Assembly: GCA_050945855.1 (NCBI GenBank)
Contig: JBMNTS010000002.1
Coordinates: 6,480 to 70,479 of the forward strand
Origin: Christensenellales bacterium
GTDB lineage: Bacteria; Bacillota; Clostridia; Christensenellales; DTU072
Length of the DNA stretch: 64,000 bases
Direction: 5' to 3'
Below the pieces are notes generated by a model. That model saw only the letters and a program-made list of their open reading frames with translations, was not told where the DNA came from and ran no database searches. Below are positions 1 to 64,000 of this stretch, one piece after another (positions within the stretch are counted from its first letter, which is position 1; every line of letters starts with the position of its first letter). A program made the position numbers and the translations under genes.

Positions 1-608
1 ACGCCTTCCACCAATCCCTTAAAGCCTATTACGATACCGCTCTGCATATTGGTAATCGTAGTGCGCGCAATAGAAAACTCGGGGACGGCAAGCTCCACCC
101 TGGGCAGTTTTGCCGCCGTGTTTACCAGCGCTTCCGCGGCAAGCTTCAAGCCCGGAGCTATCGCTCCGCCCAGGAAAACGCCGTTTTCGTCCAGCACGTT
201 AAAAGTGGTGGCGGTGCCGAAATCCACTATAATGCAAGGACCGCCGTAAATGGTATAGGCCGCCTCCGAGCATATTATCCTGTCCGCGCCCACTTCCTCC
301 TTATTGACAAGGTCAAAGTTGACAGTCATATTGATATAGGCGTCTACCGTAATCGGCTTAATGCCGATGTAATAAGTGCACATATGCTCCATTGTGTAAT
401 TCATACTGGGTACCACGGAGCTCATAATCACGCCTTTGATATCGCTGAACTCATAACCTTTGGATTCCAGCAAATCAAGAAGTATCATACCGAACTCGTC
501 CGCGGTTTTTCTGTTGTCCGTAGCGATGCGCCAGGTAAACAAAGTACTCTCGGAATTGGCAAGACCCAGTTTAATATTGGTATTGCCTATATCAATCAGT
601 AAATTCAT
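1..608 (-). CDS. coaX: type III pantothenate kinase (partial; C-terminus lies beyond the left window edge)
   Basis: Absent from the ORF track because it runs off the edge. My reverse translation from ATG 608-606 gives MNLLIDIGNTNIKLGLANSESTLFTWRIATDNRKTADEFG...CIIVDFGTATTFNVLDENGVFLGGAIAPG. This contains the DIGNT and DFGTATT phosphate-binding motifs of CoaX-type pantothenate kinases. An AAGGAG SD-like element lies upstream. Confidence 0.85.
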   Translation of the reverse strand, partial: MNLLIDIGNTNIKLGLANSESTLFTWRIATDNRKTADEFGMILLDLLESKGYEFSDIKGVIMSSVVPSMNYTMEHMCTYYIGIKPITVDAYINMTVNFDLVNKEEVGADRIICSEAAYTIYGGPCIIVDFGTATTFNVLDENGVFLGGAIAPGLKLAAEALVNTAAKLPRVELAVPEFSIARTTITNMQSGIVIGFKGLVEG

Positions 609-741
609 TTTTTGCTTTCTCCTTTGGACTACAATAACAAATTTGGTTAAAAATGTCAATCATTTGGCATTTAAAGAGGCTTGCGGCTTAGGCTCTATCA
701 TATACCGCGTATATGTTTACTATATTATCTATGAGGCGTTT

Positions 742-1359
742 ATGCACCAATTATTTAACCTTTTTACGGATTTTATTCTGCGCTTGTTCGGCAACAATTA
801 TTTGTCCGTGATACTGCTCTCTTTTGTGCCGCTTATTGAATCGGCGGGAGCGGTACCCATTGCTCTCAACCTGGGGCTTAATCCTTTGGAAAGCATCTTT
901 TTTTCCTCAATAGGGGCGGTGATTATCTGCCCTATGATATACCTTGTGCTGGAACCTGCGATTAAATGGATGAAGAGCACGAATATCTTTAGAAAATTCG
1001 CGGAAAAGACGGAGGAAAACATTAAAAATCAAGCGCTGGAGCTGCAAAGAAAGGCGGAGGGTAAAAGAAAGGATGCGGCAAGAAAGCTGCTGCTGCTTTT
1101 TCTGTTTGTGCTTACGCCCATGCCCTTTTCCGGACTGTGGACGGGCAGCGCCGTCGCCATATTTTTGTCCCTGCCCGCGAAAAGCGCGGTAACCACGCTT
1201 ATCGCCGCCAATTTCGCGTCCAGCTCTATGGTGTGCCTTGCCTCTTTAGCCCTAGGCAAGCACAGCTATTTTGTTTTTTTGATATTGGTTATTCTGATTG
1301 CCGTATCCTTTCTGACCGTTGCCATAAGAATGATAAAAAACTATACAAAAAAAGCCTGA
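742..1359 (+). CDS. small multidrug export-family (COG2426-like) membrane protein
   Basis: In-frame ATG at 742 within ORF 460..1359, with a GAGG SD 5 nt upstream. The part upstream of 742 overlaps coaX and was rejected. LSFVPLIESAGAVPIALNLGLNP and PMPFSGLWTGSAVAIFL resemble this family. It has several TM helices and a K/E-rich insert. Confidence 0.55.
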   Translation: MHQLFNLFTDFILRLFGNNYLSVILLSFVPLIESAGAVPIALNLGLNPLESIFFSSIGAVIICPMIYLVLEPAIKWMKSTNIFRKFAEKTEENIKNQALELQRKAEGKRKDAARKLLLLFLFVLTPMPFSGLWTGSAVAIFLSLPAKSAVTTLIAANFASSSMVCLASLALGKHSYFVFLILVILIAVSFLTVAIRMIKNYTKKA

Positions 1360-1593
1360 GATTGCCGTGGCTTTAACCTAAGGATTATTAAACCCGCTCT
1401 TGTAGCAGGTGGGTGAACTGTCGTACGCTCAACCTTCCCCTGGCGTTCCTGAGAACGGGGGCATGGCATCACTTTCGAACGCGTAAACCCTAATAATATT
1501 CTGCGGTTAAAAATCATCTTAGTGGCCACGAACATCTAAGGCTATACTTAATATTACCATAAAAACGCCGAAATTTCAATAGAGGCAAAAATA

Positions 1594-2463
1594 TTAAGGG
1601 TTACAAATTTTGCTAAAAGGGGAGGTCTTTATATCGTCCAATATCTTTTGCACAAGGATATGCGCGGGGTTAAAGCCGTAACATTCCTCCACGCCTTTAA
1701 AATACGCGTTGCCGTTTATTTCTATCAGCATAGGGTTTTCCGAATCAAAAAAATCCACTCCGCAATAAAACAGACCGCAAGCTTCGGCTATTTTTCGGGC
1801 GGCGGCATAAAAGTGCGCGGGCGGCGTATGAGCGGAGCATACTCCCCCCCTCTCCTTATTGCTTCTGAAATCAAGGGCGTTGGCATATTTTAGGAAGCAT
1901 ATTACTTCTCCGCCTATTACGACAGCCCTTATGCTCCTCCCCACGCTCTCGCCGATAAATTGCTGCAATATGTATCTCTTTTCAAAATACTGACGGTCCA
2001 GTTGTATCAACTCACTCCGGGAGGACACCATATACACGTCTTTTCCCAGTGAACTTTTGTCCGCCTTCAGCACTAAGGGATAGCCCAATTTTTGCTCAAT
2101 AAGAGAAAAAAAGCCCTCCTCCGGCGGGGCATAAGAATAACGCAAAGGAGAAAGCACGCTTGCGGGCATATCCGCTATGCCCCGGCAAGCAAGATAAGAG
2201 GCTATTTTGCTGTCCGCGGCAAGAATTGCCTGCGGAGAATTGTATACCTTGATTCCGCTCTGCTCTATTGCGCAGGCGGCATAATAATCCTTATCGCAAA
2301 AAATGCAAAAATCAGCTTTGGTTTTTTGGGATAAAAAATCGGTTAAGCTGTTAAAAACCAGATAGTCAATGCCTTTGCCGACCAAAGCGTTTATGATACT
2401 CGCTCTCTGGTGAAGGGAACTTGCCGAACTGTAATAAGCGTTTTCATATATTAACGCAAGCAT
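1594..2463 (-). CDS. RimK/glutathione-synthetase-type ATP-grasp ligase
   Basis: 289 aa. ATP-grasp motifs are GYPLVLKADKSSLGKDVYMV, QQFIGESVGRSIRAVVIGGEV, DFRSNKERGG and GVDFFDSENPMLIEINGNAYF. The start ATG overlaps the upstream stop codon (TAATG at 2461-2465). Confidence 0.75.
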   Translation of the reverse strand: MLALIYENAYYSSASSLHQRASIINALVGKGIDYLVFNSLTDFLSQKTKADFCIFCDKDYYAACAIEQSGIKVYNSPQAILAADSKIASYLACRGIADMPASVLSPLRYSYAPPEEGFFSLIEQKLGYPLVLKADKSSLGKDVYMVSSRSELIQLDRQYFEKRYILQQFIGESVGRSIRAVVIGGEVICFLKYANALDFRSNKERGGVCSAHTPPAHFYAAARKIAEACGLFYCGVDFFDSENPMLIEINGNAYFKGVEECYGFNPAHILVQKILDDIKTSPFSKICNP

Positions 2464-4160
2464 TATTTACTGTATTTTAGACCGCAGTTGAGAATTTTGG
2501 GGCCCGTCTTTGTATAGCTGGATAAATACACGCTGTCGTTAAGGTTGCCTATATTCGCCATTTCCATTCTCAGATAGTTATCGTAAAAACCTTCGTTGAC
2601 TACGGGCACGAACTGATACCTGTGCGAAGGCTGCTTTACCGTGATATCCAGAGAGCTTATGTTATTGTTATTGTAAGCCTTATCTTTCAATTCCAGTTTA
2701 TAAAAACCGGATTCGTCCGTGGTGATTGTAATCGCGGGATAGCCGTCTTTATAATTCACGGTAATTTCCACATTGGGAACAAAGGCGCCGAAGCCGTCGT
2801 CTATCTTTTGATTGCTGTTTTCGTCAAGGAAAACGTATCCGCAAATAAACGGCGTTTCTATATCGCTCTTTTGATAATTCTCGGACTGGAATTTCGTCAG
2901 CACGTAAGGCGCGCTCTCCCCGTCCACGGGCTGGGAGTATTGACCGAATTTATGACCCACAACCGCTTTGATGTAAGTGGTGGGAGTCCACGCGCTAAGA
3001 CCGTAGACAAGCGAATTTCTGTCCGAAGTTTGGTAATAATCGTCAAGAATGGGATAAGTAATGTCCTTTCTTATATTGCTGTCCGAATCAGAACCCAGCG
3101 TCCTGTCGCTGCCGTTCATGGAATAAAGATACCAGTCCAGGCTTATCCTGTTTTGCGCAAGATAATATTCGCTGAAGCGCGAAGAGTAGCTTTGCCTGAA
3201 ATCCAGGCTTGCGGTATTTGACAATATTGTGGAGTGCAGCGATATATCCGCTTCCGAATAAGGCTCTCCGTAGGAGTCGGAATAATCGGGGTCGCTTTCG
3301 ATATATTCAAAAATCATACCCTTAGCATTTAAGGCGGCTATGCTTTTGGAGGCGTATTCCAGCGGAGTGGCAATCTGCTTGTCCGCCACCGGGTATCCCT
3401 CCCATCCTTTCCAGTCAATGGCAATATCCGCGCGTTCGTTGGAAAAGTAAGGGTCGCATAAAGTGACGCGTCTGGGCAGGAATTTGCCGTCAATCTGTCC
3501 CGCGGCGTAATAATTGTGCAAATATTCGGCGGCGGAAAGAGCAAAAGCGGCTCCCGCGCCGTTGCCGACAAACCTTATTTCGCTGCCGCGCAAGGGCTTG
3601 TCCGCCATATACGCCAAATACCTTGCCGCAAACACTTCGGTAAGGCTGTGGCTGAGCTTAGACGCCTCGCGGGTAATTGTCTGACCCTCGTTTTTGTAGC
3701 TAAGATAATCGTTGTTGAATATTTTCGCATATACGTTGGACACAAGGTCGTCCGCGAATTGCTCATAATGGAAAATGCCTACGTTGAAACCCGCTTTTTC
3801 CCAGTAATAAGCCAAATCCCTCAGATTGGAAAGATTGCGGTCGGTAAACCTCTTATAGTTTTCGGAAATTATATCGTCGGGGTATTCCTCCGCGGGCAGG
3901 GCGAAAGTGGCGGAGTCGTCCGCGCCGTTGGGCATTTCGCCGTGAAAATAAATTAAGGTGGAACGGGTGGCGTAATATGTTCCGCCCAGCCACTCTATAT
4001 CCAGTTGTCCCTCTCTTAAAGCGGGAAAAGTAATATCGTTAAGTGTAACGGACTTAGGAGGCTCGGGAAGCTTTTCGTTGCATCCCGCCGCAAAGAGAGC
4101 GATTGCACTAAGCGTTGCGGCTAAAATAACGATTACGGCTATTCTGTTGATTTTTCGCAT
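2463..4160 (-). CDS. lipoprotein with a lipase-like alpha/beta-hydrolase fold (nucleophile substituted) and a C-terminal SdrD-B/Cna-B-like domain
   Basis: Signal peptide and lipobox MRKINRIAVIVILAATLSAIALFAAG|C. The central region parallels pancreatic-lipase-type hydrolases: TLIYFHGE, EIRFVGNGAGAAFA in place of xxGHSLGAH, and RRVTLCDPYFS in place of RITGLDPAGP. The C-terminal ICGYVFLDENSNQKIDDG...TTDESGFYKLE looks like an SdrD-B-type beta-sandwich. Confidence 0.6.
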   Translation of the reverse strand: MRKINRIAVIVILAATLSAIALFAAGCNEKLPEPPKSVTLNDITFPALREGQLDIEWLGGTYYATRSTLIYFHGEMPNGADDSATFALPAEEYPDDIISENYKRFTDRNLSNLRDLAYYWEKAGFNVGIFHYEQFADDLVSNVYAKIFNNDYLSYKNEGQTITREASKLSHSLTEVFAARYLAYMADKPLRGSEIRFVGNGAGAAFALSAAEYLHNYYAAGQIDGKFLPRRVTLCDPYFSNERADIAIDWKGWEGYPVADKQIATPLEYASKSIAALNAKGMIFEYIESDPDYSDSYGEPYSEADISLHSTILSNTASLDFRQSYSSRFSEYYLAQNRISLDWYLYSMNGSDRTLGSDSDSNIRKDITYPILDDYYQTSDRNSLVYGLSAWTPTTYIKAVVGHKFGQYSQPVDGESAPYVLTKFQSENYQKSDIETPFICGYVFLDENSNQKIDDGFGAFVPNVEITVNYKDGYPAITITTDESGFYKLELKDKAYNNNNISSLDITVKQPSHRYQFVPVVNEGFYDNYLRMEMANIGNLNDSVYLSSYTKTGPKILNCGLKYSK

Positions 4161-4174
4161 ATTTCTTAATTACG

Positions 4175-4195
4175 AAAAGCGCGACTTGCGCTTTT
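4175..4195 (-). terminator. intrinsic terminator downstream of rny
   Basis: AAAAGCGC-gactt-GCGCTTTT, a perfect 8-bp stem. On the minus strand it is followed by TTTTCG. It sits 10 nt after the rny stop codon. Confidence 0.6.
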
Positions 4196-4204
4196 GCGTT
4201 TATT

Positions 4205-5797
4205 TTATTTTGCGTATTCCACGTAACGCAATTCACGTATTACGTTGACTTTTATTTGTCCCGGGTACTCAAGCTCACTCTCCAGCTTTTTGGCTATATC
4301 CTTTGCCAAAAATGAGGTGGCCGAATCGTCCATTACCTCGGGTTTAACAATAACCCTGATTTCCCTGCCTGCCTGAATAGCGTAAGATTGCTCCACGCCG
4401 GTAAAGGAATTGGCAAGCGTTTCCAGTTTTTCCAACCGCTTTACGTAACTCTCGATAGATTCCCTTCTCGCTCCCGGTCTTGCGCCGCTGATGGCGTCCG
4501 CCGCCTGAACTATTATCGCTTCCAGCGTCTGCGGCTCCACGTCGCCGTGGTGAGCTTCTATGGCGTGCACGATATTTTCTTTTTCTTTATATTTGCGAGC
4601 AAGCTCCACGCCTATCTGGATATGAGTGCCCTCGTACTCGTGGTCCACAGCTTTTCCTAAGTCGTGCAGCAATCCCGCGCGTTTGGCGACCTTTACGTCC
4701 GCTCCCAATTCCGCGGCCATTAATCCTGCAAGGTAAGACACCTCCAGCGAATGCTTAAGCACGTTTTGACCGTAGCTGGTGCGGTATTTCATTCTGCCCA
4801 GCAGTTTTATGATTTCGGGGTGAATGCCGAAAAGCCCCGCATCGAATACGGCGGCGTTGCCTGCTTCTCTGATTTCCTGATTGATATCTCTTTTGACTCT
4901 GGTCGCTACCTCTTCTATCCTGCCCGGGTGTATGCGCCCGTCCGCGACCAGCTTTTGCAAGGTTTGACGCGCAATCTCACGCCTGACGGGGTCAAAACTC
5001 GTCAGCGTAACCACATCCGGAGTGTCGTCTATAATAATATCCACGCCGGTGCAGCTTTCAAGAGCCTTAATATTGCGGCCCACTCTGCCTATTATGCGGC
5101 CCTTCATTTCGTCGCTGGGCAGTTCCACCACGGATACGGTGGTCTCCGCGGCGTGGTCCACGGCACACCTTTGAATGGCCATTGAAATAATCTCTTTTGC
5201 TTTCTTTTCCGCGTTTTCCCTAGCGTCGTCCTCTATTTCTTTGGCGATAACGGCAGCGTCCTTGCGTGCCTCGTCGGTAATCTGCAGAATAAGCAATTCC
5301 TTTGCTTCCGTCCTTGTAAGACCGCTGACCTTTTCCAACTCCGCCAGTTTTTTGGCGTCATATTCCGCAAGTTTTATTTCCAACTCGTCCAGTTCGGACT
5401 TCTTCTGAACCAATTCCTCTTTCAGGCTTTCGATTTGTTCGTTTTTCTTGTCCAGAAGCTGTTCCTTCTTGGTCAGTGCGTCTTCTCTCTGATTTAGTCT
5501 GTTTACCTCTTTTTTTATCTCGTTTCTTTGGTTTCTTGACTCCTGTTCAAATTCGTTACGGAGTCTTATTTGCTCCTCTTTTGCCTCTAAAAGCGCTTCT
5601 TTCCTTAATGATTTTGCTTCGATGCGCGCTTCCTCGAGTATTTTAGCTGACTCTGTTTTAGCCATTCCTATTTTATTGATAATTATTTTTTTATAAATAA
5701 GTATCCCTGCGAAGCCCCCTAAAGCGAGAGCCGGCAGGATAAGGATGTACCCAAGCAAAGTCCCAATGCCAAGCATTGTAAGACTGCTAAACATCAT
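4205..5797 (-). CDS. rny: ribonuclease Y
   Basis: 530 aa. N-terminal TM helix, long K/E-rich coiled coil, KH domain ([15 protein letters not shown]) and HD domain ([10 protein letters not shown]...LLHDLGKA...HH). AGGAGG SD upstream. Confidence 0.95.
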
Positions 5798-5866
5798 AAC
5801 CTCCTATTAAATTGTGAATTTACAGTATGATAAGGGCGTAATGCCTATATTATCCTATATAAAAAG

Positions 5867-5895
5867 AGTATAACCCATTAAGCTGTTTTTGTCAA
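5867..5895 (-). promoter_or_regulatory. sigma-A-type promoter for rny
   Basis: Minus-strand TTGACA (5895-5890), 17-nt spacer, TATACT (5872-5867), about 70 nt upstream of the rny ATG. Confidence 0.5.
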
Positions 5896-5954
5896 CAAAT
5901 TGCTTATTGTTTTACCTTGACGCCCAAGGCATGCCTTAAACGAAAATAAAGGCT

Positions 5955-6941
5955 TCAGACGGCAAAGTTTTTGCGCGTGCTTTCTTCGATTTCCGCTGCT
6001 ATATCGGGGTTTTCGCTTAAAAATTGTATGGCGCGCTCTCTGCCCTGACCGATTTTCTCGTCCTTGTAGCTGTACCAAGAGCCCGCTTTTACAACTATTC
6101 CCTGTTCGGCGGCAACATCTAGGATGCAGCCGTAAGTGGAGATTCCCTTACCGTAAATAATATCGAATTCCGCTATCTTGAAAGGTGCTGCAAGCTTGTT
6201 TTTAATGACTCTGATGCGGGTGCGATTGCCTACGATGTCGTTGCCCGATTTGATGGAATCGATTTTACGCACGTCAAAGCGCATGCTGGAGTAAAACTTG
6301 AGCGCCTTGCCGCCCGGCGTCGTTTCCGGAGAGCCGAACAACACTCCAACTTTTTCCCTAAGCTGATTGATAAACACCACGCAGGTATTGCTTTTGTTGG
6401 TTATGCTGGCAAGCTTGCGCAAAGCCTGAGACATCAGCCTTGCCTGAAGACCGATAAAGCTGTCTCCCATTTCGCCGTCTATCTCCGCTTTGGGAGTGAG
6501 CGCGGCAACGGAATCTATCACCACCACATCCACGCCGCCCGACTTAATAAGCTGCTCGGCTATATCCAGCGCCTGCTCTCCGTTATCGGGCTGAGAAACG
6601 TATAAGTTTTTAAGGTTCACGCCCAGCTTTTCCGCATAGATAGGGTCAAGAGCGTGTTCGGCGTCGATAAACGCCGCTATCCCGTCCGCCTTTTGGGCTT
6701 GCGCAATTATGTGAAGAGCTACCGTGGTTTTGCCGCTGGATTCCGGACCGAATATTTCTATTATTCTTCCCCTGGGCACTCCTCCTATACCTGTTGCCAA
6801 ATCCAGCACAAGGCACCCGGTGGGTATTATGTCCACCTTAACCTTGGTTTCCCCGTCCAACTTCATTATCGAGCCTTTTCCGAACTGCTTTTCTATGCTG
6901 TCTATAGCCGCTTTAAGCAGCTTCATTCTATCTTCGTTCAT
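5955..6941 (-). CDS. recA: recombinase RecA
   Basis: 328 aa. [13 protein letters not shown], Walker [10 protein letters not shown], and [10 protein letters not shown] / VVIDSVAAL motifs. AAGGAG SD upstream. Confidence 0.97.
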
Positions 6942-6957
6942 TACAATCTCCTTTTGT

Positions 6958-7626
6958 TTAATAATATTTCATAATGTGCATAAACGTCTTGTAAAGAGCG
7001 GTGTTGACGCTCTTTTCTCTAATCTCGTCCCTATCGCCGGAAAAGATATATTCAAAAACATCCTCCCCCAGATCGCTTGCCACCGCTATGTATACCAACC
7101 CTACCGGTTTTTGCAAACTGCCCCCTCCGGGGCCCGCAATCCCGGTAATTGATATCCCAATCTGCGCTTTATCCTCCAATACGCCGCGCGCCATTTCCAT
7201 TGCCGCCTCCCTGGATACCGCGCCGTATCTGATAAGCGTATCCTTTTTTACCCCCAGCCTGATCTGCTTGGAAGAATTGGTGTAGGATACTATCCCCTCA
7301 TAGAATATTTCGCTTGCGCCGGGTACCTGCGTTATTTTCGCGCTGAGCAATCCTCCCGTACAGCTTTCCGCTGTGGCTACGGTGAGATTGTTTTCGGACA
7401 AGAAATCCACCAAAGTCTTTTGCAGGCTTATATCCCCGGTATTGTAAATCCTCTCGTCCAATACCTGTTCCGCCTGCGCGATATCCTCTTGCTCGGCATC
7501 AAAAATACAAAGCCTTACGTCCAGATTATCCTCTTCCAATTCGTAATCCAACGCTCCGCCGAATTGGTCGTCCAGTATCTGCTCTATTTCCGTGGCATTG
7601 CCGTACAATTTAATTATCTTGTCCAT
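6958..7626 (-). CDS. cinA: CinA-family protein with only the linker and C-terminal PncC-like NMN amidohydrolase domain
   Basis: 222 aa. [39 protein letters not shown] is the CinA C-terminal/PncC signature. It occupies the classical position upstream of recA. Confidence 0.7.
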
Positions 7627-7650
7627 AAGCAGCCCCTTTTGCCCTATGGC

Positions 7651-8958
7651 TTAAACCGTTTCGCCATGCAAATAAAAATCCGCATGAGTAATTTTGACCG
7701 AATAATAATTGCCAACCGATAAAGGCTTGTCCGAAGAAAAACGCACCTGCGGGTCGATATCCGGCGCCTGAAAATCGCATCTGCCGCTGAATTTTTGCAA
7801 GTCGTAGTCGATATCCTCGTATATTACCCGCAAAACTCTGCCTACGTATTTGGCGTTGTTTTTTGCTATCTTTTCAAGCTGCGCCTGCTCCAGTCCCTTT
7901 GCTCTTTGCAGCCTTACTCTTTGGGGCACCCGCGGGGAAAATCCGACCGCTTTTGTGCCTTCCTCTGGGCTGAAAGGGAAAAATCCCGCGTAATCCACAG
8001 GTCCTTCGCAAATAAATTTCTTTAACAGCTCAAATTCCTTTTGCCCTTCGCCGGGAAAGCCGGTAATAAAGGTGGAACGGATAACAAAATCTTCACTTTT
8101 TGCCTTAATGCCGTCCAACAGCGCGGAAATCTCTTTGCTTGTCGTCCTGCGGTTCATACGCTTCAATATCCCGTCGTCTATGTGCTGGAGCGGAATATCC
8201 AGGTATTTTGCCATGCTCTTACTTGACAGGATATAGTCAATCAGCTCATCGGTCACCATATCCGGATAAGCGTACATCAGCCTTATGCACTCGAAACCGA
8301 TATCCTCAAGAGCGGACAACAAATCTATTATAGCATATTTCCCGTATAAATCATACCCGTAACGCAAGGTATCCTGCGCCACTATTATCAGCTCTTTTAC
8401 TCCGGTTGAGTAAAGTTCGCTCGCTTCCTCCTCCAGCGCTTTTATAGGCTCGGAACGGTATCTGCCACGTATAGCGGGAATTGCGCAATAAGAGCAGCAG
8501 TTATTGCAGCCTTCCGCAATCTTTAGGTAAGCGTAATGCTCGGGCGTGGTAAGCAGTCTGCCTTTGCCGCCCTGCCACGCGCCCTCGGGGTTGATGATGC
8601 GTGGAGAAGAACTGATATTTTTGATAATGTCCGCTATATTCGCGTAGCCGCCCTGACCTACAAACACGCTTACCTCGGGCATTTCCTTTACAAGCTCGTC
8701 CGCGTACCTTTTGGCAAGACACCCCAGCACTACAATCTTTTTATTTAGCCCCGCGGTAGCCTCGGCGCACTCCATTATCGCCTCCAGACTTTCCCGCTTT
8801 GCCTCGTCAATAAAGGCGCAGGTATTGATCAGAATGATATCCGCGTCCGCGTAATTGTCCGCGAAAACGTGTCCCTCATTTTTAAGAGTATATAATATTT
8901 TTTCACTGTCCACCCTGTTTTTATCGCAACCCAGGGAAAGCATACCTATCTTTGCCAT
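7651..8958 (-). CDS. rimO: ribosomal protein S12 methylthiotransferase
   Basis: 435 aa. MTTase N-domain (LGCDKNRVDSE...INTCAF), radical-SAM CNNCCSYC (CxxxCxxC) and a C-terminal TRAM domain. Confidence 0.9.
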   Translation of the reverse strand: MAKIGMLSLGCDKNRVDSEKILYTLKNEGHVFADNYADADIILINTCAFIDEAKRESLEAIMECAEATAGLNKKIVVLGCLAKRYADELVKEMPEVSVFVGQGGYANIADIIKNISSSPRIINPEGAWQGGKGRLLTTPEHYAYLKIAEGCNNCCSYCAIPAIRGRYRSEPIKALEEEASELYSTGVKELIIVAQDTLRYGYDLYGKYAIIDLLSALEDIGFECIRLMYAYPDMVTDELIDYILSSKSMAKYLDIPLQHIDDGILKRMNRRTTSKEISALLDGIKAKSEDFVIRSTFITGFPGEGQKEFELLKKFICEGPVDYAGFFPFSPEEGTKAVGFSPRVPQRVRLQRAKGLEQAQLEKIAKNNAKYVGRVLRVIYEDIDYDLQKFSGRCDFQAPDIDPQVRFSSDKPLSVGNYYSVKITHADFYLHGETV

Positions 8959-11426
8959 CAGTCGGAATACAGTTTGTTAAAATCGTCCATCGTTATTTTC
9001 ACCGTGCGTTTATTGCCTGAATCGCTGCCCGAGATATATCCTCTTTGCTCCATTATGGTAGTCAGTTTTTTGGCTTTTGGGTACCCTATATTAAGCAAAG
9101 CCTGTATATCGCTTATGGATGTGGTGCCTTGCGGGATTATTACTTCCAGCGCGGTTTTTATCAGTTCCTCGGTGTTTTTTACATCCTTTTTTTCCTGCGG
9201 TCTCATGCTCTCATAGGCGGGTAGGATATCCTCCTCTTCAGCCTGTGAAAAGATACTGTTGTGAATATCGTCATCCCAGTGCGCGGGATTGTTTTCGCAA
9301 ATATACCTTACCGCCTCCACCACTTCGCCAGTGGATACGTATACCCCCTGAAGTCTTACCGCGTCGCTGACCTGCGGGCTGTGGTAGAGCATATCGCCCT
9401 CGCCAAGCAAGCCCTCCGCGCCACGCCTGCCTAAAATAATATGGCTGTCCGTATGCGATTGCACGGTAAAAGCTATCTTGCACAAAATGTTACTGGTGAT
9501 AAGCCTGGTCAGCACGTCGGCGGAAGGCCTCTGCGTTGCCAGGATAAGGTGTATGCCCGCCGCGCGCGCAAGCTGGGCAAGCCTTACTATATCGCTTTCC
9601 ACTTTCTTGTTGACTATCATAAGGTCGGCAAGCTCGTCTATTATCAATACGATGCGCGGCATTTTGGGCACTCCCTTAAAGGGGGCGACGTCCTCGTTAT
9701 AGCTGTTGATGTTGTTTACTCCGTTTTCCCTGAGCGTAATATATCTGCGCTCCATTTCCCTGACCAGCCATTTCAAGGCGTTCATGGCGTGACCCGGCTC
9801 GCAAACTGGGGATTTTACCAGCATGTGAGGCAGAGAATGAAAATGTTGCAAATCCACCCTTTTGGGGTCGATAAGCAGCAAGCGGACGTCCTCGGGAGAG
9901 TATTTGAAAATGATGCTGACAATAATGGAGTTGATGCATACGCTTTTGCCGCTGCCGGTAGCGCCCGCAATCAAAAGGTGAGGCATCTTTACAAGGTCAA
10001 GCACAAAAGGCTCCCTGTTGATTGTCACGCCTATCGCAAGCTCTATGCCCGTGCGGGGTATGGCGTATTGTTGAGATTGCAGCAGCGTGCGTATCCCCAC
10101 AATATCCCTGACCTCGTTGGGCAAATCAATGCCGAATCTGTCCGTGCCGGGGATGGGCGCGATAATGCTGACTTTTTTTGCTTTAAGCCGCATTTCCAAA
10201 TCGCTTTCTTTAGCGTTCAGCTTTTTTATTGACAAATTGCTTTTGGTAAACTTTAATTCGTATCTGGTAAAGGTAGGTCCTCTTGTCGCCGCCTTGACTT
10301 CGGAAGGAATCTGCAATTCCTCCAGCGCACGCTCCAGATTTTCCCGCGTTTGCTCGAAATTGGCGGGCATGCTCCCCCTTTCCGTATGTAGGCGGAATAT
10401 GTCTATGCCGGGCGCTTTATAAGGTTTTTTAGCAAAAAAATCGTCCTCGTCTTCGTCCTCGTCGGCTATAAATCCGAAATGCTCTCTTTTTTCTTGCGGC
10501 TCACGGTTTTTTTCCGCCGCGCTCGCAAAGTCCGAACTCGGATAAACGGGGCTGAATTCCTTTTCCTGCTCCGCCCTCTCCTGCCTTCTTGCGGCAAGGC
10601 GCGCTTTGAAATCGTATGTCTTGTCCCGCTCCGCTTTTTCCTTTTCCGCTTCCGCTTTTCTTTGCCGCTCCAGATAATCCTCATAAATGCCGTTGCCTTT
10701 TACGGGCTGCGGGCGTATGGGGTGCGTGGGCTCATTTAATCCGAACACTTCCTCAATCTTTCGCTTTTTGGGTATTTCCGCCTTGGCTTTGTCCGGCGCG
10801 ATGCCGAAAGCGGAAGAAAGCGGATTGGTGGGATACACATATTCGGGCACATAATCAGGCGATTGCTCTTGCGCTTTCTCTTCCTCTTCGGGCGGAATTT
10901 CCGCTATTCGCTCTTCATCATATTCTTGGACGGGGGTGGTCTTATGGCTTTTAGGCATTAAAAACAAAGGATAAAGCGCCGCAAGCCCCAGCCCCGCGGT
11001 CAAAAGGAATGACACCAGCACGGCGTAAGGATAGGAAAGCAGCATCAGCGGCAAAGAAAGGAGAGAAATCAGCACGCCGCCTACGGTTTCGGACTCAAAG
11101 GGACCGAAGATATAGGTGTTAAGACCGTCAACAATAAGCTGCTTGCAGAACATTATATGCAATGTGATAATAAAACTGAAAAACAAAGCGATAAGGATAA
11201 TCGCCCGTATATGAGGGATATTGACCTTTTTGCCAATCAAAAGACCGATAAACAAAGCGGTCAGCCCCAATATGTAAGCGTATACGGCATACCCGAACAC
11301 GCCTATGACAATGTTTTTTGTAAAGGGAAAAAGCAACAGCGAACTGAACACCGCAAGCAAAACCAGCCCTGCTGTATACATGGCTTTAGGCGATAATTTG
11401 TGGTTATCCTTCCCGCGCTGTTTCAC
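8958..11426 (-). CDS. ftsK: DNA translocase FtsK/SpoIIIE
   Basis: 822 aa. N-terminal TM helices, E/K/P-rich linker, motor domain with Walker A GATGSGKS and LLIDELADLM, and a C-terminal winged-helix gamma domain. Confidence 0.92.
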   Translation of the reverse strand: MKQRGKDNHKLSPKAMYTAGLVLLAVFSSLLLFPFTKNIVIGVFGYAVYAYILGLTALFIGLLIGKKVNIPHIRAIILIALFFSFIITLHIMFCKQLIVDGLNTYIFGPFESETVGGVLISLLSLPLMLLSYPYAVLVSFLLTAGLGLAALYPLFLMPKSHKTTPVQEYDEERIAEIPPEEEEKAQEQSPDYVPEYVYPTNPLSSAFGIAPDKAKAEIPKKRKIEEVFGLNEPTHPIRPQPVKGNGIYEDYLERQRKAEAEKEKAERDKTYDFKARLAARRQERAEQEKEFSPVYPSSDFASAAEKNREPQEKREHFGFIADEDEDEDDFFAKKPYKAPGIDIFRLHTERGSMPANFEQTRENLERALEELQIPSEVKAATRGPTFTRYELKFTKSNLSIKKLNAKESDLEMRLKAKKVSIIAPIPGTDRFGIDLPNEVRDIVGIRTLLQSQQYAIPRTGIELAIGVTINREPFVLDLVKMPHLLIAGATGSGKSVCINSIIVSIIFKYSPEDVRLLLIDPKRVDLQHFHSLPHMLVKSPVCEPGHAMNALKWLVREMERRYITLRENGVNNINSYNEDVAPFKGVPKMPRIVLIIDELADLMIVNKKVESDIVRLAQLARAAGIHLILATQRPSADVLTRLITSNILCKIAFTVQSHTDSHIILGRRGAEGLLGEGDMLYHSPQVSDAVRLQGVYVSTGEVVEAVRYICENNPAHWDDDIHNSIFSQAEEEDILPAYESMRPQEKKDVKNTEELIKTALEVIIPQGTTSISDIQALLNIGYPKAKKLTTIMEQRGYISGSDSGNKRTVKITMDDFNKLYSD

Positions 11427-11427
11427 T

Positions 11428-11811
11428 TTACTCTTTTGCCCCCTCAGGCGCGTAACCTTTCTTTTCGCTCAAGCCTTTCTGGCGGTCAAAATTTTCCTTA
11501 TTCTTTTCTATGTACATCCGATACAGTTCCTCGCTGCTAAGTCCCGCTTTCAGGCACATACTCACAAAAAAATGCAGAATATCCACCAACTCTTCCCTGA
11601 CCCTTACCGTGTCAATCTGCTTTTTGTTTTTCCACCATTTGAAATTGACCTCGTCAAGCAGTTCCGCAAGTTCGCTTACCATTGCGAGAGTCTCCTTTTG
11701 CAGCCACTCCTCCATGGAAATATTTTCCAATCCCCGCCCTGCGATAACCGAATTGTCGAACAATTGCTGCAATTCAAAAATAGTGTCCAGTTTGTCTTTT
11801 GCTCCGCCCAT
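11428..11811 (-). CDS. all-alpha (dimeric-type) dUTPase / MazG-like NTP pyrophosphohydrolase
   Basis: 127 aa. The pattern IFELQQLFDN...EWLQKETLAMVSELAELLDEVNFKWWK...EELVDILHFFVS matches the dUTPase_2 family as I remember it. Confidence 0.55.
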   Translation of the reverse strand: MGGAKDKLDTIFELQQLFDNSVIAGRGLENISMEEWLQKETLAMVSELAELLDEVNFKWWKNKKQIDTVRVREELVDILHFFVSMCLKAGLSSEELYRMYIEKNKENFDRQKGLSEKKGYAPEGAKE

Positions 11812-11820
11812 CTTTTGCTC

Positions 11821-13080
11821 CTAACTCTTAATCTCGGCAAGCAAATCCAAGTTTATGCTTTTGCCCACGCAGCTTGCGCTGACCTTGTCAAGGTCAAGAA
11901 TGGTATTGATAAGTTCCGCGGTATCCTGCAAGGTGATTTGCTCTATTTCCGCAAGTTCTCTGTCCAGTTCGAAAAGGTCGTTTTTCATTATCAGGTTTCT
12001 GCCGTTGGTGCGCATAATGGAAGAGCTTGATTCCGCGCCCAATACCATTTTGCTTTTTAGCTGCGCTTTGCCCTTATTGAATTCCTTCTGCGTAATACCG
12101 CCGCTCTTTAATTCGCTTATAACTTTTTTGATGGCACCCAACGCCTTCTGCACATAATCCGGACTGGTGCCCAGATAAAGCACAAAGTAGCCGTCGTCCA
12201 GGTAATGAATGGGCAGAGTGTATACGGAATAAACAAGCCCCAGCTTTTCCCTTACTTCCTGAAACATCCTGCTGCTCATGCCGCCGCCTATTATACTGTT
12301 AAGCAGCATTAACGCCTTGCGCATGGGATGCCTTCCGCTGATACAGGGAAAACTGAAGGCTATATTTGCCTGCTCGGTGGGTTTTTCCTTGCAAATGCAC
12401 TCGCTTACCAATTCCGCGGGGGGCAAAACTATTGATTTTTCGCCGTTAGGTTTGATTTTACCTTCAAAAAATTCCTTGACCAATTCCACTGCGGCGCTTT
12501 CGGAGATATTGCCCGTCATAACGATATAGGTATTGTCCGCGGTGTAAAAACGGGACATATAATCCTTTATCATTTTATAATTGATGGCGTTGACCGTCTC
12601 CGCGGTGCCGAGTATGGGCAAAGCCAGAGGACTGTCCTTAAAATGCGCTTTGCTTACAAGCTCAAAACATAAGTCCTCGCCGTTATCCTCGGTCATATTG
12701 ATTTCCTCTACGATTACCCCTTTTTCCCTTTGCAGGTTTTCCTCGGTAAAGGTGGCGTTGAGATATATGTCGCTGAGGATATCTATGCATTGACGGGCGT
12801 ATTCGTCGGTGGAAACGGTGTAATATGCGGTCATATTTTTGGAAGTGAAAGCATTGATGTTTGCTCCGATGCTCTCCATTTCGTCAGCTATATCATAGGC
12901 GTTGCGGGTAGCCGTGCCCTTAAAGACCATATGTTCGATAAGGTGGGAAATACCGTTGTTTTCGGGGGTTTCGTTTATGCTGCCCGTCTCTACGAAAACG
13001 CCTATGGAAAGAGAGCGCGTATTGCTCATCGGGGTTACTGCCAGGGTTAAGCCGCTATCAAATTTTATAATCTTATTCAT
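11821..13080 (-). CDS. M16-family (pitrilysin/insulinase-like) zinc peptidase
   Basis: 419 aa with the inverted zinc motif HLIEHMVFKG (HxxEH). It occupies the position of the Bacillus ymxG/mlpA-type gene, downstream of a YlxY-type deacetylase. Confidence 0.85.
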   Translation of the reverse strand: MNKIIKFDSGLTLAVTPMSNTRSLSIGVFVETGSINETPENNGISHLIEHMVFKGTATRNAYDIADEMESIGANINAFTSKNMTAYYTVSTDEYARQCIDILSDIYLNATFTEENLQREKGVIVEEINMTEDNGEDLCFELVSKAHFKDSPLALPILGTAETVNAINYKMIKDYMSRFYTADNTYIVMTGNISESAAVELVKEFFEGKIKPNGEKSIVLPPAELVSECICKEKPTEQANIAFSFPCISGRHPMRKALMLLNSIIGGGMSSRMFQEVREKLGLVYSVYTLPIHYLDDGYFVLYLGTSPDYVQKALGAIKKVISELKSGGITQKEFNKGKAQLKSKMVLGAESSSSIMRTNGRNLIMKNDLFELDRELAEIEQITLQDTAELINTILDLDKVSASCVGKSINLDLLAEIKS

Positions 13081-13224
13081 ATCGCTCCGTTATGCAAAAT
13101 TTTCCATTGCCGTTATATCTTATTATATACCAAAAACAGCTTTTATACAAGCGGGCGCAAAAATTATTGCTCTTCCGACAGAGAGGAAAAAACCTTGCTG
13201 TGCGGGAATGGCAAAGGCAAAGGC

Positions 13225-13941
13225 TTAATTTACCGTGGGAGCAAGATTGGCGGTTAAATTTACGGCGGCAAAACCGTTTTGCTTATAATATGTGAGTATC
13301 AAAGGCAGAGCCTTAACAGTATGCTCTGTGGGATGCATAAGAATCAAATCGCCGTTTTCCACGTTTTGCGTGGCGCGCTTAAATATCAGGTTGTAATCTT
13401 TGTCCCGCCAGTCTATTGTGTCCTTGGACCACATAATGACCTTCATATTAAGCTGTTCGCAGACCTTTAGCATATTGGCGCCCAGCGCCCCGGAGGGCGG
13501 CGCAAAATAGCTGCAGTCAATGTCAAGAATCTCCTTAATCAGCTTGTTGGTCAGCGCGATTTCGTCATAATTTGCCTGCAAGCTTAAATCGGTGTGGTTT
13601 TTGTGCAAATATCCGTGATTGCCTATTTCATGGCCTCTGTTTTTGATTTCCTTTACCAGGCCTACTTCTTTCGCCGCCCAGGAGCCGCCGATAAAAAAGA
13701 TGGTTTTTACCCCGTAAGTATCAAAAATATCCAGCATTTCTTCTATGTACTCGGTGCCCCAATAAACGTTGACCATAAGGGTCACCTGACGGTATTCCTT
13801 ATTGCCTTTATAGATAGGCTGAAGCTTTTGAGCGCCGAAAACGCTTATGCTGCCGTCCATTGTGGTAAAGAATAACACGCAGATAACGGCAACCAATATA
13901 AAGTTGGCGACAATATCTATATACAGCCTGTCTTTTTTCAT
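13225..13941 (-). CDS. polysaccharide deacetylase (NodB domain), YlxY-like sporulation-associated type
   Basis: Start moved to ATG 13941 (MKKDRLY), which has a GAGAGG SD. N-terminal TM helix, then a NodB-type region FFIGGSWAAK...GHEIGNHGYLH...LILMHP. Confidence 0.75.
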   Translation of the reverse strand: MKKDRLYIDIVANFILVAVICVLFFTTMDGSISVFGAQKLQPIYKGNKEYRQVTLMVNVYWGTEYIEEMLDIFDTYGVKTIFFIGGSWAAKEVGLVKEIKNRGHEIGNHGYLHKNHTDLSLQANYDEIALTNKLIKEILDIDCSYFAPPSGALGANMLKVCEQLNMKVIMWSKDTIDWRDKDYNLIFKRATQNVENGDLILMHPTEHTVKALPLILTYYKQNGFAAVNLTANLAPTVN

Positions 13942-14028
13942 AATACCTCTCTGTAATATAAATCTTATTAAACAATCCAAGAAAATATGAAAATGGGGTA
14001 TAATCGGCGGCGTTTTAGAGCAAATTAT

Positions 14029-14057
14029 TTGACATAGCGACCGTTTTACCTTATTAT
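14029..14057 (+). promoter_or_regulatory. sigma-A-type promoter for glyQS
   Basis: TTGACA (14029-14034), 17 nt, TATTAT (14052-14057). This leaves only about a 25-30-nt leader before the GGAGGA SD and ATG 14087. Confidence 0.5.
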
Positions 14058-14086
14058 ATTATCATTATACTACCCGGAGGAACGTT

Positions 14087-15466
14087 ATGCTAACAATGGA
14101 AAAACTTGTAGCTTTATGCAAAAACAGAGGCTTTATATTCAGCGGCAGCGAAATATACGGCGGCCTTGCCAATTCCTGGGATTACGGACCTTTGGGTGTG
14201 GAATTGAAAAACAATATCAAAAAGGCGTGGTGGAAAAAATTCGTGCAGGAATCCGCCCTTAACGTGGGTATGGACAGCGCAATACTTATGAACCCCTCGG
14301 TTTGGGCGGCAAGCGGCCACTTGGGCGGCTTTAGCGACCCGCTTATGGACTGCAGGGAGTGCAAAAGCAGGCACAGAGCGGATAATCTGATAGAGGATTA
14401 CGCCAAAAAGCGCAATCTCACTTTGAACATCGCGGCTATGGATACCGCCCAGATGGAAGAATATATCGCCAAAGAAAACATTAAATGTCCCGTTTGCGGC
14501 AATTCCGACTTTACGGGTGTGCGTAAATTCAACCTGATGTTTAAGACTTTTCAGGGAGTAACAGAGGATAGCGCAAGCACCATTTATCTGAGACCGGAAA
14601 CCGCGCAGGGCATATTTATCAATTTTGCCAACGTCGCCCGCTCGGTAAGAGCAAGAATACCTTTCGGCATAGCGCAAATAGGCAAAAGCTTCCGCAACGA
14701 GATTACGCCGGGCAACTTTATTTTCCGCACAAGGGAATTCGAGCAAATGGAATTGGAATTTTTCTGCAAGCCGGGCACGGATTTGGAATGGTTTGATTAC
14801 TGGAAAGAATTTTGCAAAAACTGGCTGCTGGGATTGGGTATAAAGGCGGAAAATCTAAAGTTGCGCGACCACTCCAAAGAGGAACTCAGCCATTATTCCC
14901 GCGCCACCACGGACTTTGAATTTCTGTTCCCTTTCGGATGGGGTGAGCTGTGGGGAATAGCGGACAGAACGGACTTTGACCTAAAGGCGCATAGCGAGGC
15001 TTCGGGCAAAACGCTGGATTATACCGACCCCGTTACCGGGGAGAGATATATCCCTTACGTTATAGAGCCTTCTCTGGGCGCGGACAGAATGCTGCTGGCC
15101 GTGCTGTGCAACGCCTATGAGGAAGAGCAGTTGGAAAACGAAGAAGTACGCACCGTGCTGAAATTGCACTCCGCGCTCTCGCCTTATAAGGTGGCCGTAT
15201 TGCCGCTGCAGAAAAATCTTAAAGAAAAAGCGTGGGAATTGTATTTACAATTAAGCAAAAAATTTACTGCCGCCTATGACGAATCGGGCAGCATAGGCAA
15301 ACGCTACCGCAGGCAGGACGAAGCGGGCACTCCGTACGCCATTACCATAGATTTTGACACTCTTGAGGATAACACCGTTACAATAAGGGAGCGTGACTCC
15401 ATGGCTCAGGTAAGACTGACCATTGACAATGCCGTAAAATATCTGGAGGAAAAACTGGCTTACTAG
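14087..15466 (+). CDS. glyQS: glycine--tRNA ligase (class II, homodimeric GlyQS type)
   Basis: 459 aa. [60 protein letters not shown] and the anticodon-binding C-terminus. Confidence 0.95.
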
Positions 15467-17271
15467 GCTTTCCCTCTGTCTTTATTGGCGGAAAATCTGC
15501 GGACTATACCTTCCACGTCAAGTATATCTCTGTACTTTCTCAGCGTTTTTAATTGGCAGTTCTGACCGTTCTCGGTAAAGTATTTTGCCTCTTCAAAGCT
15601 GTCGCCGTCCAAAGTCATTTTATAAATAATACAGATAATCTGAACCAGACAACTCTCGCTTTTGGGGCTGAAGCCTCCTTTAAGCGCGGACTTATACACG
15701 TCCTGGGCAATCTGGGCTATCAGTCCTCCGTCCACGGCGTAATCCTGCCGCAATATATGCATTACCGCCTGCTTATAATACTCCGTAAACTTTTCCCTGT
15801 CCTCTCTGTTTTCTATTTTCAGCCTGAAGGGAAGGTAAAGCCCGTTGTAAAGACCGTCTACCACTATCGCGCCCTCAAAATATTCCACTTCCTCGGGAGC
15901 ATTGTCCAAAATGCTCTTAATAAGAGAGGTCTTTGCGTCCTCCCAGTACACCATATCGCTGATCAGCACAAGGTCTAATGCCTTTTTGAAAACGGGGTCC
16001 AGAATATTCCGCGCAAGCAGGTCAAAAAGCGGTTTTAAGATTTGAGGCTCCGAAAGTTTGGCAAGGCTTAGCACCTGCTCGTAAAATTCTTCCTCCTCAA
16101 TACTGTAATATCCTTTTTGAGCAGCTTGTATCTTTTCGGTCAAAACAGTAACTTTTTGGCTTGCGAAATTGCCGGGAAGCTTTGTCAATATATTCTGATA
16201 ATCCTTGATTTCACAATCGGACAGCAGCAATTCCATAACGGTAGGAGCGCAACTCCAGAGTCCGAAAAGGTCAGAGGCGCGCTTAAGATGGCGCATCGCC
16301 TCTTTCTTTCTGTTAAGCGCGAAAAGGGTAACGGCAAGCATCAACAGCCCCTCTTCCCTTATCCGGTTTTCCTCCACATATTTTTCCAATAGCTTTGCGC
16401 AAGGCTCAAAGGCGCCGTTAGCGAAAAATATCTCCGCTATGGTAAAAATCTCCTCGTATTCCGCTTCCGAAAGCAAAATCTCCAGCGCCTCCGTTGCCTT
16501 TTGCTTAATGATTTTCGCCATATCCTTATTGTTTATCTCATCATAGATGGAAGCGTATACGTTAAACATGCTTACGTTGCAGGGAGACAGATTGCTCAGT
16601 TTATCCGCGCAGGCAAGCGCGCCCTTGATGTCCTTGATAAAAAACATCGCGTTCATTCTCAACTCCAGCGTATCCAGATAGTATTTGCTGTCGGGAGGTA
16701 TCATTTCGCTTGCCTTTATCGCGCCCATGTAATCCTGTTTATCCAACAGGGTAAGCATTTTTCCGAAATACGCCGCTTCCCTTTTATCTTTTACGTTGAT
16801 AAAATTTTCTCTTTCCAGATCGACGATTTCCTCGAATTTATCGTAAGAGGGCAGCTCTTGCTCTTCGCCCGCCTCGTCCTGCGCCTTATCCATATCCTTG
16901 ATAATCTGTTGAAGAAAACCCTTGTTCTCCTGAGTATCCTGCCCCGATTCTATGACTTTTTCTATTCCGCGTCTGAAATAGTGCTGAATCAGTTCGTCCC
17001 TGCCGAAACGAATAAAGTTGCCGGCTATGGATATGCTCTTGTCGGTGTCGAAAAACCTCTGTATAAAAAAATACAGTTCGTTGCTTTGAATCTCGTCGTC
17101 GTTAAGAGATAATATGTCCGCTTTTAACGAATAATAAAGCTCATTTTCCGGTTCGATGCGGATAGCTTCGTTGATGTTAAGCATAGCATCGTAAAACAGC
17201 AAATTCTCCTTTTGTTCTAGGGCAAGTTGAGCATAAAATTCAGCTGACCCCGGCATTTTTCTAATTCTCAT
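15463..17271 (-). CDS. TPR-like helical-repeat protein of unknown function
   Basis: Long ORF with recurring roughly 34-aa helical repeat character ([34 protein letters not shown]...). Start placed at ATG 17271 so it does not overlap the upstream methyltransferase. No catalytic motifs recognised. Confidence 0.55.
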
Positions 17272-17296
17272 TTTTCTTTCTCTTTTTAGGCAAAAA

Positions 17297-18028
17297 TTAT
17301 TCCTTATAAGCAAATACCAATAGCCTTTGACTGTTTTTCTTGTATGTGCTTAGCTTATCTCCGTCAAAAAAATCCACGCGAAAACCTATTTTCTTAAGTA
17401 GGGCGATAATATATTCGGTATCGTAAAAGTATTGCCTGCCTTTCTCCTCGCTGCGTATATAATTGTTCGCTCCCGTATGCTCGAATATTATAACCTCTCT
17501 GTCCGCGTATGCCTTTTTGGCGTTGTATTTTGTGGTATAAAGATAGGTCAACTCCTCTCTGTCCTCAAAGAATACCCCGTCGGAAAGTATATTTTCGGCT
17601 TTATATTTTGTGGAAAGGTCAAAAAACAACAGCCCGTTTTTCTTTAGCGCGTCAAAGGTCTTTTGTAAAAAGCTCTCTGCCCCTTGCGGCTTAAGGTAAT
17701 TAAAGCCGTCGCACAGGGAAAACACAAAATCATAACTTCTGCCGTAATCGAATCTGTTAAGGTCTCCTGCCAAAAACGTAATATTCAAGCCCGCTTCCGC
17801 CGCTTTTTTTTCGGCAATATTTAACATATCCGGACAGATATCCATAGCGAATATTTCCGCGCCCGCCTGCGCCAGCATAACCGAAGCGGTGCCTGTGCCG
17901 CAGCACAATTCCATACCCCGTTTGCCGTCAAAGCAAAAGCATTCGCGCGCTTTTTCTATTATGCCCTTATAATTGAAATCATACATCAAGCTATCGTAAA
18001 AGCGGGCAAGCGCAGAATAAGGTTTCAT
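17297..18028 (-). CDS. class I SAM-dependent methyltransferase
   Basis: Start moved to ATG 18028 (MKPYSALARFYDSLMYDF), which overlaps the upstream stop as ATGA. Motif I-like MELCCGTGTASVMLA and a post-I acidic residue (IFAMDICPDML). Confidence 0.8.
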   Translation of the reverse strand: MKPYSALARFYDSLMYDFNYKGIIEKARECFCFDGKRGMELCCGTGTASVMLAQAGAEIFAMDICPDMLNIAEKKAAEAGLNITFLAGDLNRFDYGRSYDFVFSLCDGFNYLKPQGAESFLQKTFDALKKNGLLFFDLSTKYKAENILSDGVFFEDREELTYLYTTKYNAKKAYADREVIIFEHTGANNYIRSEEKGRQYFYDTEYIIALLKKIGFRVDFFDGDKLSTYKKNSQRLLVFAYKE

Positions 18029-19059
18029 TTTTTCTTTTTCTCTTTCGCCTTCTTTTTGCTCTTTTTGGTCAAAGCCTGATATATGGGTTGAACAATCTTT
18101 TCCGAATTGTAATCGGCATAAACGCTCCACGCCAAAGAGTAAAAACCCGGTCCGAACATAATCAAAGCCAGCAGCACCAGCGTTACAAGCAAGCCGCCGC
18201 TAAAAAGCAAAAACAAGGGGAGAAGCAATATCGCTACCATAAAGAAAGTGGGCAGAGGAACGGATATGCCTAACAGAAAAGCGTTTTTCAGATTCTGCAG
18301 AAAATTTAACTCCCTGTACATTGTAAGCATAGGCAATAGTTGCACTATACTCATAAGCGCAAGCCCGCTTATGAGTATGGAGAGAATAAAGCCCGCATAA
18401 TCCCAAAACGTCGCACTGTCCAGCATGATATGCTCAATAAAATTAATGATAAGCTGACTGAAGCCCGCGACCATAGCCGCGATTGCCGCTGTAATAATCA
18501 GAGTATACTTGCCGTATTTTTTTACGCCGGCAAAAAACTCCTTGGCAATAAGCGGGATATCGTTGCCGTAGCTGTCCTTTTTGGACAACAGCTTTTCCTC
18601 CCATACCATTTTGCCTGCTAAGTGGAAAACGCCGGCAAGCCCTGCAAAGGTTATGGGTATGCAGGCGGCAATGGCCAAAAACATTATTCTGTATCCGAAA
18701 AGCAAATTGACCTGACCCTCCGTCAAACTGTTTGTTGCGGATATGCCGACGCCCGCTCCTGACAAAAAGTAAGGGATATTTTCAGAGCCTTGGATAAAAT
18801 AGCTGAAACGCTCCATACCTACTGCCGTAAGCAGATACAGCAGGATTGCTATAATAGGCAAGGCAAAAAGCATAAAGAGCAGATTTGCCGTCAATAAATA
18901 GCTGCCGTTTTTTTTGAAAATATATTGGAAATATCTGAATCGCCCAATAGCCTGTTGTTCGGGGGCGCCCTCCGCTTTTGAAGTCGGCGCGAAAGTCATA
19001 TACTTAAGTAAAGTCTTTACCTCCAGGTCTTTTGCGCTCATATAATTGTTACTTGCCAT
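18025..19059 (-). CDS. polytopic membrane protein, DUF624 (YesL)-like, with a Lys-rich C-terminal tail
   Basis: 344 aa with 6 or more TM segments. The N-terminal FRYFQYIFKKNGSYLLTANLLFMLFALPIIAI resembles DUF624. GGAGTG SD upstream. Confidence 0.4.
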   Translation of the reverse strand: MASNNYMSAKDLEVKTLLKYMTFAPTSKAEGAPEQQAIGRFRYFQYIFKKNGSYLLTANLLFMLFALPIIAILLYLLTAVGMERFSYFIQGSENIPYFLSGAGVGISATNSLTEGQVNLLFGYRIMFLAIAACIPITFAGLAGVFHLAGKMVWEEKLLSKKDSYGNDIPLIAKEFFAGVKKYGKYTLIITAAIAAMVAGFSQLIINFIEHIMLDSATFWDYAGFILSILISGLALMSIVQLLPMLTMYRELNFLQNLKNAFLLGISVPLPTFFMVAILLLPLFLLFSGGLLVTLVLLALIMFGPGFYSLAWSVYADYNSEKIVQPIYQALTKKSKKKAKEKKKK

Positions 19060-19234
19060 TATTCACTCCAAACATAAAATTTATATATGATATCATACAA
19101 CAAATCTTAAAATAAATCAATTGCTTTATCGTTCCCTTTCGTTAATCCCCTATTATGTGTATCTTCCCTTCCTTTCCCCTTTCCTGCAAACAAGTCTAAT
19201 CAAGATGTTTTTGTCATAACTTATTTATGGCGCA

Positions 19235-20209
19235 ATGAAGGAGAAAGTAAAACAAAACCTAAAAATCAGTTCCACCTTTACCGCGGCTCTTGTGGGGGCG
19301 GGTTTTGCGTCGGGACAGGAGATAGCGCTGTTTTTCGGCGGCAAAAACATTGCTTCCGTAATTTTGGCGGCTGCTCTGATTGCGCTGTTCTGTTACGTTT
19401 TTTTGGAATTGGGAAGGCTAAGCGAAGGGAATGTCTTTGAGAGTATGGGACCTGTCTTTTCGCTGTGCTTTAATTATCTTGTCAAGCTGATAAACCTTAT
19501 AATTTTAGCGGTAATGACAGCGGGCAGCGAATATATTATCAAAAATTCCTTAGGCTTTACGGGAGGGGGCGCGGTTTCGCTGATACTCTGCTGCGTTCTG
19601 GTTACAGAGGGAATGGAGAGCGTAAAAACGCTTAATATGCTTACGGTGCCTATTATGATAATACTTATTTCCGCCCTGCTTTTTACCGCGGGCGGGAAAA
19701 TTATCCTTAGCGGGAAAACAGCTTTTTTCAATTCGCTTGCGTACGCGGGCATGAATATTATTACGGGCGGTTATCTCGTAGGCCTGATGGCAAAAGATAT
19801 ACACAAAAGCCAATGCCGAAATATCAGTCTGATTTGCTTTGGACAGGTATTAATATTGTTGATGTTTGTGTATGCGGCGGTCAACCTGTGCGAAGCGGGG
19901 ACAATGCCGCTGCTGGCTCAGGCGTATAAATACCGTTTTGGATTTGCGGGCGTGGTAACGATATTTCTCGCGCTGTTTACAAGTATGGTTTCCGCGCTGG
20001 CGTCCTGCTCTCAAACAAAAACGCAATCCGTACTTGTTTATGCAGGTTTGGGATTCCTTTTTTCGCTATTCGGTTTCCACAACTTAGTAAACGCGACATA
20101 CATGCCGATTGGCGGAGCGGGATTTGCTATTACTGCGTGCTGCTCTTTTTATTTGATTTGCTTATCTTTACGCAATCGCCGCCGACCAGACATATTACCT
20201 CGCTTTTGA
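19235..20209 (+). CDS. YkvI-family membrane protein (putative transporter)
   Basis: 324 aa. N-terminal TAALVGAGFASGQEIALFF matches the YkvI-type GAGFASGQEI signature. About 10 TM helices. Confidence 0.6.
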   Translation: MKEKVKQNLKISSTFTAALVGAGFASGQEIALFFGGKNIASVILAAALIALFCYVFLELGRLSEGNVFESMGPVFSLCFNYLVKLINLIILAVMTAGSEYIIKNSLGFTGGGAVSLILCCVLVTEGMESVKTLNMLTVPIMIILISALLFTAGGKIILSGKTAFFNSLAYAGMNIITGGYLVGLMAKDIHKSQCRNISLICFGQVLILLMFVYAAVNLCEAGTMPLLAQAYKYRFGFAGVVTIFLALFTSMVSALASCSQTKTQSVLVYAGLGFLFSLFGFHNLVNATYMPIGGAGFAITACCSFYLICLSLRNRRRPDILPRF

Positions 20210-23200
20210 CCAGACCCATATCGCTTATCCTTTGCGGAGACAAAAAAGTCTTGCCGTCTATAAAATATCTTACCTCTCCCCCTCCGGGGTATTTTGCCAA
20301 TACGCTCTCGATTTGCGCATATTTTTCTTTATCCGCGCCATCCAGCTTTATATATAATATTTTGTCCTCTTCTTCCGTTTGCGTCTTTTCCTCCGCCAGC
20401 CATTTTACTATTCTGCTGACAAAAACCGTCGCGCCTTTCTCCTCGTCCGTTTTAAGATTGCCTTCCACCAGCACCAGGGTGTCGTCGGCAAGAATATCGC
20501 GCGCTTCCTCCACCACGTGTCCGAAAAGCAGTATTTCCACGCTGTCGTAAAGGTCTTCCAGCAGCGCGGAAGCCATAAGCGTGCCTTTTTGCGTGCGCCT
20601 TATCTTGACCTGAGAGAGTATGCCTCCGAATCTCAGAGTTTTCTTGAAGTCGTAAATGGAAAGCTCCTCTTTTACCTTGTCCTCTTCCCGCTCTTCCTCC
20701 TGCTCGTCATTGTCCTGCTTTTGGAACTGGCGCAGCATCAGCGTGTTAAAATTAAAACTTTTAAATGCCTCCTCCAGCCCCGCAAGCGGATGTCCGCTCA
20801 TATACATGCCCAAAACTTCTTTCTCTTTAAGCAACTTTTCGCGTTGCGGATACTCCTTAAGGTTGATATAAGCGTAATCCTTGGTGTCCTCTTGCCCCAA
20901 AAAGTCAAAAATGCTCATTTGATTGCTGTTTTGCATTTTGCGGACGCTTTCCTCGTTCTCAATTATTGCCTCGTAATTGGCAATAAGCGTGGCTCTGTTT
21001 TTGCCCAAAGAGTCAAACGCGCCGCCTAATATCAACGCCTGAATTACCCGCTTATTAAGCCCCAGTCCCGCTGTGCGCCTGGCAAAATCCACAAAGTCCA
21101 CAAACTCGCCGTTAGCTTCTCTTTCCTCCAAAGACTTTTCTATGACCGCTATGCCTATCCCCTTTATGCAAGCCAGACCGTAGCGGATTGCGCCCCCCTC
21201 CGGAGTAAATTCCGCTCCGCTTTTGTTGATATCCGGAGGCAACAACTCTATCCCCATCAGCTTCAATATGCCCATATATTTTTTGGTGTCGTCCGTGTTA
21301 TTAATTCTGTTATTAATAACGGCGGTCATAAATTCCACGGGGTAATAGCGCTTAAGATACGCAGTTTGGTATCCCAAATAAGCGTATGCGGCAGCATGAG
21401 ATTTGTTAAACGCGTATCCGCCGAACTTTTTCATATCCTCGAAAACGCTGTCCGCAATCGCCCTGTCCACTCCTCTTTCCGCGCTGCGCTCGATAAACTT
21501 TGACTTTTCCTTAAACAGCGCGGCGACCTTTTTCTTGCTTATCATATACCTTAGCCGGTCCGCTTCCTGCATGCTGTAGCCCGCCATTGCGCGCGCTATC
21601 AGCATAGCCTGCTCCTGGTATATCATTACGCCGCTGGTGACGTTTAAGATAGGCTCCAGGCAAGGATGGGCGTAATTGATTTTGCCCGCTTTCCTGTTAG
21701 ACAAATATAGAGGTATGTTGTCCATGGGACCGGGACGGTACAGGGAAATGCCCGCTATCAGATCTTCCATGTTCTGCGGCTGCAAATCCAACATAAACTT
21801 TTTCATGCCCCCGCCTTCAAGCTGGAATACCGCGTCCGTATCCCCTCTGGCAATCAACTCGAAAGTGCGGGCGTCCTCATAGCCCGTCTGCTCAAAATCT
21901 ATCTTAATCTTATGCCGCTTATAAATATAGTCTACGGCTTTTCTGACATCGGTAAGCGTCCTTAGCCCCAAAAAATCCATTTTGAGCAGCCCCAACTGCT
22001 CAACTTCCTGCATGTTATACTGCGTGGTAACCTCGTCATTATTTAAGGCTAAGGGCACTACTTCCTGCGCGGGGTCCTTAAAGATAACAATACCCGCGGC
22101 GTGTATGCCGGGCTGACGGATAAGACCCTCCAGCTCTGCCGCGACGTTGAAAATCTTGCGGTACAATTCGTCCGAAGCGCACAGATTTATAAGCTCATTG
22201 TTTCTTAGCTCTGGCGGAGAGTCCGGATTGATCAAATCCTTAAGCTTGACGTTATTATTGTCTATCATTGCGGTAAGCTTGTTGCTTTCCTCAAAGGGGA
22301 CGTCGTATATCCTTGCCACATCCTTGACCGCCTGTTTTTTAGCCAGCGTACCGAAGGTGATAATCTGGGCGATTTTGTCCTCGCCGTACAGTTTTTTTAC
22401 GTATTCGATAACCTCGCCCCTGCGTTCCGCGCAAAAATCTATATCAAAATCGGGCATGGATACTCTGGACATATTCAAAAACCGCTCAAAAATCAGGTTA
22501 TGCTTTATCGGGTCCACATCGGTAATTTTAAGCGCGTAAGCCACCAGCGAGCCCACGCCCGAACCTCTGCCCGGCCCTACGGGAATACCGTTGCTTTTGG
22601 CAAAATAAATAAAATCCCATACGATAAGGAAATAATCGGTGAAATTCATACCTATTATTACTTCAAGCTCCGCTTCCGCCCGTTCCGTATATTTGGCGTC
22701 CATGTTTTTGCCGTAACGCTGAGTCAGCCCTTCCCGGGTAAGCTTGCGTAGATAGTCCGCGGCGGTCATACCCTCGGGCACTTTGGTATATTGGGGGATT
22801 TTATAATCATGGAAAACAAATTCCACATCGCATTTTTCCGCGATTTCTACCGTATTCGTCAGCGCTTCTTCTATGTAATAAAATTGAGCGCGCATTTCCT
22901 CGTAATCCTTGAAGTAAAACTCGGCGCCTTCAAAGCGCATGCGCTTTTCGTCCGTAAATCTGGCGGCGGTCTGTATGCATAGAAGCACGTCGTGCATTTC
23001 GCTGTGCTCTTTTTTGAGATAATGCACGTCGTTAGTGGCGACAAGTTTGGCCCCTATCTCGCGCGCAAGTTTAATCAGCAGCGGATTGACCAGCCTCTGC
23101 TCTTCCAAATTATGGTCTTGCAATTCTATATAAAAATCTTCTTTGCCTATTATTGATTGCAATCTAAGAGCGTAGTTTTTCGCGTCCTCGTATCTGTTTT

Positions 23201-23873
23201 GCAACAAATAAGCAGATACCGCGCCCGCAAGACAGGCGGTCGTGCAGACAAGGCCTTGGCTGTGCTTGCTCAGAGCATCCAAATCAATTCGGGGCTTGTA
23301 ATATCTGCCTTCCAAAAAGGCGATGGAATTCAGCTTGGCAAGATTATGATAGCCTTGCATATCTTTAGCTATTAGTATCAGATGGTAACAAGGATTTTCC
23401 TCGCTGCCTTGTTTGCCCTGCTTTACGCGCAAATCGTCGGCGCAATAAAATTCGCAGCCTATCAGCGGCTTTACCTTGGGGATTTTGCAATCCTTGCCCT
23501 TGTCGCACTTATCCGCTTTGGGGCAAAGTTCGGTATATTTGCACGGTTCGGCATAAAAGGAGGCGGTAAATTCCTCCTCCGAAAGCTCCTGCGGCTTTTT
23601 GCTGTCCGCGTTGCGCCCGTATACGGGATACTTCATACATTCCTGATAGAATTTAATCGCCCCGTACATATTGCCGTGGTCGGTGATTGCCAGCGCCCTG
23701 CTCCCTCTGTCCTTGGCAAGTTTTACTATGTCTTCGATTTTTGCCGCGCCGTCCAGCATGCTGAATTGGGTATGCACATGCAAATGAATAAATTCCGGCT
23801 CCGCCCTGCCCTCGTCTGCGGCGCACCGGCGCGCAAGCTCTCCCACGCTCAATATTTTAGTGTTTTTCTCCAT
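20130..23873 (-). CDS. dnaE: DNA polymerase III alpha subunit (DnaE type)
   Basis: 1247 aa. PHP domain HLHVHTQFSMLDGA...AITDHGNMYGA, polymerase core (PDFDIDF), and HhH and OB-fold regions. It carries an unusual insertion in the PHP domain (see findings). Confidence 0.95.
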   Translation of the reverse strand: MEKNTKILSVGELARRCAADEGRAEPEFIHLHVHTQFSMLDGAAKIEDIVKLAKDRGSRALAITDHGNMYGAIKFYQECMKYPVYGRNADSKKPQELSEEEFTASFYAEPCKYTELCPKADKCDKGKDCKIPKVKPLIGCEFYCADDLRVKQGKQGSEENPCYHLILIAKDMQGYHNLAKLNSIAFLEGRYYKPRIDLDALSKHSQGLVCTTACLAGAVSAYLLQNRYEDAKNYALRLQSIIGKEDFYIELQDHNLEEQRLVNPLLIKLAREIGAKLVATNDVHYLKKEHSEMHDVLLCIQTAARFTDEKRMRFEGAEFYFKDYEEMRAQFYYIEEALTNTVEIAEKCDVEFVFHDYKIPQYTKVPEGMTAADYLRKLTREGLTQRYGKNMDAKYTERAEAELEVIIGMNFTDYFLIVWDFIYFAKSNGIPVGPGRGSGVGSLVAYALKITDVDPIKHNLIFERFLNMSRVSMPDFDIDFCAERRGEVIEYVKKLYGEDKIAQIITFGTLAKKQAVKDVARIYDVPFEESNKLTAMIDNNNVKLKDLINPDSPPELRNNELINLCASDELYRKIFNVAAELEGLIRQPGIHAAGIVIFKDPAQEVVPLALNNDEVTTQYNMQEVEQLGLLKMDFLGLRTLTDVRKAVDYIYKRHKIKIDFEQTGYEDARTFELIARGDTDAVFQLEGGGMKKFMLDLQPQNMEDLIAGISLYRPGPMDNIPLYLSNRKAGKINYAHPCLEPILNVTSGVMIYQEQAMLIARAMAGYSMQEADRLRYMISKKKVAALFKEKSKFIERSAERGVDRAIADSVFEDMKKFGGYAFNKSHAAAYAYLGYQTAYLKRYYPVEFMTAVINNRINNTDDTKKYMGILKLMGIELLPPDINKSGAEFTPEGGAIRYGLACIKGIGIAVIEKSLEEREANGEFVDFVDFARRTAGLGLNKRVIQALILGGAFDSLGKNRATLIANYEAIIENEESVRKMQNSNQMSIFDFLGQEDTKDYAYINLKEYPQREKLLKEKEVLGMYMSGHPLAGLEEAFKSFNFNTLMLRQFQKQDNDEQEEEREEDKVKEELSIYDFKKTLRFGGILSQVKIRRTQKGTLMASALLEDLYDSVEILLFGHVVEEARDILADDTLVLVEGNLKTDEEKGATVFVSRIVKWLAEEKTQTEEEDKILYIKLDGADKEKYAQIESVLAKYPGGGEVRYFIDGKTFLSPQRISDMGLVKSEVICLVGGDCVKISKSNKKSSTQ

Positions 23874-23893
23874 TGTTATCTCTTTTCTCTATG

Positions 23894-24139
23894 CTAAAAC
23901 GCGGCTAAAATGTCTTGCACCAATTCCGCTTTTTCATCCTCGTCCGAAAAATATATTTGGATTGCCTCATTGAATTTCATATTCAGACTCAGCAAGCCCA
24001 TTATGCTTTTCCCGTTTACTCTTTTGTTGCCTTTGATAATAAATACGTCGCCGCAAGCCTTGCCCGCCAATCGGGCAATCACCGCGCACTCGTTAGTCTG
24101 CAACCCGTTTGGTTTTGTCACATTTACATCTTTTATCAT
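23894..24139 (-). CDS. crh: HPr-family phosphocarrier-like protein of the Crh type (His15 replaced by Gln, Ser46 retained)
   Basis: 81 aa. NGLQTNECAV stands in place of GIHARPA, while NGKSIMGLLSL retains the HprK target serine. The ATG overlaps the whiA stop (ATGA), and the GGAGGAAGAGGG SD lies within the whiA 3' end. Confidence 0.7.
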   Translation of the reverse strand: MIKDVNVTKPNGLQTNECAVIARLAGKACGDVFIIKGNKRVNGKSIMGLLSLNMKFNEAIQIYFSDEDEKAELVQDILAAF

Positions 24140-25122
24140 CCCTCTTCCTCCATAAGGCTATCCGCAATTTTTGCAAGTCTGCGGAATCTATGGTTTAATC
24201 CGCTCTTGGAAATGGCATTGTCATGCGCCGCCAAAAGCTCTTCCAGATTCGCGTAAGGGTACTCCAGCCTGATTAGCGCCGTCTGCCTTAACTGCTCGTC
24301 CAGAGAATGCAGTCCGACCTTGTCTTTAATGAGATTGATTGCCTTAATTTGTCTTTCGCTTGCCCGCAGGCTTTTGTTTATGTTTGCTATGGTACAATTA
24401 TATTGACGGTTTGTCAAGTTCCTTACCGAACGGGAAATAATAATCTCCTGCAGCGCCATGACCGCTTTGTCCGCCCCTATCCGCGCCAGAAAATCGCTGA
24501 TGTTTTCGCTGCCTTTAATGTAAATGGCGCAATAATTCTTCCTTTCCGCCAAACCCGCGTTAATGCCCGCCTCGCACAACAATTCCAGCAAATCTTGCGC
24601 GACGGATAAGGAGGTGAGCCTAAGCTCAAGATGATAGCCTTGCTTTATTATCCCCTGATTTGTCTGCTCGCTTAAACTGTCTACTGCCGTAGGCGCGCTG
24701 AGTGTGCCGCAGGCTATATACACTCCTCTTAAATACGCCGCCCTGCAGCTGTCCTTTGCTCTTACGAAGGAGGGAATACGCAAGGCGGGAATACCGCCCT
24801 CCAGCAACCCCGCTTCCGTTAAAAACAGCTTTGCCTCCTCACCGCCAAGGGTGTAAGCGTACCCTGTTTTGTTGTTAAAACCGCCCGCTATAAAGCTGTT
24901 GATATTGACGCTGACCCCGTAAAACTTGCTTGTTATATCCGCGCATAAAAAAATCAGCTCCTTATGCAGGCTCTCCACCACCAAATCAAAACCCTTTGCC
25001 TGCGGCCGCAGGAAGCCTATGCCTCTCATTGCACCGGACAAAAAGGCCAGTCCTACCTCTTTGCCTTTATCCTTATGATTAAATGACAGGATTTCCTGCC
25101 TCGCAATTTCGCCCACGCTCAT
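24136..25122 (-). CDS. whiA: DNA-binding protein WhiA
   Basis: 328 aa. Degenerate LAGLIDADG-like N-terminal region (AYLRGVYIACG) and a C-terminal HTH (EELLAAHDNAISKSGLNHRFRRL). Gene order is as in the Bacillus whiA-crh pair. Confidence 0.9.
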   Translation of the reverse strand: MSVGEIARQEILSFNHKDKGKEVGLAFLSGAMRGIGFLRPQAKGFDLVVESLHKELIFLCADITSKFYGVSVNINSFIAGGFNNKTGYAYTLGGEEAKLFLTEAGLLEGGIPALRIPSFVRAKDSCRAAYLRGVYIACGTLSAPTAVDSLSEQTNQGIIKQGYHLELRLTSLSVAQDLLELLCEAGINAGLAERKNYCAIYIKGSENISDFLARIGADKAVMALQEIIISRSVRNLTNRQYNCTIANINKSLRASERQIKAINLIKDKVGLHSLDEQLRQTALIRLEYPYANLEELLAAHDNAISKSGLNHRFRRLAKIADSLMEEEG

Positions 25123-26025
25123 TTATACGCTGATATCTCCGATTATCTTAATTTCCCTTTGCAATTCAATTCCGTACGCTTGCAATACCTTGCTTTGTAC
25201 CAATCCCATAAGCTCTATGTAATCGCTTGCGGTGCCCACTCCGGTGTTTACTATAAAGCCGGCGTGCTCATAACTTATCATAGCGCCCCCTACTCTCGTG
25301 CCTTTAAGCCCCAGCATATCTATCAGCCGTCCCGACCCTTCGCCCGCCGCGCGCTTGAAAGCGCACCCCAGCGAAGGCTTATCAGGATGCGCCGCTCTCC
25401 TTTTGGCTTTTGTCTGCTCTACCTTGTCCCGAATGCTTTTAGCCTCTCCCTTCTCCAGCTTCAGCTTAACCAGCAAAATCATTTCGCTCTCCTTAAAACA
25501 GGACTTCCTGTACGCAAAAGAGAGTTCGCTTTGGGAATATACCTTTATGTCGGCGTTATTCATATCAAAGCATACCGCCTCGCTCACTCTGTCGCCGATA
25601 ACGCAGTTGTAAGCGCCCGCGTTCATATATACCGCGCCGCCTATGCTTGCGGGTATGCCCGCCAATGACTCTATGCCGGAAAGACTATGCATCAGGCAGA
25701 CCTCGGTGAGCTTATCTATGCTTACTCCCGCGCCTAAGGTCAACTCCGTGCCGTCCGCCCTGATATAGTTAAGCCTGTCGCTTTTTATGCCCAGTCCGTT
25801 AAAACCGCGGTCGGAAACCAGGGTATTGCTTAGCCTGCCCATAAAAACATAAGGGAGTTCTTTTTGAGCGGCGTAAGCGGATAACAAGCAAAAATCCGCC
25901 AAATCCCGAGGGTAAGCCAGATGTTTTATTATTCCTCCCCCTTTGTAGGTGCTGAGGGCGGCGGCGTCTATATCCTCTTTGATTTCAAAATGCGCGGTGT
26001 CATTGGTAGATAACTTCCAATTAAT
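25123..26025 (-). CDS. murB: UDP-N-acetylenolpyruvoylglucosamine reductase; the 5' end is uncertain because there is no canonical start codon
   Basis: The ORF track starts at TTG 25902. However, the conserved FAD-domain N-terminus (ALSTYKGGGIIKHLAYPRDLADF, compare HTTxKIGGxA) is encoded in frame upstream of that. I extended the gene to ATT 26025, 9 nt after a GGGAGG SD. Core motifs are GIPASIGGAVYMNAGAY and GCAFKR. Confidence 0.8.
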   Translation of the reverse strand: MNWKLSTNDTAHFEIKEDIDAAALSTYKGGGIIKHLAYPRDLADFCLLSAYAAQKELPYVFMGRLSNTLVSDRGFNGLGIKSDRLNYIRADGTELTLGAGVSIDKLTEVCLMHSLSGIESLAGIPASIGGAVYMNAGAYNCVIGDRVSEAVCFDMNNADIKVYSQSELSFAYRKSCFKESEMILLVKLKLEKGEAKSIRDKVEQTKAKRRAAHPDKPSLGCAFKRAAGEGSGRLIDMLGLKGTRVGGAMISYEHAGFIVNTGVGTASDYIELMGLVQSKVLQAYGIELQREIKIIGDISV

Positions 26026-26075
26026 TATACCATACCTCCCGAGGCTATTTCAATAATAAGCAATTTTTCAATTGA

Positions 26076-26131
26076 CAAAAAAGCTAATCCGTACCGATTA
26101 GCGTGCAAATATTGCGCGGGGCTTGCCCCGC
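26076..26131 (-). terminator. terminator region downstream of hprK (two hairpins)
   Basis: On the minus strand: GCGGGGC-aa-GCCCCGC (26131-26116), then CTAATC-ggtacg-GATTAG followed by CTTTTTTG (26101-26076). Confidence 0.45.
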
Positions 26132-26176
26132 TTTAATCCTTATTATTATATGCCTTGGGAAAGCGGATTTTTACTT

Positions 26177-27133
26177 TTATCCTCTCATACGCTCATCAAG
26201 CAGCGCGGCGCAATTATGCCCGCCCCTTTTCAGCGCGAAATCCCGTACCGCGACTTCGATTATTATCGCAATGTTTCTGCCCTCCAGCACGGGAATAATC
26301 AATTTGGGTATCTTTACGCCCAAAATTTCTTCCTCTTTTAATTCCTTGCCTACCCGCTCATAGACTTTTTCCGAATCGTATTTTTCCAATTCGATTAACA
26401 GCTCTACCTGTTTTTGGTTGAGAATGGAGCCTACCCCGTATATAGCGCGCACGTCGATAATACCTACGCCTCTGATTTCCATCAGATGCCTGATTAATTC
26501 CGGAGCGGACCCTATTATTGCTTTATCTATATTTTTCAGCACGACAATGTCGTCGGTTACCAATCTGTGCCCTCTGTGGACCAACTCCAGCGCGGTTTCG
26601 CTCTTGCCTATGCCAGAATCGCCCGTAATCAATACTCCGGTGCCGAATACGTCCGCCAGAACGCCGTGCTTTTGCGTGGAGGTGGAGGGCGCCAGCAGTT
26701 CCGAAAGATAAAACAGCAGGCTGCCTACAAAATCCGAGGTTATCTTGTCCGTGGAATAAATGGGCTTATTATATTTTTGCGCAAACTCCCTCATTTCCGG
26801 CAGCGGCGTAAGCGAGCGGGATAAAATCAGGCAGGGTATATCCGTAGAAAAAAACTTGTCCAATACTTTTCGTCTTTTACCTCCTTCCAAGGACAATAAA
26901 AAACTCATTTCCGCCATACCGATGACCTGCACTCTGGACTGGGCAAAATAGTCCTCGTAGCCCGCGAAAAACAAACCGGGTCTGTTGACTCCGTTGGTGC
27001 ACAGGGCAATACTTCCTCCCTTGCTTACCTCCGCTTTTAAATCCAGCGCTTTTATAAATGACGCTTCTTCAACCGGCCGCTCCTCCCGCTCTTCGCGGAT
27101 TAGGGCAGTTCTGTCTAAAATATTATCTTCCAT
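26177..27133 (-). CDS. hprK: HPr kinase/phosphorylase
   Basis: 318 aa. Walker A GDSGIGKSETALEL and the signature LMEIRGVGIIDVRAIYG. Confidence 0.93.
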   Translation of the reverse strand: MEDNILDRTALIREEREERPVEEASFIKALDLKAEVSKGGSIALCTNGVNRPGLFFAGYEDYFAQSRVQVIGMAEMSFLLSLEGGKRRKVLDKFFSTDIPCLILSRSLTPLPEMREFAQKYNKPIYSTDKITSDFVGSLLFYLSELLAPSTSTQKHGVLADVFGTGVLITGDSGIGKSETALELVHRGHRLVTDDIVVLKNIDKAIIGSAPELIRHLMEIRGVGIIDVRAIYGVGSILNQKQVELLIELEKYDSEKVYERVGKELKEEEILGVKIPKLIIPVLEGRNIAIIIEVAVRDFALKRGGHNCAALLDERMRG

Positions 27134-27150
27134 ATTTCTTTCTTCGGATT

Positions 27151-27963
27151 TTACTCCTCAAGTCCGTATTTGTTTATTATATGCAGCACGCCGTCCTCAT
27201 TATTGGAAGGCGCTATTACGTCAGCAAAACGTTTGGCGTATTCGGAGCCGTTGGCTACCACTACTCCCAGCCCCGCATATTTTATCATTTCCGCATCGTT
27301 GGAAGCGTCGCCGATACAAATTATCTCTTCCCTTTTGATGCCGTGCATTTTTGCCACCGTTTCCACCGCCTTGCCCTTGTTTATGTCGATATTAATCATT
27401 TCCACCAGCCATTTGAGCGATGTGTTAAACAGTATTTTGTCGCCGAAAATGGCTTTCATCTGCTCTATTATGCCCTGCACCTTTTGTGGCTCGGTCATTA
27501 TCATCATTTTGATGGGGCTGAACTTGCGCTCTTTCAGGTATTTTGTAATGGGATACCCTAAAATAAGCGGGTCTTGGCAGGAATAGCTTTTGTAAATGTC
27601 CGTATAAGGAGTGTGCTGCGCCACTATAAACTTCTCAAAATCGTAAAGCTGATAATAGTGCCCCTCTTTCTCTATCCATTCCGCGGTTTTGAGCGCAATT
27701 TCGTGAGCGATGGGGCAGGTGGCGATTCTTTCTCCGCTCTCGATATCCTCTATAGACGCGCCCTGAAAGCCGATAACCTCGCCCTTAAGCCCAAGGTCTA
27801 AGCAATACGGGCGTATTGAGCAGGTCATGCGGCCGGTTGCGAACATAAACTTGCCGCCTTTGGCTACGTACTTCTTTACTCCCTCCGCAAGCTTGTCCGA
27901 ATAAGTAAAATCATCTCTTATAAATGTGCCGTCAAAGTCCGAAACTATCATTTTGTATTTCAT
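27151..27963 (-). CDS. Cof-type HAD-IIB family phosphatase
   Basis: 270 aa. Motif I VSDFDGT, motif II ATGR, and C-terminal GDASNDAEM. Confidence 0.85.
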   Translation of the reverse strand: MKYKMIVSDFDGTFIRDDFTYSDKLAEGVKKYVAKGGKFMFATGRMTCSIRPYCLDLGLKGEVIGFQGASIEDIESGERIATCPIAHEIALKTAEWIEKEGHYYQLYDFEKFIVAQHTPYTDIYKSYSCQDPLILGYPITKYLKERKFSPIKMMIMTEPQKVQGIIEQMKAIFGDKILFNTSLKWLVEMINIDINKGKAVETVAKMHGIKREEIICIGDASNDAEMIKYAGLGVVVANGSEYAKRFADVIAPSNNEDGVLHIINKYGLEE

Positions 27964-28030
27964 ATTTTATCCTTTTCTCCGCCTCTATGATACCTTAGAA
28001 AAAAAAGATAATCAACAAAATACAAGGGAT

Positions 28031-29827
28031 TTAATTATTTTTTAAATATTCCGCAATTGCCTTAGCCCTTTTCTCGCCCAAACCGGGAATCTCGCAAAGC
28101 TCTTTTACCGAAGCGTTTTTAATATTTTCAATGCTTTTGAATTTGTCCAAAAGCAAGAGCGCGAAGCGTTCCCCCACTCCCTCTATCTGGGTAAGGCGGG
28201 AGGAAAGCATACGCTTTTCGCGTAATGACTGATGATAAGTAAGGGCAAAACGGTGCGCCTCGTCTCTTACCCTTTGCAATAGCTTCAGCGCGTAGCTGTC
28301 ACGGGGCAGCCTTATGGGATTATCGCATTCCGGGGTATATATTTCCTCCTCCGCTTTCGCCAAGCCTATAATGGGCGCATCCAAGCCCTTTGCCACAGCT
28401 AAAGCGGAAGATAGCTGACCTTTGCCGCCGTCAATGACGACAAGGTCGGGTTTTTGCTCAAAGCCCGCTCCCCCCTCCTTGTATCGCTGCGTCCTGCGCG
28501 CAAGCGCCTCTCTTATGCTGGCAAAATCGTCCGCGCCCTCCACCGTCTTTATCTTAAAGCGCCTGTAGCTTTTTGCGTGCTTTTCTCCGTTGACAAATAC
28601 CACCATGGAGGCTACCTTATCCGTGCCGCTGATATTGCTGATATCGTAACACTCTATGCGCCTTGGAGGCGCGGGCAGGTTAAGACGCTCCTTTAATTCG
28701 GCTACCGCTCCCCCCGTTTGAGCCAGCTTGCTCTCGATTTTTGCCTGCTGCTTATTTAGATACTCCAGCGCGTTGTTGTAGGATAATTCCACAAGCCTTT
28801 TCTTCTCTCCCTTTTTGGGCACGATAATGCGTACGGTTTTGCCCGCCTTTTCGCGCAGCCACTCTGATAATTGCTCGGAGAATTGAATGCTTTCCATCAA
28901 TAATATTTCGTCAATACGCGGGCTGTTGATTTGATAATACTGAATTATGTAAGAGGACAAATCGGTCTCAACCGAATTGTAAGGGAAGTTTTCGCTGCCC
29001 AGCAGTTTGCCTCCTCTGAAAATCATTATATTGATGACCGAATGCGTATCGCTGCTGGCTATGGTGAATAAGTCCATATCCTTATTATTGGGCAGCGCGG
29101 TAATTTGCTTTCTTGTGATTTTTGCCAAAAGTTCCAGCCCGTCGCGGTACATTTTTGCCAGCTCGAATTCTTCCTTTTCCGCGGCGGAAAGCATTTTTTC
29201 CTTTAGAATTCTCTCTATCTCTTTATCGTCCCCGTTTAAAAACGCTATTACCTTATTGATAATCTCCGCGTATTCCTCTTCGGTAACCCTGCCCGTGCAT
29301 GGGGCAAGACATCTCTTTATATGGAAGTTTAGGCATTCCCGCCCGTTCTTTTTTGGCAGCTTATCCGAACAGGAGCGCAAGGGAAAGGCGAAATGTATCA
29401 ACTCCAGAATATCCTTTATCCTTACCCCCAGCAAAAACGGACCGAAATAACGCGCACCGTCCTTTTTGATTTTTCTGGTGCCTTCCACTCTCGGAAAGGG
29501 CTCTTTAATATTGATTTTAATGTACGGATACGTCTTGTCGTCCTTTAACAAAATGTTATAAGGCGGCTGATGTTTTTTTATCAGATTGTTTTCCAGCACA
29601 AGCGCTTCCAGCTCGTTGTTGGTGATTATATACCTGAAATCATCAATTCTGGATACCAAAGCCATGGTTTTGGCTGTGTTAACCGCCGATGTCTGAAAAT
29701 ATTGCTTTACCCTGTTCTTCAGGCTTTTTGCCTTGCCTACGTAAAGAATGTCCCTGTACTCGTCCAGAAAAATATATACGCCGCTTTGAGCGGGCAGCGC
29801 CGCGAGCCTTGCCTTAACGTCTTTCAT
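28031..29827 (-). CDS. uvrC: excinuclease ABC subunit C
   Basis: Start moved to ATG 29827 (MKDVKARLAALPAQSGVYIFLDEYRDILYVGKAKSLKNRVKQYF, the GIY-YIG domain). It also has a UVR domain, an endonuclease domain and a C-terminal (HhH)2. Confidence 0.95.
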   Translation of the reverse strand: MKDVKARLAALPAQSGVYIFLDEYRDILYVGKAKSLKNRVKQYFQTSAVNTAKTMALVSRIDDFRYIITNNELEALVLENNLIKKHQPPYNILLKDDKTYPYIKINIKEPFPRVEGTRKIKKDGARYFGPFLLGVRIKDILELIHFAFPLRSCSDKLPKKNGRECLNFHIKRCLAPCTGRVTEEEYAEIINKVIAFLNGDDKEIERILKEKMLSAAEKEEFELAKMYRDGLELLAKITRKQITALPNNKDMDLFTIASSDTHSVINIMIFRGGKLLGSENFPYNSVETDLSSYIIQYYQINSPRIDEILLMESIQFSEQLSEWLREKAGKTVRIIVPKKGEKKRLVELSYNNALEYLNKQQAKIESKLAQTGGAVAELKERLNLPAPPRRIECYDISNISGTDKVASMVVFVNGEKHAKSYRRFKIKTVEGADDFASIREALARRTQRYKEGGAGFEQKPDLVVIDGGKGQLSSALAVAKGLDAPIIGLAKAEEEIYTPECDNPIRLPRDSYALKLLQRVRDEAHRFALTYHQSLREKRMLSSRLTQIEGVGERFALLLLDKFKSIENIKNASVKELCEIPGLGEKRAKAIAEYLKNN

Positions 29828-29834
29828 AATTGAT

Positions 29835-29863
29835 ATATTACCACGAATGGGAGAAAAATTCAA
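29835..29863 (-). promoter_or_regulatory. sigma-A-type promoter abutting the uvrC start codon (leaderless geometry)
   Basis: Minus-strand TTGAAT (29863-29858), 17 nt ending in TGG, TAATAT (29840-29835), 7 nt, then ATG 29827. No SD is present. Confidence 0.45.
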
Positions 29864-29918
29864 TTAAGCGCAACCCACCCGGGAAAAAGACGGGGCACCT
29901 TAAATAATTATATCCTTA

Positions 29919-31283
29919 TTATTGCGCTTTCAGCTTAAACGATTTTCTTTTTGCCAATACCGTTATGGCGATAAAAAGGGCGGAAAATAATGTGGATATG
30001 GGCATAGCGCATCCTATGCCGAACAAGCCTAAATCAAAATATATACCTAATAAATATGCAAGGGGGACGCGTAAAACCAAGGAGGTAAGAATAGCCGTAA
30101 GCATAGTGATATTTGTCTTTCCGTATCCGTTTACCAGCCCGTAAAGCGAAGTGGCGAAGGGCAGGATAAGATAGTCAATGCTTAAAACGCGCAAATATGG
30201 CAGACCCATACGCAGCGTGCGCCCGTCGCAATTAAACATCGCAAATATTCCCTTGCTGGCAATCAGGGTAAAGGCGGCAAATACAATGCCGAAGGCAAAG
30301 GTGATTAAAGAGCCGTAAATAAAGGTCTTTTTCACCCGCTTGTATTCGCCCTTGCCCACGTTTTGGGCTATCATGGCGCTTATCGCCATGGAGAGCGCGC
30401 GGGAGGGCAATATGGCAAAGTTGTTGTATTTGGTTACTATTATTCCCGCGGCGGAAGTGTACACCGCCTCCCCTTTCCCAATTGAGTTGACAAAGCCGGT
30501 AATCAACAAAAAGGACAGCGCTGCCACGCTGTTTTGAATCGCGCCGGGTATTGCTACTGCCATTATTTTTTTTATCTCTTCTTTATCCGGCGAAAAGGAA
30601 AAGGGCTTAATGCTTATGCCGCTCTTTTTAATAAACAAATGCGCGATTACCGTACTTAAAGCGTGACTGATCACGGAAGCCAGTGCCACGCCTGCCTCCT
30701 TTAAGTTTAAAACTAACACAAATAAGGCGTCCAGGGCGGCATTGACCGCTAACGCGATAACCGCAATATACATGGGGCGTTTGCTGTCGCCCGCTCCCCT
30801 GAGAATAGCAATTTGCCCGTTGAAAATAAATAAAAAGGGGATGCCCGCTGCGGATAGCAGAGTGAACACTCTTGCCGCCGGAAAAGCCTCCTGCGGCGTC
30901 CTTAGCAGGCGCAAAAGAGGGTTGTGCAAAGCGGTTACCACTACCGTAATAAATATGGCTACGGCTAAAAATATAAAGAACATATTATCGGTAAGCTTTT
31001 GAATGTCTTTTTTTCCCTTGCCGTAATTCTGACCTACCACAACAGTCCCTCCCAATCCCAGACCGATGGCAAGGGCAAGTATCAGTATATATAATTGCGC
31101 CCCCGTCCCCACTCCGGAAATGCTTGCGTCCTCTCCCTTGATGCCGATAATCATTAAGTCAGTAATGTTGGCAAAAGCCTGGCACAAAGTGGTAATCAAA
31201 TACGGCAGAGAATACAAAATCAGCCTTTTTGCCACTTTCCCTTGGGTAAGGTCCTGATAATGGCTTTTTTGCGGTTGTTTCAT
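29919..31283 (-). CDS. MATE-family efflux transporter
   Basis: 454 aa with 12 TM helices. The N-terminal DLTQGKVAKRLILYSLPYLITTLCQAFANITDLMIIG is typical of the MATE/NorM family. Confidence 0.85.
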   Translation of the reverse strand: MKQPQKSHYQDLTQGKVAKRLILYSLPYLITTLCQAFANITDLMIIGIKGEDASISGVGTGAQLYILILALAIGLGLGGTVVVGQNYGKGKKDIQKLTDNMFFIFLAVAIFITVVVTALHNPLLRLLRTPQEAFPAARVFTLLSAAGIPFLFIFNGQIAILRGAGDSKRPMYIAVIALAVNAALDALFVLVLNLKEAGVALASVISHALSTVIAHLFIKKSGISIKPFSFSPDKEEIKKIMAVAIPGAIQNSVAALSFLLITGFVNSIGKGEAVYTSAAGIIVTKYNNFAILPSRALSMAISAMIAQNVGKGEYKRVKKTFIYGSLITFAFGIVFAAFTLIASKGIFAMFNCDGRTLRMGLPYLRVLSIDYLILPFATSLYGLVNGYGKTNITMLTAILTSLVLRVPLAYLLGIYFDLGLFGIGCAMPISTLFSALFIAITVLAKRKSFKLKAQ

Positions 31284-31338
31284 TGCTTTCTAGTATGCTG
31301 TTTTTTTATCGTTTTAGCAAAAAACTAGTTGCATATAC

Positions 31339-31367
31339 TTGCAAAAATATCATACCTATGTTAAAAT
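31339..31367 (+). promoter_or_regulatory. sigma-A-type promoter for tRNA-Glu
   Basis: TTGCAA (31339-31344), 17 nt with a TG extension, TAAAAT (31362-31367), 12 nt before the tRNA 5' end. Confidence 0.5.
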
Positions 31368-31379
31368 ACTTGAGCATTA

Positions 31380-31454
31380 GCCCTCATAGTCTAACGGTTA
31401 GGACGCTGGCCTCTCACGCCGGTATTAGGAGTTCGAGTCTCCTTGGGGGTACCA
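31380..31454 (+). tRNA. tRNA-Glu (anticodon CUC), CCA encoded
   Basis: Cloverleaf folded by hand. Acceptor GCCCTCA/TGGGGGT with two G-U pairs, D arm GTCT..AGGAC, anticodon stem CTGGC/GCCGG with loop CTCTCAC (anticodon CTC), T arm AGGAG-TTCGAGT-CTCCT, then ACCA. Confidence 0.9.
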
Positions 31455-31460
31455 GATAGA

Positions 31461-31497
31461 AAAGGTGAAAAACGGATAGTTCTTCACCTTTTTTGTT
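31461..31497 (+). terminator. intrinsic terminator after tRNA-Glu
   Basis: AAAGGTGAA, 13-nt loop, TTCACCTTT, followed by TTTTGTTT. Confidence 0.7.
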
Positions 31498-31552
31498 TAT
31501 GCGACAATAAGGAATCAAGCCGCTGACATTTATCGGTATTTCAACGATTTAC

Positions 31553-31584
31553 AAAAGAAGCCCGAATTGCTTCGGGCTTCTTTT
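31553..31584 (-). terminator. intrinsic (bidirectional-looking) terminator after the giant gene
   Basis: AAAA-GAAGCCCGAA-ttgc-TTCGGGCTTC-TTTT. A 10-bp GC-rich stem flanked by A and T tracts, 21 nt after the stop codon at 31605. Confidence 0.75.
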
Positions 31585-31604
31585 CATAAGCGTTTTGCGG
31601 AACT

Positions 31605-34600
31605 TTAAATCTCGCCCTCTCCCACCAGTAAGTTAAGTTTGAAGATACTGGAGTTAGTGAGTTTTACGCCTGCCCACGTATAGTTGCCTAAGAACATCTG
31701 ATTGGAAATCATGGTCGGCACAGTCCCCTGGAATACCCAGTTCCTGCTGTCGTTGGCGTACGGGAAATAGCCTGTAACGCCCGGTCTGCCGTCCACAATA
31801 ATGTTGACCGTATTGGCGGTAACGGGATTGTTTCCGGTGATGACTGGATGGTCAAAGTCTAAAGCCTCTCCGGTGATATGCACAATTATGGTGTGTCTTG
31901 CGCCGTCAGCCAGATTGACTCCGCCGATATCTATAGGCTGCTCGTAGGACAGGTAGCCGTATTGGTTAAAGGTGAACCTGAGTTGTCCGTTGCTGTAAAT
32001 AAGTTTGATTGTCCTGTTACGGTCGGTCGCTCCAGGAGGCAGCAGATTGGATACATCGTTGCTTGCTATGATAAATTCCACCTCGCCGTTAGCCTGCATT
32101 GTCAGGTTCTGAATATCTACACGGTAGGTATTGTAGCTGCGCAGGTATACGCCGTTGAAGCCGTCGTTGAGGGAAATCACTTTGGACGCGCCGGTCGCGG
32201 AAATCTGCTTGTCTCTGGGTACGTACTCATAGCCGCCGTCTTTTATCTCCACATATTCGTGCCGCGCGGAATCTACTTTCTTGTCTCCCGCTATAAGCCT
32301 GTAAAGCGTAACTCTGGATTCGTAAAGCTCAAAGGCTACATTGGATATCTGCGGATAAGTATTTACAGGCGAAAGCGTACAAATCTCGTTGATAACGGTG
32401 CGCGGAATCAGGCTGTTGGAACTGCTGCTTACGTTATACATCGTAGTATAGGTATCCAGTCTTATCACGGTCAGTGCTTGCGCCGACGTGAGATAATCCG
32501 TATAAATCATCAGCAGTATTACGTCGTTATCTTCGTCAAAGGTGGCGTCAATCCTTACCTTGCCGGACAGCCAGTCAATATCCGTCCTTATCGCGGAAAC
32601 GAACTTAAACGCGCTGGCGCCGTTGGCCTGCAGGTAAACCCTTGTGGAAGGATTGCCCGAAGCGCTGTCATAGCCTATAGCCAAAGCCAATCCGATAAAT
32701 GACGGGTCGTTGGTGGTGGCAGTATACGCGTTTAATGTGTTGCTGTTGGTCTTTAAGCTGATAATAGCAAAGCTTTCGGTATTGGAAACGCCGTATAAGC
32801 CGCCGCGCGGGTCAAAGGTCCTGTACATCTCGTTATAGCTGGCGCGGTCAAGCTCGAATACCATTGACAGCCTGTTGTATTGCGCGGTAATTCCGCTTGC
32901 AAGCGTAATCGTGGTAGAACCGGTGTCCGTCGTGGCAATCAGTTCGTCGCCGTTGTAAGCGTGACCGAAAGCCTTATTAATGTTTCTCATATCGGGAATG
33001 GTTGTCGCCGTCGCCAGTTTTGCCTCGAAATATGCTTGCGCGGAAACCACTGTAATCCTCGCGGTATATTCCGCCAATACGTCATAATCCGTAAAGTTGT
33101 TGAATATGGTGCAGGTAATATCGTAATATCCCGGCGTGAAGATGTGCTGTACCGCTTGAACGGGCAGACCCGTAATATGGCTGATAGGCAGCAGTACTTC
33201 GGGCAGCGCGACATCGTTTATCTTATAAAGCACGGAGTAAGCGGTGCCGGCCGCGACATTCTTAACCTGGGCAAAGCTGAACAAGGTGTTAAGATTGATA
33301 TTTGCCACGCCTTGGGCATCGGTAACGTATGTCAGCGTATTGTTGGCGTTGGCGACTGACAAGCCCAGCTTGCTCTTGTAACCCTGACGTAATATCCTGT
33401 AATCTTTTACCCAGGCGCTCATATTGGTCACGTCAAATCCGGCTATGGAGTAATCGGTAAATCTTTGAGCGGGTATGTCGATATTATACGTAAAGGTGTC
33501 GTCTATGCTTATCGTCAATCCGCCGTCTCTCTTATTGAGAACGAACATCAAATCGTGCACAAAGCCGTCGGTAAGGAAATCGGTGCCGGAGATATTGATA
33601 TTCGCCTGACCTGTCTCTACCACCCTCAGACCTTCCTGGGTAATCTCTATCGCCAAAGTGTAAGCGCCTTGGGAGTTGAGTATAAGTCTGAAGAGGTTGC
33701 CTGCCACAAGTTTTGAGAATCTGGCGGAGAAGAAAATCTTGTCATAGTTTTCGCTGATAGGCTGATTCATTGCGTCTGTCAATCTGTACTCGTTGCCGCT
33801 TTGAATTTCCGCTCCCATGGTATACGTAGCGTCATTCTGATTCTTCAAGGAATATGAATAATATCCCTGCTCCAGCCTGGAGTATACCCTGATCATTTGG
33901 TCGGTTAAGGAAATATCGGGTATTGCGGCGGGGGCTCCGATTACCGTAAAGTCGCCGGAGAAGATAAAGGGCTCGCTGTAAGTGATGTTGGCAAGTACCT
34001 GATTCCTGTATTCGCCGCTTTGCAAGTATGCGCTGTGGGTAAAGCCTAAATCATTCGCGTTAAGCAGCATTTGCACGCCGTCCTGCCTGTAGCAGCGCAG
34101 CCAAATCAACGCGCCTTCCTCACCGTCGTCAATCAGCAATTCATCCTCTACCACTTCAAAGCCGGTCAGATAGGTATGCACCACGACCTCTCTTTGTATG
34201 CCGTAGAACTCGTAATTATCCAGCGTGTAATTAATTATTGTGGGATAGACATATCTGGTTGTAAACAGCTCGGTAGACCTGACGCTCTTTTCGTTGTCCT
34301 TCCACGTAAGCGAGAAGCTGTCGGAATAGACGTCGATAAATAAGCTTTCAAGGGTGTCGCCGCCGGTAAGACCGTAGGGCAGGGTGCCGTATACAGCTTG
34401 CTCCGCCGGGGTCAACTGAGGATTGACATCAAAGGAGAAATTGCCGGTGAGAACCAGATTTTCGCCTTGCTGCACCAGTTCATGCTTTTCGAAATTTACT
34501 CCGGAAAGTATATGCATCGTGTCGTAGGTGGGAGAAAGAGCGGTCTGCTGATAAGAAGAACCGTTCCAGGTGTAAACCTTTCTCTCATAATCACCCTGGC

Positions 34601-37600
34601 TCACAACCACATATTTCTTGCTTGTTACAGGAGTAAGAGCGGTGCCGTTGTCGGTAAGCGACAGCCAATCGGAAGTGAAAGCAGTGCCCGCCGAACGGGT
34701 AAAGGCCTGAACCGTTTCCGTAGCGCCTACATACAGCCTGCGCTTATTCACAACGTAATCGGTGGGTATATAAGTAACCGTATAATTGGAATAGAAGCCT
34801 TGCCCCACGTTAACGGAAGCGATTACGCCCGCTAAGCCTGTGTAGCTTCCGGCGCCGATCAGCCATTCAAAAGCAGGCTCCACGTAATTGGGGTGTCCGG
34901 GACCTTCGTCCATTACAAAGCCGGTAAAGTCAAAGTCATAATCAGGCTGTTCGCCGTATGTCGCGGTTAATGTAGAACCGCTTTGGGGCACAATCTTAAT
35001 GCTTAACGGCGTTCTGATAATCTCAAGAGCGCATTCGTAACTCTCGGGGAAGTCAAAGTAGTAGTTTTGATTGGGGCCTCCGTTCTCGTGATACAGCATT
35101 ACCGTAAAGACGGAGCCTACATTGCTGCCGCGCAGGGCAGCCCCCGAAATTACTTCATAATCGGGTTCGTACTGCAGGCTTCCTTCGCCGAATTTATAAC
35201 CGGTGAATTCAAAGCTTAAATCTTCTTCGCCGCGCCCGTACATTATTTCAAATCTGTTGTTGGCATTAAACTGCATCTGAATGGGAGCGCGCTTAATTTC
35301 AAAGATCGCCGAAGTGTTGGGGGCGGGCTTGTAGTTGGAATCCGCTCTGAACCTTATTTCAGGCGCGGTAATCGGATACAAGCCTGCGTTGGACTCTCTG
35401 CTGATAGGACAATAAATCTGACTGAGCTCCTCTAACAAGCCGACGTCGGCAACGCTTTCTCCCGATACTATGCCGGAGACATCCACCACCAGTTTGGCGT
35501 AATTTCTGATAAAGGTATATTCTCCGAAGGTTTCGAATATTTCGTTTCCGCCTTCCTGGTTTTTGATAAATACGTTGATTTCTTTATGGTCAATGCGGAA
35601 ATGCCAGGTATGCATATAGCTGAAAGAGTAATTGGGATTCAATTCCACAAGCTGCTGAATATTAAAGTTGTAGCTGCCCACGTTTTCTCCCGATTCTCTG
35701 GTTATATTGCCCTGCAGGGTCTCGCCCTCGACCAAGCTCACCGGTGTTACGCCGTAAGTAATGGCGGGGTCAAGGTCGCCGTAAACCTTGCTGCCTGTAA
35801 TATTGGTAAAGGTAACGGGACGCTGATTGATGGTAAAGGTAGTGTTAAGACTTTGGGTAATCGTATGGTTGCGGTCGGAGCAAATTACCGTAAACGGATA
35901 GGCTCCCGCGTCTTTTCTTGTCTCATCCTGCCATACAACTTCTATGGACAATCTGCCATTGGTTAAATTGGTCTGGAAGTTGCCCTGATAATTGGTAAAG
36001 TTGAAATTATTGGCAAGAATCTGAGCATTGGTACCGTCATAAGCCTTGGACAAGTAATTGTTGTTAAGCCTTAATGTAGCGCTTTGCTTGGTTATTCTGT
36101 ATTTGTAGTCCTGCAAGAGCCTTAAAACATAATTCCTGTTTTCCGATTGAGGCTTAAACGCCACGCTTACATTGAATTCGCCGACGTCCGCCTGTGACCA
36201 GCCTGTGTAATCAATGCCGGCCTCTTCGATTCTCTCAAAAGTGAAGTCTAAATCATTGATGGAAATAGCGGCGATGCCCGCATTCATATAATTAATATTG
36301 GGCGCGTAAGTGTCATAAGTCTTGGTAATTATACCTTCGGTGGACTGCAGGAATATGTCCGCAATCGCCTGTTCGATTATAAAGGTATAATCCTTCATTA
36401 CACCTCCCACCTGCACTTTTGCCAGCGTAAGCACATTGTTGCGCGCAAAGAAGGTTTCTGTCAAAACAGCGCTTATATCATAACCAATTATTTCGTCTTC
36501 AGCGTTAAATCTTACGTTTTTGGGAGGTTGAGTAGAGCCGGAAGGATTAACAACAAAGATGTTGAAGTCAAACTCCATACCGTAATATGTGCCGTTATTA
36601 TATAAGGTATTGCCGTCCGCGTCCTTAATCTCCGCAAGGAACTTGTTAACTCTTGCTTCCTGACCGGTATAAGGCACCCTTATTTCGTTGCTGCCTTCGG
36701 GCGCTTGCTTAAGATAGAGGGTCAGCTCTCTCTTATTAATGGTTACCGTCATTGAAGGCGCGGAAGCGGGAAGCTTGTAATTGGAATTATCCAACCCCAA
36801 TACCGCAATATTATACGTTCCCACTTCAAGCGCGCTGTAAAGATTGATTTCTACCTGAATCTGATCAGGTTCGAATACGTCATCGGGATGCACTATTGCC
36901 GCGAAATAATAAGCGGACTCCTTAAAAGTGAGGTCGGACTCCAGATCCTGATAGGTATTCTCGCCAATCCTTTCCTTGAACTGGATACGCACCTCTTTCT
37001 GCGTTATCGTGAAGAGGTAGCCTTCGGGATTGCTGAATACTATATTATGATTGGTGTCGTTATTTTGAATAGCCGCGTAATAATTGCCCACATTGCGCGA
37101 ACCGGTAGGGAATACTACGCTGACGTTTGCGGAATTGATATTGTAACCGTTGATTAAAACATAATCGCTCGCGGTAATCGATGGAGCCTGACCGTTGTAT
37201 ACTCTGGTCAGTTTTTCCGCGGGAATCTCGATAACGGCGTCTCTCTTTGTAATCGTGAATCTGGCGGAAACAAAGTTCTCTATTATGTAATTGCTGTTGT
37301 AAAGAGAGCCTAACAATATATCGTATTCGCCCACGGGGTCATTTTGCAGTCCGCCGCCTTGAGATGCCCTTCCCAATTGTCCTGACAAGGTGTCCCCTTC
37401 TTTAAGACCGCTGGAGGGATTGCCCGCTATGGGATTTACTCTGTATTGGAAGGAGGCGGGATCCGGAGTGCCGTATATCTTGCTGCCGTCTTCCGGCGTC
37501 TCAAAAATTACTTCTACCTCGATAGGTCTTTGCAATACCGTAAGATATCCCATCTCGTAATGGATTTCATAATTGCTCCAGGAAAGTCCGCTCGCATAAA

Positions 37601-40600
37601 TGGGATAGGTGCCGATAATGGAATTGATATTGGCTGTAGTCTGCATAACTAAGGTGTTGCCCAGCGAAGCGGGAGTATCCGAATACGCAAAAGCGTTGGG
37701 ATTGCGTATGCCTCCGCCTATCGGCGCAGGCTCCGCATAGTATTTTACCGTTAAGGTGGGGTTGGGGTCGCCGTATACTCTCTGCAGATTGTCCGCGACT
37801 ACATAAATATCTTTCTTGGTAATTGTAACCGTATTTGAAATAAAGGAGATGTTGTAATTGGGGTTGTTGGCGTTGGTAAGGTCGCCCTGAGTGATGACGT
37901 ACTCGCCCACATCATTGTTGGCGGGTCTCATAAGACCGCCGTAAAGGGTATCCCCTTCCACTCTGCCGCTCTCCGGCTCCTCGGTGCCGTAAACGTCGTA
38001 AGTAAGCACAATATTGGCTATGCCGTAAACTCTTTCCTGATGATGCGCCTCAATAACTATGTCACGGCGATGAATGGTAAAGATACCTACGTTATAACCC
38101 TGATATACATAAGAGATAGCATAATTGTCGGATTGCAGGCCGCTCAGGATAATGGAATACGCTCCCGCGGGGGTCTTTTGTCCTATCGCGGGCAGGATAG
38201 TCCCCGTGCCCGATTGATATTGGATATTGAGAGTATCCCCGAAAATGCTGCCGTTCTGACCGTACGCGAACGCCGTATCCTCTCTGCCGTCCACAGGATT
38301 GAGGTATCTGATGCTGATTTCCGGATTTTCCGCGCCATAAATCTTTTCCGCGTCCTCGGCGTACACAAATATGGCTTTGGGATAAATTATTATTGTCTTG
38401 CTCTCGTCCCTTAATTCGTTATGTATGGCGTCGCCAGGATAAGTCACCACTACGGTATACTGTCCGACATCGGTGGGCAATTCATTGTGAATCGCTCCCG
38501 TCGCCACGTTGACGTATTGGATTTGAGAGCCGCTCAGCACCGTTGTGGGTTCTGCGGTTTTGTCATATTCTGCATAGCCCATCAATTGATATTCGGGCGC
38601 TGTGGCGGAGCCGTAATAGAAGCTGTATACGTTGGACTGGCTGAACGCCACATGAGCGTACAGTCTGTCGTTCATGGAAATGTTGTACTCCGTAGAACGC
38701 TTTACCGTACCTACGGTGTAGTTGATTACAATGCGCTGCGCCTGATTGGTGCCGGTAAACTCGCGATTGTCAAAAGCGGAAATATCCACATTGAAGGCGG
38801 CGGTGGAAGAGCCTATGACCGCTTCGCTGAGCAGCCTGTGCTCAAAGGTGTTGTTATCGTAATTTACCCTGATTCTGCTTTCGTTGCCGTCCGCGGTAAG
38901 CAGAGTAAACGGCTCGCCCTCTATGTAGTAATACTTAGGCATAGTGATGATTTCAATGCCGGCAAGCAGTTTGGGCAATACGTTGATAACAATGCCTAAC
39001 GTCTTGGATACCCCTTCGTGCGTATAAGTAATGATTATATTCCTGGGGCCTGTGCTGAGGTTGTTCTTATTATAATCGGTATAGCTTTGACGGATGGACA
39101 CTTCCTTTTGCGTGCCGTTGTCATAGTGCGCTATTATGCGCGCGTTGTTGAGGTCTAAATCCATACCCTCTTTTACGTCGGGAATAAAGCTTGCGGGAGC
39201 AAATTCTATGGATACCAGCGTCCTGGGACCTACGTCCAGCATGAACGAAAGCGAATTTTCTCTGTATATGATTCTGGGCTGCTGCTGCGAAGCGTCGCCG
39301 ATATCCAAATCCTCAATCGTGATTTCGTCCAAAATATCCACTAAGAACACATAGTATTCGTCGCCGAACTGCGTAGTCACCAAAATCTCCAATTCGGACG
39401 GGAACACTACCTCTTGTCCCTGGGTAATGTACAGGTGCGGAGTGGTTCCGTCTTTCCAGCTTAGTTGCGTGATTCTGGGCTCGGCAACGGTAATTACGTA
39501 TGAGCAGGTATATTCCCCTAAATATGTGATGGTAATCGTCTGCTCTCCGGGTACGCCTGCCTCAAAGCCGGAAAACTCCAGGTTGGTGTCGTTCCAGTTG
39601 GTTTCACTGAAAGTGTTGTTGTTGAACAGGATGTTGATAAGTATGCCCGAAGTATCCAGTTCATTTTCCGAATTTGCGTCGTACTCCGTCTTGTAAACGG
39701 ATATGCTCTTTATTTCTATGCCGCTGATGGATTTTTCCAGCACTTCTATGGTGGCGGATGTGGTGGCTATCTTGCCCCTCTTGCTTACTCTTACCGTGAA
39801 TGTGCGGAGTCCGGGCGTAAAATCGGTATAATCAAAACCTATTATATTCGTTTCGTAATTAAGCGCCATCTGCTCGGTTTCGCCGTTTTCATAATGCAGG
39901 ATAGCGTAATAGCCCTGCGTGTCTATCTTTAAGCCTTCCAGCACCGTTTCAAATTCCTGATTCAAGGAAACTGACACCAAATCGTTTCTCACGTTGACGT
40001 ATAAATTCACGGAAACGCTGTTGGTATCCATTTCGGAATTGGTATAAGTGAGCTGAAGCGGAATAGGATTGTATTCCCCTTGTACATCGTCAAAATCAAT
40101 ATAATCGAACACCGTGTCAATCCCCTGCCATTCGGAGCCGAAATCGGTGATAAGCACAGGCTCGTTTGCGTCCTCGTATTCGATATTGATCTGCATGCCG
40201 GCAGGGTCAAATGTATCGCCCTTTATGTATGTCATTTTGTCGGGATCGGCTACCACGGATAAGGAAACGGCCTTTCTGATAACCTTTGCGGTAAAATATG
40301 TCTGAATGCTGCCGTACTTGTTTACGTAATTGACGGTAACCTGATGAGTCCCCAATTGATTCTTATCATAACCCGATATATTGGCAGGCTGAAGCGTCGC
40401 TTGCTCCACTCTGCCGCTGTTGTACTCAATAACAAGCCTTATATCCGTCAGATTCAAATCATGATTGAGATAAACCACGCGGGTGGCGGAAGGCGTTATC
40501 TGATAAGAGGAAATGGTGAGCGCGGTAACCTGCACCGTGTATACGGTATCTATAAAGCCGTATTCATCCTGCAGAGAAACGGTAAGGCTTAGCTCTCCCG

Positions 40601-41843
40601 CCAAGTCGGTGTTTGCCAGCGCGCTTTGCCCTCCTTCTATCATTTCTTCGCTCAAAGGTTGCCCTTCCAGCATGCTGCCGTTGTCGTAATATACGGTATA
40701 AGTCCAATCGCTGATATCAATAACGCTGTCCTGATATATAATCCCCGAAGGTCTTATTATCTCAAGCTGGGTGGGCGTCTTTTCCAGCACCGTGATTTCG
40801 ATGTCTGTCGAAAGGTTGTTATAGAAAGTCAAAGTCAGATTCTGTCTGCCCGTAAGAGCGGAATTATAGCCCGTGATAACCACCTTGTTGCCGTCCAGAG
40901 CGATAACTTCTCTGTCGCCGTCCGAATAGCGCAATTCTATGCTTACGCCCTCAAGATTGAGGTCGGTGTTTACTTTTTGACCGGGCAGACTGTCTATGGT
41001 ATTGTTGTTTCTTATTAGCCTGTGACTGGTAATGGAATTTTCCACAACGTTTACGATAAAGGAAGTGGATTTGCCCTGATATGAAAGGGTAACCGTAGTT
41101 TTGCCCCCTACCGCGCCTGCCAGATTGTATGTTACATCCATATCCTCCAGGGCGGTCATATTGACTATTTCATGAGTGCCGTTGTCATAAATCAGCCTTA
41201 ATTTTCCGCCTTCCAGGCTAACCTCGTCGTCCGCGGTGTACAAGTCGTCGGAAACAGGCTGCTCTATCCGCATCTCCATAAGCGCCTTTGCCCTTACATT
41301 GACTTTGTATGAAGCGGTATGTCCCTCGTAAGTCACCCTTACAGTCTGTTCGCCCACCTCGGTTTTGTCGTAGCCCGATATCATATCCGGGGTGATTTCC
41401 TTGATGGCGGGGTCGCCGATGTCGTAGTTGACGTTGATGTAACCGCCGTCAAGAACCAGATCTTCTCCCTCTATGTAGTTCTTTTTAGCGGGTTCGGTAT
41501 TTATGGCAATGCTTATTACCGGAGAATCGTATATGTTAATCGCAAAACTTACTCTTTTCTCTTTGTATGTAATGACCACCGTTTGAGTGCTTATAAGATT
41601 CATATCGTAAGTGCTTAACATTGATTCGTCGATTGGGACGAATATTTCGTTGCCGTTGCTCAATTTGACTCTGAGTTGAGCGCCCTTAAGGTCTAACTCC
41701 TCTCCCCTGCGGTATTCCGTATCAGGAGAGCCCACAATGGTAAGCTCCTCTACAATCGGAATCCCCTCGCTGGAACACGCCGAAAGCGCAAACACGCTAA
41801 GCATCGCGGTTAGGATAATGGCAACAATCAGGCTTTTTTTCAT
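31605..41843 (-). CDS. giant (3412 aa) cell-surface lipoprotein with tandem Ig-like modules, MBG/YGX-like modules and a C-terminal region containing jelly-roll/LamG-like segments
   Basis: A single uninterrupted 10,239-nt ORF. Signal peptide and lipobox MKKSLIVAIILTAMLSVFALSA|C, with a GGAGGA SD upstream. Domain calls are from repeat motifs (see the repeat features). I saw no LPXTG, SLH or choline-binding anchor. Confidence 0.85.
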   Translation of the reverse strand: MKKSLIVAIILTAMLSVFALSACSSEGIPIVEELTIVGSPDTEYRRGEELDLKGAQLRVKLSNGNEIFVPIDESMLSTYDMNLISTQTVVITYKEKRVSFAINIYDSPVISIAINTEPAKKNYIEGEDLVLDGGYINVNYDIGDPAIKEITPDMISGYDKTEVGEQTVRVTYEGHTASYKVNVRAKALMEMRIEQPVSDDLYTADDEVSLEGGKLRLIYDNGTHEIVNMTALEDMDVTYNLAGAVGGKTTVTLSYQGKSTSFIVNVVENSITSHRLIRNNNTIDSLPGQKVNTDLNLEGVSIELRYSDGDREVIALDGNKVVITGYNSALTGRQNLTLTFYNNLSTDIEITVLEKTPTQLEIIRPSGIIYQDSVIDISDWTYTVYYDNGSMLEGQPLSEEMIEGGQSALANTDLAGELSLTVSLQDEYGFIDTVYTVQVTALTISSYQITPSATRVVYLNHDLNLTDIRLVIEYNSGRVEQATLQPANISGYDKNQLGTHQVTVNYVNKYGSIQTYFTAKVIRKAVSLSVVADPDKMTYIKGDTFDPAGMQINIEYEDANEPVLITDFGSEWQGIDTVFDYIDFDDVQGEYNPIPLQLTYTNSEMDTNSVSVNLYVNVRNDLVSVSLNQEFETVLEGLKIDTQGYYAILHYENGETEQMALNYETNIIGFDYTDFTPGLRTFTVRVSKRGKIATTSATIEVLEKSISGIEIKSISVYKTEYDANSENELDTSGILINILFNNNTFSETNWNDTNLEFSGFEAGVPGEQTITITYLGEYTCSYVITVAEPRITQLSWKDGTTPHLYITQGQEVVFPSELEILVTTQFGDEYYVFLVDILDEITIEDLDIGDASQQQPRIIYRENSLSFMLDVGPRTLVSIEFAPASFIPDVKEGMDLDLNNARIIAHYDNGTQKEVSIRQSYTDYNKNNLSTGPRNIIITYTHEGVSKTLGIVINVLPKLLAGIEIITMPKYYYIEGEPFTLLTADGNESRIRVNYDNNTFEHRLLSEAVIGSSTAAFNVDISAFDNREFTGTNQAQRIVINYTVGTVKRSTEYNISMNDRLYAHVAFSQSNVYSFYYGSATAPEYQLMGYAEYDKTAEPTTVLSGSQIQYVNVATGAIHNELPTDVGQYTVVVTYPGDAIHNELRDESKTIIIYPKAIFVYAEDAEKIYGAENPEISIRYLNPVDGREDTAFAYGQNGSIFGDTLNIQYQSGTGTILPAIGQKTPAGAYSIILSGLQSDNYAISYVYQGYNVGIFTIHRRDIVIEAHHQERVYGIANIVLTYDVYGTEEPESGRVEGDTLYGGLMRPANNDVGEYVITQGDLTNANNPNYNISFISNTVTITKKDIYVVADNLQRVYGDPNPTLTVKYYAEPAPIGGGIRNPNAFAYSDTPASLGNTLVMQTTANINSIIGTYPIYASGLSWSNYEIHYEMGYLTVLQRPIEVEVIFETPEDGSKIYGTPDPASFQYRVNPIAGNPSSGLKEGDTLSGQLGRASQGGGLQNDPVGEYDILLGSLYNSNYIIENFVSARFTITKRDAVIEIPAEKLTRVYNGQAPSITASDYVLINGYNINSANVSVVFPTGSRNVGNYYAAIQNNDTNHNIVFSNPEGYLFTITQKEVRIQFKERIGENTYQDLESDLTFKESAYYFAAIVHPDDVFEPDQIQVEINLYSALEVGTYNIAVLGLDNSNYKLPASAPSMTVTINKRELTLYLKQAPEGSNEIRVPYTGQEARVNKFLAEIKDADGNTLYNNGTYYGMEFDFNIFVVNPSGSTQPPKNVRFNAEDEIIGYDISAVLTETFFARNNVLTLAKVQVGGVMKDYTFIIEQAIADIFLQSTEGIITKTYDTYAPNINYMNAGIAAISINDLDFTFERIEEAGIDYTGWSQADVGEFNVSVAFKPQSENRNYVLRLLQDYKYRITKQSATLRLNNNYLSKAYDGTNAQILANNFNFTNYQGNFQTNLTNGRLSIEVVWQDETRKDAGAYPFTVICSDRNHTITQSLNTTFTINQRPVTFTNITGSKVYGDLDPAITYGVTPVSLVEGETLQGNITRESGENVGSYNFNIQQLVELNPNYSFSYMHTWHFRIDHKEINVFIKNQEGGNEIFETFGEYTFIRNYAKLVVDVSGIVSGESVADVGLLEELSQIYCPISRESNAGLYPITAPEIRFRADSNYKPAPNTSAIFEIKRAPIQMQFNANNRFEIMYGRGEEDLSFEFTGYKFGEGSLQYEPDYEVISGAALRGSNVGSVFTVMLYHENGGPNQNYYFDFPESYECALEIIRTPLSIKIVPQSGSTLTATYGEQPDYDFDFTGFVMDEGPGHPNYVEPAFEWLIGAGSYTGLAGVIASVNVGQGFYSNYTVTYIPTDYVVNKRRLYVGATETVQAFTRSAGTAFTSDWLSLTDNGTALTPVTSKKYVVVSQGDYERKVYTWNGSSYQQTALSPTYDTMHILSGVNFEKHELVQQGENLVLTGNFSFDVNPQLTPAEQAVYGTLPYGLTGGDTLESLFIDVYSDSFSLTWKDNEKSVRSTELFTTRYVYPTIINYTLDNYEFYGIQREVVVHTYLTGFEVVEDELLIDDGEEGALIWLRCYRQDGVQMLLNANDLGFTHSAYLQSGEYRNQVLANITYSEPFIFSGDFTVIGAPAAIPDISLTDQMIRVYSRLEQGYYSYSLKNQNDATYTMGAEIQSGNEYRLTDAMNQPISENYDKIFFSARFSKLVAGNLFRLILNSQGAYTLAIEITQEGLRVVETGQANINISGTDFLTDGFVHDLMFVLNKRDGGLTISIDDTFTYNIDIPAQRFTDYSIAGFDVTNMSAWVKDYRILRQGYKSKLGLSVANANNTLTYVTDAQGVANINLNTLFSFAQVKNVAAGTAYSVLYKINDVALPEVLLPISHITGLPVQAVQHIFTPGYYDITCTIFNNFTDYDVLAEYTARITVVSAQAYFEAKLATATTIPDMRNINKAFGHAYNGDELIATTDTGSTTITLASGITAQYNRLSMVFELDRASYNEMYRTFDPRGGLYGVSNTESFAIISLKTNSNTLNAYTATTNDPSFIGLALAIGYDSASGNPSTRVYLQANGASAFKFVSAIRTDIDWLSGKVRIDATFDEDNDVILLMIYTDYLTSAQALTVIRLDTYTTMYNVSSSSNSLIPRTVINEICTLSPVNTYPQISNVAFELYESRVTLYRLIAGDKKVDSARHEYVEIKDGGYEYVPRDKQISATGASKVISLNDGFNGVYLRSYNTYRVDIQNLTMQANGEVEFIIASNDVSNLLPPGATDRNRTIKLIYSNGQLRFTFNQYGYLSYEQPIDIGGVNLADGARHTIIVHITGEALDFDHPVITGNNPVTANTVNIIVDGRPGVTGYFPYANDSRNWVFQGTVPTMISNQMFLGNYTWAGVKLTNSSIFKLNLLVGEGEI
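34740..38381 (-). repeat. about 13 tandem 80-120-aa MBG (YGX-type)-like modules, aa ~1155-2368 of the giant protein
   Basis: Recurring KIYGAENPEI / RVYGDPNPTLTV / KIYGTPDPASF / KVYGDLDPAITY, followed by GDTLxGxLxR, VGxYxI, NYxI and a closing FTITK(K/R)-type strand (FTIHRRDI, VTITKKDI, FTITKRDA, FTITQKEV, VTINKREL, FTINQRPV, FEIKRAPI and others). Confidence 0.5.
38673..41756 (-). repeat. about 12 tandem 80-100-aa Ig-like modules (Big_3-like), aa ~30-1057 of the giant protein
   Basis: The recurring pattern is x(Y)xxGExLDLxGxxLxVxYxDGxxxxV...GYDxxxxGxQTVTVTYxGxxxSFxVxV. Module ends are recognisable at VSFAINIYD, ASYKVNVRA, TSFIVNVVE, DIEITVLE, VYTVQVTA, YFTAKVIR, LYVNVRN, ATIEVLE, SYVITVAE, FMLDVGP, IVINVLP and EYNISMND. 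Confidence 0.55.
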
Positions 41844-42004
41844 ATAAGTCCTCCGTGAAAATCACAGTGCATAGTTTTAACACAAAGTATAAGCAATTAT
41901 ACTTTATATATAGATAAAATTATAACATCTAAAAGGGTAAAAATCAATGGCAAAAAAAATAAATTTTACTTTTATTTATTTTAAGGATTTTCTTAAATAA
42001 ACCC

Positions 42005-42535
42005 CTATTTCAAAAACCTGCCCACCCTGGCCGCAAAAACCAGCAGATAAGCGACCAATGCCCCCGCCAAACCTTGCAGCAAATTGGAAGGAATGCTGGC
42101 AAGAGCGCCCCCGAAAGTGCCTATCACAACCACCGAAGCAAAGTAGTAGCCGACGACCATAAACAGCGCGCCCGCTATAAGCGACAGAGCGCCCTGAATC
42201 TTTTCCTTGGAAGAAGTATTGAGGGGATTTACGCCGCGCTTAAATAACACAGCGTAAACCAAATACGCGATAAGCCCTTCAAGAGCCTTGATAACCAAAG
42301 TAAAAGGCGCCCATACAGCGTAACCCAATACCAAATCTGCGACGGCGGAGCCGATGCCTCCGCAAATTGCGGCGGGGACGCCGCCCAAAGTCAGCGCCGC
42401 GGTAAGGATTATGGCGTCTCCGAAATTGATAAAACCTTGGGTGCCCGGTATAGGAATGGAGGTAACCATTGTAGCTACTGCTACCAAAGCGGTAAATAAT
42501 GCCACATATGCTATATATTTTGTCTTATTGCTCAT
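42005..42535 (-). CDS. ECF-transporter S (substrate-capture) component, substrate unknown
   Basis: 176 aa with 5-6 TM helices. YIAYVALFTALVAVATMVTSIPIPGTQGFINFGDAIILTAALTLGGVPAAICGGIGSAVADLVLGY is the typical S-component pattern. The start overlaps the upstream stop by 4 nt. Confidence 0.65.
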   Translation of the reverse strand: MSNKTKYIAYVALFTALVAVATMVTSIPIPGTQGFINFGDAIILTAALTLGGVPAAICGGIGSAVADLVLGYAVWAPFTLVIKALEGLIAYLVYAVLFKRGVNPLNTSSKEKIQGALSLIAGALFMVVGYYFASVVVIGTFGGALASIPSNLLQGLAGALVAYLLVFAARVGRFLK

Positions 42536-43935
42536 CTTACCTGTCCTTTAAGCAGCGTCAGCTTTTTTGCCAGATTTTCTTCCAGTCTGCCCAGATAGTA
42601 ATTGATATCTTTAGGGCTGTTATGCCTTGTGATAATATCATTGTTTACGCTTTTGGTCATTGCGCCCGCGCCCAGTCCTATTACGCTGTGAGTCTCTTCC
42701 ATTATATCGATGTTGTAGAGGCAGGGCGCGCCCGCGCGCATATATCCGGTGTTTTCCAAACCGTCAATCATATTTTTCTGCCTATAAATATAATATGGCA
42801 ACCAATCCGCAATGTCAAACATATCAAGTACGCTGTCCGCATGTTTTTTCAAGGGAAGGAAGTCGGATTTTGAGGCATTTCGAACAAGGCGTCCTCCGCG
42901 CTTTAAGGAGAGCGTATGGACGGTGATATTCTCCGGCGCAAGTTTAAAAATCCCTGTCACGGTAGCCACGATGTCCCCGCCGTCCTCATCGGGCAGCCCT
43001 AAAATAATATCCGTATTTTTTATAAAATTATAAGCGGAGGCCGACTCCCACGCGCGGTAAAAATCCGCAACCGTATGCGACCGCCCTATTCTTTGCAGCG
43101 TTTTATCGTTAAGGCTTTGCGGATTGATGCTGATACGGGTTACTCCGCATTGCGCAAGAACGGATAGTATTTCGCCGTTAATGGTATCCGGTCTGCCTGC
43201 TTCCACATTATATTCCGCAGAAAATCCGGAGAACACGCCCAAAAGTCTCCCCAGCAAGGAAGGGGGCAGCGAAGTGGGAGTGCCGCCGCCCACGTAGATA
43301 CTTCTTATTCGCTTCCCTGCATCTTTTATATACTTTAACGCTTCCTCCGCCTCAAAAATCACGGCGTTGACATAATCCTCCAACCTGTTTGCCACCTTGC
43401 CCGCTTCTATGCTTATAAAAGAGCAATAACTGCAGCGGGAAGGGCAAAAGGGGATATTGATATACAAATCTATTTCCTGAGGATTGTAAGATATATATTT
43501 TTCCTGATTGCGCACCGTTTTCGCAAGCAGCCGCGCTCTTTTTTCCTCGATAAAGTAATTGTCTTGCAGATAGGCTACGACGTCCTCCCCTTTGGGAACG
43601 CCTCTTACAAGCGCGGTGGGGCGCACGCCCGTACTGGAGCCGTAAGGGAGAGCAACACCCAAAAAACCGCTGAGATATTTATAAATAGCGTTTTTTGCGT
43701 TGCGCTTATAAATCCTTTTGCAGGATAAATCGTCCGCGGCGTCAATCGAAAAAATCTCGGAATATTCCTTAGCAAAGGAAGAGGAGATTTTAATTTGATT
43801 ATCAGCGCATTCGATATTAAGAAAATCCCCGGCATCGGGGTCAATCACCAGATAAGGATTAAAAGCGCGTACCACTTCCTCGCAATCGGCCGCCCAGGAG
43901 GGCAAAACCGTGGCAAGGCATATATTAAAACTCAT
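42532..43935 (-). CDS. HemN-family radical SAM protein with an N-terminal extension (HemZ-like coproporphyrinogen dehydrogenase family)
   Basis: 467 aa. INIPFCPSRCSYCSF (CxxxCxxC) and SIYVGGGTPT motifs, preceded by an N-terminal region of about 150 aa as in HemZ. Confidence 0.7.
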   Translation of the reverse strand: MSFNICLATVLPSWAADCEEVVRAFNPYLVIDPDAGDFLNIECADNQIKISSSFAKEYSEIFSIDAADDLSCKRIYKRNAKNAIYKYLSGFLGVALPYGSSTGVRPTALVRGVPKGEDVVAYLQDNYFIEEKRARLLAKTVRNQEKYISYNPQEIDLYINIPFCPSRCSYCSFISIEAGKVANRLEDYVNAVIFEAEEALKYIKDAGKRIRSIYVGGGTPTSLPPSLLGRLLGVFSGFSAEYNVEAGRPDTINGEILSVLAQCGVTRISINPQSLNDKTLQRIGRSHTVADFYRAWESASAYNFIKNTDIILGLPDEDGGDIVATVTGIFKLAPENITVHTLSLKRGGRLVRNASKSDFLPLKKHADSVLDMFDIADWLPYYIYRQKNMIDGLENTGYMRAGAPCLYNIDIMEETHSVIGLGAGAMTKSVNNDIITRHNSPKDINYYLGRLEENLAKKLTLLKGQVR

Positions 43936-44554
43936 TATTTATCAAGTTGTGCCTGCGCTCGGCGTCCAGCGTGGAGGAGTCCTCGTGCCCCGGATGAATA
44001 ATATAATCGCCGGGCAAGGCAAAAAGCCTTTTTATGCTGCGGATAAGGTCGGCGTGGCAGCTGTCGTAAAAATCCGTTCTGCCGTAATCGCCGTAAAACA
44101 GCGTGTCGCCGGTAAAAATATATCCTTCGCATATAAAACAGCAACTGTCCGCGCTGTGTCCCGGCGTTTCCATAACCTGCGCCCGGAAGCCTTCAAATTC
44201 AAGTATGTCACCCTCTTTAATCAGCGTATCCGTTTCCGAAGGCGCAATACCGCCCAACCATAATCTGCGGGAGAGGTTTAAGTTTTTGTCTTTCAGCTTG
44301 GGCGCGCAAAGGGGGTGGGCGTAAACCTTTGCCCCGTCCGCGCGGAATTTCGCGGTGTCGATAATGTGGTCAAAATGCCCGTGAGTCAACAACACCGCCC
44401 TACATTGCTTGCCTAGCTCTTTAAGGCGGGAGGTTATCTGCTCATAGCCCGCGCTAGGGTCTATGACTACCGCGTTTTCGCCGTCCGCATGCAGGATATA
44501 CGAGTTGACCGTCATATATCTGATATTGACGACTATTTTTTCCACTTTCAGCAT
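43925..44554 (-). CDS. MBL-fold metallo-hydrolase (glyoxalase II-like)
   Basis: 209 aa. VVIDPSAG and LLTHGHFDHI (HxHxDH), followed by PGHSADS and a C-terminal HPGH. Confidence 0.8.
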   Translation of the reverse strand: MLKVEKIVVNIRYMTVNSYILHADGENAVVIDPSAGYEQITSRLKELGKQCRAVLLTHGHFDHIIDTAKFRADGAKVYAHPLCAPKLKDKNLNLSRRLWLGGIAPSETDTLIKEGDILEFEGFRAQVMETPGHSADSCCFICEGYIFTGDTLFYGDYGRTDFYDSCHADLIRSIKRLFALPGDYIIHPGHEDSSTLDAERRHNLINNEF

Positions 44555-45747
44555 ATCATACCGCTTAACTCATTATTAATAGCCTGCAGAAATTCGTTAT
44601 AATAAACCACTTTGGGCTCAACGCCTTCTTTTTTGAACAGTCCTGCCAAGTCTTTGGTCATAATCCCTTTTTCTATTACCCTGAGACTTGCGTACTCCAG
44701 CTTATCCGCAAACTCCGCCAGCGGCGTATTGCCGTCCAACTGCGCCCGCTTTCTCAGCGCGCCCGTCCACGCAAAAATTGTAGCCATGGGATTGGTGCTT
44801 ACGGGTACGCCTTTAAGGTGCTGATAATAATGTCTGGTAACCGTGCCGTGCGCCGCCTCGTACTCGTAATATCCTTGCGGACTTACCAGTACCGAAGTCA
44901 TCATGGCAAGAGAGCCGTATACGGTGGCGACCATATCGCTCATCACGTCGCCGTCGTAATTTTTGCATGCCCAAATCATACCGCCCTCGCTGCGCACTAT
45001 CCTCGCCACGGCGTCGTCAATAAGCGTGTAAAAATATTCTATGCCCGCTTCCGCGAAACGCCCCGTGTATTCCGCTTCAAAAATTTCCGCGAAGATATCT
45101 TTAAAGCGGTGGTCGTAAATCTTGCTTATCGTATCCTTGGTGGCAAACCATAAATCCATTTTTACATCCAGTGCGTAATTAAAGCAGCTTCTGGCAAAGG
45201 CGGATATGCTTTTGTCCGTGTTATGCACCGCCTGCACGATGCCCGCGCCTTCAAAGTCCTTTATCAGTTTGTCCTCCGCGGGTAGTTTCAGGTACGCGCC
45301 GCCTCCGTCCACCCTTGCTTCCACGCCCGAATAAACGTCGCCGTAAGCGTGACGGGCAATAATAATAGGCTTTTTCCAGCCTTCTATCAAGGGAGAGATG
45401 CCGTCCACCAATATGGGAGCGCGGAAAACGGTGCCGTCCAAAGCCGCCCTTATTGTGCCGTTGGGCGATTTCCACATTTTGGAAAGGTTGTACTCCTTAA
45501 CCCTTTGCGCGTTGGGAGTAATGGTGGCGCATTTTACTCCCACGCCGTATTTTTTTATAGCCTGCGCGGCCTCAGGCGTGACTTGGTCTGCGGTCTTTTC
45601 CCTGTTCTCCAGTCCCAAATCATAATATTCCGTGTTTAATTCTATATACGGGCTAAGTAAAATTTCCTTGATTTCCTTCCAGAGCACTCTGGTCATTTCG
45701 TCGCCGTCCAATTCAACGAGCGGCGTTTTCATTGTAATTCTGCTCAC
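44548..45747 (-). CDS. icd: NADP-dependent isocitrate dehydrogenase (about 400-aa type II / eukaryote-like subfamily)
   Basis: 399 aa with a GTG start 5 nt after an AGGAGG SD. PLVELDGDEMTRVLWKEIKE, KCATITP and the NYDGDVMSDMVA motif. Confidence 0.9.
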   Translation of the reverse strand: MSRITMKTPLVELDGDEMTRVLWKEIKEILLSPYIELNTEYYDLGLENREKTADQVTPEAAQAIKKYGVGVKCATITPNAQRVKEYNLSKMWKSPNGTIRAALDGTVFRAPILVDGISPLIEGWKKPIIIARHAYGDVYSGVEARVDGGGAYLKLPAEDKLIKDFEGAGIVQAVHNTDKSISAFARSCFNYALDVKMDLWFATKDTISKIYDHRFKDIFAEIFEAEYTGRFAEAGIEYFYTLIDDAVARIVRSEGGMIWACKNYDGDVMSDMVATVYGSLAMMTSVLVSPQGYYEYEAAHGTVTRHYYQHLKGVPVSTNPMATIFAWTGALRKRAQLDGNTPLAEFADKLEYASLRVIEKGIMTKDLAGLFKKEGVEPKVVYYNEFLQAINNELSGMIC

Positions 45748-45769
45748 TGCTGCCTCCTGTATTTTCTAA

Positions 45770-45799
45770 ATATTACCATAAATTACCCTCATAAATCAA
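45770..45799 (-). promoter_or_regulatory. sigma-A-type promoter for the icd operon
   Basis: Minus-strand TTGATT (45799-45794), 18 nt ending in TGG, TAATAT (45775-45770), about 20 nt before the SD and GTG. Confidence 0.4.
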
Positions 45800-45879
45800 G
45801 CGAAAGCCTTTAAAGAATAACAATGCGGATATTTAGCCGTTAACTTTGGGGAAAGAATAATTTATTTAAAAATTGCTTA

Positions 45880-45908
45880 TTGAAAAAACGATTGTTTTAT
45901 GATATTAT
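45880..45908 (+). promoter_or_regulatory. sigma-A-type promoter for the GPH transporter gene
   Basis: TTGAAA (45880-45885), 17 nt, TATTAT (45903-45908). A GGAGAGG SD then precedes ATG 45940. Confidence 0.45.
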
Positions 45909-45939
45909 AATATCATTAAAAGCAGGAGAGGGCAAGGTT

Positions 45940-47412
45940 ATGAACAATTTTAAAGCAAAGATTTCTTACGCTCTGGGTGATATTTACGGCGGAGCGGCAT
46001 TTCTGGTTTTCAGTTTGCTTTATATGAACTTTTTGGTGCTGGTAGAGGGTTTGCCGGTAGTGGCTGCTTCCACGGTAATTTTTATCGGCAAACTGTGGGA
46101 CGCTGTTACAGACCCCATGATGGGCAATATTTCGGATAAAACGCGCACAAGGTTCGGGCGGCGCAGATTTTATTTTCTGTTTGGCATAATTCCCGTTTTT
46201 CTGTCCTTTGTTATGCTGTTTTATTCCTTCGGTATTGCCGACGTCAACGCGAAAATAGCTTATCATACTTTCGCGTATATGTTTTTCGGCACCGCTTTTA
46301 CCATAGTTATGGTGCCTTACAACGCCATTCTTTCGGAAATGACTTCGGACTACAACGAAAGGACCGCCTTTACCACGATAAGAATGCTTATGTCCGGCGC
46401 CGCGTCGCTGGTTGCCGCTATTGTGCCCAGCATGATTATCAAGAGCATAGGCGGCGAAATCAACGGTCCCGACCAAAAAACCGGGTATCTGGTAATGGCG
46501 ATAGCCATGGCCGTTATTTTCGGTCTGTGCTGGCTGTTTACTTTCCTTGGCACTTGGGAAAGGTCGGATCTGATGGCTCCCGCGGGTATGACCTTAAAGA
46601 AATGGCTGTCCGTTTTCAAAAACAAGTCCTACCGGATTTTTATAGTTATTTTTATCAGCTTTCAGGTGGCGGTGGATCTGATGCTCGCTCTGTTTATCTT
46701 TTACGTTGACATCGTGGTGCTCAAATATCAAAGCTATGAGACCATTATCGGAGTGCTGCTTGTTTGCTCCCTGATCTTTATGGTTTTGCAAGGGGCAATA
46801 GCAAAAAAATGGGGTAAGGCGTCTCCGCTGTTTTTCGGCATGCCTATCTGGATAATTTCTTCCGTTGCCTTTATTTTTGTGGATACCACCACGCCGGTTA
46901 TGGTGCTGTGCGGACTGGCGGCCCTCATTGCCATCGGCTCTTCCGCGGGCAATCTGTCCACCTGGTCCATGCTGACGGATATCTACGACGTGGACGAGAT
47001 AATGACGGGTGAGCGCAGAGAGGGCATATACAGCGGCTTTACCACCTTTTCGCGCAAATTCGCCAGCGGCTTTGCGGTATTGATACTGGGCGTAGGACTA
47101 AAAGCGATGGGGTTTGACCAAAACGAGTACAATCTCTTAAAGAGCAATATGGATAGTTTCGACCCCGCCACATACGCTCAATCCTCTATCGTAAACGGCA
47201 TTAAATGGATGTTTGTCATTATACCCATAGTTTTATTGACTATTACCTTGCTGTTTGCGACAAAATACAAACTCAACAACAAGCGGTTCAATTCGGTGTT
47301 AAAAGGCATTTCCGCTTATAAAGAGGAGGGCAACCTTGCGGGACTTAACAATGAGGAACTGTTGGATATACAGACCGTTACGGGCAAGTTTATAAAAGAT
47401 TTGCGCAAATAG
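45940..47412 (+). CDS. MFS transporter, glycoside-pentoside-hexuronide (GPH):cation symporter family
   Basis: Start moved to ATG 45940 (MNNFKAKISYALGDIYGG...). The DAVTDPMMGNISDKTRTRFGRRR loop motif is typical of MelB/GPH carriers. 12 TM helices. Confidence 0.8.
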   Translation: MNNFKAKISYALGDIYGGAAFLVFSLLYMNFLVLVEGLPVVAASTVIFIGKLWDAVTDPMMGNISDKTRTRFGRRRFYFLFGIIPVFLSFVMLFYSFGIADVNAKIAYHTFAYMFFGTAFTIVMVPYNAILSEMTSDYNERTAFTTIRMLMSGAASLVAAIVPSMIIKSIGGEINGPDQKTGYLVMAIAMAVIFGLCWLFTFLGTWERSDLMAPAGMTLKKWLSVFKNKSYRIFIVIFISFQVAVDLMLALFIFYVDIVVLKYQSYETIIGVLLVCSLIFMVLQGAIAKKWGKASPLFFGMPIWIISSVAFIFVDTTTPVMVLCGLAALIAIGSSAGNLSTWSMLTDIYDVDEIMTGERREGIYSGFTTFSRKFASGFAVLILGVGLKAMGFDQNEYNLLKSNMDSFDPATYAQSSIVNGIKWMFVIIPIVLLTITLLFATKYKLNNKRFNSVLKGISAYKEEGNLAGLNNEELLDIQTVTGKFIKDLRK

Positions 47413-47440
47413 CTTTTTTGATTTTATATTCTTGGAACAA

Positions 47441-47475
47441 AACGCCTTGGGGCAAACGCTTTAAGGCGTTTTTAA
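47441..47475 (+). terminator. intrinsic terminator after the GPH transporter gene
   Basis: AACGCCTT, 14-nt loop, AAGGCGTT, followed by TTTAAT. Confidence 0.55.
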
Positions 47476-47509
47476 TGTATAAAAAACCTTTTATCGGCAT
47501 ACTAACATT

Positions 47510-48166
47510 ATGTTAGTAAACGCTATCAGGGCAGTTATTATTTATTCCCTTCTGATAATGGGCTTCCGCCTTATGGGCAAAAGGCAAATCGGGGAGTTTC
47601 AGCCTTTTGAGTTTATCATTACTCTTATGATAGCGGAGCTTGCTTCCGTGCCGATGACGGATATTTCCATACCCATCATTTACGGCCTGGTGCCTATATT
47701 TGTGATTTTTGTTATGCACCACGCCATTACGCTTATCGGCAACAAATGGCAGGGCTTTAGAAAAACGGTCAACGGGTCGCCGCAGATAGTGATTAACGCG
47801 GACGGAATTGACAGCGCGATGCTCAAAAAGCTGAATATGAACGTAAACGACTTGCTGGAAGCAATAAGAGGACAAGGCTACTTCAGCATTGAGGAAGTAA
47901 AATACGCGATTGTGGAAACCAACGGCAAAGTAAGCGTGCTGCCCAACAGCGACGCTAATCCCCCTTCGGGCATTCCCATTACGCTTATAGTCAATTCCCA
48001 ATACATTGAGGATAATTTCGCCCTTGCCAACGTAGATAAAAATGCGGTGGAAAGCATACTCGCCAAAAGCAATCTTACCTTGAAAAACGTATTGCTGATG
48101 AGCAAAAAGGACAACGGCTTTTTCCTGCAGCCTTACGGGGAAAAGTACTTTACGATAGGGGGATGA
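47510..48166 (+). CDS. DUF421 (YetF-like) membrane protein
   Basis: 218 aa. AIRAVIIYSLLIMGFRLMGKRQIGEFQPFEFIITLMIAELAS is the DUF421 N-terminal signature, followed by a C-terminal YetF-type soluble domain. Confidence 0.75.
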   Translation: MLVNAIRAVIIYSLLIMGFRLMGKRQIGEFQPFEFIITLMIAELASVPMTDISIPIIYGLVPIFVIFVMHHAITLIGNKWQGFRKTVNGSPQIVINADGIDSAMLKKLNMNVNDLLEAIRGQGYFSIEEVKYAIVETNGKVSVLPNSDANPPSGIPITLIVNSQYIEDNFALANVDKNAVESILAKSNLTLKNVLLMSKKDNGFFLQPYGEKYFTIGG

Positions 48167-48167
48167 A

Positions 48168-48530
48168 ATGGTAAGAAACATCGCCGCTATAGTCGCGGTA
48201 GTGATAATAGTAGCGGGGGGAATAGCCTTAGAAATCTATATGGAGCACACTCTGGATAAGCTGGAGGAGCATATCACGGCTATAGAAAAGGACGGACAAT
48301 TTTCTTTGGAAAAGGCTGAGCAAGCCATGGATTGGTGGGATAAAAAGACCAAAATACTCGCTATGTTTATATCCCACGACCCTTTGCACGAGATTGACGA
48401 TTACCTTGCGGAAATCAAGGGCGCGATAATATTTGACCCGCAGTCCGCGCGCCCCGCTCTGGAAAAAGCGTTGTCCGCAAAAGATAATATGCTGGATCAG
48501 CATAAACTGTCTTTTTCCAACATTTTTTAA
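48168..48530 (+). CDS. DUF4363-family protein
   Basis: 120 aa. One TM helix plus a helical domain (WWDKKTKILAMFISHDPLHEIDDYLAEIKGAI). It starts 1 nt after the DUF421 gene, which is the usual pairing. Confidence 0.65.
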   Translation: MVRNIAAIVAVVIIVAGGIALEIYMEHTLDKLEEHITAIEKDGQFSLEKAEQAMDWWDKKTKILAMFISHDPLHEIDDYLAEIKGAIIFDPQSARPALEKALSAKDNMLDQHKLSFSNIF

Positions 48531-48640
48531 GCAAAAACCAATTCGGCATTATATATTAGCCTTTTAACCAAAGAGCTATTGATTTTGGCGTACGGGTATG
48601 TTATACTGTTATATGTAATCCTATAATATGTGGAGTTATT

Positions 48641-49384
48641 ATGAAAAAAACGTATTCCATTTTCATATTGATAATTGTATTAGTTCTGGCGGCGTTATCG
48701 CTTGCGGGTTGTTCTCCCGAGCCTAAAACCATAAAAGAAATATACATAGTCAGCTCCGTAGGTCAGGATGTTCAGATAGGCGATTTCGATATCGCCAATT
48801 ATCGCATCAGATTGATAATGACGGACGGCACGGATAAATACGTTACCGTAAAGCCCAATATGATAGTCACCGACCTTGCCGTTTTTGAGGAGCTTGGCGC
48901 GCATACTCTTACTTTAATTTACAACAACACCACCCTTTTGTATCCGATCAACATCGTGGAGAGAATGTTTGAGGTCACCTTTGAGGTAAACGGCGGAAGC
49001 GCGCTTGCCCCCAGAGCGACGGCTAAGCTTATGGAGCGGCCTTTGACCTCTAAAGAGGGTTATAAGTTTGCGGGCTGGTACGATAACGAAAATTTTGAAG
49101 GCTCTCAAATTCTCTTCCCCTTAAGCGTAACCGAGGACAGGACTTTATACGCCCGCTGGGTAGAAGATTTTGTATCCGTTTATCAGGTAACCTTTGATTA
49201 TAATTACGACGAGGCAATACTGTATACCCCGCAGCTGATTCCGCAGGGAGAAAAAGTGATAGCCCCCACATTTTTGACCAGAGAGGGCTATACGATTTCC
49301 GGCTGGTATCTTGACAATACCTTATGGGATTTTGAGGAAGACACCGTAAGCGGCAACATTACCCTTCTTGCGATGTGGGATTAA
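48641..49384 (+). CDS. lipoprotein with one Ig-like module and two Listeria-Bacteroides (InlB B-repeat type) repeats
   Basis: Signal peptide and lipobox LAALSLAG|C. Two copies of the xVTFxxNGG...REGYxFxGWY...TLYAxW pattern (FEVTFEVNGGS...GYKFAGWYDN...TLYARW and YQVTFDYNYDE...GYTISGWYLDN...TLLAMW). Confidence 0.75.
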   Translation: MKKTYSIFILIIVLVLAALSLAGCSPEPKTIKEIYIVSSVGQDVQIGDFDIANYRIRLIMTDGTDKYVTVKPNMIVTDLAVFEELGAHTLTLIYNNTTLLYPINIVERMFEVTFEVNGGSALAPRATAKLMERPLTSKEGYKFAGWYDNENFEGSQILFPLSVTEDRTLYARWVEDFVSVYQVTFDYNYDEAILYTPQLIPQGEKVIAPTFLTREGYTISGWYLDNTLWDFEEDTVSGNITLLAMWD

Positions 49385-51195
49385 GCATTGTCAAAAAGGC
49401 AATGTATCTGCAGCAAATGACCGTATAATTGCGGGGCCGCCATAAGCTGCCCGAACCACGGCAAGCCGTAATCGGAGGGGCTGCTCATCAATATCTTAAG
49501 TTTTTCCATATCGACAGCGTCTTTGAGGATGCTGTCTTTTTTTAGCGTTTCCTTAAGCATTTCCTTGATAACCGCCTCGTATTTCGGGTTGAAAGTTTTA
49601 GGATATGGGCTCTTTTTACGGTTGATAACCGCTTCCGGCAATTCGCCCGACACAGCTTTCCGGAGCATGCCCTTTTCTCTGTTGCCCAGCAGTAATATCT
49701 CGGGCGGAATATTGTATACATACTGCGCTATATCCGGAGTGCAAAACGGCACTCTGACCTCAAGGTGCGAAAACATGCTCATTGCGTTAGAGCGCTCCAG
49801 CAATGTCGCCATAAACCAGTACAGGTTGAGATACTGCAATCTCCTGAACCGCGCGGTCCTCTCGTCCGCATTATCTGGCAAGGGCGCTTTGGCGGCAGCC
49901 TCAGCAAATCGCTCCTGCACGTATTGGTCAATTTTATATTTCTTCTTAAAATCGTCTTTTAAAATATAAGAGCGGATATTGTCCTGCTTCATCCACGGAA
50001 AAGTGGACAGGCTTTCGTTTTTCATATACCACGGATAACCGCAAAAGATTTCGTCCGCGCATTCTCCCGAAAGGGCTACCTTGTGAGAGCGCGCTATTTC
50101 CTTGCAAAATAACAGTAGAGAGCCGTCCACGTCCGCCATGCCCGGCAAGTCACGCGCAAAGGCCGCCTCAATTACGCTTTGCGCAAGTTTTGCGCCGCTG
50201 TCCGCGATGTAGGATTGATGAATGCTCTTGCAATAATCGGACATAAGCAGAATAAAGGCGGCGTCCGAATCGGGCTGGTATGCCGTGCGCTCAAAATATT
50301 TGTCGTTGCCCTCGTAATCTATGGAAAAGGTGGACAGCCTGTCTCCGCTTTGCTCCAGTTTTTTGGCGGCGACGGCGGCTATAATGCTGCTGTCCAGCCC
50401 GCCGCTCAATAGGGCGCAGCCCTCAGGCGTTACCTGACTTTCTATGGAATCCAGCACCAGCGCTCTTACCTTTTCGACAGTGTCCTCCGCGCTGTCCTTA
50501 TGCTCGCGCGCCTCCAGCCTCCAGTATTCCCTCCGTTTTAATCCGTCCGCACTGAAAATCGCGTATTCTGCCGGGAGCAACTCTCCAATGCCTTTATAGA
50601 TACATTCCCCCGCCGTTCTGCAAGGCGCAAGCCCGAATATCTCCGCGTATCCCACCTCGCTTATTTCCTTATTGATTCCCGCCGCGAAAAGCCCTTTTAT
50701 TTCGCTGGAAAATATAAGGCTGTCCCATTTTCGGGCGTAAAATAAAGCTTTTATCCCCAGATGGTCTCTGGCTAAAATAAATTGCCTGTTTTCTTTGTCA
50801 TAAATAACAAACGCGAAATTCCCGCTTAATTCCTTAACGCATTCCACGCCCCGGGCATAATATAACAACAAAATTGCCTCGGCGTCGGATTCCGCTTGCC
50901 GCAGGCCGGATTTGGCTATTTCAAAATCCAGTTTATCTCTGTTGAATAATATCCCGTCCAATACTATCGCGTACTCTCTGCCGCCTATAGACAGCTTAAC
51001 GGAGCACTCCTGCAAAGCGTCCTCCGCCGTGCTAAGCCCCGCCTGTCCCATCAGCGCGTAATCCTCAATATACGCGCCGGTATAATCCGGCCCCCTGTGC
51101 CTGACCGATTGCAGCATATTGTATACGCAATAAATATTTTCTGTCTTTTTTCCTATTTTTTCCTTTGCGTTTATAATTCCTGTTATAGCGCTCAT
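49381..51195 (-). CDS. asparagine synthetase B-family protein with a degenerate N-terminal glutaminase site
   Basis: 604 aa. The synthetase domain is intact (PP-loop ALLSGGLDSS; LSGECADEIFCGY). The N-terminus reads MSAITG rather than MCGI. The start is well supported by a GGAGGA SD 7 nt upstream. Confidence 0.8.
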   Translation of the reverse strand: MSAITGIINAKEKIGKKTENIYCVYNMLQSVRHRGPDYTGAYIEDYALMGQAGLSTAEDALQECSVKLSIGGREYAIVLDGILFNRDKLDFEIAKSGLRQAESDAEAILLLYYARGVECVKELSGNFAFVIYDKENRQFILARDHLGIKALFYARKWDSLIFSSEIKGLFAAGINKEISEVGYAEIFGLAPCRTAGECIYKGIGELLPAEYAIFSADGLKRREYWRLEAREHKDSAEDTVEKVRALVLDSIESQVTPEGCALLSGGLDSSIIAAVAAKKLEQSGDRLSTFSIDYEGNDKYFERTAYQPDSDAAFILLMSDYCKSIHQSYIADSGAKLAQSVIEAAFARDLPGMADVDGSLLLFCKEIARSHKVALSGECADEIFCGYPWYMKNESLSTFPWMKQDNIRSYILKDDFKKKYKIDQYVQERFAEAAAKAPLPDNADERTARFRRLQYLNLYWFMATLLERSNAMSMFSHLEVRVPFCTPDIAQYVYNIPPEILLLGNREKGMLRKAVSGELPEAVINRKKSPYPKTFNPKYEAVIKEMLKETLKKDSILKDAVDMEKLKILMSSPSDYGLPWFGQLMAAPQLYGHLLQIHCLFDNA

Positions 51196-51235
51196 TTAAT
51201 TTTCCTCCGTAGTTTATTCTATGGCTGCGCAATTC

Positions 51236-51263
51236 ACCACGTGAAAGATAATCTCATAGTATG
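51236..51263 (+). promoter_or_regulatory. possible sigma-K-type sporulation promoter for dpaAB
   Basis: AC (51236-51237), 17 nt, CATAGTATG (51255-51263), compared with the low-information consensus AC-17-CATAnnnTA. About 30 nt upstream of the GAGGT SD and ATG 51298. The B. subtilis spoVF operon is sigma-K dependent. Confidence 0.25.
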
Positions 51264-51297
51264 TAATAAATTAATCAAAAAAATCGAGGTCGAAGCA

Positions 51298-52053
51298 ATG
51301 GCTTACAGGTATATGATTTTAGGAGGAGATAAAAGGAGTTACTACCTTAAAAGTATATTACAAAATGATAATAATATTGTTTATGATTTTATATACAATC
51401 CGAATTTTCATGAGGCGGCAAGCTGCCTTGGCAAGATAGATTACCTGATACTGCCCATACCCTGCACACGGGACGGGGAGTACATAACCAACACCAATCT
51501 CCGCTTTTGCGACATTTTGCCCCTTGTGGGCAACGCGGGAGTCTTTTTGGGTTGCAAGGAAAGGATAAATTTTGATTTTGACGCCTATAAAGTTTACGAT
51601 TTAGGCGAAAGCGAAACCTTTAAGCGCAAGAACGCCATACTCACTGTGGAAGGCGTGCTGGCTCTCACCATAAAAAACACTTTGTTTTCCATTCACGGCT
51701 CCGTGATTCTGGTGGCGGGGTACGGCAGAGTGGGCTCTTACCTTGTCAAGCAATTAAAGAGTCTGGGCGCGAAGGTTTACGTTGTGGAAAGGGACGCATC
51801 CAAAACTTCCAAGCTTAAAGGGGTATACGTCGCAAAAAGCGTGGATGAGCTGCCCGGCGATGTTAATTTTGATTTAATCTACAATACGGTAAATGAAAAT
51901 ATACTGGATAAGTACTCCTACACTACAATATTTGACCTTGCCAACGTGTTATGCGGTTACAATATTGTATCAACAAAATCCCTGCCTGCCATTTATTCCG
52001 CCTATTCTTCCGCCAAAATCGTTGCAGAATGCATATATTCGTTTATTAAATGA
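51298..52053 (+). CDS. dpaA: dipicolinate synthase subunit A
   Basis: Start moved to ATG 51298 (MAYRYMILGGDKRSYYLKSIL), which has a GAGGT SD. Rossmann motif VLVAGYGRVGSYL. Followed by dpaB. Confidence 0.85.
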   Translation: MAYRYMILGGDKRSYYLKSILQNDNNIVYDFIYNPNFHEAASCLGKIDYLILPIPCTRDGEYITNTNLRFCDILPLVGNAGVFLGCKERINFDFDAYKVYDLGESETFKRKNAILTVEGVLALTIKNTLFSIHGSVILVAGYGRVGSYLVKQLKSLGAKVYVVERDASKTSKLKGVYVAKSVDELPGDVNFDLIYNTVNENILDKYSYTTIFDLANVLCGYNIVSTKSLPAIYSAYSSAKIVAECIYSFIK

Positions 52054-52062
52054 GGTAGAATT

Positions 52063-52644
52063 ATGGATGTAAAAAATAAAGTAATCGGCTTTGCCCTTAC
52101 CGGCTCCTTCTGTACGCTTGAGAAAGCCGTGGCGCAAATAAAAAAGCTGACGGACGCGGGCGCGGAAGTAATCCCTATGGCTACGGAAAGCGTGCTGACC
52201 ACGGATACGCGTTTCGGCAAAGCCGCCGATTGGATAGAAAGCATTGAGAGTATCACCAATAAAAAGATATGGAGCAGTATAACTCAGACGGAGCCTATAG
52301 GCCCTCAGTCCCTATTGGATATTCTTATTGTAGCCCCTTGCACCGGCAATACTCTTGCAAAAATCGCTCTGGGAATTACGGACAACGCGGTTATGCTGGC
52401 GATTAAAGCGCAACTGAGAAACAGCAAGCCCGTGCTGATTGCCGTTTCCACAAACGACGGGCTGGCGAACAACGCCAAAAACATCGGCGCTCTGCAGGCG
52501 AAAAGAGATATCTTCTTTGTGCCTTACACGCAGGACGACCCCATAAAAAAGCCCAATTCCCTGGTTGCCGTAATGGACGCGCTGTTGCCTGCCGCAGAAT
52601 GCGCGCTGGAGCATAAGCAGTTGCAGCCTATGCTTTACAAATAA
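52063..52644 (+). CDS. dpaB: dipicolinate synthase subunit B (flavoprotein)
   Basis: 193 aa. IGFALTGSFCT...APCTGNTLAKIALGITDN is the flavoprotein (SpoVFB) signature. Confidence 0.88.
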   Translation: MDVKNKVIGFALTGSFCTLEKAVAQIKKLTDAGAEVIPMATESVLTTDTRFGKAADWIESIESITNKKIWSSITQTEPIGPQSLLDILIVAPCTGNTLAKIALGITDNAVMLAIKAQLRNSKPVLIAVSTNDGLANNAKNIGALQAKRDIFFVPYTQDDPIKKPNSLVAVMDALLPAAECALEHKQLQPMLYK

Positions 52645-52645
52645 C

Positions 52646-52672
52646 GGGCAAAAATATCAGACCTTTTTGCCC
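52646..52672. terminator. hairpin between convergent dpaB and metH (bidirectional terminator candidate)
   Basis: GGGCAAAAA-tatcagacc-TTTTTGCCC, a 9-bp stem. It overlaps the last codons and the stop of metH. Confidence 0.5.
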
Positions 52673-55035
52673 TCTTTGAGCTTTGCAAGCACGCCGATTG
52701 CGGCTTGCGGATTTTTGCAATAAAAAATACCGTCTCCCAGAGAGCGGGCAAACTCCTCGCTTAGCACCGCGCCTCCCACCAATATGGTAAGAGAGGGATA
52801 TACCGCCCTGACCTGCTGTATTGTTTTTTTCATATTGTTCATTGTGGTGGTCATTAGAGCGGACAGCCCAAGGTAAGATGGGCGGTATTTTTCTATCGCG
52901 GACAGAATGTCGCTTACGGGCACATCCTTGCCTAAGTCAATAATATGGTATCCGTAATTGCTTATCACCACTTTGGCGATATTTTTGCCTATATCGTGAA
53001 TATCCCCTTCCACGGTGGCGACAAGCATAACCTGCCCGTCCGCCTGCACAAAATTCTTTTCCTTTATCAGATTGAGCATTGCGCTCGCCGCGTCCGCTCC
53101 CGCTATAAGCTGAGGCAAAAATATGCTTTTTTTGTCAAACCTTTCGCCCAATTCGTTGAGGGCGGGGATAATATGCTCGTTAATGACCGTATTGAAATCG
53201 CTTTTCTGCAATTCTTTTTTGACCAACGCCAACCCTATTTTGCCCTGCCCCTGCAGGATGCATTCATAAATGCCGATAGCGTTCTTATCCCGTTTTTCCT
53301 GGGGCAAACCCTGATATTTATTAATATATTTCTGCCAGTTTTTATCCCCGCCCATAAGCCCTTCGTAAGCGTAAGGGTCAAGTTCGGGAGACAGTTTGGG
53401 ATTGACTATGGCAAAGTCCAGGCCTTCCTCCAGCGCCATAGCGTAAAAGGTCGCGTTGATAATCTCTCTGCAGCATAATCCGAAAGAAATGTTGCTTAGT
53501 CCTATTACCGTTTTTACGCCCAGCTCGCTTTTTAACAATCTTAACGTTTTTAAGGTAGTGGCTGCCGCGTCCTTGTCCGCGCTTGCCGCCATGGTTAGCC
53601 CGTCCGCGATAATCCGCTCTTTGGGGATGCCGTATTCGGCCGCTTTATTAAGAATAAGACCTGCCTTTTCCGCCCTGCCTTCCGCGGACGCGGGTATGCC
53701 GCCCTTATCCAGAGGCAATACAATTAGATACGCTCCGTATTTTGCGGCAAGCGGAAGAATCCTGGACATCGAGTATTCGTCCGCGGTTACCGAATTGATT
53801 ATAGCCACGCCGTTATATGCCCGCAAGGCCGCCTCTATAGCGTCCGGCGACGCGCTGTCTATCTGCAGCGGCGCGCGGCATACCGATTGAAGGGACTGGA
53901 TAAGGCTTGTCAGCGTTTCTTTTTCGTCTATATTGGGCATGCCCACGTTGATATCCAGAATTTCCGCGCCCTCTTCCACCTGCTGCGCGCATATATCAAA
54001 GATAGCGTCAAAATCGTTTTCCGCAATAGCTTTTTGCAGCAGCGGCTTGCCGGTAGGGTTGACACGCTCCCCAATTTTGATATGCCTGTCAAAATCCACG
54101 CATTGGAAAGCGGAACATACGCCGTCCGCTCTGTTATTAAAAAGCACGCTTCTTGCTACCGAAGTGCGCGCGACAAGTTCCCTGATATAATCGGGGGTGG
54201 TGCCGCAGCATCCGCCCAGCATGCCTATGCCTTTGTCCGCTATCTTTTCCATATAGCCGCAAAACTCCTCGGGGCCTATGGAATAGTACGCCCTGCCCTC
54301 TTTCAGCTCGGGCAAGCCCGCGTTGGGCTTAATAAATATGGGCTTGTAGGCGTATTTTATAAGTTCCTCGGCAAGAGGCTCCATTTTGTCCGGACCTATG
54401 GAGCAGTTGATGCCTATCGCGTCCGCTCCCATAGCCTGCATGGTAAGCGCAAAAGCCTTGATATGGGTGCCGAAAAACGAGCGTTTGTTCTCCTCAAAAG
54501 TCATACTGCAGAAAATCGGGAAATCGGTGTTCTCTCTGAAAGCCAGATACGCCGCGCGCATTTCCGCAAGGTCGGCAATGGTTTCAATAACTACGCAATC
54601 CAAATTTTTGTCTCTGATTATCCGGGCTTGCTCGGCAAAATACTCGTAAGCCTGCTCCCAATTCATATCCGAATAAGGATAAATCATTTTGCCCAAAGGA
54701 CCGACGTCGTAAGCCACATATGCCCCGAAAGGCCGGGCGGCGCGCGTTGCGTTCTCCACCGCCGCGGTAATGATGGCGGATAAATCCTCCTGCTTTTGCT
54801 TGATGGAGTTGGCGCCGAAGGTATTGGTATAAATGAGCTTGCTTCCCGTCTGCAGATATTGAGTGTGAATATCCTCAATTACCTCGGGGTGGGTAAGGTT
54901 TAACCGCTCCGCCTCCGCCGTGTCAAAGCCCCGCTCTATAAGCATACTGCCCATCGCGCCGTCAAAATACAATCTGTTGTCTTTTATATAATCAAGTAAT
55001 GCGGGTCTGTTCATATTCACCTCAAAATCTGTCAC
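52657..55035 (-). CDS. metH: cobalamin-dependent methionine synthase, short form (Hcy-binding, pterin-binding and B12-binding modules; no AdoMet reactivation domain)
   Basis: 792 aa. N-terminal Hcy S-methyltransferase domain (GGCCGTTP), central pterin-binding domain, and C-terminal B12 motif EGDIHDIGKNI...GLSALMTTT. Confidence 0.88.
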   Translation of the reverse strand: MTDFEVNMNRPALLDYIKDNRLYFDGAMGSMLIERGFDTAEAERLNLTHPEVIEDIHTQYLQTGSKLIYTNTFGANSIKQKQEDLSAIITAAVENATRAARPFGAYVAYDVGPLGKMIYPYSDMNWEQAYEYFAEQARIIRDKNLDCVVIETIADLAEMRAAYLAFRENTDFPIFCSMTFEENKRSFFGTHIKAFALTMQAMGADAIGINCSIGPDKMEPLAEELIKYAYKPIFIKPNAGLPELKEGRAYYSIGPEEFCGYMEKIADKGIGMLGGCCGTTPDYIRELVARTSVARSVLFNNRADGVCSAFQCVDFDRHIKIGERVNPTGKPLLQKAIAENDFDAIFDICAQQVEEGAEILDINVGMPNIDEKETLTSLIQSLQSVCRAPLQIDSASPDAIEAALRAYNGVAIINSVTADEYSMSRILPLAAKYGAYLIVLPLDKGGIPASAEGRAEKAGLILNKAAEYGIPKERIIADGLTMAASADKDAAATTLKTLRLLKSELGVKTVIGLSNISFGLCCREIINATFYAMALEEGLDFAIVNPKLSPELDPYAYEGLMGGDKNWQKYINKYQGLPQEKRDKNAIGIYECILQGQGKIGLALVKKELQKSDFNTVINEHIIPALNELGERFDKKSIFLPQLIAGADAASAMLNLIKEKNFVQADGQVMLVATVEGDIHDIGKNIAKVVISNYGYHIIDLGKDVPVSDILSAIEKYRPSYLGLSALMTTTMNNMKKTIQQVRAVYPSLTILVGGAVLSEEFARSLGDGIFYCKNPQAAIGVLAKLKEGKKV

Positions 55036-55913
55036 GCCTTTTCGCCGTTTATTTCTCTTGCCTTAGGGTATATATTGCTTGCTATTGCGCCTGCCAGCTT
55101 AACGTTGTTCATGGCGTACAGGTGTATCCCGCGCGCGCCGGACGCAAGCAAGCCGTCTATCTGCTCTATGGCGTATTCTATGCCGGCGGCAAAAAGACTG
55201 TCAGCATCGTCCTGATAACGCGAAATCATTTTTGCCAGCTTATTGGGTATCTTCGCGCCCGAAAGGCGCACTATCCTGTTGAGGATATTGGTATTGGTAA
55301 GAGGCATTATCCCCGCCTGAACGGGGGTGGTTATGCCAAGCTTATACATTTGCTCCAAAAGTGCAAAAAAATCATTATTATCATAAAATAACTGAGTGAT
55401 AAAATGCGTTATACCCGCCTCCGCTTTTGCTTTCATTACCCGCAAATCCTGTTCAAAGCTATGGGATTCGCTATGCCCTTCGGGATAGCATGCCGCGCAA
55501 ACGTCAAAGCCCCCTCTGCGCCCGATATACTCTATCAAGTCGGTGGCGTAATGAAAATCCCTCTTTTTGTCCTGCGTATCCGGAGTAAGGTCTCCCCTTA
55601 ATGCCAGAATGCTTTTGATTCCCGCCCTCTCCAGCCTGTCCAAAAGTATATCAATATTGTTTTTGTCCGAATTGATGCAGGTGAGATGCGCAAGCGTGTT
55701 TATGCCGTATTCGTTTTTCATTTTATCCGCTATGGCTACGCTGTCCATACCCGCCGAGGATCCGCCCGCCCCTCTGGTTATGCTTATGTAATCGGGGCCT
55801 AATTCCCAAATCCTGCGCGCGCTGTCCAGAGTGTTCTCCACATTGGAGTCTATCTTGGGCGGAAAAATCTCCACGGACAAGACTATCTTTTTTCCTTTGA
55901 ATAATTCTCTCAT
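55032..55913 (-). CDS. metF: methylenetetrahydrofolate reductase
   Basis: 293 aa. SVEIFPPK, ISITRGAGGS, AHLTC and ILALRGD motifs. There is a 4-nt overlap with the metH start. Confidence 0.9.
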   Translation of the reverse strand: MRELFKGKKIVLSVEIFPPKIDSNVENTLDSARRIWELGPDYISITRGAGGSSAGMDSVAIADKMKNEYGINTLAHLTCINSDKNNIDILLDRLERAGIKSILALRGDLTPDTQDKKRDFHYATDLIEYIGRRGGFDVCAACYPEGHSESHSFEQDLRVMKAKAEAGITHFITQLFYDNNDFFALLEQMYKLGITTPVQAGIMPLTNTNILNRIVRLSGAKIPNKLAKMISRYQDDADSLFAAGIEYAIEQIDGLLASGARGIHLYAMNNVKLAGAIASNIYPKAREINGEKA

Positions 55914-55926
55914 TGATATTCCTTTC

Positions 55927-56589
55927 TTATAACGCCAGTATGGATAACGCCAGAAGCGCCTGTCCCGTATAATACAAAATCAAGTTTATCGCGGAGCCTT
56001 TTTTGGAAAACTTTTTGAAAACCAAAAAGACCAGAATCGCGTCCGAGGCAAAGAACATAGCCGCGCCCAGCGATACCGCCAGAGTAAACAAGGGTGAGTG
56101 ATTGCCCAGATAAATAACCGAAACCGCCTTAACCAGCATTACCGTAATTACAAAAGCGTATCCCGCCACGGGGTAGAGGAATTTTCCGAGGCTGAACTTT
56201 TGCGATTTATAAACATAAAAGGCTATGCACATTATGACCACAATCAATACGGCATCCAGCCAGTGATAACCGAAAACAGCGCAAAAAGCGGACGCGAAAA
56301 AGACGTGACCCAACAAGAACGCCAGTATTGCCGAGATAAAGCGGGTTGTGTTTTTCTTATTCAGTATAAGCACGTCGCCCAAAGTGCACATTACAAACCC
56401 GATAATCATCATTATGGAATAAACGCCGAACCCTTTATAAAGAGCGCCTGCCAGCGCGATACCGATAAAAAGCAAGCTGGTCAGCGTCTTGAAAATCAAA
56501 ATAGGCTTGTTCTCATCCCTGTTTTTGCAGTAAAGCAGAAAACCGAGCGAAACATACATAAGAGCAGTTAAAATTATGGCTGTTGTCAT
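55927..56589 (-). CDS. YhhN-family (lysoplasmalogenase-like) membrane protein
   Basis: 220 aa with about 7-8 TM helices. CTLGDVLIL, AFLLGHVFFASAF and GAAMFFASDAILVF are YhhN-type motifs. Confidence 0.65.
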   Translation of the reverse strand: MTTAIILTALMYVSLGFLLYCKNRDENKPILIFKTLTSLLFIGIALAGALYKGFGVYSIMMIIGFVMCTLGDVLILNKKNTTRFISAILAFLLGHVFFASAFCAVFGYHWLDAVLIVVIMCIAFYVYKSQKFSLGKFLYPVAGYAFVITVMLVKAVSVIYLGNHSPLFTLAVSLGAAMFFASDAILVFLVFKKFSKKGSAINLILYYTGQALLALSILAL

Positions 56590-56615
56590 TTTATCCCTCT
56601 CTTTATAATAAAGCT

Positions 56616-56644
56616 ATTATAGCAGAATGAGCTTTATTATTCAA
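56616..56644 (-). promoter_or_regulatory. sigma-A-type promoter for yhhN-metF-metH
   Basis: Minus-strand TTGAAT (56644-56639), 17 nt, TATAAT (56621-56616), then an AGAGAGGGA SD and ATG 56589. Confidence 0.55.
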
Positions 56645-56683
56645 GCTATTAGCCCTTATCCGCCATTGCACAGTAATGGCTGC

Positions 56684-56712
56684 TCATATTTTTTAATCCC
56701 CTCTCATACATT
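56684..56712 (+). promoter_or_regulatory. sigma-E-like sporulation promoter abutting the TspO-like gene
   Basis: TCATATT (56684-56690), 14 nt, CATACATT (56705-56712), then 5 nt and ATG 56718. There is no SD. Confidence 0.35.
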
Positions 56713-56717
56713 TTAAT

Positions 56718-57188
56718 ATGAAAAGGCTGGCGAATCTAAAAAAAGGTATAATCTGTTACGCCGCGGGCGGCTCGGTGTCATTAATATGCACTGCCGTTAT
56801 CGCCGTTTTTGTACTATTAAACCGAAAATATGACGCCGCCCTGTGCATGCCCGTTTTTACCCTGCCCGCTCCGCAAATGTTTGCGCTTTGGATTGCCTAC
56901 GGAATTTTATTCGCTTACATAATGGGGAAAACCCTCAGCCTCAGGCAAATGCCGTTGTTTTACGCGCTGATTGGCGCAAATCTGGGCGCGGTTTTGTGGG
57001 CAATACTGTTTTATCTTAATAAAACCTTAGCCGCTTTAATTGTTATGCTTATAGTCAGCGTTACTCAAAACGCGCTTTGTTTCAGCCTGACTTCAAAAAA
57101 GGACGCAAGGTGGTTTATTCTGCTTCCCTGCGCCCTTTGGCTGTTATATTTGTTAATCTTTAATTACGCCGTAGTTTTACTTAATTAA
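56718..57188 (+). CDS. TspO/MBR-family-like membrane protein
   Basis: 156 aa with 5 TM helices. YDAALCMPVFTLPAPQMFALWIAYGILF and the C-terminal LLPCALWLLYLLIFNYAVVLLN parallel bacterial TspO (YDALEKPSWTPP...IWAVLF...IPYFLWSAFATYLSWTIYSIN, as I recall it). Confidence 0.55.
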   Translation: MKRLANLKKGIICYAAGGSVSLICTAVIAVFVLLNRKYDAALCMPVFTLPAPQMFALWIAYGILFAYIMGKTLSLRQMPLFYALIGANLGAVLWAILFYLNKTLAALIVMLIVSVTQNALCFSLTSKKDARWFILLPCALWLLYLLIFNYAVVLLN

Positions 57189-57972
57189 TCCATTTAATGA
57201 CTTTGGTAGGGCATTTTTCCACGCATTTGCCGCAAGCGATACACTTCTTGTAATCTATAATGGGCAGATTGTCCTCCATTATTATCGCGCCCTCGGGGCA
57301 AACCTTTGCGCAAAGCCCGCAGCCGATACACCCCGCCGAACATACTGAGGAAACCGCTTTTCCTTTTTCCCTCGAGGAGCATGCCACATAAATTTTGGCG
57401 TAAGAAGGCACAAATTTTAGCAAGTATTTAGGACAAATCTTTACGCATTGACCGCAGGCGGTGCATTTGTCGTGGTTAATTTCGGAAAAGCCGGTAGGAT
57501 TGACCTCAATGGCGTGAAAAGCGCATACGTCTACGCAGGAACCCATACCCATACATCCTGTGGGGCAAGCCTTGTTGCCGCCCGCGAGCAGCTCTATGGA
57601 TAAGCAGTTGCCGTACCCTTGATACTCATACTTGTTGGCGCAGCGGTTGCCGCCGCAACAGGCGTTGACGACAATGCTTTTATCCGCAATGCAGATGTTG
57701 CCGCCCAGAAGCTGGACTATTTCTTCCTTATTATGAATTGAAGTTGAGGCACAGCTGTTTATATCCGCTTTGCCCTCCGCAAGCGCTTCCGCAAATCCCG
57801 CGCACCCGGGATAACCGCAGGCGCCGCAATTCGCGCCTGACAAAAGAGCTTGTATTTTTACTACCTTCTCATCCTCTTTTACAGCAAATTTTTTGCTTGC
57901 GTAGGCGAGAATCACGCCGAATACCGCCGCCATACCGAACAGAATCAAAGCCGGAATCAATATCTCTTTCAT
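57181..57972 (-). CDS. rnfB: Rnf complex subunit B (polyferredoxin)
   Basis: 263 aa. N-terminal TM helix, the CGACGYPGCAGFAEA cluster, and several CxxCxxCxxxCP ferredoxin motifs. Confidence 0.9.
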   Translation of the reverse strand: MKEILIPALILFGMAAVFGVILAYASKKFAVKEDEKVVKIQALLSGANCGACGYPGCAGFAEALAEGKADINSCASTSIHNKEEIVQLLGGNICIADKSIVVNACCGGNRCANKYEYQGYGNCLSIELLAGGNKACPTGCMGMGSCVDVCAFHAIEVNPTGFSEINHDKCTACGQCVKICPKYLLKFVPSYAKIYVACSSREKGKAVSSVCSAGCIGCGLCAKVCPEGAIIMEDNLPIIDYKKCIACGKCVEKCPTKVIKWIN

Positions 57973-57981
57973 ACCGCCCTC

Positions 57982-58569
57982 CTATATGGTCATACCGGAA
58001 AACGCCGCAAAAGCAAGGCTCATTATGCCGGCGATAATAAGGGTTATGGGAAACCCTTGCAGCGATTTTGGTATCCTGGAAAGCTCCAATCTTTCCCTTA
58101 TCGCAGCCATCAGTACGATAACCAGGGTAAAGCCCGCCCCCGAAGCCACACTGTTGACAAAGGCGGAAAGCAGAGTCGCGCTTTCCAAAGAAGTGACGTT
58201 CATTATTGCCACACCCAGCACCGCGCAGTTGGTGGTAATAAGGGGCAGGTATACGCCCAGCGCGTTGTACAGCGCGGTCATAAACTTTTTGAGTATGATT
58301 TCCACAAACTGTACCAAGGAAGCTATGACCAGAATAAATACTATCGTGCGCAGGTACTCTATTTGGAGATTAACGAGCAAACCGTTAACCAAAAAGGTAA
58401 TTGCCCCCGCAAGCCCCATAACGAATATAACGGCAAAGCCCATACCCAAGGCGGTTTCCACCTTTCTGCTTACGCCGAGGAAGGGACAAATGCCTAGGAA
58501 TCGGGACATCAAAAAATTGTTAATGAATATAGCGTTAATAACAATAACTATGTATGCCATCCCGTTCAT
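57982..58569 (-). CDS. rnfA: Rnf complex subunit A
   Basis: 195 aa. NNFLMSRFLGICPFLGVSRKVETALGMG is the RnfA signature. Confidence 0.9.
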   Translation of the reverse strand: MNGMAYIVIVINAIFINNFLMSRFLGICPFLGVSRKVETALGMGFAVIFVMGLAGAITFLVNGLLVNLQIEYLRTIVFILVIASLVQFVEIILKKFMTALYNALGVYLPLITTNCAVLGVAIMNVTSLESATLLSAFVNSVASGAGFTLVIVLMAAIRERLELSRIPKSLQGFPITLIIAGIMSLAFAAFSGMTI

Positions 58570-59201
58570 TACGCACTTACCTCCTCAGTCGCTTTTTTAC
58601 CCTTTTCTTCTAGCTTTTTGACAACCGCGTTAAACGCCGCCATCGACAAGCCGTACACAAAAAACGCGCCCGCGGGCAGTACAAACACGCTCATTTTGTA
58701 AATTTGCAAAAAGCCTATTTCGTATCCGAACACGGAGCCTGCGCCGATCAGCTCCCTGACCGTGCCCAAAAGGGTTAATGAAAGGGTAAACCCTATCCCC
58801 ATGCCGAGCCCGTCCAGCGCGGAATCCGTCACGGGATTGACGGAAGCAAAGGACTCCGCCCTCGCGAGCAAAATACAGTTGACCACGATAAGGGGGATAA
58901 ACAAGCCCAACGCGTTGTAAAGCGCGGGAACGAATTTGCGCATAACCATTTCCACAATGGTGGTAAAGGTCGCGATGACCATAATAAAGGCGGGTATGCG
59001 CACCTTGTCCGGTATAGTTTTGCGCAGCAGGGAAATCAATATGTTGCTGAAAATCAGCACAAAGGAAGTCGCTATCCCCATGGAAAATCCGTTAATCGCG
59101 CTGGTGGTTACGGCAAGCGTGGGGCAAGTGCCCAGCACCAGCCTGAAAGTGGGATTGTTCTTTATTATTCCGTTTTTCAGTACATCAAAATATTTTTTCA
59201 A
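58569..59201 (-). CDS. rnfE: Rnf complex subunit E
   Basis: 210 aa. NNPTFRLVLGTCPTLAVTTSAINGFSMG is the RnfE signature. Confidence 0.9.
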   Translation of the reverse strand: MKKYFDVLKNGIIKNNPTFRLVLGTCPTLAVTTSAINGFSMGIATSFVLIFSNILISLLRKTIPDKVRIPAFIMVIATFTTIVEMVMRKFVPALYNALGLFIPLIVVNCILLARAESFASVNPVTDSALDGLGMGIGFTLSLTLLGTVRELIGAGSVFGYEIGFLQIYKMSVFVLPAGAFFVYGLSMAAFNAVVKKLEEKGKKATEEVSA

Positions 59202-59214
59202 TCCAAGCCTCCTG

Positions 59215-59787
59215 TTATGCCAAGCCTTGTATTTGACGGTAAAGGTGAATTGCCTCGTTTACGGCGATGTTTACTCCCACAGAGGTTTTGGTCGCGCCTG
59301 ATATCCCGTCGATATTTTTTACGCTCTCCTCCGCAATATCCGAATTGAGGCGGACTTGTGAGACCTTGGTCACATCCAGCCCTATATATTTCGCCAAATG
59401 GCTAACGGCAAAAGCCTTATCGCCCATGCCGGGAGTCTCCTCGTTGCGGTAATTCTCCAACTGAACAATCTTGTCATCCTTAATAAAAACAAGCATCTCC
59501 AGCCCGGAGCCTTTGAAAGCCTTATTGCTGTGTGAAATAAAAGCGTAAGCGCCGTCCGTCATGCTGAAAGCGTATAATACTTCGCCATCCTCGGTAAAAG
59601 AATAAGGGGTAAGATCTATGCTTATCGAAACGTCGCCGTTCTGATAAGCCTCGTCTACTTTCAGCAACGCTGCCTGGTCTTCGTCTATCTGCGTTATGGA
59701 ATTGACATAAGCAAGCAATAAGCCGGACACAAGAGCAATAACTGCCAGCACCGCAACGGTTTTTATGCTGTCCTTGTATTTTTTCAT
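59215..59787 (-). CDS. rnfG: Rnf complex subunit G (FMN-binding)
   Basis: 190 aa. N-terminal TM helix and the flavinylation motif IDGISGATKTS. Confidence 0.88.
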   Translation of the reverse strand: MKKYKDSIKTVAVLAVIALVSGLLLAYVNSITQIDEDQAALLKVDEAYQNGDVSISIDLTPYSFTEDGEVLYAFSMTDGAYAFISHSNKAFKGSGLEMLVFIKDDKIVQLENYRNEETPGMGDKAFAVSHLAKYIGLDVTKVSQVRLNSDIAEESVKNIDGISGATKTSVGVNIAVNEAIHLYRQIQGLA

Positions 59788-60830
59788 TTGCCCTCTCCTT
59801 TTTTCTTAAGGCGCAAACTTTTTTCCCTCTTTTCTCCGAAACGTTTGGGGACAATGTATTTATCCAATACTATCGCGACAAGATTCATTAGCAGCACCGC
59901 GAAGGAAACGCCCTCGGGATAACCGCCGAATCTCCTTATCAGGACGGTAATCAGTCCCGCGCCCGCAGAGTAAATAATTACTCCGAGCGAAGTGTTGGGG
60001 CTGGTGGAATAATCGGTAAGCATGAAGAACGCCGCCAGCATTACTCCGCCTGAAAGTATGGAAGTAGGCACAAAGCCGAAAGTGGGATAAAATGCCCAGG
60101 TGAAAAGCAAAACGGATACTAAAAATACTACCGGGATTTTCCAGTCAATAATCCTTCTTACTATTAAATAGATACCGCCTATGATAAGCGCGATTGCGCT
60201 CACCTCGCCCATGCTGCCGCCCACGTTGCCCCAGAATACCTGTCTTATTATGCACAGCGGGCACATGCTGCCTGCTGCCAGATTTTCCTTGTATTGAGCC
60301 AATGGCGTAGCCGCGGTAAAAGCGTCAATGTTTACCCCGAAGCCCTTAAAGTATTTGGTCAAAGCGATAAAGAAGCCCTCGGCGTAATCTATGGGCGCCA
60401 CATATTTGGTCATATACGACGCAAACGCCAAAAGCAGAAAAATACGCGCGGTTATTGCGGGGTTGGCAAAGTTTTTTCCCAATCCGCCGAAAATCATCTT
60501 TACGATAATTATGGCGAAAGCGGAGCCTATTACAGGCACGAACAAAGGCAATACCGGAGGCAGATTCAAAGCCAGAAGCAGCCCGGTGACCACTGCCGAC
60601 CAGTCGCCTATGGTTTGGGGTATTTTCGCCAATTTGCAATAAAGGTATTCCGCCCCTACCGCGGAAGCGACGCTTAAAGCTATTACCAGCAAAGGATAAA
60701 GACCGAACACGATAACGCTTACCGCTGTGGCGGGCAACAGTGCTATTATGACGTTTTGCATTATCGACTTGATGGTAAACCTCTCCGTAATATGCGGAGA
60801 TGAAGAAATCAAAAGTTTTCTTTCCGTCAT
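59784..60830 (-). CDS. rnfD: Rnf complex subunit D
   Basis: Start moved to ATG 60830 (MTERKLLISSSPHI), which overlaps the rnfC stop as ATGA. Polytopic membrane protein with an FFMLTDYSTSP flavinylation region. Confidence 0.9.
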   Translation of the reverse strand: MTERKLLISSSPHITERFTIKSIMQNVIIALLPATAVSVIVFGLYPLLVIALSVASAVGAEYLYCKLAKIPQTIGDWSAVVTGLLLALNLPPVLPLFVPVIGSAFAIIIVKMIFGGLGKNFANPAITARIFLLLAFASYMTKYVAPIDYAEGFFIALTKYFKGFGVNIDAFTAATPLAQYKENLAAGSMCPLCIIRQVFWGNVGGSMGEVSAIALIIGGIYLIVRRIIDWKIPVVFLVSVLLFTWAFYPTFGFVPTSILSGGVMLAAFFMLTDYSTSPNTSLGVIIYSAGAGLITVLIRRFGGYPEGVSFAVLLMNLVAIVLDKYIVPKRFGEKREKSLRLKKKGEGK

Positions 60831-62101
60831 ATTTTCTTCTCCCTGATTATTTTTTTGGCGACTCTTATCGATTGTACCAAAGGTCTTTTTGCAGGGCAAA
60901 TATAGGCGCAGCAGCCGCACTCTATGCAGGCAAGCGCACCATACCTTTTTGCCTCAGCAAACCTTTCGTGCTGCACGTTTGCGTCAATAAACATGGGCAT
61001 AAGGCGCATAGGACACACGTTTGCGCATTTTGCGCAATTAATGCACTCGCTGTATGAGAGACAGGAAATCTCGCCCGGGGTAAGCAGCAACAGCGCGTTA
61101 ACGCCCTTAGTGCAGCAGGGTTCCAGACTGTCCAGCGCAATACCCATCATAGGGCCGCCCACTATAGCCTTGACCCACTCGTCATTGGAGCCCAGTTTGT
61201 CCGCAAGGTAAGAAAACGGCACTCCTGTCCGGGCGTAAATGTTTTTGGGATTGACAACGCCGCCGCCCGACACAGTCATAAACCTGCCGTATAGCGGCTT
61301 GCCCAAAGCGCATGCCTCATATATGGCGTAACCGGTGGCTATGCTGACAACCAGGCATCCCACATCCGAGGGCAGCCCGCCTTCGGGCACCCTTTTGCGG
61401 GTCAAAGCGTAAATAAGCTGCTTTTCGCCTCCTTGCGGATACTTGGTTTTCAAAGGAACTACCTGCACGTCTTCCGATGCCGCCCTTTCAAGAGCTGAAA
61501 TTGCGTCCGGCTTGTTGGCTTCCACGCCTATTAACACTTCTTCCGCGCCCGACGCCAGCTTTGCGTAGGCAATGCCCTGCATTATTTTTTCGGGATATTC
61601 CAGCATAAGCCTATGGTCGCAGGTGATATAAGGCTCGCATTCCGCGCCGTTGATTATAAGCGTGCGCACCTTTTTTTGAAACTTTATCGCGGTAGGAAAA
61701 GTCGCTCCGCCCAGTCCTACAATACCCGCGTCAAAAATCCTTTGGACAATAGCCTCAGGCGTGGGATTGTCAAGAGGCGCAAGCCTTTCCTCCTCGTATG
61801 AAAAATCGTTTTTTATGGAAATATGCGCGCTTTTTCTGCCCAAGGTGTTTTCCGCCTTTATTATCCCTATTACCTCGCCGGATACCGAAGAGTGAACGTT
61901 GGCGCTGAATCCTGCCTGGGCCGCTCCGATAAGAGTGCCTGCCTTAACTTTATCGCCGGGGGATACGACTGCGCGTGCCTCTTTACCCGCATGCTGGCTC
62001 AATGGAATGGTCACTATTTCGGGCGCGTCCATAATTTCTATGGGAAAAGCGGATGTACTTTTATTCCCTTTAGGATGAACTCCTCGTCTGAATGTTTTCA
62101 A
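60827..62101 (-). CDS. rnfC: Rnf complex subunit C
   Basis: 424 aa with a TTG start 8 nt after an AAGGAG SD. MKTFRRGVHPKG, GIVGLGGATFPT and two C-terminal CxxCxxCxxxCP motifs. Confidence 0.92.
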   Translation of the reverse strand: MKTFRRGVHPKGNKSTSAFPIEIMDAPEIVTIPLSQHAGKEARAVVSPGDKVKAGTLIGAAQAGFSANVHSSVSGEVIGIIKAENTLGRKSAHISIKNDFSYEEERLAPLDNPTPEAIVQRIFDAGIVGLGGATFPTAIKFQKKVRTLIINGAECEPYITCDHRLMLEYPEKIMQGIAYAKLASGAEEVLIGVEANKPDAISALERAASEDVQVVPLKTKYPQGGEKQLIYALTRKRVPEGGLPSDVGCLVVSIATGYAIYEACALGKPLYGRFMTVSGGGVVNPKNIYARTGVPFSYLADKLGSNDEWVKAIVGGPMMGIALDSLEPCCTKGVNALLLLTPGEISCLSYSECINCAKCANVCPMRLMPMFIDANVQHERFAEAKRYGALACIECGCCAYICPAKRPLVQSIRVAKKIIREKKI

Positions 62102-62129
62102 TCTCTCATCTCCTTAAATTCATCATATA

Positions 62130-62158
62130 ATAATAGCACACCGGCAAGTAAATGTAAA
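62130..62158 (-). promoter_or_regulatory. sigma-A-type promoter for rnfCDGEAB
   Basis: Minus-strand TTTACA (62158-62153), 17 nt, TATTAT (62135-62130), about 25 nt before the AAGGAG SD and TTG 62101. Confidence 0.4.
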
Positions 62159-62485
62159 CACTTAAACGTACTGTTTTGAAGTAAAAAATGTTAAAGAAAT
62201 GAAATACTGAATCGCTGTTGCATTAAAGTTAATAAGCTAAGATTTCAGGGCGGTTATCAATAATTTTTTATCAGTTTTTCCGCCTTTTTTTGTGAGCATC
62301 GCAAAAGAAATAATAGAAATCCGCCACTATGCTTGCCAAGGCGCACCCGAAGGTAATCCGGATTAAAGCCCAAAAGGAATATCTTTTGATTTGCAATTCG
62401 GAAATAAAGTTTGCTTTTCCCGTTTCCTTTTCCAGATATACCTTGTCCTGTGTCCGTAAAGTCGAAATATGGCGAATTATGCCGC

Positions 62486-63124
62486 CTAAAAAGAAATATG
62501 GCGCAGGGAATTGACAATCACCAATGCGTATCCGTCGCTTACCCGGATACTTACCTCCCCCCTAGCCTCGTTGCTGATCCCCAAGGTATTATCCGTTTTC
62601 AATACCTTGTCCTTAAGCGGATATTTGACCCCGGTTATATCTACCGTTGCCTCGCCGCCCAAAGGAATAAGCGACAAAGTCGCCCTGCCCATTTTGCCCA
62701 AATCAAGTGAGCCGGAGGTTAGATAAACTATACTGCCATTGTTAATCATTCTGGCAGAAACTCCCGCTTTTGTCAGCCTTAATAGCAGATTAAGGTTGCC
62801 CAAAAGGTGGTCTATGCGCCTGCCGCCTCCTCCGTAAATATCAACAACGCCCGCCCCTTGCGAAATCGCAAAATCGCAAGCAAGCTCTCCGTCCGTAGCG
62901 TTTTTATCTTTGGGAAATTCTATTATCTTAGTCTTATCCGATGCGTGTCTTATGCGCGCGCTGTCAAAATCACCTATAACATAATCCGCTATGATATCAT
63001 TTTCCGCGCAAAAATCCCAGCCCCCGTCCGCGGCTATCACCATATCGTATTTCAGGCTTTTGACAGCAAACAGAGCGCGGCCTTTCGGCCTTGCTCCGTT
63101 TAAAATAATCGCTATCTTTTTCAT
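62486..63124 (-). CDS. thiN: thiamine pyrophosphokinase
   Basis: 212 aa. IAADGGWDFC, VIGDFDS and IYGGGGRRIDH motifs, plus a C-terminal thiamine-binding beta domain. Confidence 0.82.
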   Translation of the reverse strand: MKKIAIILNGARPKGRALFAVKSLKYDMVIAADGGWDFCAENDIIADYVIGDFDSARIRHASDKTKIIEFPKDKNATDGELACDFAISQGAGVVDIYGGGGRRIDHLLGNLNLLLRLTKAGVSARMINNGSIVYLTSGSLDLGKMGRATLSLIPLGGEATVDITGVKYPLKDKVLKTDNTLGISNEARGEVSIRVSDGYALVIVNSLRHISF

Positions 63125-63147
63125 GCGTTTTGCATTGCCCTTACGGG

Positions 63148-63567
63148 TTAATCCAAAAATTCGTCATATTGCGAAAGGTCTACCGAGCCTTGCGCCTCAT
63201 AATAATGCTTATCCATAAATATTTTGGTTTCGCTCAATACTTCCACAGCCTTGCCCTTGTTGTTTTTATATATCAACACAATACGGTATTTCCCTTTGAC
63301 TTCCGCCATTCTGGCTTCGCCTTGGGTGTAATCCACGCTGTTTATGACATCAAGCAACGCCTGCATTTGTTCGGTATCCGTCAAATCCTTTTCTTTGGCG
63401 GTAACGCCTTCGCCCGCGCGTCTTGTCAGGGTGATTTTTGATAAATCCTCCGCCTTTATATCCGAAAGCTTCTTTTCCTTTGGCGGATTGCAGCCCGCGC
63501 CGAACGCAGCTATACCGAAAACCAGAGCAATTGCAAGTAAAACCATAAAAACATTTTTAATACGCAT
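63148..63567 (-). CDS. small lipoprotein of unknown function
   Basis: 139 aa. Signal peptide and lipobox VFGIAAFGAG|C. GGGAGG SD upstream. No recognisable family. Confidence 0.6.
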   Translation of the reverse strand: MRIKNVFMVLLAIALVFGIAAFGAGCNPPKEKKLSDIKAEDLSKITLTRRAGEGVTAKEKDLTDTEQMQALLDVINSVDYTQGEARMAEVKGKYRIVLIYKNNKGKAVEVLSETKIFMDKHYYEAQGSVDLSQYDEFLD

Positions 63568-63646
63568 AACTATACCTCCCAGTTTAGTTTATTATAACAA
63601 AGGTGAAATTATTTTGCAATAAAGGCGCAAAGCAAAGTTACCCCGT

Positions 63647-64000
63647 CTATAAAATCGCGTAAGACTCCAAAGCCTTTTTTCTGCTCTTCCAGTCCGGCAT
63701 ATAACAATCCAGTTTTTGATAAAATAATGCGGAATGACCCGCGCATAAGAAATGCGCAAACTCGTGCATAATTATGAATTCTATGCAAGATAAAGGCGCG
63801 TAAATCAACTCGGTATTAAGCGCGATTTTACGATGAACGGGATTGCAACTGCCCCAACGGGAGCGCATTTTTTTGTAAACTATCATGCAAGGAGGAAACT
63901 CTGAGTGCCCCAAGATATTTTCTTTAATAAACCGCTCCGTAATATTCCGCAGTTTGAGCTTGTAAAAACGCAACAGCGTCTTTCTAATGGTTTCCGTATT
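63647..64000 (-). CDS. YgjP-like (DUF45) HExxH metallopeptidase, N-terminus beyond the right window edge
   Basis: RWGSCNPVHRKIALNTELIYAPLSCIEFIIMHEFAHFLCAGHSALFYQKLDCYMPDW is the DUF45/YgjP signature including HEFAH. The reading frame stays open upstream of the listed TTG through position 64000. Confidence 0.7.
   Translation of the reverse strand, partial: NTETIRKTLLRFYKLKLRNITERFIKENILGHSEFPPCMIVYKKMRSRWGSCNPVHRKIALNTELIYAPLSCIEFIIMHEFAHFLCAGHSALFYQKLDCYMPDWKSRKKALESYAIL

Follow-up and report, generated by a model that had tools for sequence, protein, structure and literature searches.

A 3412-residue, probably lipid-anchored surface protein with a predicted triple jelly-roll head, conserved at one locus of an uncultured Christensenellales lineage

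Results

Locus and open reading frame

The 64,000-nt stretch of DNA analysed here (the window), which comes from a gut-type, uncultured bacterium of the Clostridia (Christensenellales), contains an intact single open reading frame of 10.2 kb at 31605..41843 on the minus strand, which carries all features of the gene given below. The complete coding sequence starts with ATG, has its stop codon inside the end coordinate and encodes 3412 aa. When the frame was re-derived, it occupied 16.0% of the window, in agreement with an earlier note on this DNA, which had described one giant frame of 3412 aa covering 16%. The protein is labelled 'MAG: MBG domain-containing protein [Christensenellales bacterium]' at NCBI, and no family was matched when the whole 3412-aa sequence was scanned against NCBIfam. 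An identical 3412-aa protein was found on four independent contigs from four metagenome samples; the source samples are JGI 3300049647 and 3300058954, SRR31066337 and SRR35641920. Collinear full-length orthologs had lengths of 3428 and 3426 aa. Neither tandem repeats nor direct repeats of more than 35 nt were present in the gene DNA.

A perfect bidirectional intrinsic-terminator hairpin, GAAGCCCGAATTGCTTCGGGCTTC, flanked by an A-run and a T-run, was located at 31557..31573, 32 nt past the stop codon. Beyond it, ARAGORN identified a tRNA-Glu(CTC) gene at 31380..31454 on the plus strand, convergent with the large gene and kept in position in orthologous loci; a second hairpin was located after the tRNA. 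The earlier description of this side, a singleton tRNA-Glu with strong terminators, was thus confirmed. It had also noted the lack of a terminator toward the upstream genes, and the interval from the upstream ECF-S gene to the frame indeed showed no terminator-like site. The 161-bp upstream spacer does hold a promoter-like site, TTGATT-17-(TG)TATAAT, at 41919..41947 on the minus strand (consensus scan, 10/12 matches with an extended −10; a likeness of sequence only). The Shine-Dalgarno sequence GGAGGA was read at 41849..41854 on the same strand, 5 nt before the ATG. Sortase, secretion and glycosylation genes were not found near the gene in the window, again as noted before. The window holds two further surface-type lipoprotein genes, at 2463-4160 and 48641-49384, the latter carrying Flg_new repeats, so that the gene is not the only surface-type one in the window.

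N-terminal signal and attachment

The N-terminus of the protein, MKKSLIVAIILTAMLSVFALSA followed by C23, fits the PROSITE-type lipobox rule. The predicted lipoprotein signal peptide (aa 1-23; 41775..41843) consists of an MKK n-region, a hydrophobic core and the lipobox L-S-A-C23. Its assignment was based on a positive n-region, a hydrophobic h-region, a lipobox of the form [LVI][ASTVI][GAS]-C and a Cys at position 15-35, all of which were present, and the signal is canonical, as the earlier note had judged it. The 3412-aa protein is therefore probably lipid-anchored at Cys23.

Other means of attachment were searched for throughout the protein. Neither LP.T[GAS] nor NP[QK]T[GN] occurred in the 3412 aa, and no LPXTG-type anchor was found among 19 family members. 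Beyond the signal peptide, no hydrophobic segment scored above marginal and no hydrophobic window was present at the C-terminus, which ends in ...NLLVGEGEI. At E<=1, Pfam returned MBG_2, Big_3 and a sub-threshold GldH_lipo match and nothing else; hence no wall-anchor domain of the SLH, CW_binding (choline-binding), LysM or SH3b type was detected. The predicted N-terminal lipid is thus the only anchor recognisable from the sequence, which agrees with the previous failure to see an LPXTG, SLH, choline-binding or C-terminal transmembrane anchor. The lipobox was kept in all 19 full-length family members (19/19), in contrast to only 1-2 of the 26 other Big_3/MBG giants retrieved, most of which have ordinary type I signal peptides. 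The remark in the earlier note that attachment by lipid alone is unusual for a Gram-positive adhesin is, on these counts, a fair one.

Repeat modules of the stalk

Two Pfam families matched within the first 2365 aa of the protein. Big_3 (PF07523) matched in five stretches with 120.4 bits and E 3.9e-35 (gathering threshold 21.2 bits), and MBG_2 of the YGX type (PF18676) with 176.5 bits and E 1.6e-52 (gathering threshold 25 bits); the hmmscan check that had been proposed therefore placed both families far above the Pfam cut-offs. The Big_3 Ig-like array extends over aa 38-1057 (38673..41732) and comprises 12 modules, 11 of them detected using an iterated HMM and the twelfth (~aa 800-871) using HHalign at 85%, which matches the previous estimate of about 12. 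The nearest solved relative of these modules was 2l7y.

The MBG (YGX-type) array follows at aa 1058-2365 (34749..38672). Within aa 1160-2359, nine modules were detected by the iterated HMM; profile-profile comparison raised the number to 12, of which 10 had a probability of >=85% and two of 44-66%, all in register. The stretches aa 1058-1159 and 1692-1831 are module-sized, yet gave no MBG match with the module profiles; considering these two, the previous count of about 13 modules is reasonable. The YG and NY columns of the modules were invariant in the family alignment. A PDB sequence search with the MBG region yielded no solved relative, and a literature search returned nothing specific on the MBG domain, on Christensenella adhesins or on the sample accessions.

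The mean identity among paralogous modules was 26-30%, whereas a module and its positional ortholog shared 41-76%. Since the modules are nearer to their positional orthologs than to their own paralogs, the duplications are old, as had been proposed from the strong divergence of the tandem modules.

Predicted fold of the C-terminal region

The last ~1040 aa of the protein gave no Pfam match. Between the stalk and the head lies a segment of unknown fold, aa 2373-2554 (34182..34727), which did not match the module profiles and was modelled with low confidence (pLDDT <50 in both AF2 models). It is followed by a putative extra Big_3-like Ig module at aa 2563-2632 (33948..34157; HHalign against the Big_3 profile 50%, E 1.6e-4), whose predicted beta strands had pLDDT 60-85. 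An AF2 run of the head with six sequences was unusable (pLDDT 46.9). The model obtained with a 17-sequence alignment had a mean pLDDT of 67.7, that is, moderate confidence, and reached 75-91 in the last domain.

In this model, a LamG/ConA-like jelly-roll at aa ~2642-2822 (33378..33920), indicated by AF2, by Foldseek and by HHalign against jelly-roll 3, is succeeded by an Ig-like beta-sandwich at aa ~2827-2937 (33033..33365; AF2 secondary structure, pLDDT 70-86). A second predicted jelly-roll (AF2 and Foldseek) occupies aa ~2957-3187 (32283..32975), and a third, supported by Foldseek and best modelled of all parts, forms the C-terminal tip at aa ~3192-3409 (31617..32270). HHalign indicated that the three are mutually homologous, with 74% for jelly-roll 2 and 96% for jelly-roll 3 against jelly-roll 1. 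The top Foldseek matches of the head model were laminin LG1-3, neurexin-1alpha LNS1-6, laminin alpha2 LG4-5, Gas6 LG, tandem galectins and V. cholerae sialidase, with E values between 1e-10 and 3e-5 and probabilities of 0.96-1.00; for laminin LG, neurexin LNS and galectins the probability was 1.00 at E 1e-10 to 1e-5.

Sequence-based searches of the head were less informative. Pfam Laminin_G_1/2/3 did not match the window protein at E<=1, Laminin_G_2 matched just one of 17 family members (1.3e-4), and comparison of the head with the PDB, by single sequence and by profile, gave chance-level matches only. The LamG domain suggested in the earlier note is thus borne out at the level of fold, by Foldseek on the AF2 model, but not by Pfam. 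We propose from the model that the C-terminal region is composed of three paralogous LamG/ConA-like jelly-rolls with Ig-like domains interspersed, an arrangement that is new in the present analysis.

Glycan or protein ligands are bound through the LamG/ConA jelly-roll in laminin LG and neurexin LNS domains, in galectins and in the lectin domains of sialidases. Jelly-roll 1 bears a family-conserved LFDGFTHxI...DKR motif, whose G388 and H391 do not vary in A3, the alignment of the head, and we take the DGxxH...DKR...ID motif of the jelly-rolls to be a LamG-type strand pair. Catalytic GH16-like jelly-rolls were also considered and rejected, as the best fold matches are the non-catalytic LG, LNS and galectin domains and the conserved motif is not ExDxxE. 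Against the 46% ortholog, the head showed 33-45% identity and the stalk 48-51%; the head is thus diverging faster, as expected of a ligand-binding tip.

Distribution and conservation

A word-indexed search for homologs of the isolated head was of low sensitivity, returning two short spurious matches and missing the orthologs of the parent protein itself, and an exhaustive profile search was used instead. Among 1.84 billion proteins, the head profile matched only 26 (clusters), all from uncultured Clostridia/Christensenellales MAGs. About 16 of the 26 were full-length giants of 3400-4000 aa in which overall length and architecture are conserved. The head is, as far as these sequences indicate, family-specific. 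A contig scan of genomes using the whole 3412-aa protein gave no match, and the sole genome found in a UvrC-based scan was the known carrier of the 61% ortholog.

The gene is syntenic, tRNA-Glu(CTC) included, in relatives whose proteins share 61% and 46% identity, and even at 26-28% identity the genes of family members still lie directly upstream of (matE-)uvrC; synteny was kept in five of the five related loci examined. The upstream neighbours vary between close and distant relatives, and there is no conserved operon partner. A conserved 311-374-aa Pfam-less protein encoded directly upstream in distant relatives was considered as a possible partner and rejected, having no homolog in the window. 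The protein itself showed 61% identity where its neighbours showed 63-76%, and 46% where they showed 55-74%. Its gene has a GC content of 47.6% (vs 47.1±2.6) and a GC3 of 57.6% (vs 55.9±3.6), and its RSCU correlation (r = 0.905) lies among the values of housekeeping genes; the gene is native in both composition and codon usage. Mobile-element genes were absent from the borders and the surrounding window, as were direct repeats from the borders. Taken together, these comparisons indicate that this single-locus gene is ancient in its uncultured Christensenellales lineage and has been inherited vertically, rather than being an accessory gene acquired recently.

Discussion

Here, we propose that the protein is a lipid-anchored stalked adhesin or ligand-capturing surface fibril of about 100 nm, which the lectin-type fold of the head makes the most likely reading and which we hold to be reasonably probable. 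The 3412-aa protein would be exported by Sec and modified by Lgt and Lsp at the predicted Cys23, and would thereby be tethered on the outer face of the cytoplasmic membrane. A long stalk would be formed by some 26 small beta-domains, 12 of them Big_3 Ig-like and the following 12-14 MBG beta-grasp. Such domains measure ~3-4 nm each, which suggests a stalk in the order of 100 nm when the geometry of MBG, a module with no solved relative, is assumed to be similar. This length would suffice to cross the wall and present the C-terminal region beyond it, where the three-jelly-roll head with its Ig-like spacers may bind a glycan or protein ligand.

Adhesins usually turn over fast, and deep conservation at a fixed position by housekeeping genes is atypical of them. 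A structural role is therefore conceivable instead, with the protein serving as a surface coat, a spacer or a cell-cell cohesion fibril that keeps cells aggregated, a core part of the envelope with no external ligand. The uvrC adjacency kept down to 26-28% identity, the single conserved locus with length and architecture maintained in ~16 clusters and the native composition are all consistent with such a role, as are lower-ranked Foldseek matches to the S-layer proteins 7ptp and 6hhu (probability 0.57-0.72). Cultured Christensenella minuta forms flocs (PMC7002349), which provides context, no family member being found under that name. However, SLH, other wall-binding and self-assembly domains were not found in the protein, and the S-layer matches are weak and accounted for by Ig arrays in general. 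The folds matched best are those of ligand-binding LG, LNS and galectin domains, and evolution is faster in the head than in the stalk. A purely structural role thus seems unlikely to us.

The jelly-rolls might also be carbohydrate-binding modules, keeping polysaccharide at the cell surface for uptake or for degradation by other enzymes. ConA-like folds are found as lectin/CBM wings of glycosidases, and the Foldseek matches include V. cholerae sialidase 1w0o, GH43 arabinanase 5hp6 and xanthanase 6fhj. In distant relatives, an MFS_2 sugar transporter, an FGGY kinase and aldolases are encoded beside the gene, and the window has an MFS_2 gene at 45880-47412. Nevertheless, Pfam identified no catalytic domain in the protein and no glycoside hydrolase is encoded inside ~15 kb, while the upstream neighbours differ from relative to relative without a conserved operon partner. 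We regard nutrient capture as rather improbable.

The family could, more speculatively, represent a lineage-defining, vertically inherited, ~100-nm lipid-anchored fibril organelle of these uncultured Christensenellales, whose lectin-like head would mediate cell-cell cohesion or contact with a specific partner, e.g. a syntrophic methanogen or host mucus. Such a role would explain why a 10-12-kb gene is kept at one site despite drift to ~26% identity, but we consider it doubtful.

The earlier note had called the gene an accessory-like locus. An accessory, strain-variable adhesin gene, possibly gained horizontally beside a tRNA gene, would fit the adjoining tRNA, the frequent accessory status of repetitive giant surface proteins and the somewhat faster divergence of the protein relative to its neighbours (61%/46% vs 63-76%/55-74%). 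This proposal is largely refuted and now highly improbable, since the gene occupies the same place beside the same tRNA-Glu(CTC) at 61% and 46% identity, adjoins uvrC even at 26-28%, is native in GC, GC3 and RSCU, and is free of mobile-element genes and border direct repeats. Finally, metagenome assembly can yield chimeric long repetitive genes, but the chance that this 10.2-kb gene is such an artefact, or a pseudogene open by chance, is negligible (the earlier note had likewise argued against an assembly artefact), given the same product on four contigs from four samples, the lack of collapsible repeats >35 nt, the collinearity of the full-length orthologs (3428 and 3426 aa) and the inability of chance to keep a frame of this size open.

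Our preferred reading, a stalked adhesin or ligand-capturing fibril, offers a concrete candidate for how one uncultured Christensenellales lineage contacts its surroundings. Christensenellales are widespread in the gut and in digesters, and the surface biology of many uncultured lineages is little known. The family has a conserved, predicted lipid anchor, where Firmicutes usually rely on sortase, SLH or choline anchors, and its head of ~800 aa is covered by no domain database. Deep conservation at one locus means that the gene could be used as a phylogenetic and structural marker of the clade, and the recombinant head (aa ~2640-3412) is a defined target for ligand screening.

Comparison with known proteins

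As a type of system the protein is not new: adhesins with many domains on a stalk are well known, and so are adhesins that are lipoproteins. Leptospira LigA and LigB, which have an N-terminal lipobox anchor, resemble it in their tandem array of ~12-13 Ig-like modules, and LigB has a distinct C-terminal region. That Lig proteins act as adhesins has been shown by experiment (PMC11350617). They differ in having Big_2 modules and neither an MBG array nor a LamG head, in their size (~1200-1900 aa) and in their location at a spirochaete outer membrane; their genes are virulence-associated in pathogens, whereas the present gene is deeply syntenic in a commensal-type clade. With no Big_2 match by Pfam and no detected sequence relationship, they are analogues only.

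Giant stalked adhesins of Gram-positive bacteria include SasG/Aap, Ebh and SraP of staphylococci and Mub of Lactobacillus, and the binding region of SraP consists of a legume-lectin-like module and a beta-grasp module. As in the present protein, many small tandem beta-domains hold a binding region off the cell. Their anchor is a C-terminal LPXTG or, in Ebh, a C-terminal transmembrane segment, both absent here, and the usual order of N-terminal binding region and C-terminal anchor is reversed in the protein described here, with its predicted N-terminal lipid and C-terminal head. Their repeats are near-identical, whereas those of the present protein are highly diverged.

Other uncharacterised Big_3/MBG_2 giants of Clostridia and Bacteroidota (e.g. 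P0009, P0019 and P0029) carry both repeat families, likewise in long tandem series, but lack the triple-jelly-roll head and mostly carry ordinary type I signal peptides; some have a T9SS-type C-terminal domain, SLH or LPXTG. For the head, the likeness is to eukaryotic extracellular-matrix and synaptic proteins and, at 6-12% identity, lies at the level of fold or superfamily only: the laminin LG and neurexin LNS arrays (PDB 5mc9, 7cec, 3r05, 3poy and 5ik7), tandem ligand-binding LamG jelly-rolls, are its closest solved folds.

Anchor and stalk of the giant protein

The giant protein (3412 aa) is encoded by a single unbroken ORF (31605..41843 (-), ATG start), which occupies 16% of the window. 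In its N-terminus, MKKSLIVAIILTAMLSVFALSAC, two lysines and a hydrophobic core of 17 residues are followed by L-S-A-C with Cys23, and the PROSITE-type lipobox rule is satisfied. A Kyte-Doolittle scan detected no second membrane-spanning segment, the sole other window above 1.6 being a marginal strand at aa 948-966, and regular-expression scans detected no LPXTG-type motif. Pfam matches at E<=1 were limited to MBG_2 (176.5 bits, 1.6e-52), Big_3 (120.4 bits, 3.9e-35), and a sub-threshold GldH_lipo; therefore, SLH, choline-binding, LysM, and similar wall-anchor domains are absent at that sensitivity. NCBIfam gave no match. The lipobox signal was thus confirmed as the sole recognisable anchor, as the earlier note had claimed. 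Among proteins sharing the C-terminal head of the giant protein (the family), a lipobox Cys closes the signal peptide in 19/19 full-length members and LPXTG occurs in none of them, whereas the other Big_3/MBG-rich giants retrieved (n=26) included one clear lipobox and one doubtful match, the remainder having ordinary signal peptides. This distribution argues that the predicted lipid anchoring is a conserved, family-specific trait.

Use of the lipobox route for surface proteins by this organism is also shown by two further putative lipoproteins of the window. One is an uncharacterised 565-aa ORF beside the RNase Y gene (2463-4160 (-)); its lipobox is ALFAAG|C, and Pfam at E<=1e-5 gave nothing. 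The other (247 aa, 48641-49384 (+)) has the lipobox LSLAG|C, two Flg_new (Listeria-Bacteroides repeat) matches, and an N-terminal part that reads as a Big_3-type module, and is the second, small, putatively lipid-anchored repeat protein of the window.

Starting from a single Big_3 and a single MBG module, HMMs iterated over the relatives retrieved identified 11 Big_3-type modules within aa 38-1057 and nine MBG modules within aa 1160-2078. Profile-profile comparison revealed a 12th Big_3 module (aa ~800-871, 85%) and, using an 18-sequence family alignment, 12 MBG modules in a regular register at aa 1160, 1264, 1348, 1443, 1540, 1637, 1832, 1926, 2012, 2103, 2196, and 2291 (probability 85-99% in 10/12 and 44-66% in two). 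It detected no module in two module-sized stretches, aa 1058-1159 and 1692-1831, the former of which carries a family-invariant YG (Y1077-G1078). Therefore, the earlier counts of about 12 Big_3-type and about 13 MBG modules were correct. Mean identity among paralogous modules was 26.5% for Big_3 and 29.5% for MBG, identity between each module and its counterpart at the same position in the 61%-identity relative was 41-76%, and the DNA of the gene contained neither tandem repeats nor direct repeats >35 nt. Recent expansion or repeat collapse is therefore excluded. The stalk modules are old, in line with the old duplications proposed previously in place of a recent expansion or assembly artefact.

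The C-terminal head and a proposed mechanism

For the C-terminal ~1040 aa, sequence searches of Pfam, NCBIfam, and the PDB gave no match. A HMMER profile from an alignment of this region, searched exhaustively over 1.84 billion representative proteins (E<=1e-3), matched only 26. Approximately 16 of these were full-length giants of 3400-4000 aa, in which the match stops only a few residues short of the C-terminus; the others were fragments or shorter products. When only the C-terminal 1040 aa served as query, a word-indexed homolog search missed the parent protein and its 61% and 46% orthologs, which the exhaustive HMMER search and a query with the whole protein recovered; caution is advised for word-indexed negatives on low-complexity or beta-rich queries.

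AlphaFold2 modelling of the head gave a pLDDT of 46.9 with a 6-sequence alignment and a mean of 67.7 with 17 family sequences (60-91 from aa ~2555 on, 75-91 in the last domain). Foldseek comparison of the model with the PDB (probability 0.96-1.00, E 1e-10 to 3e-5) matched laminin-111 and laminin-511 LG1-3, neurexin-1alpha LNS arrays, laminin alpha2 LG4-5, Gas6 LG, tandem-repeat galectins, and V. cholerae sialidase (lectin-winged). HHalign of sub-alignments related jelly-roll 1 to 3 (96%), 1 to 2 (74%), and 2 to 3 (33%), and Pfam Laminin_G_2 matched weakly (1.3e-4) in 1/17 family members. Taken together, these results predict a head of a triple LamG-like jelly-roll plus Ig-like domains. A segment of low model confidence (aa 2373-2554) is followed by a stretch resembling an additional Big_3 Ig module (aa 2563-2632; HHalign, 50%), LamG-like 1 (aa ~2642-2822) with a conserved LFDGFTHxI...DKR motif, an Ig-like sandwich (aa ~2827-2937), LamG-like 2 (aa ~2957-3187), and LamG-like 3 (aa ~3192-3409), the borders being approximate and read from the secondary structure of the predicted model.

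The giant protein carries a Sec/lipobox signal, a ~26-module stalk, and a triple jelly-roll head, with no other anchor. We infer that C23 is diacylglycerol-modified and that the protein is held on the outer face of the membrane. At ~3-4 nm per module, a usual length for small domains of this kind, the stalk would reach ~100 nm and would carry the head through the wall and past it, where the exposed head would bind a glycan or protein ligand. That the protein is a structural or cohesion fibril appears unlikely, and a role in polysaccharide capture less likely still. Identity to the 46% ortholog was 33-45% in the head versus 48-51% in the stalk; the faster divergence of the head fits a ligand-facing tip.

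Locus context and inheritance

The window is housekeeping throughout (RNase Y, RecA, CinA, FtsK, DnaE, WhiA, MurB, HprK, UvrC, MetH, MTHFR, Rnf, and DpaAB). Read in its direction of transcription, the giant gene is immediately preceded by genes for Iso_dh, an MBL-fold protein, a radical-SAM protein, and an ECF S-component, and is followed by a convergent tRNA-Glu(CTC) (31380-31454 (+)), MatE, and UvrC. The 161-bp upstream spacer contains a promoter-like site (TTGATT-17-TG-TATAAT) and the SD sequence GGAGGA. No terminator-like hairpin was found upstream, as had been noted for the junction with the upstream operon, though the promoter-like site is present there; a perfect bidirectional hairpin lies 32 nt past the stop codon. 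The giant gene probably has its own transcription signals.

The downstream order including the tRNA is kept in both the 61% ortholog (3428 aa, contig CAYSNP010000013.1, 'uncultured Christensenellaceae bacterium'; tRNA at 10395-10469 of its locus L005) and the 46% ortholog (3426 aa; tRNA at 18424-18498 of its locus L007). The upstream order is kept in the latter, and the contig of the former ends 48 nt before the gene. The tRNA is thus a stable neighbour and not a hot spot for integration. The proteins flanking the gene show 63-76% identity at the first locus and 55-74% at the second; compared with them, the giant protein diverges only moderately faster. In two of the three distant family members examined (3718, 3826, and 3804 aa; 26-28% identity), (MatE-)UvrC-HAD directly follows the giant gene; in the third, the contig stops just past the gene. 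Their upstream neighbours are unlike those in the window, comprising an FGGY kinase, two aldolases, an MFS_2 transporter (2/3), and a protein without a Pfam match. GC (47.6% vs 47.1±2.6), GC3 (57.6% vs 55.9±3.6), and RSCU (r = 0.905; long housekeeping genes 0.78-0.92) indicate that composition and codon usage are native. Given this synteny and composition, the locus is an ancient feature of the clade with vertical inheritance, and an accessory island is effectively refuted. The observation in the earlier note stands and its interpretation holds in part; the term "accessory-like locus" was wrong.

In the loci of the distant members, a conserved 311-374-aa protein without a signal peptide or Pfam match is encoded directly upstream of the giant gene (L009 5536-6660; L010 5848-6783; L011 5762-6808). 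Its three copies are mutually 24-26% identical, and tblastn found no homolog in the window. About 6 kb upstream of the giant gene lies another large Big_3 protein, truncated at the edge of the locus (L009 1-1044, at least 1413 aa; L011 1-1310, at least 1521 aa).

Elsewhere in the window, neighbouring DpaA_N-containing and Flavoprotein-family ORFs (51097-52644 (+)) resemble dipicolinate synthase subunits A and B, which hints at an endospore capacity of this Christensenellales lineage. Three ORFs located between dnaE and a gene for a class II aminoacyl-tRNA synthetase (14087-15466) gave no Pfam match at E<=1e-5: 15463-17313 (-), 616 aa; 18025-19059 (-), 344 aa; and 19235-20209 (+), 324 aa. The latter two have hydrophobic stretches at their start or inside and may be membrane proteins.

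An artefact is also effectively refuted; the identical 3412-aa product occurs on four contigs, each from a different sample (JGI metagenomes in two cases, SRA runs in the other two), with identical neighbours wherever the contig is long enough. Its NCBI entry reads 'MAG: MBG domain-containing protein [Christensenellales bacterium]'. All named family members are from MAGs, labelled Christensenellales, Christensenellaceae, Clostridiales, Clostridia, Bacillota, or Candidatus Stercoripulliclostridium, and no cultured isolate is named among them.

Comparison with known systems

The giant protein is a stalked, probably lipid-anchored surface protein that is restricted to its clade and deeply syntenic, and its lectin-like head is unannotated; nothing here contradicts established biology. 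Its conserved predicted lipid anchor, family-specific head, and fixed locus make it a good starting point for studying the cell surface of an uncultured gut lineage. Functionally, its closest analogues are Ig-repeat adhesins of the lipoprotein type such as Leptospira LigA and LigB, which have a lipobox and contain Big_2 domains. The adhesin function of the Lig proteins is described in PMC11350617. The giant protein lacks Big_2 and is not a member of this group. Giant stalked adhesins of Gram-positive bacteria are analogous too, but the giant protein has no LPXTG and does not belong to them either. Its polarity is reversed, with the anchor at the N-terminus and the head at the C-terminus. Laminin LG and neurexin LNS have only the fold in common with its head.
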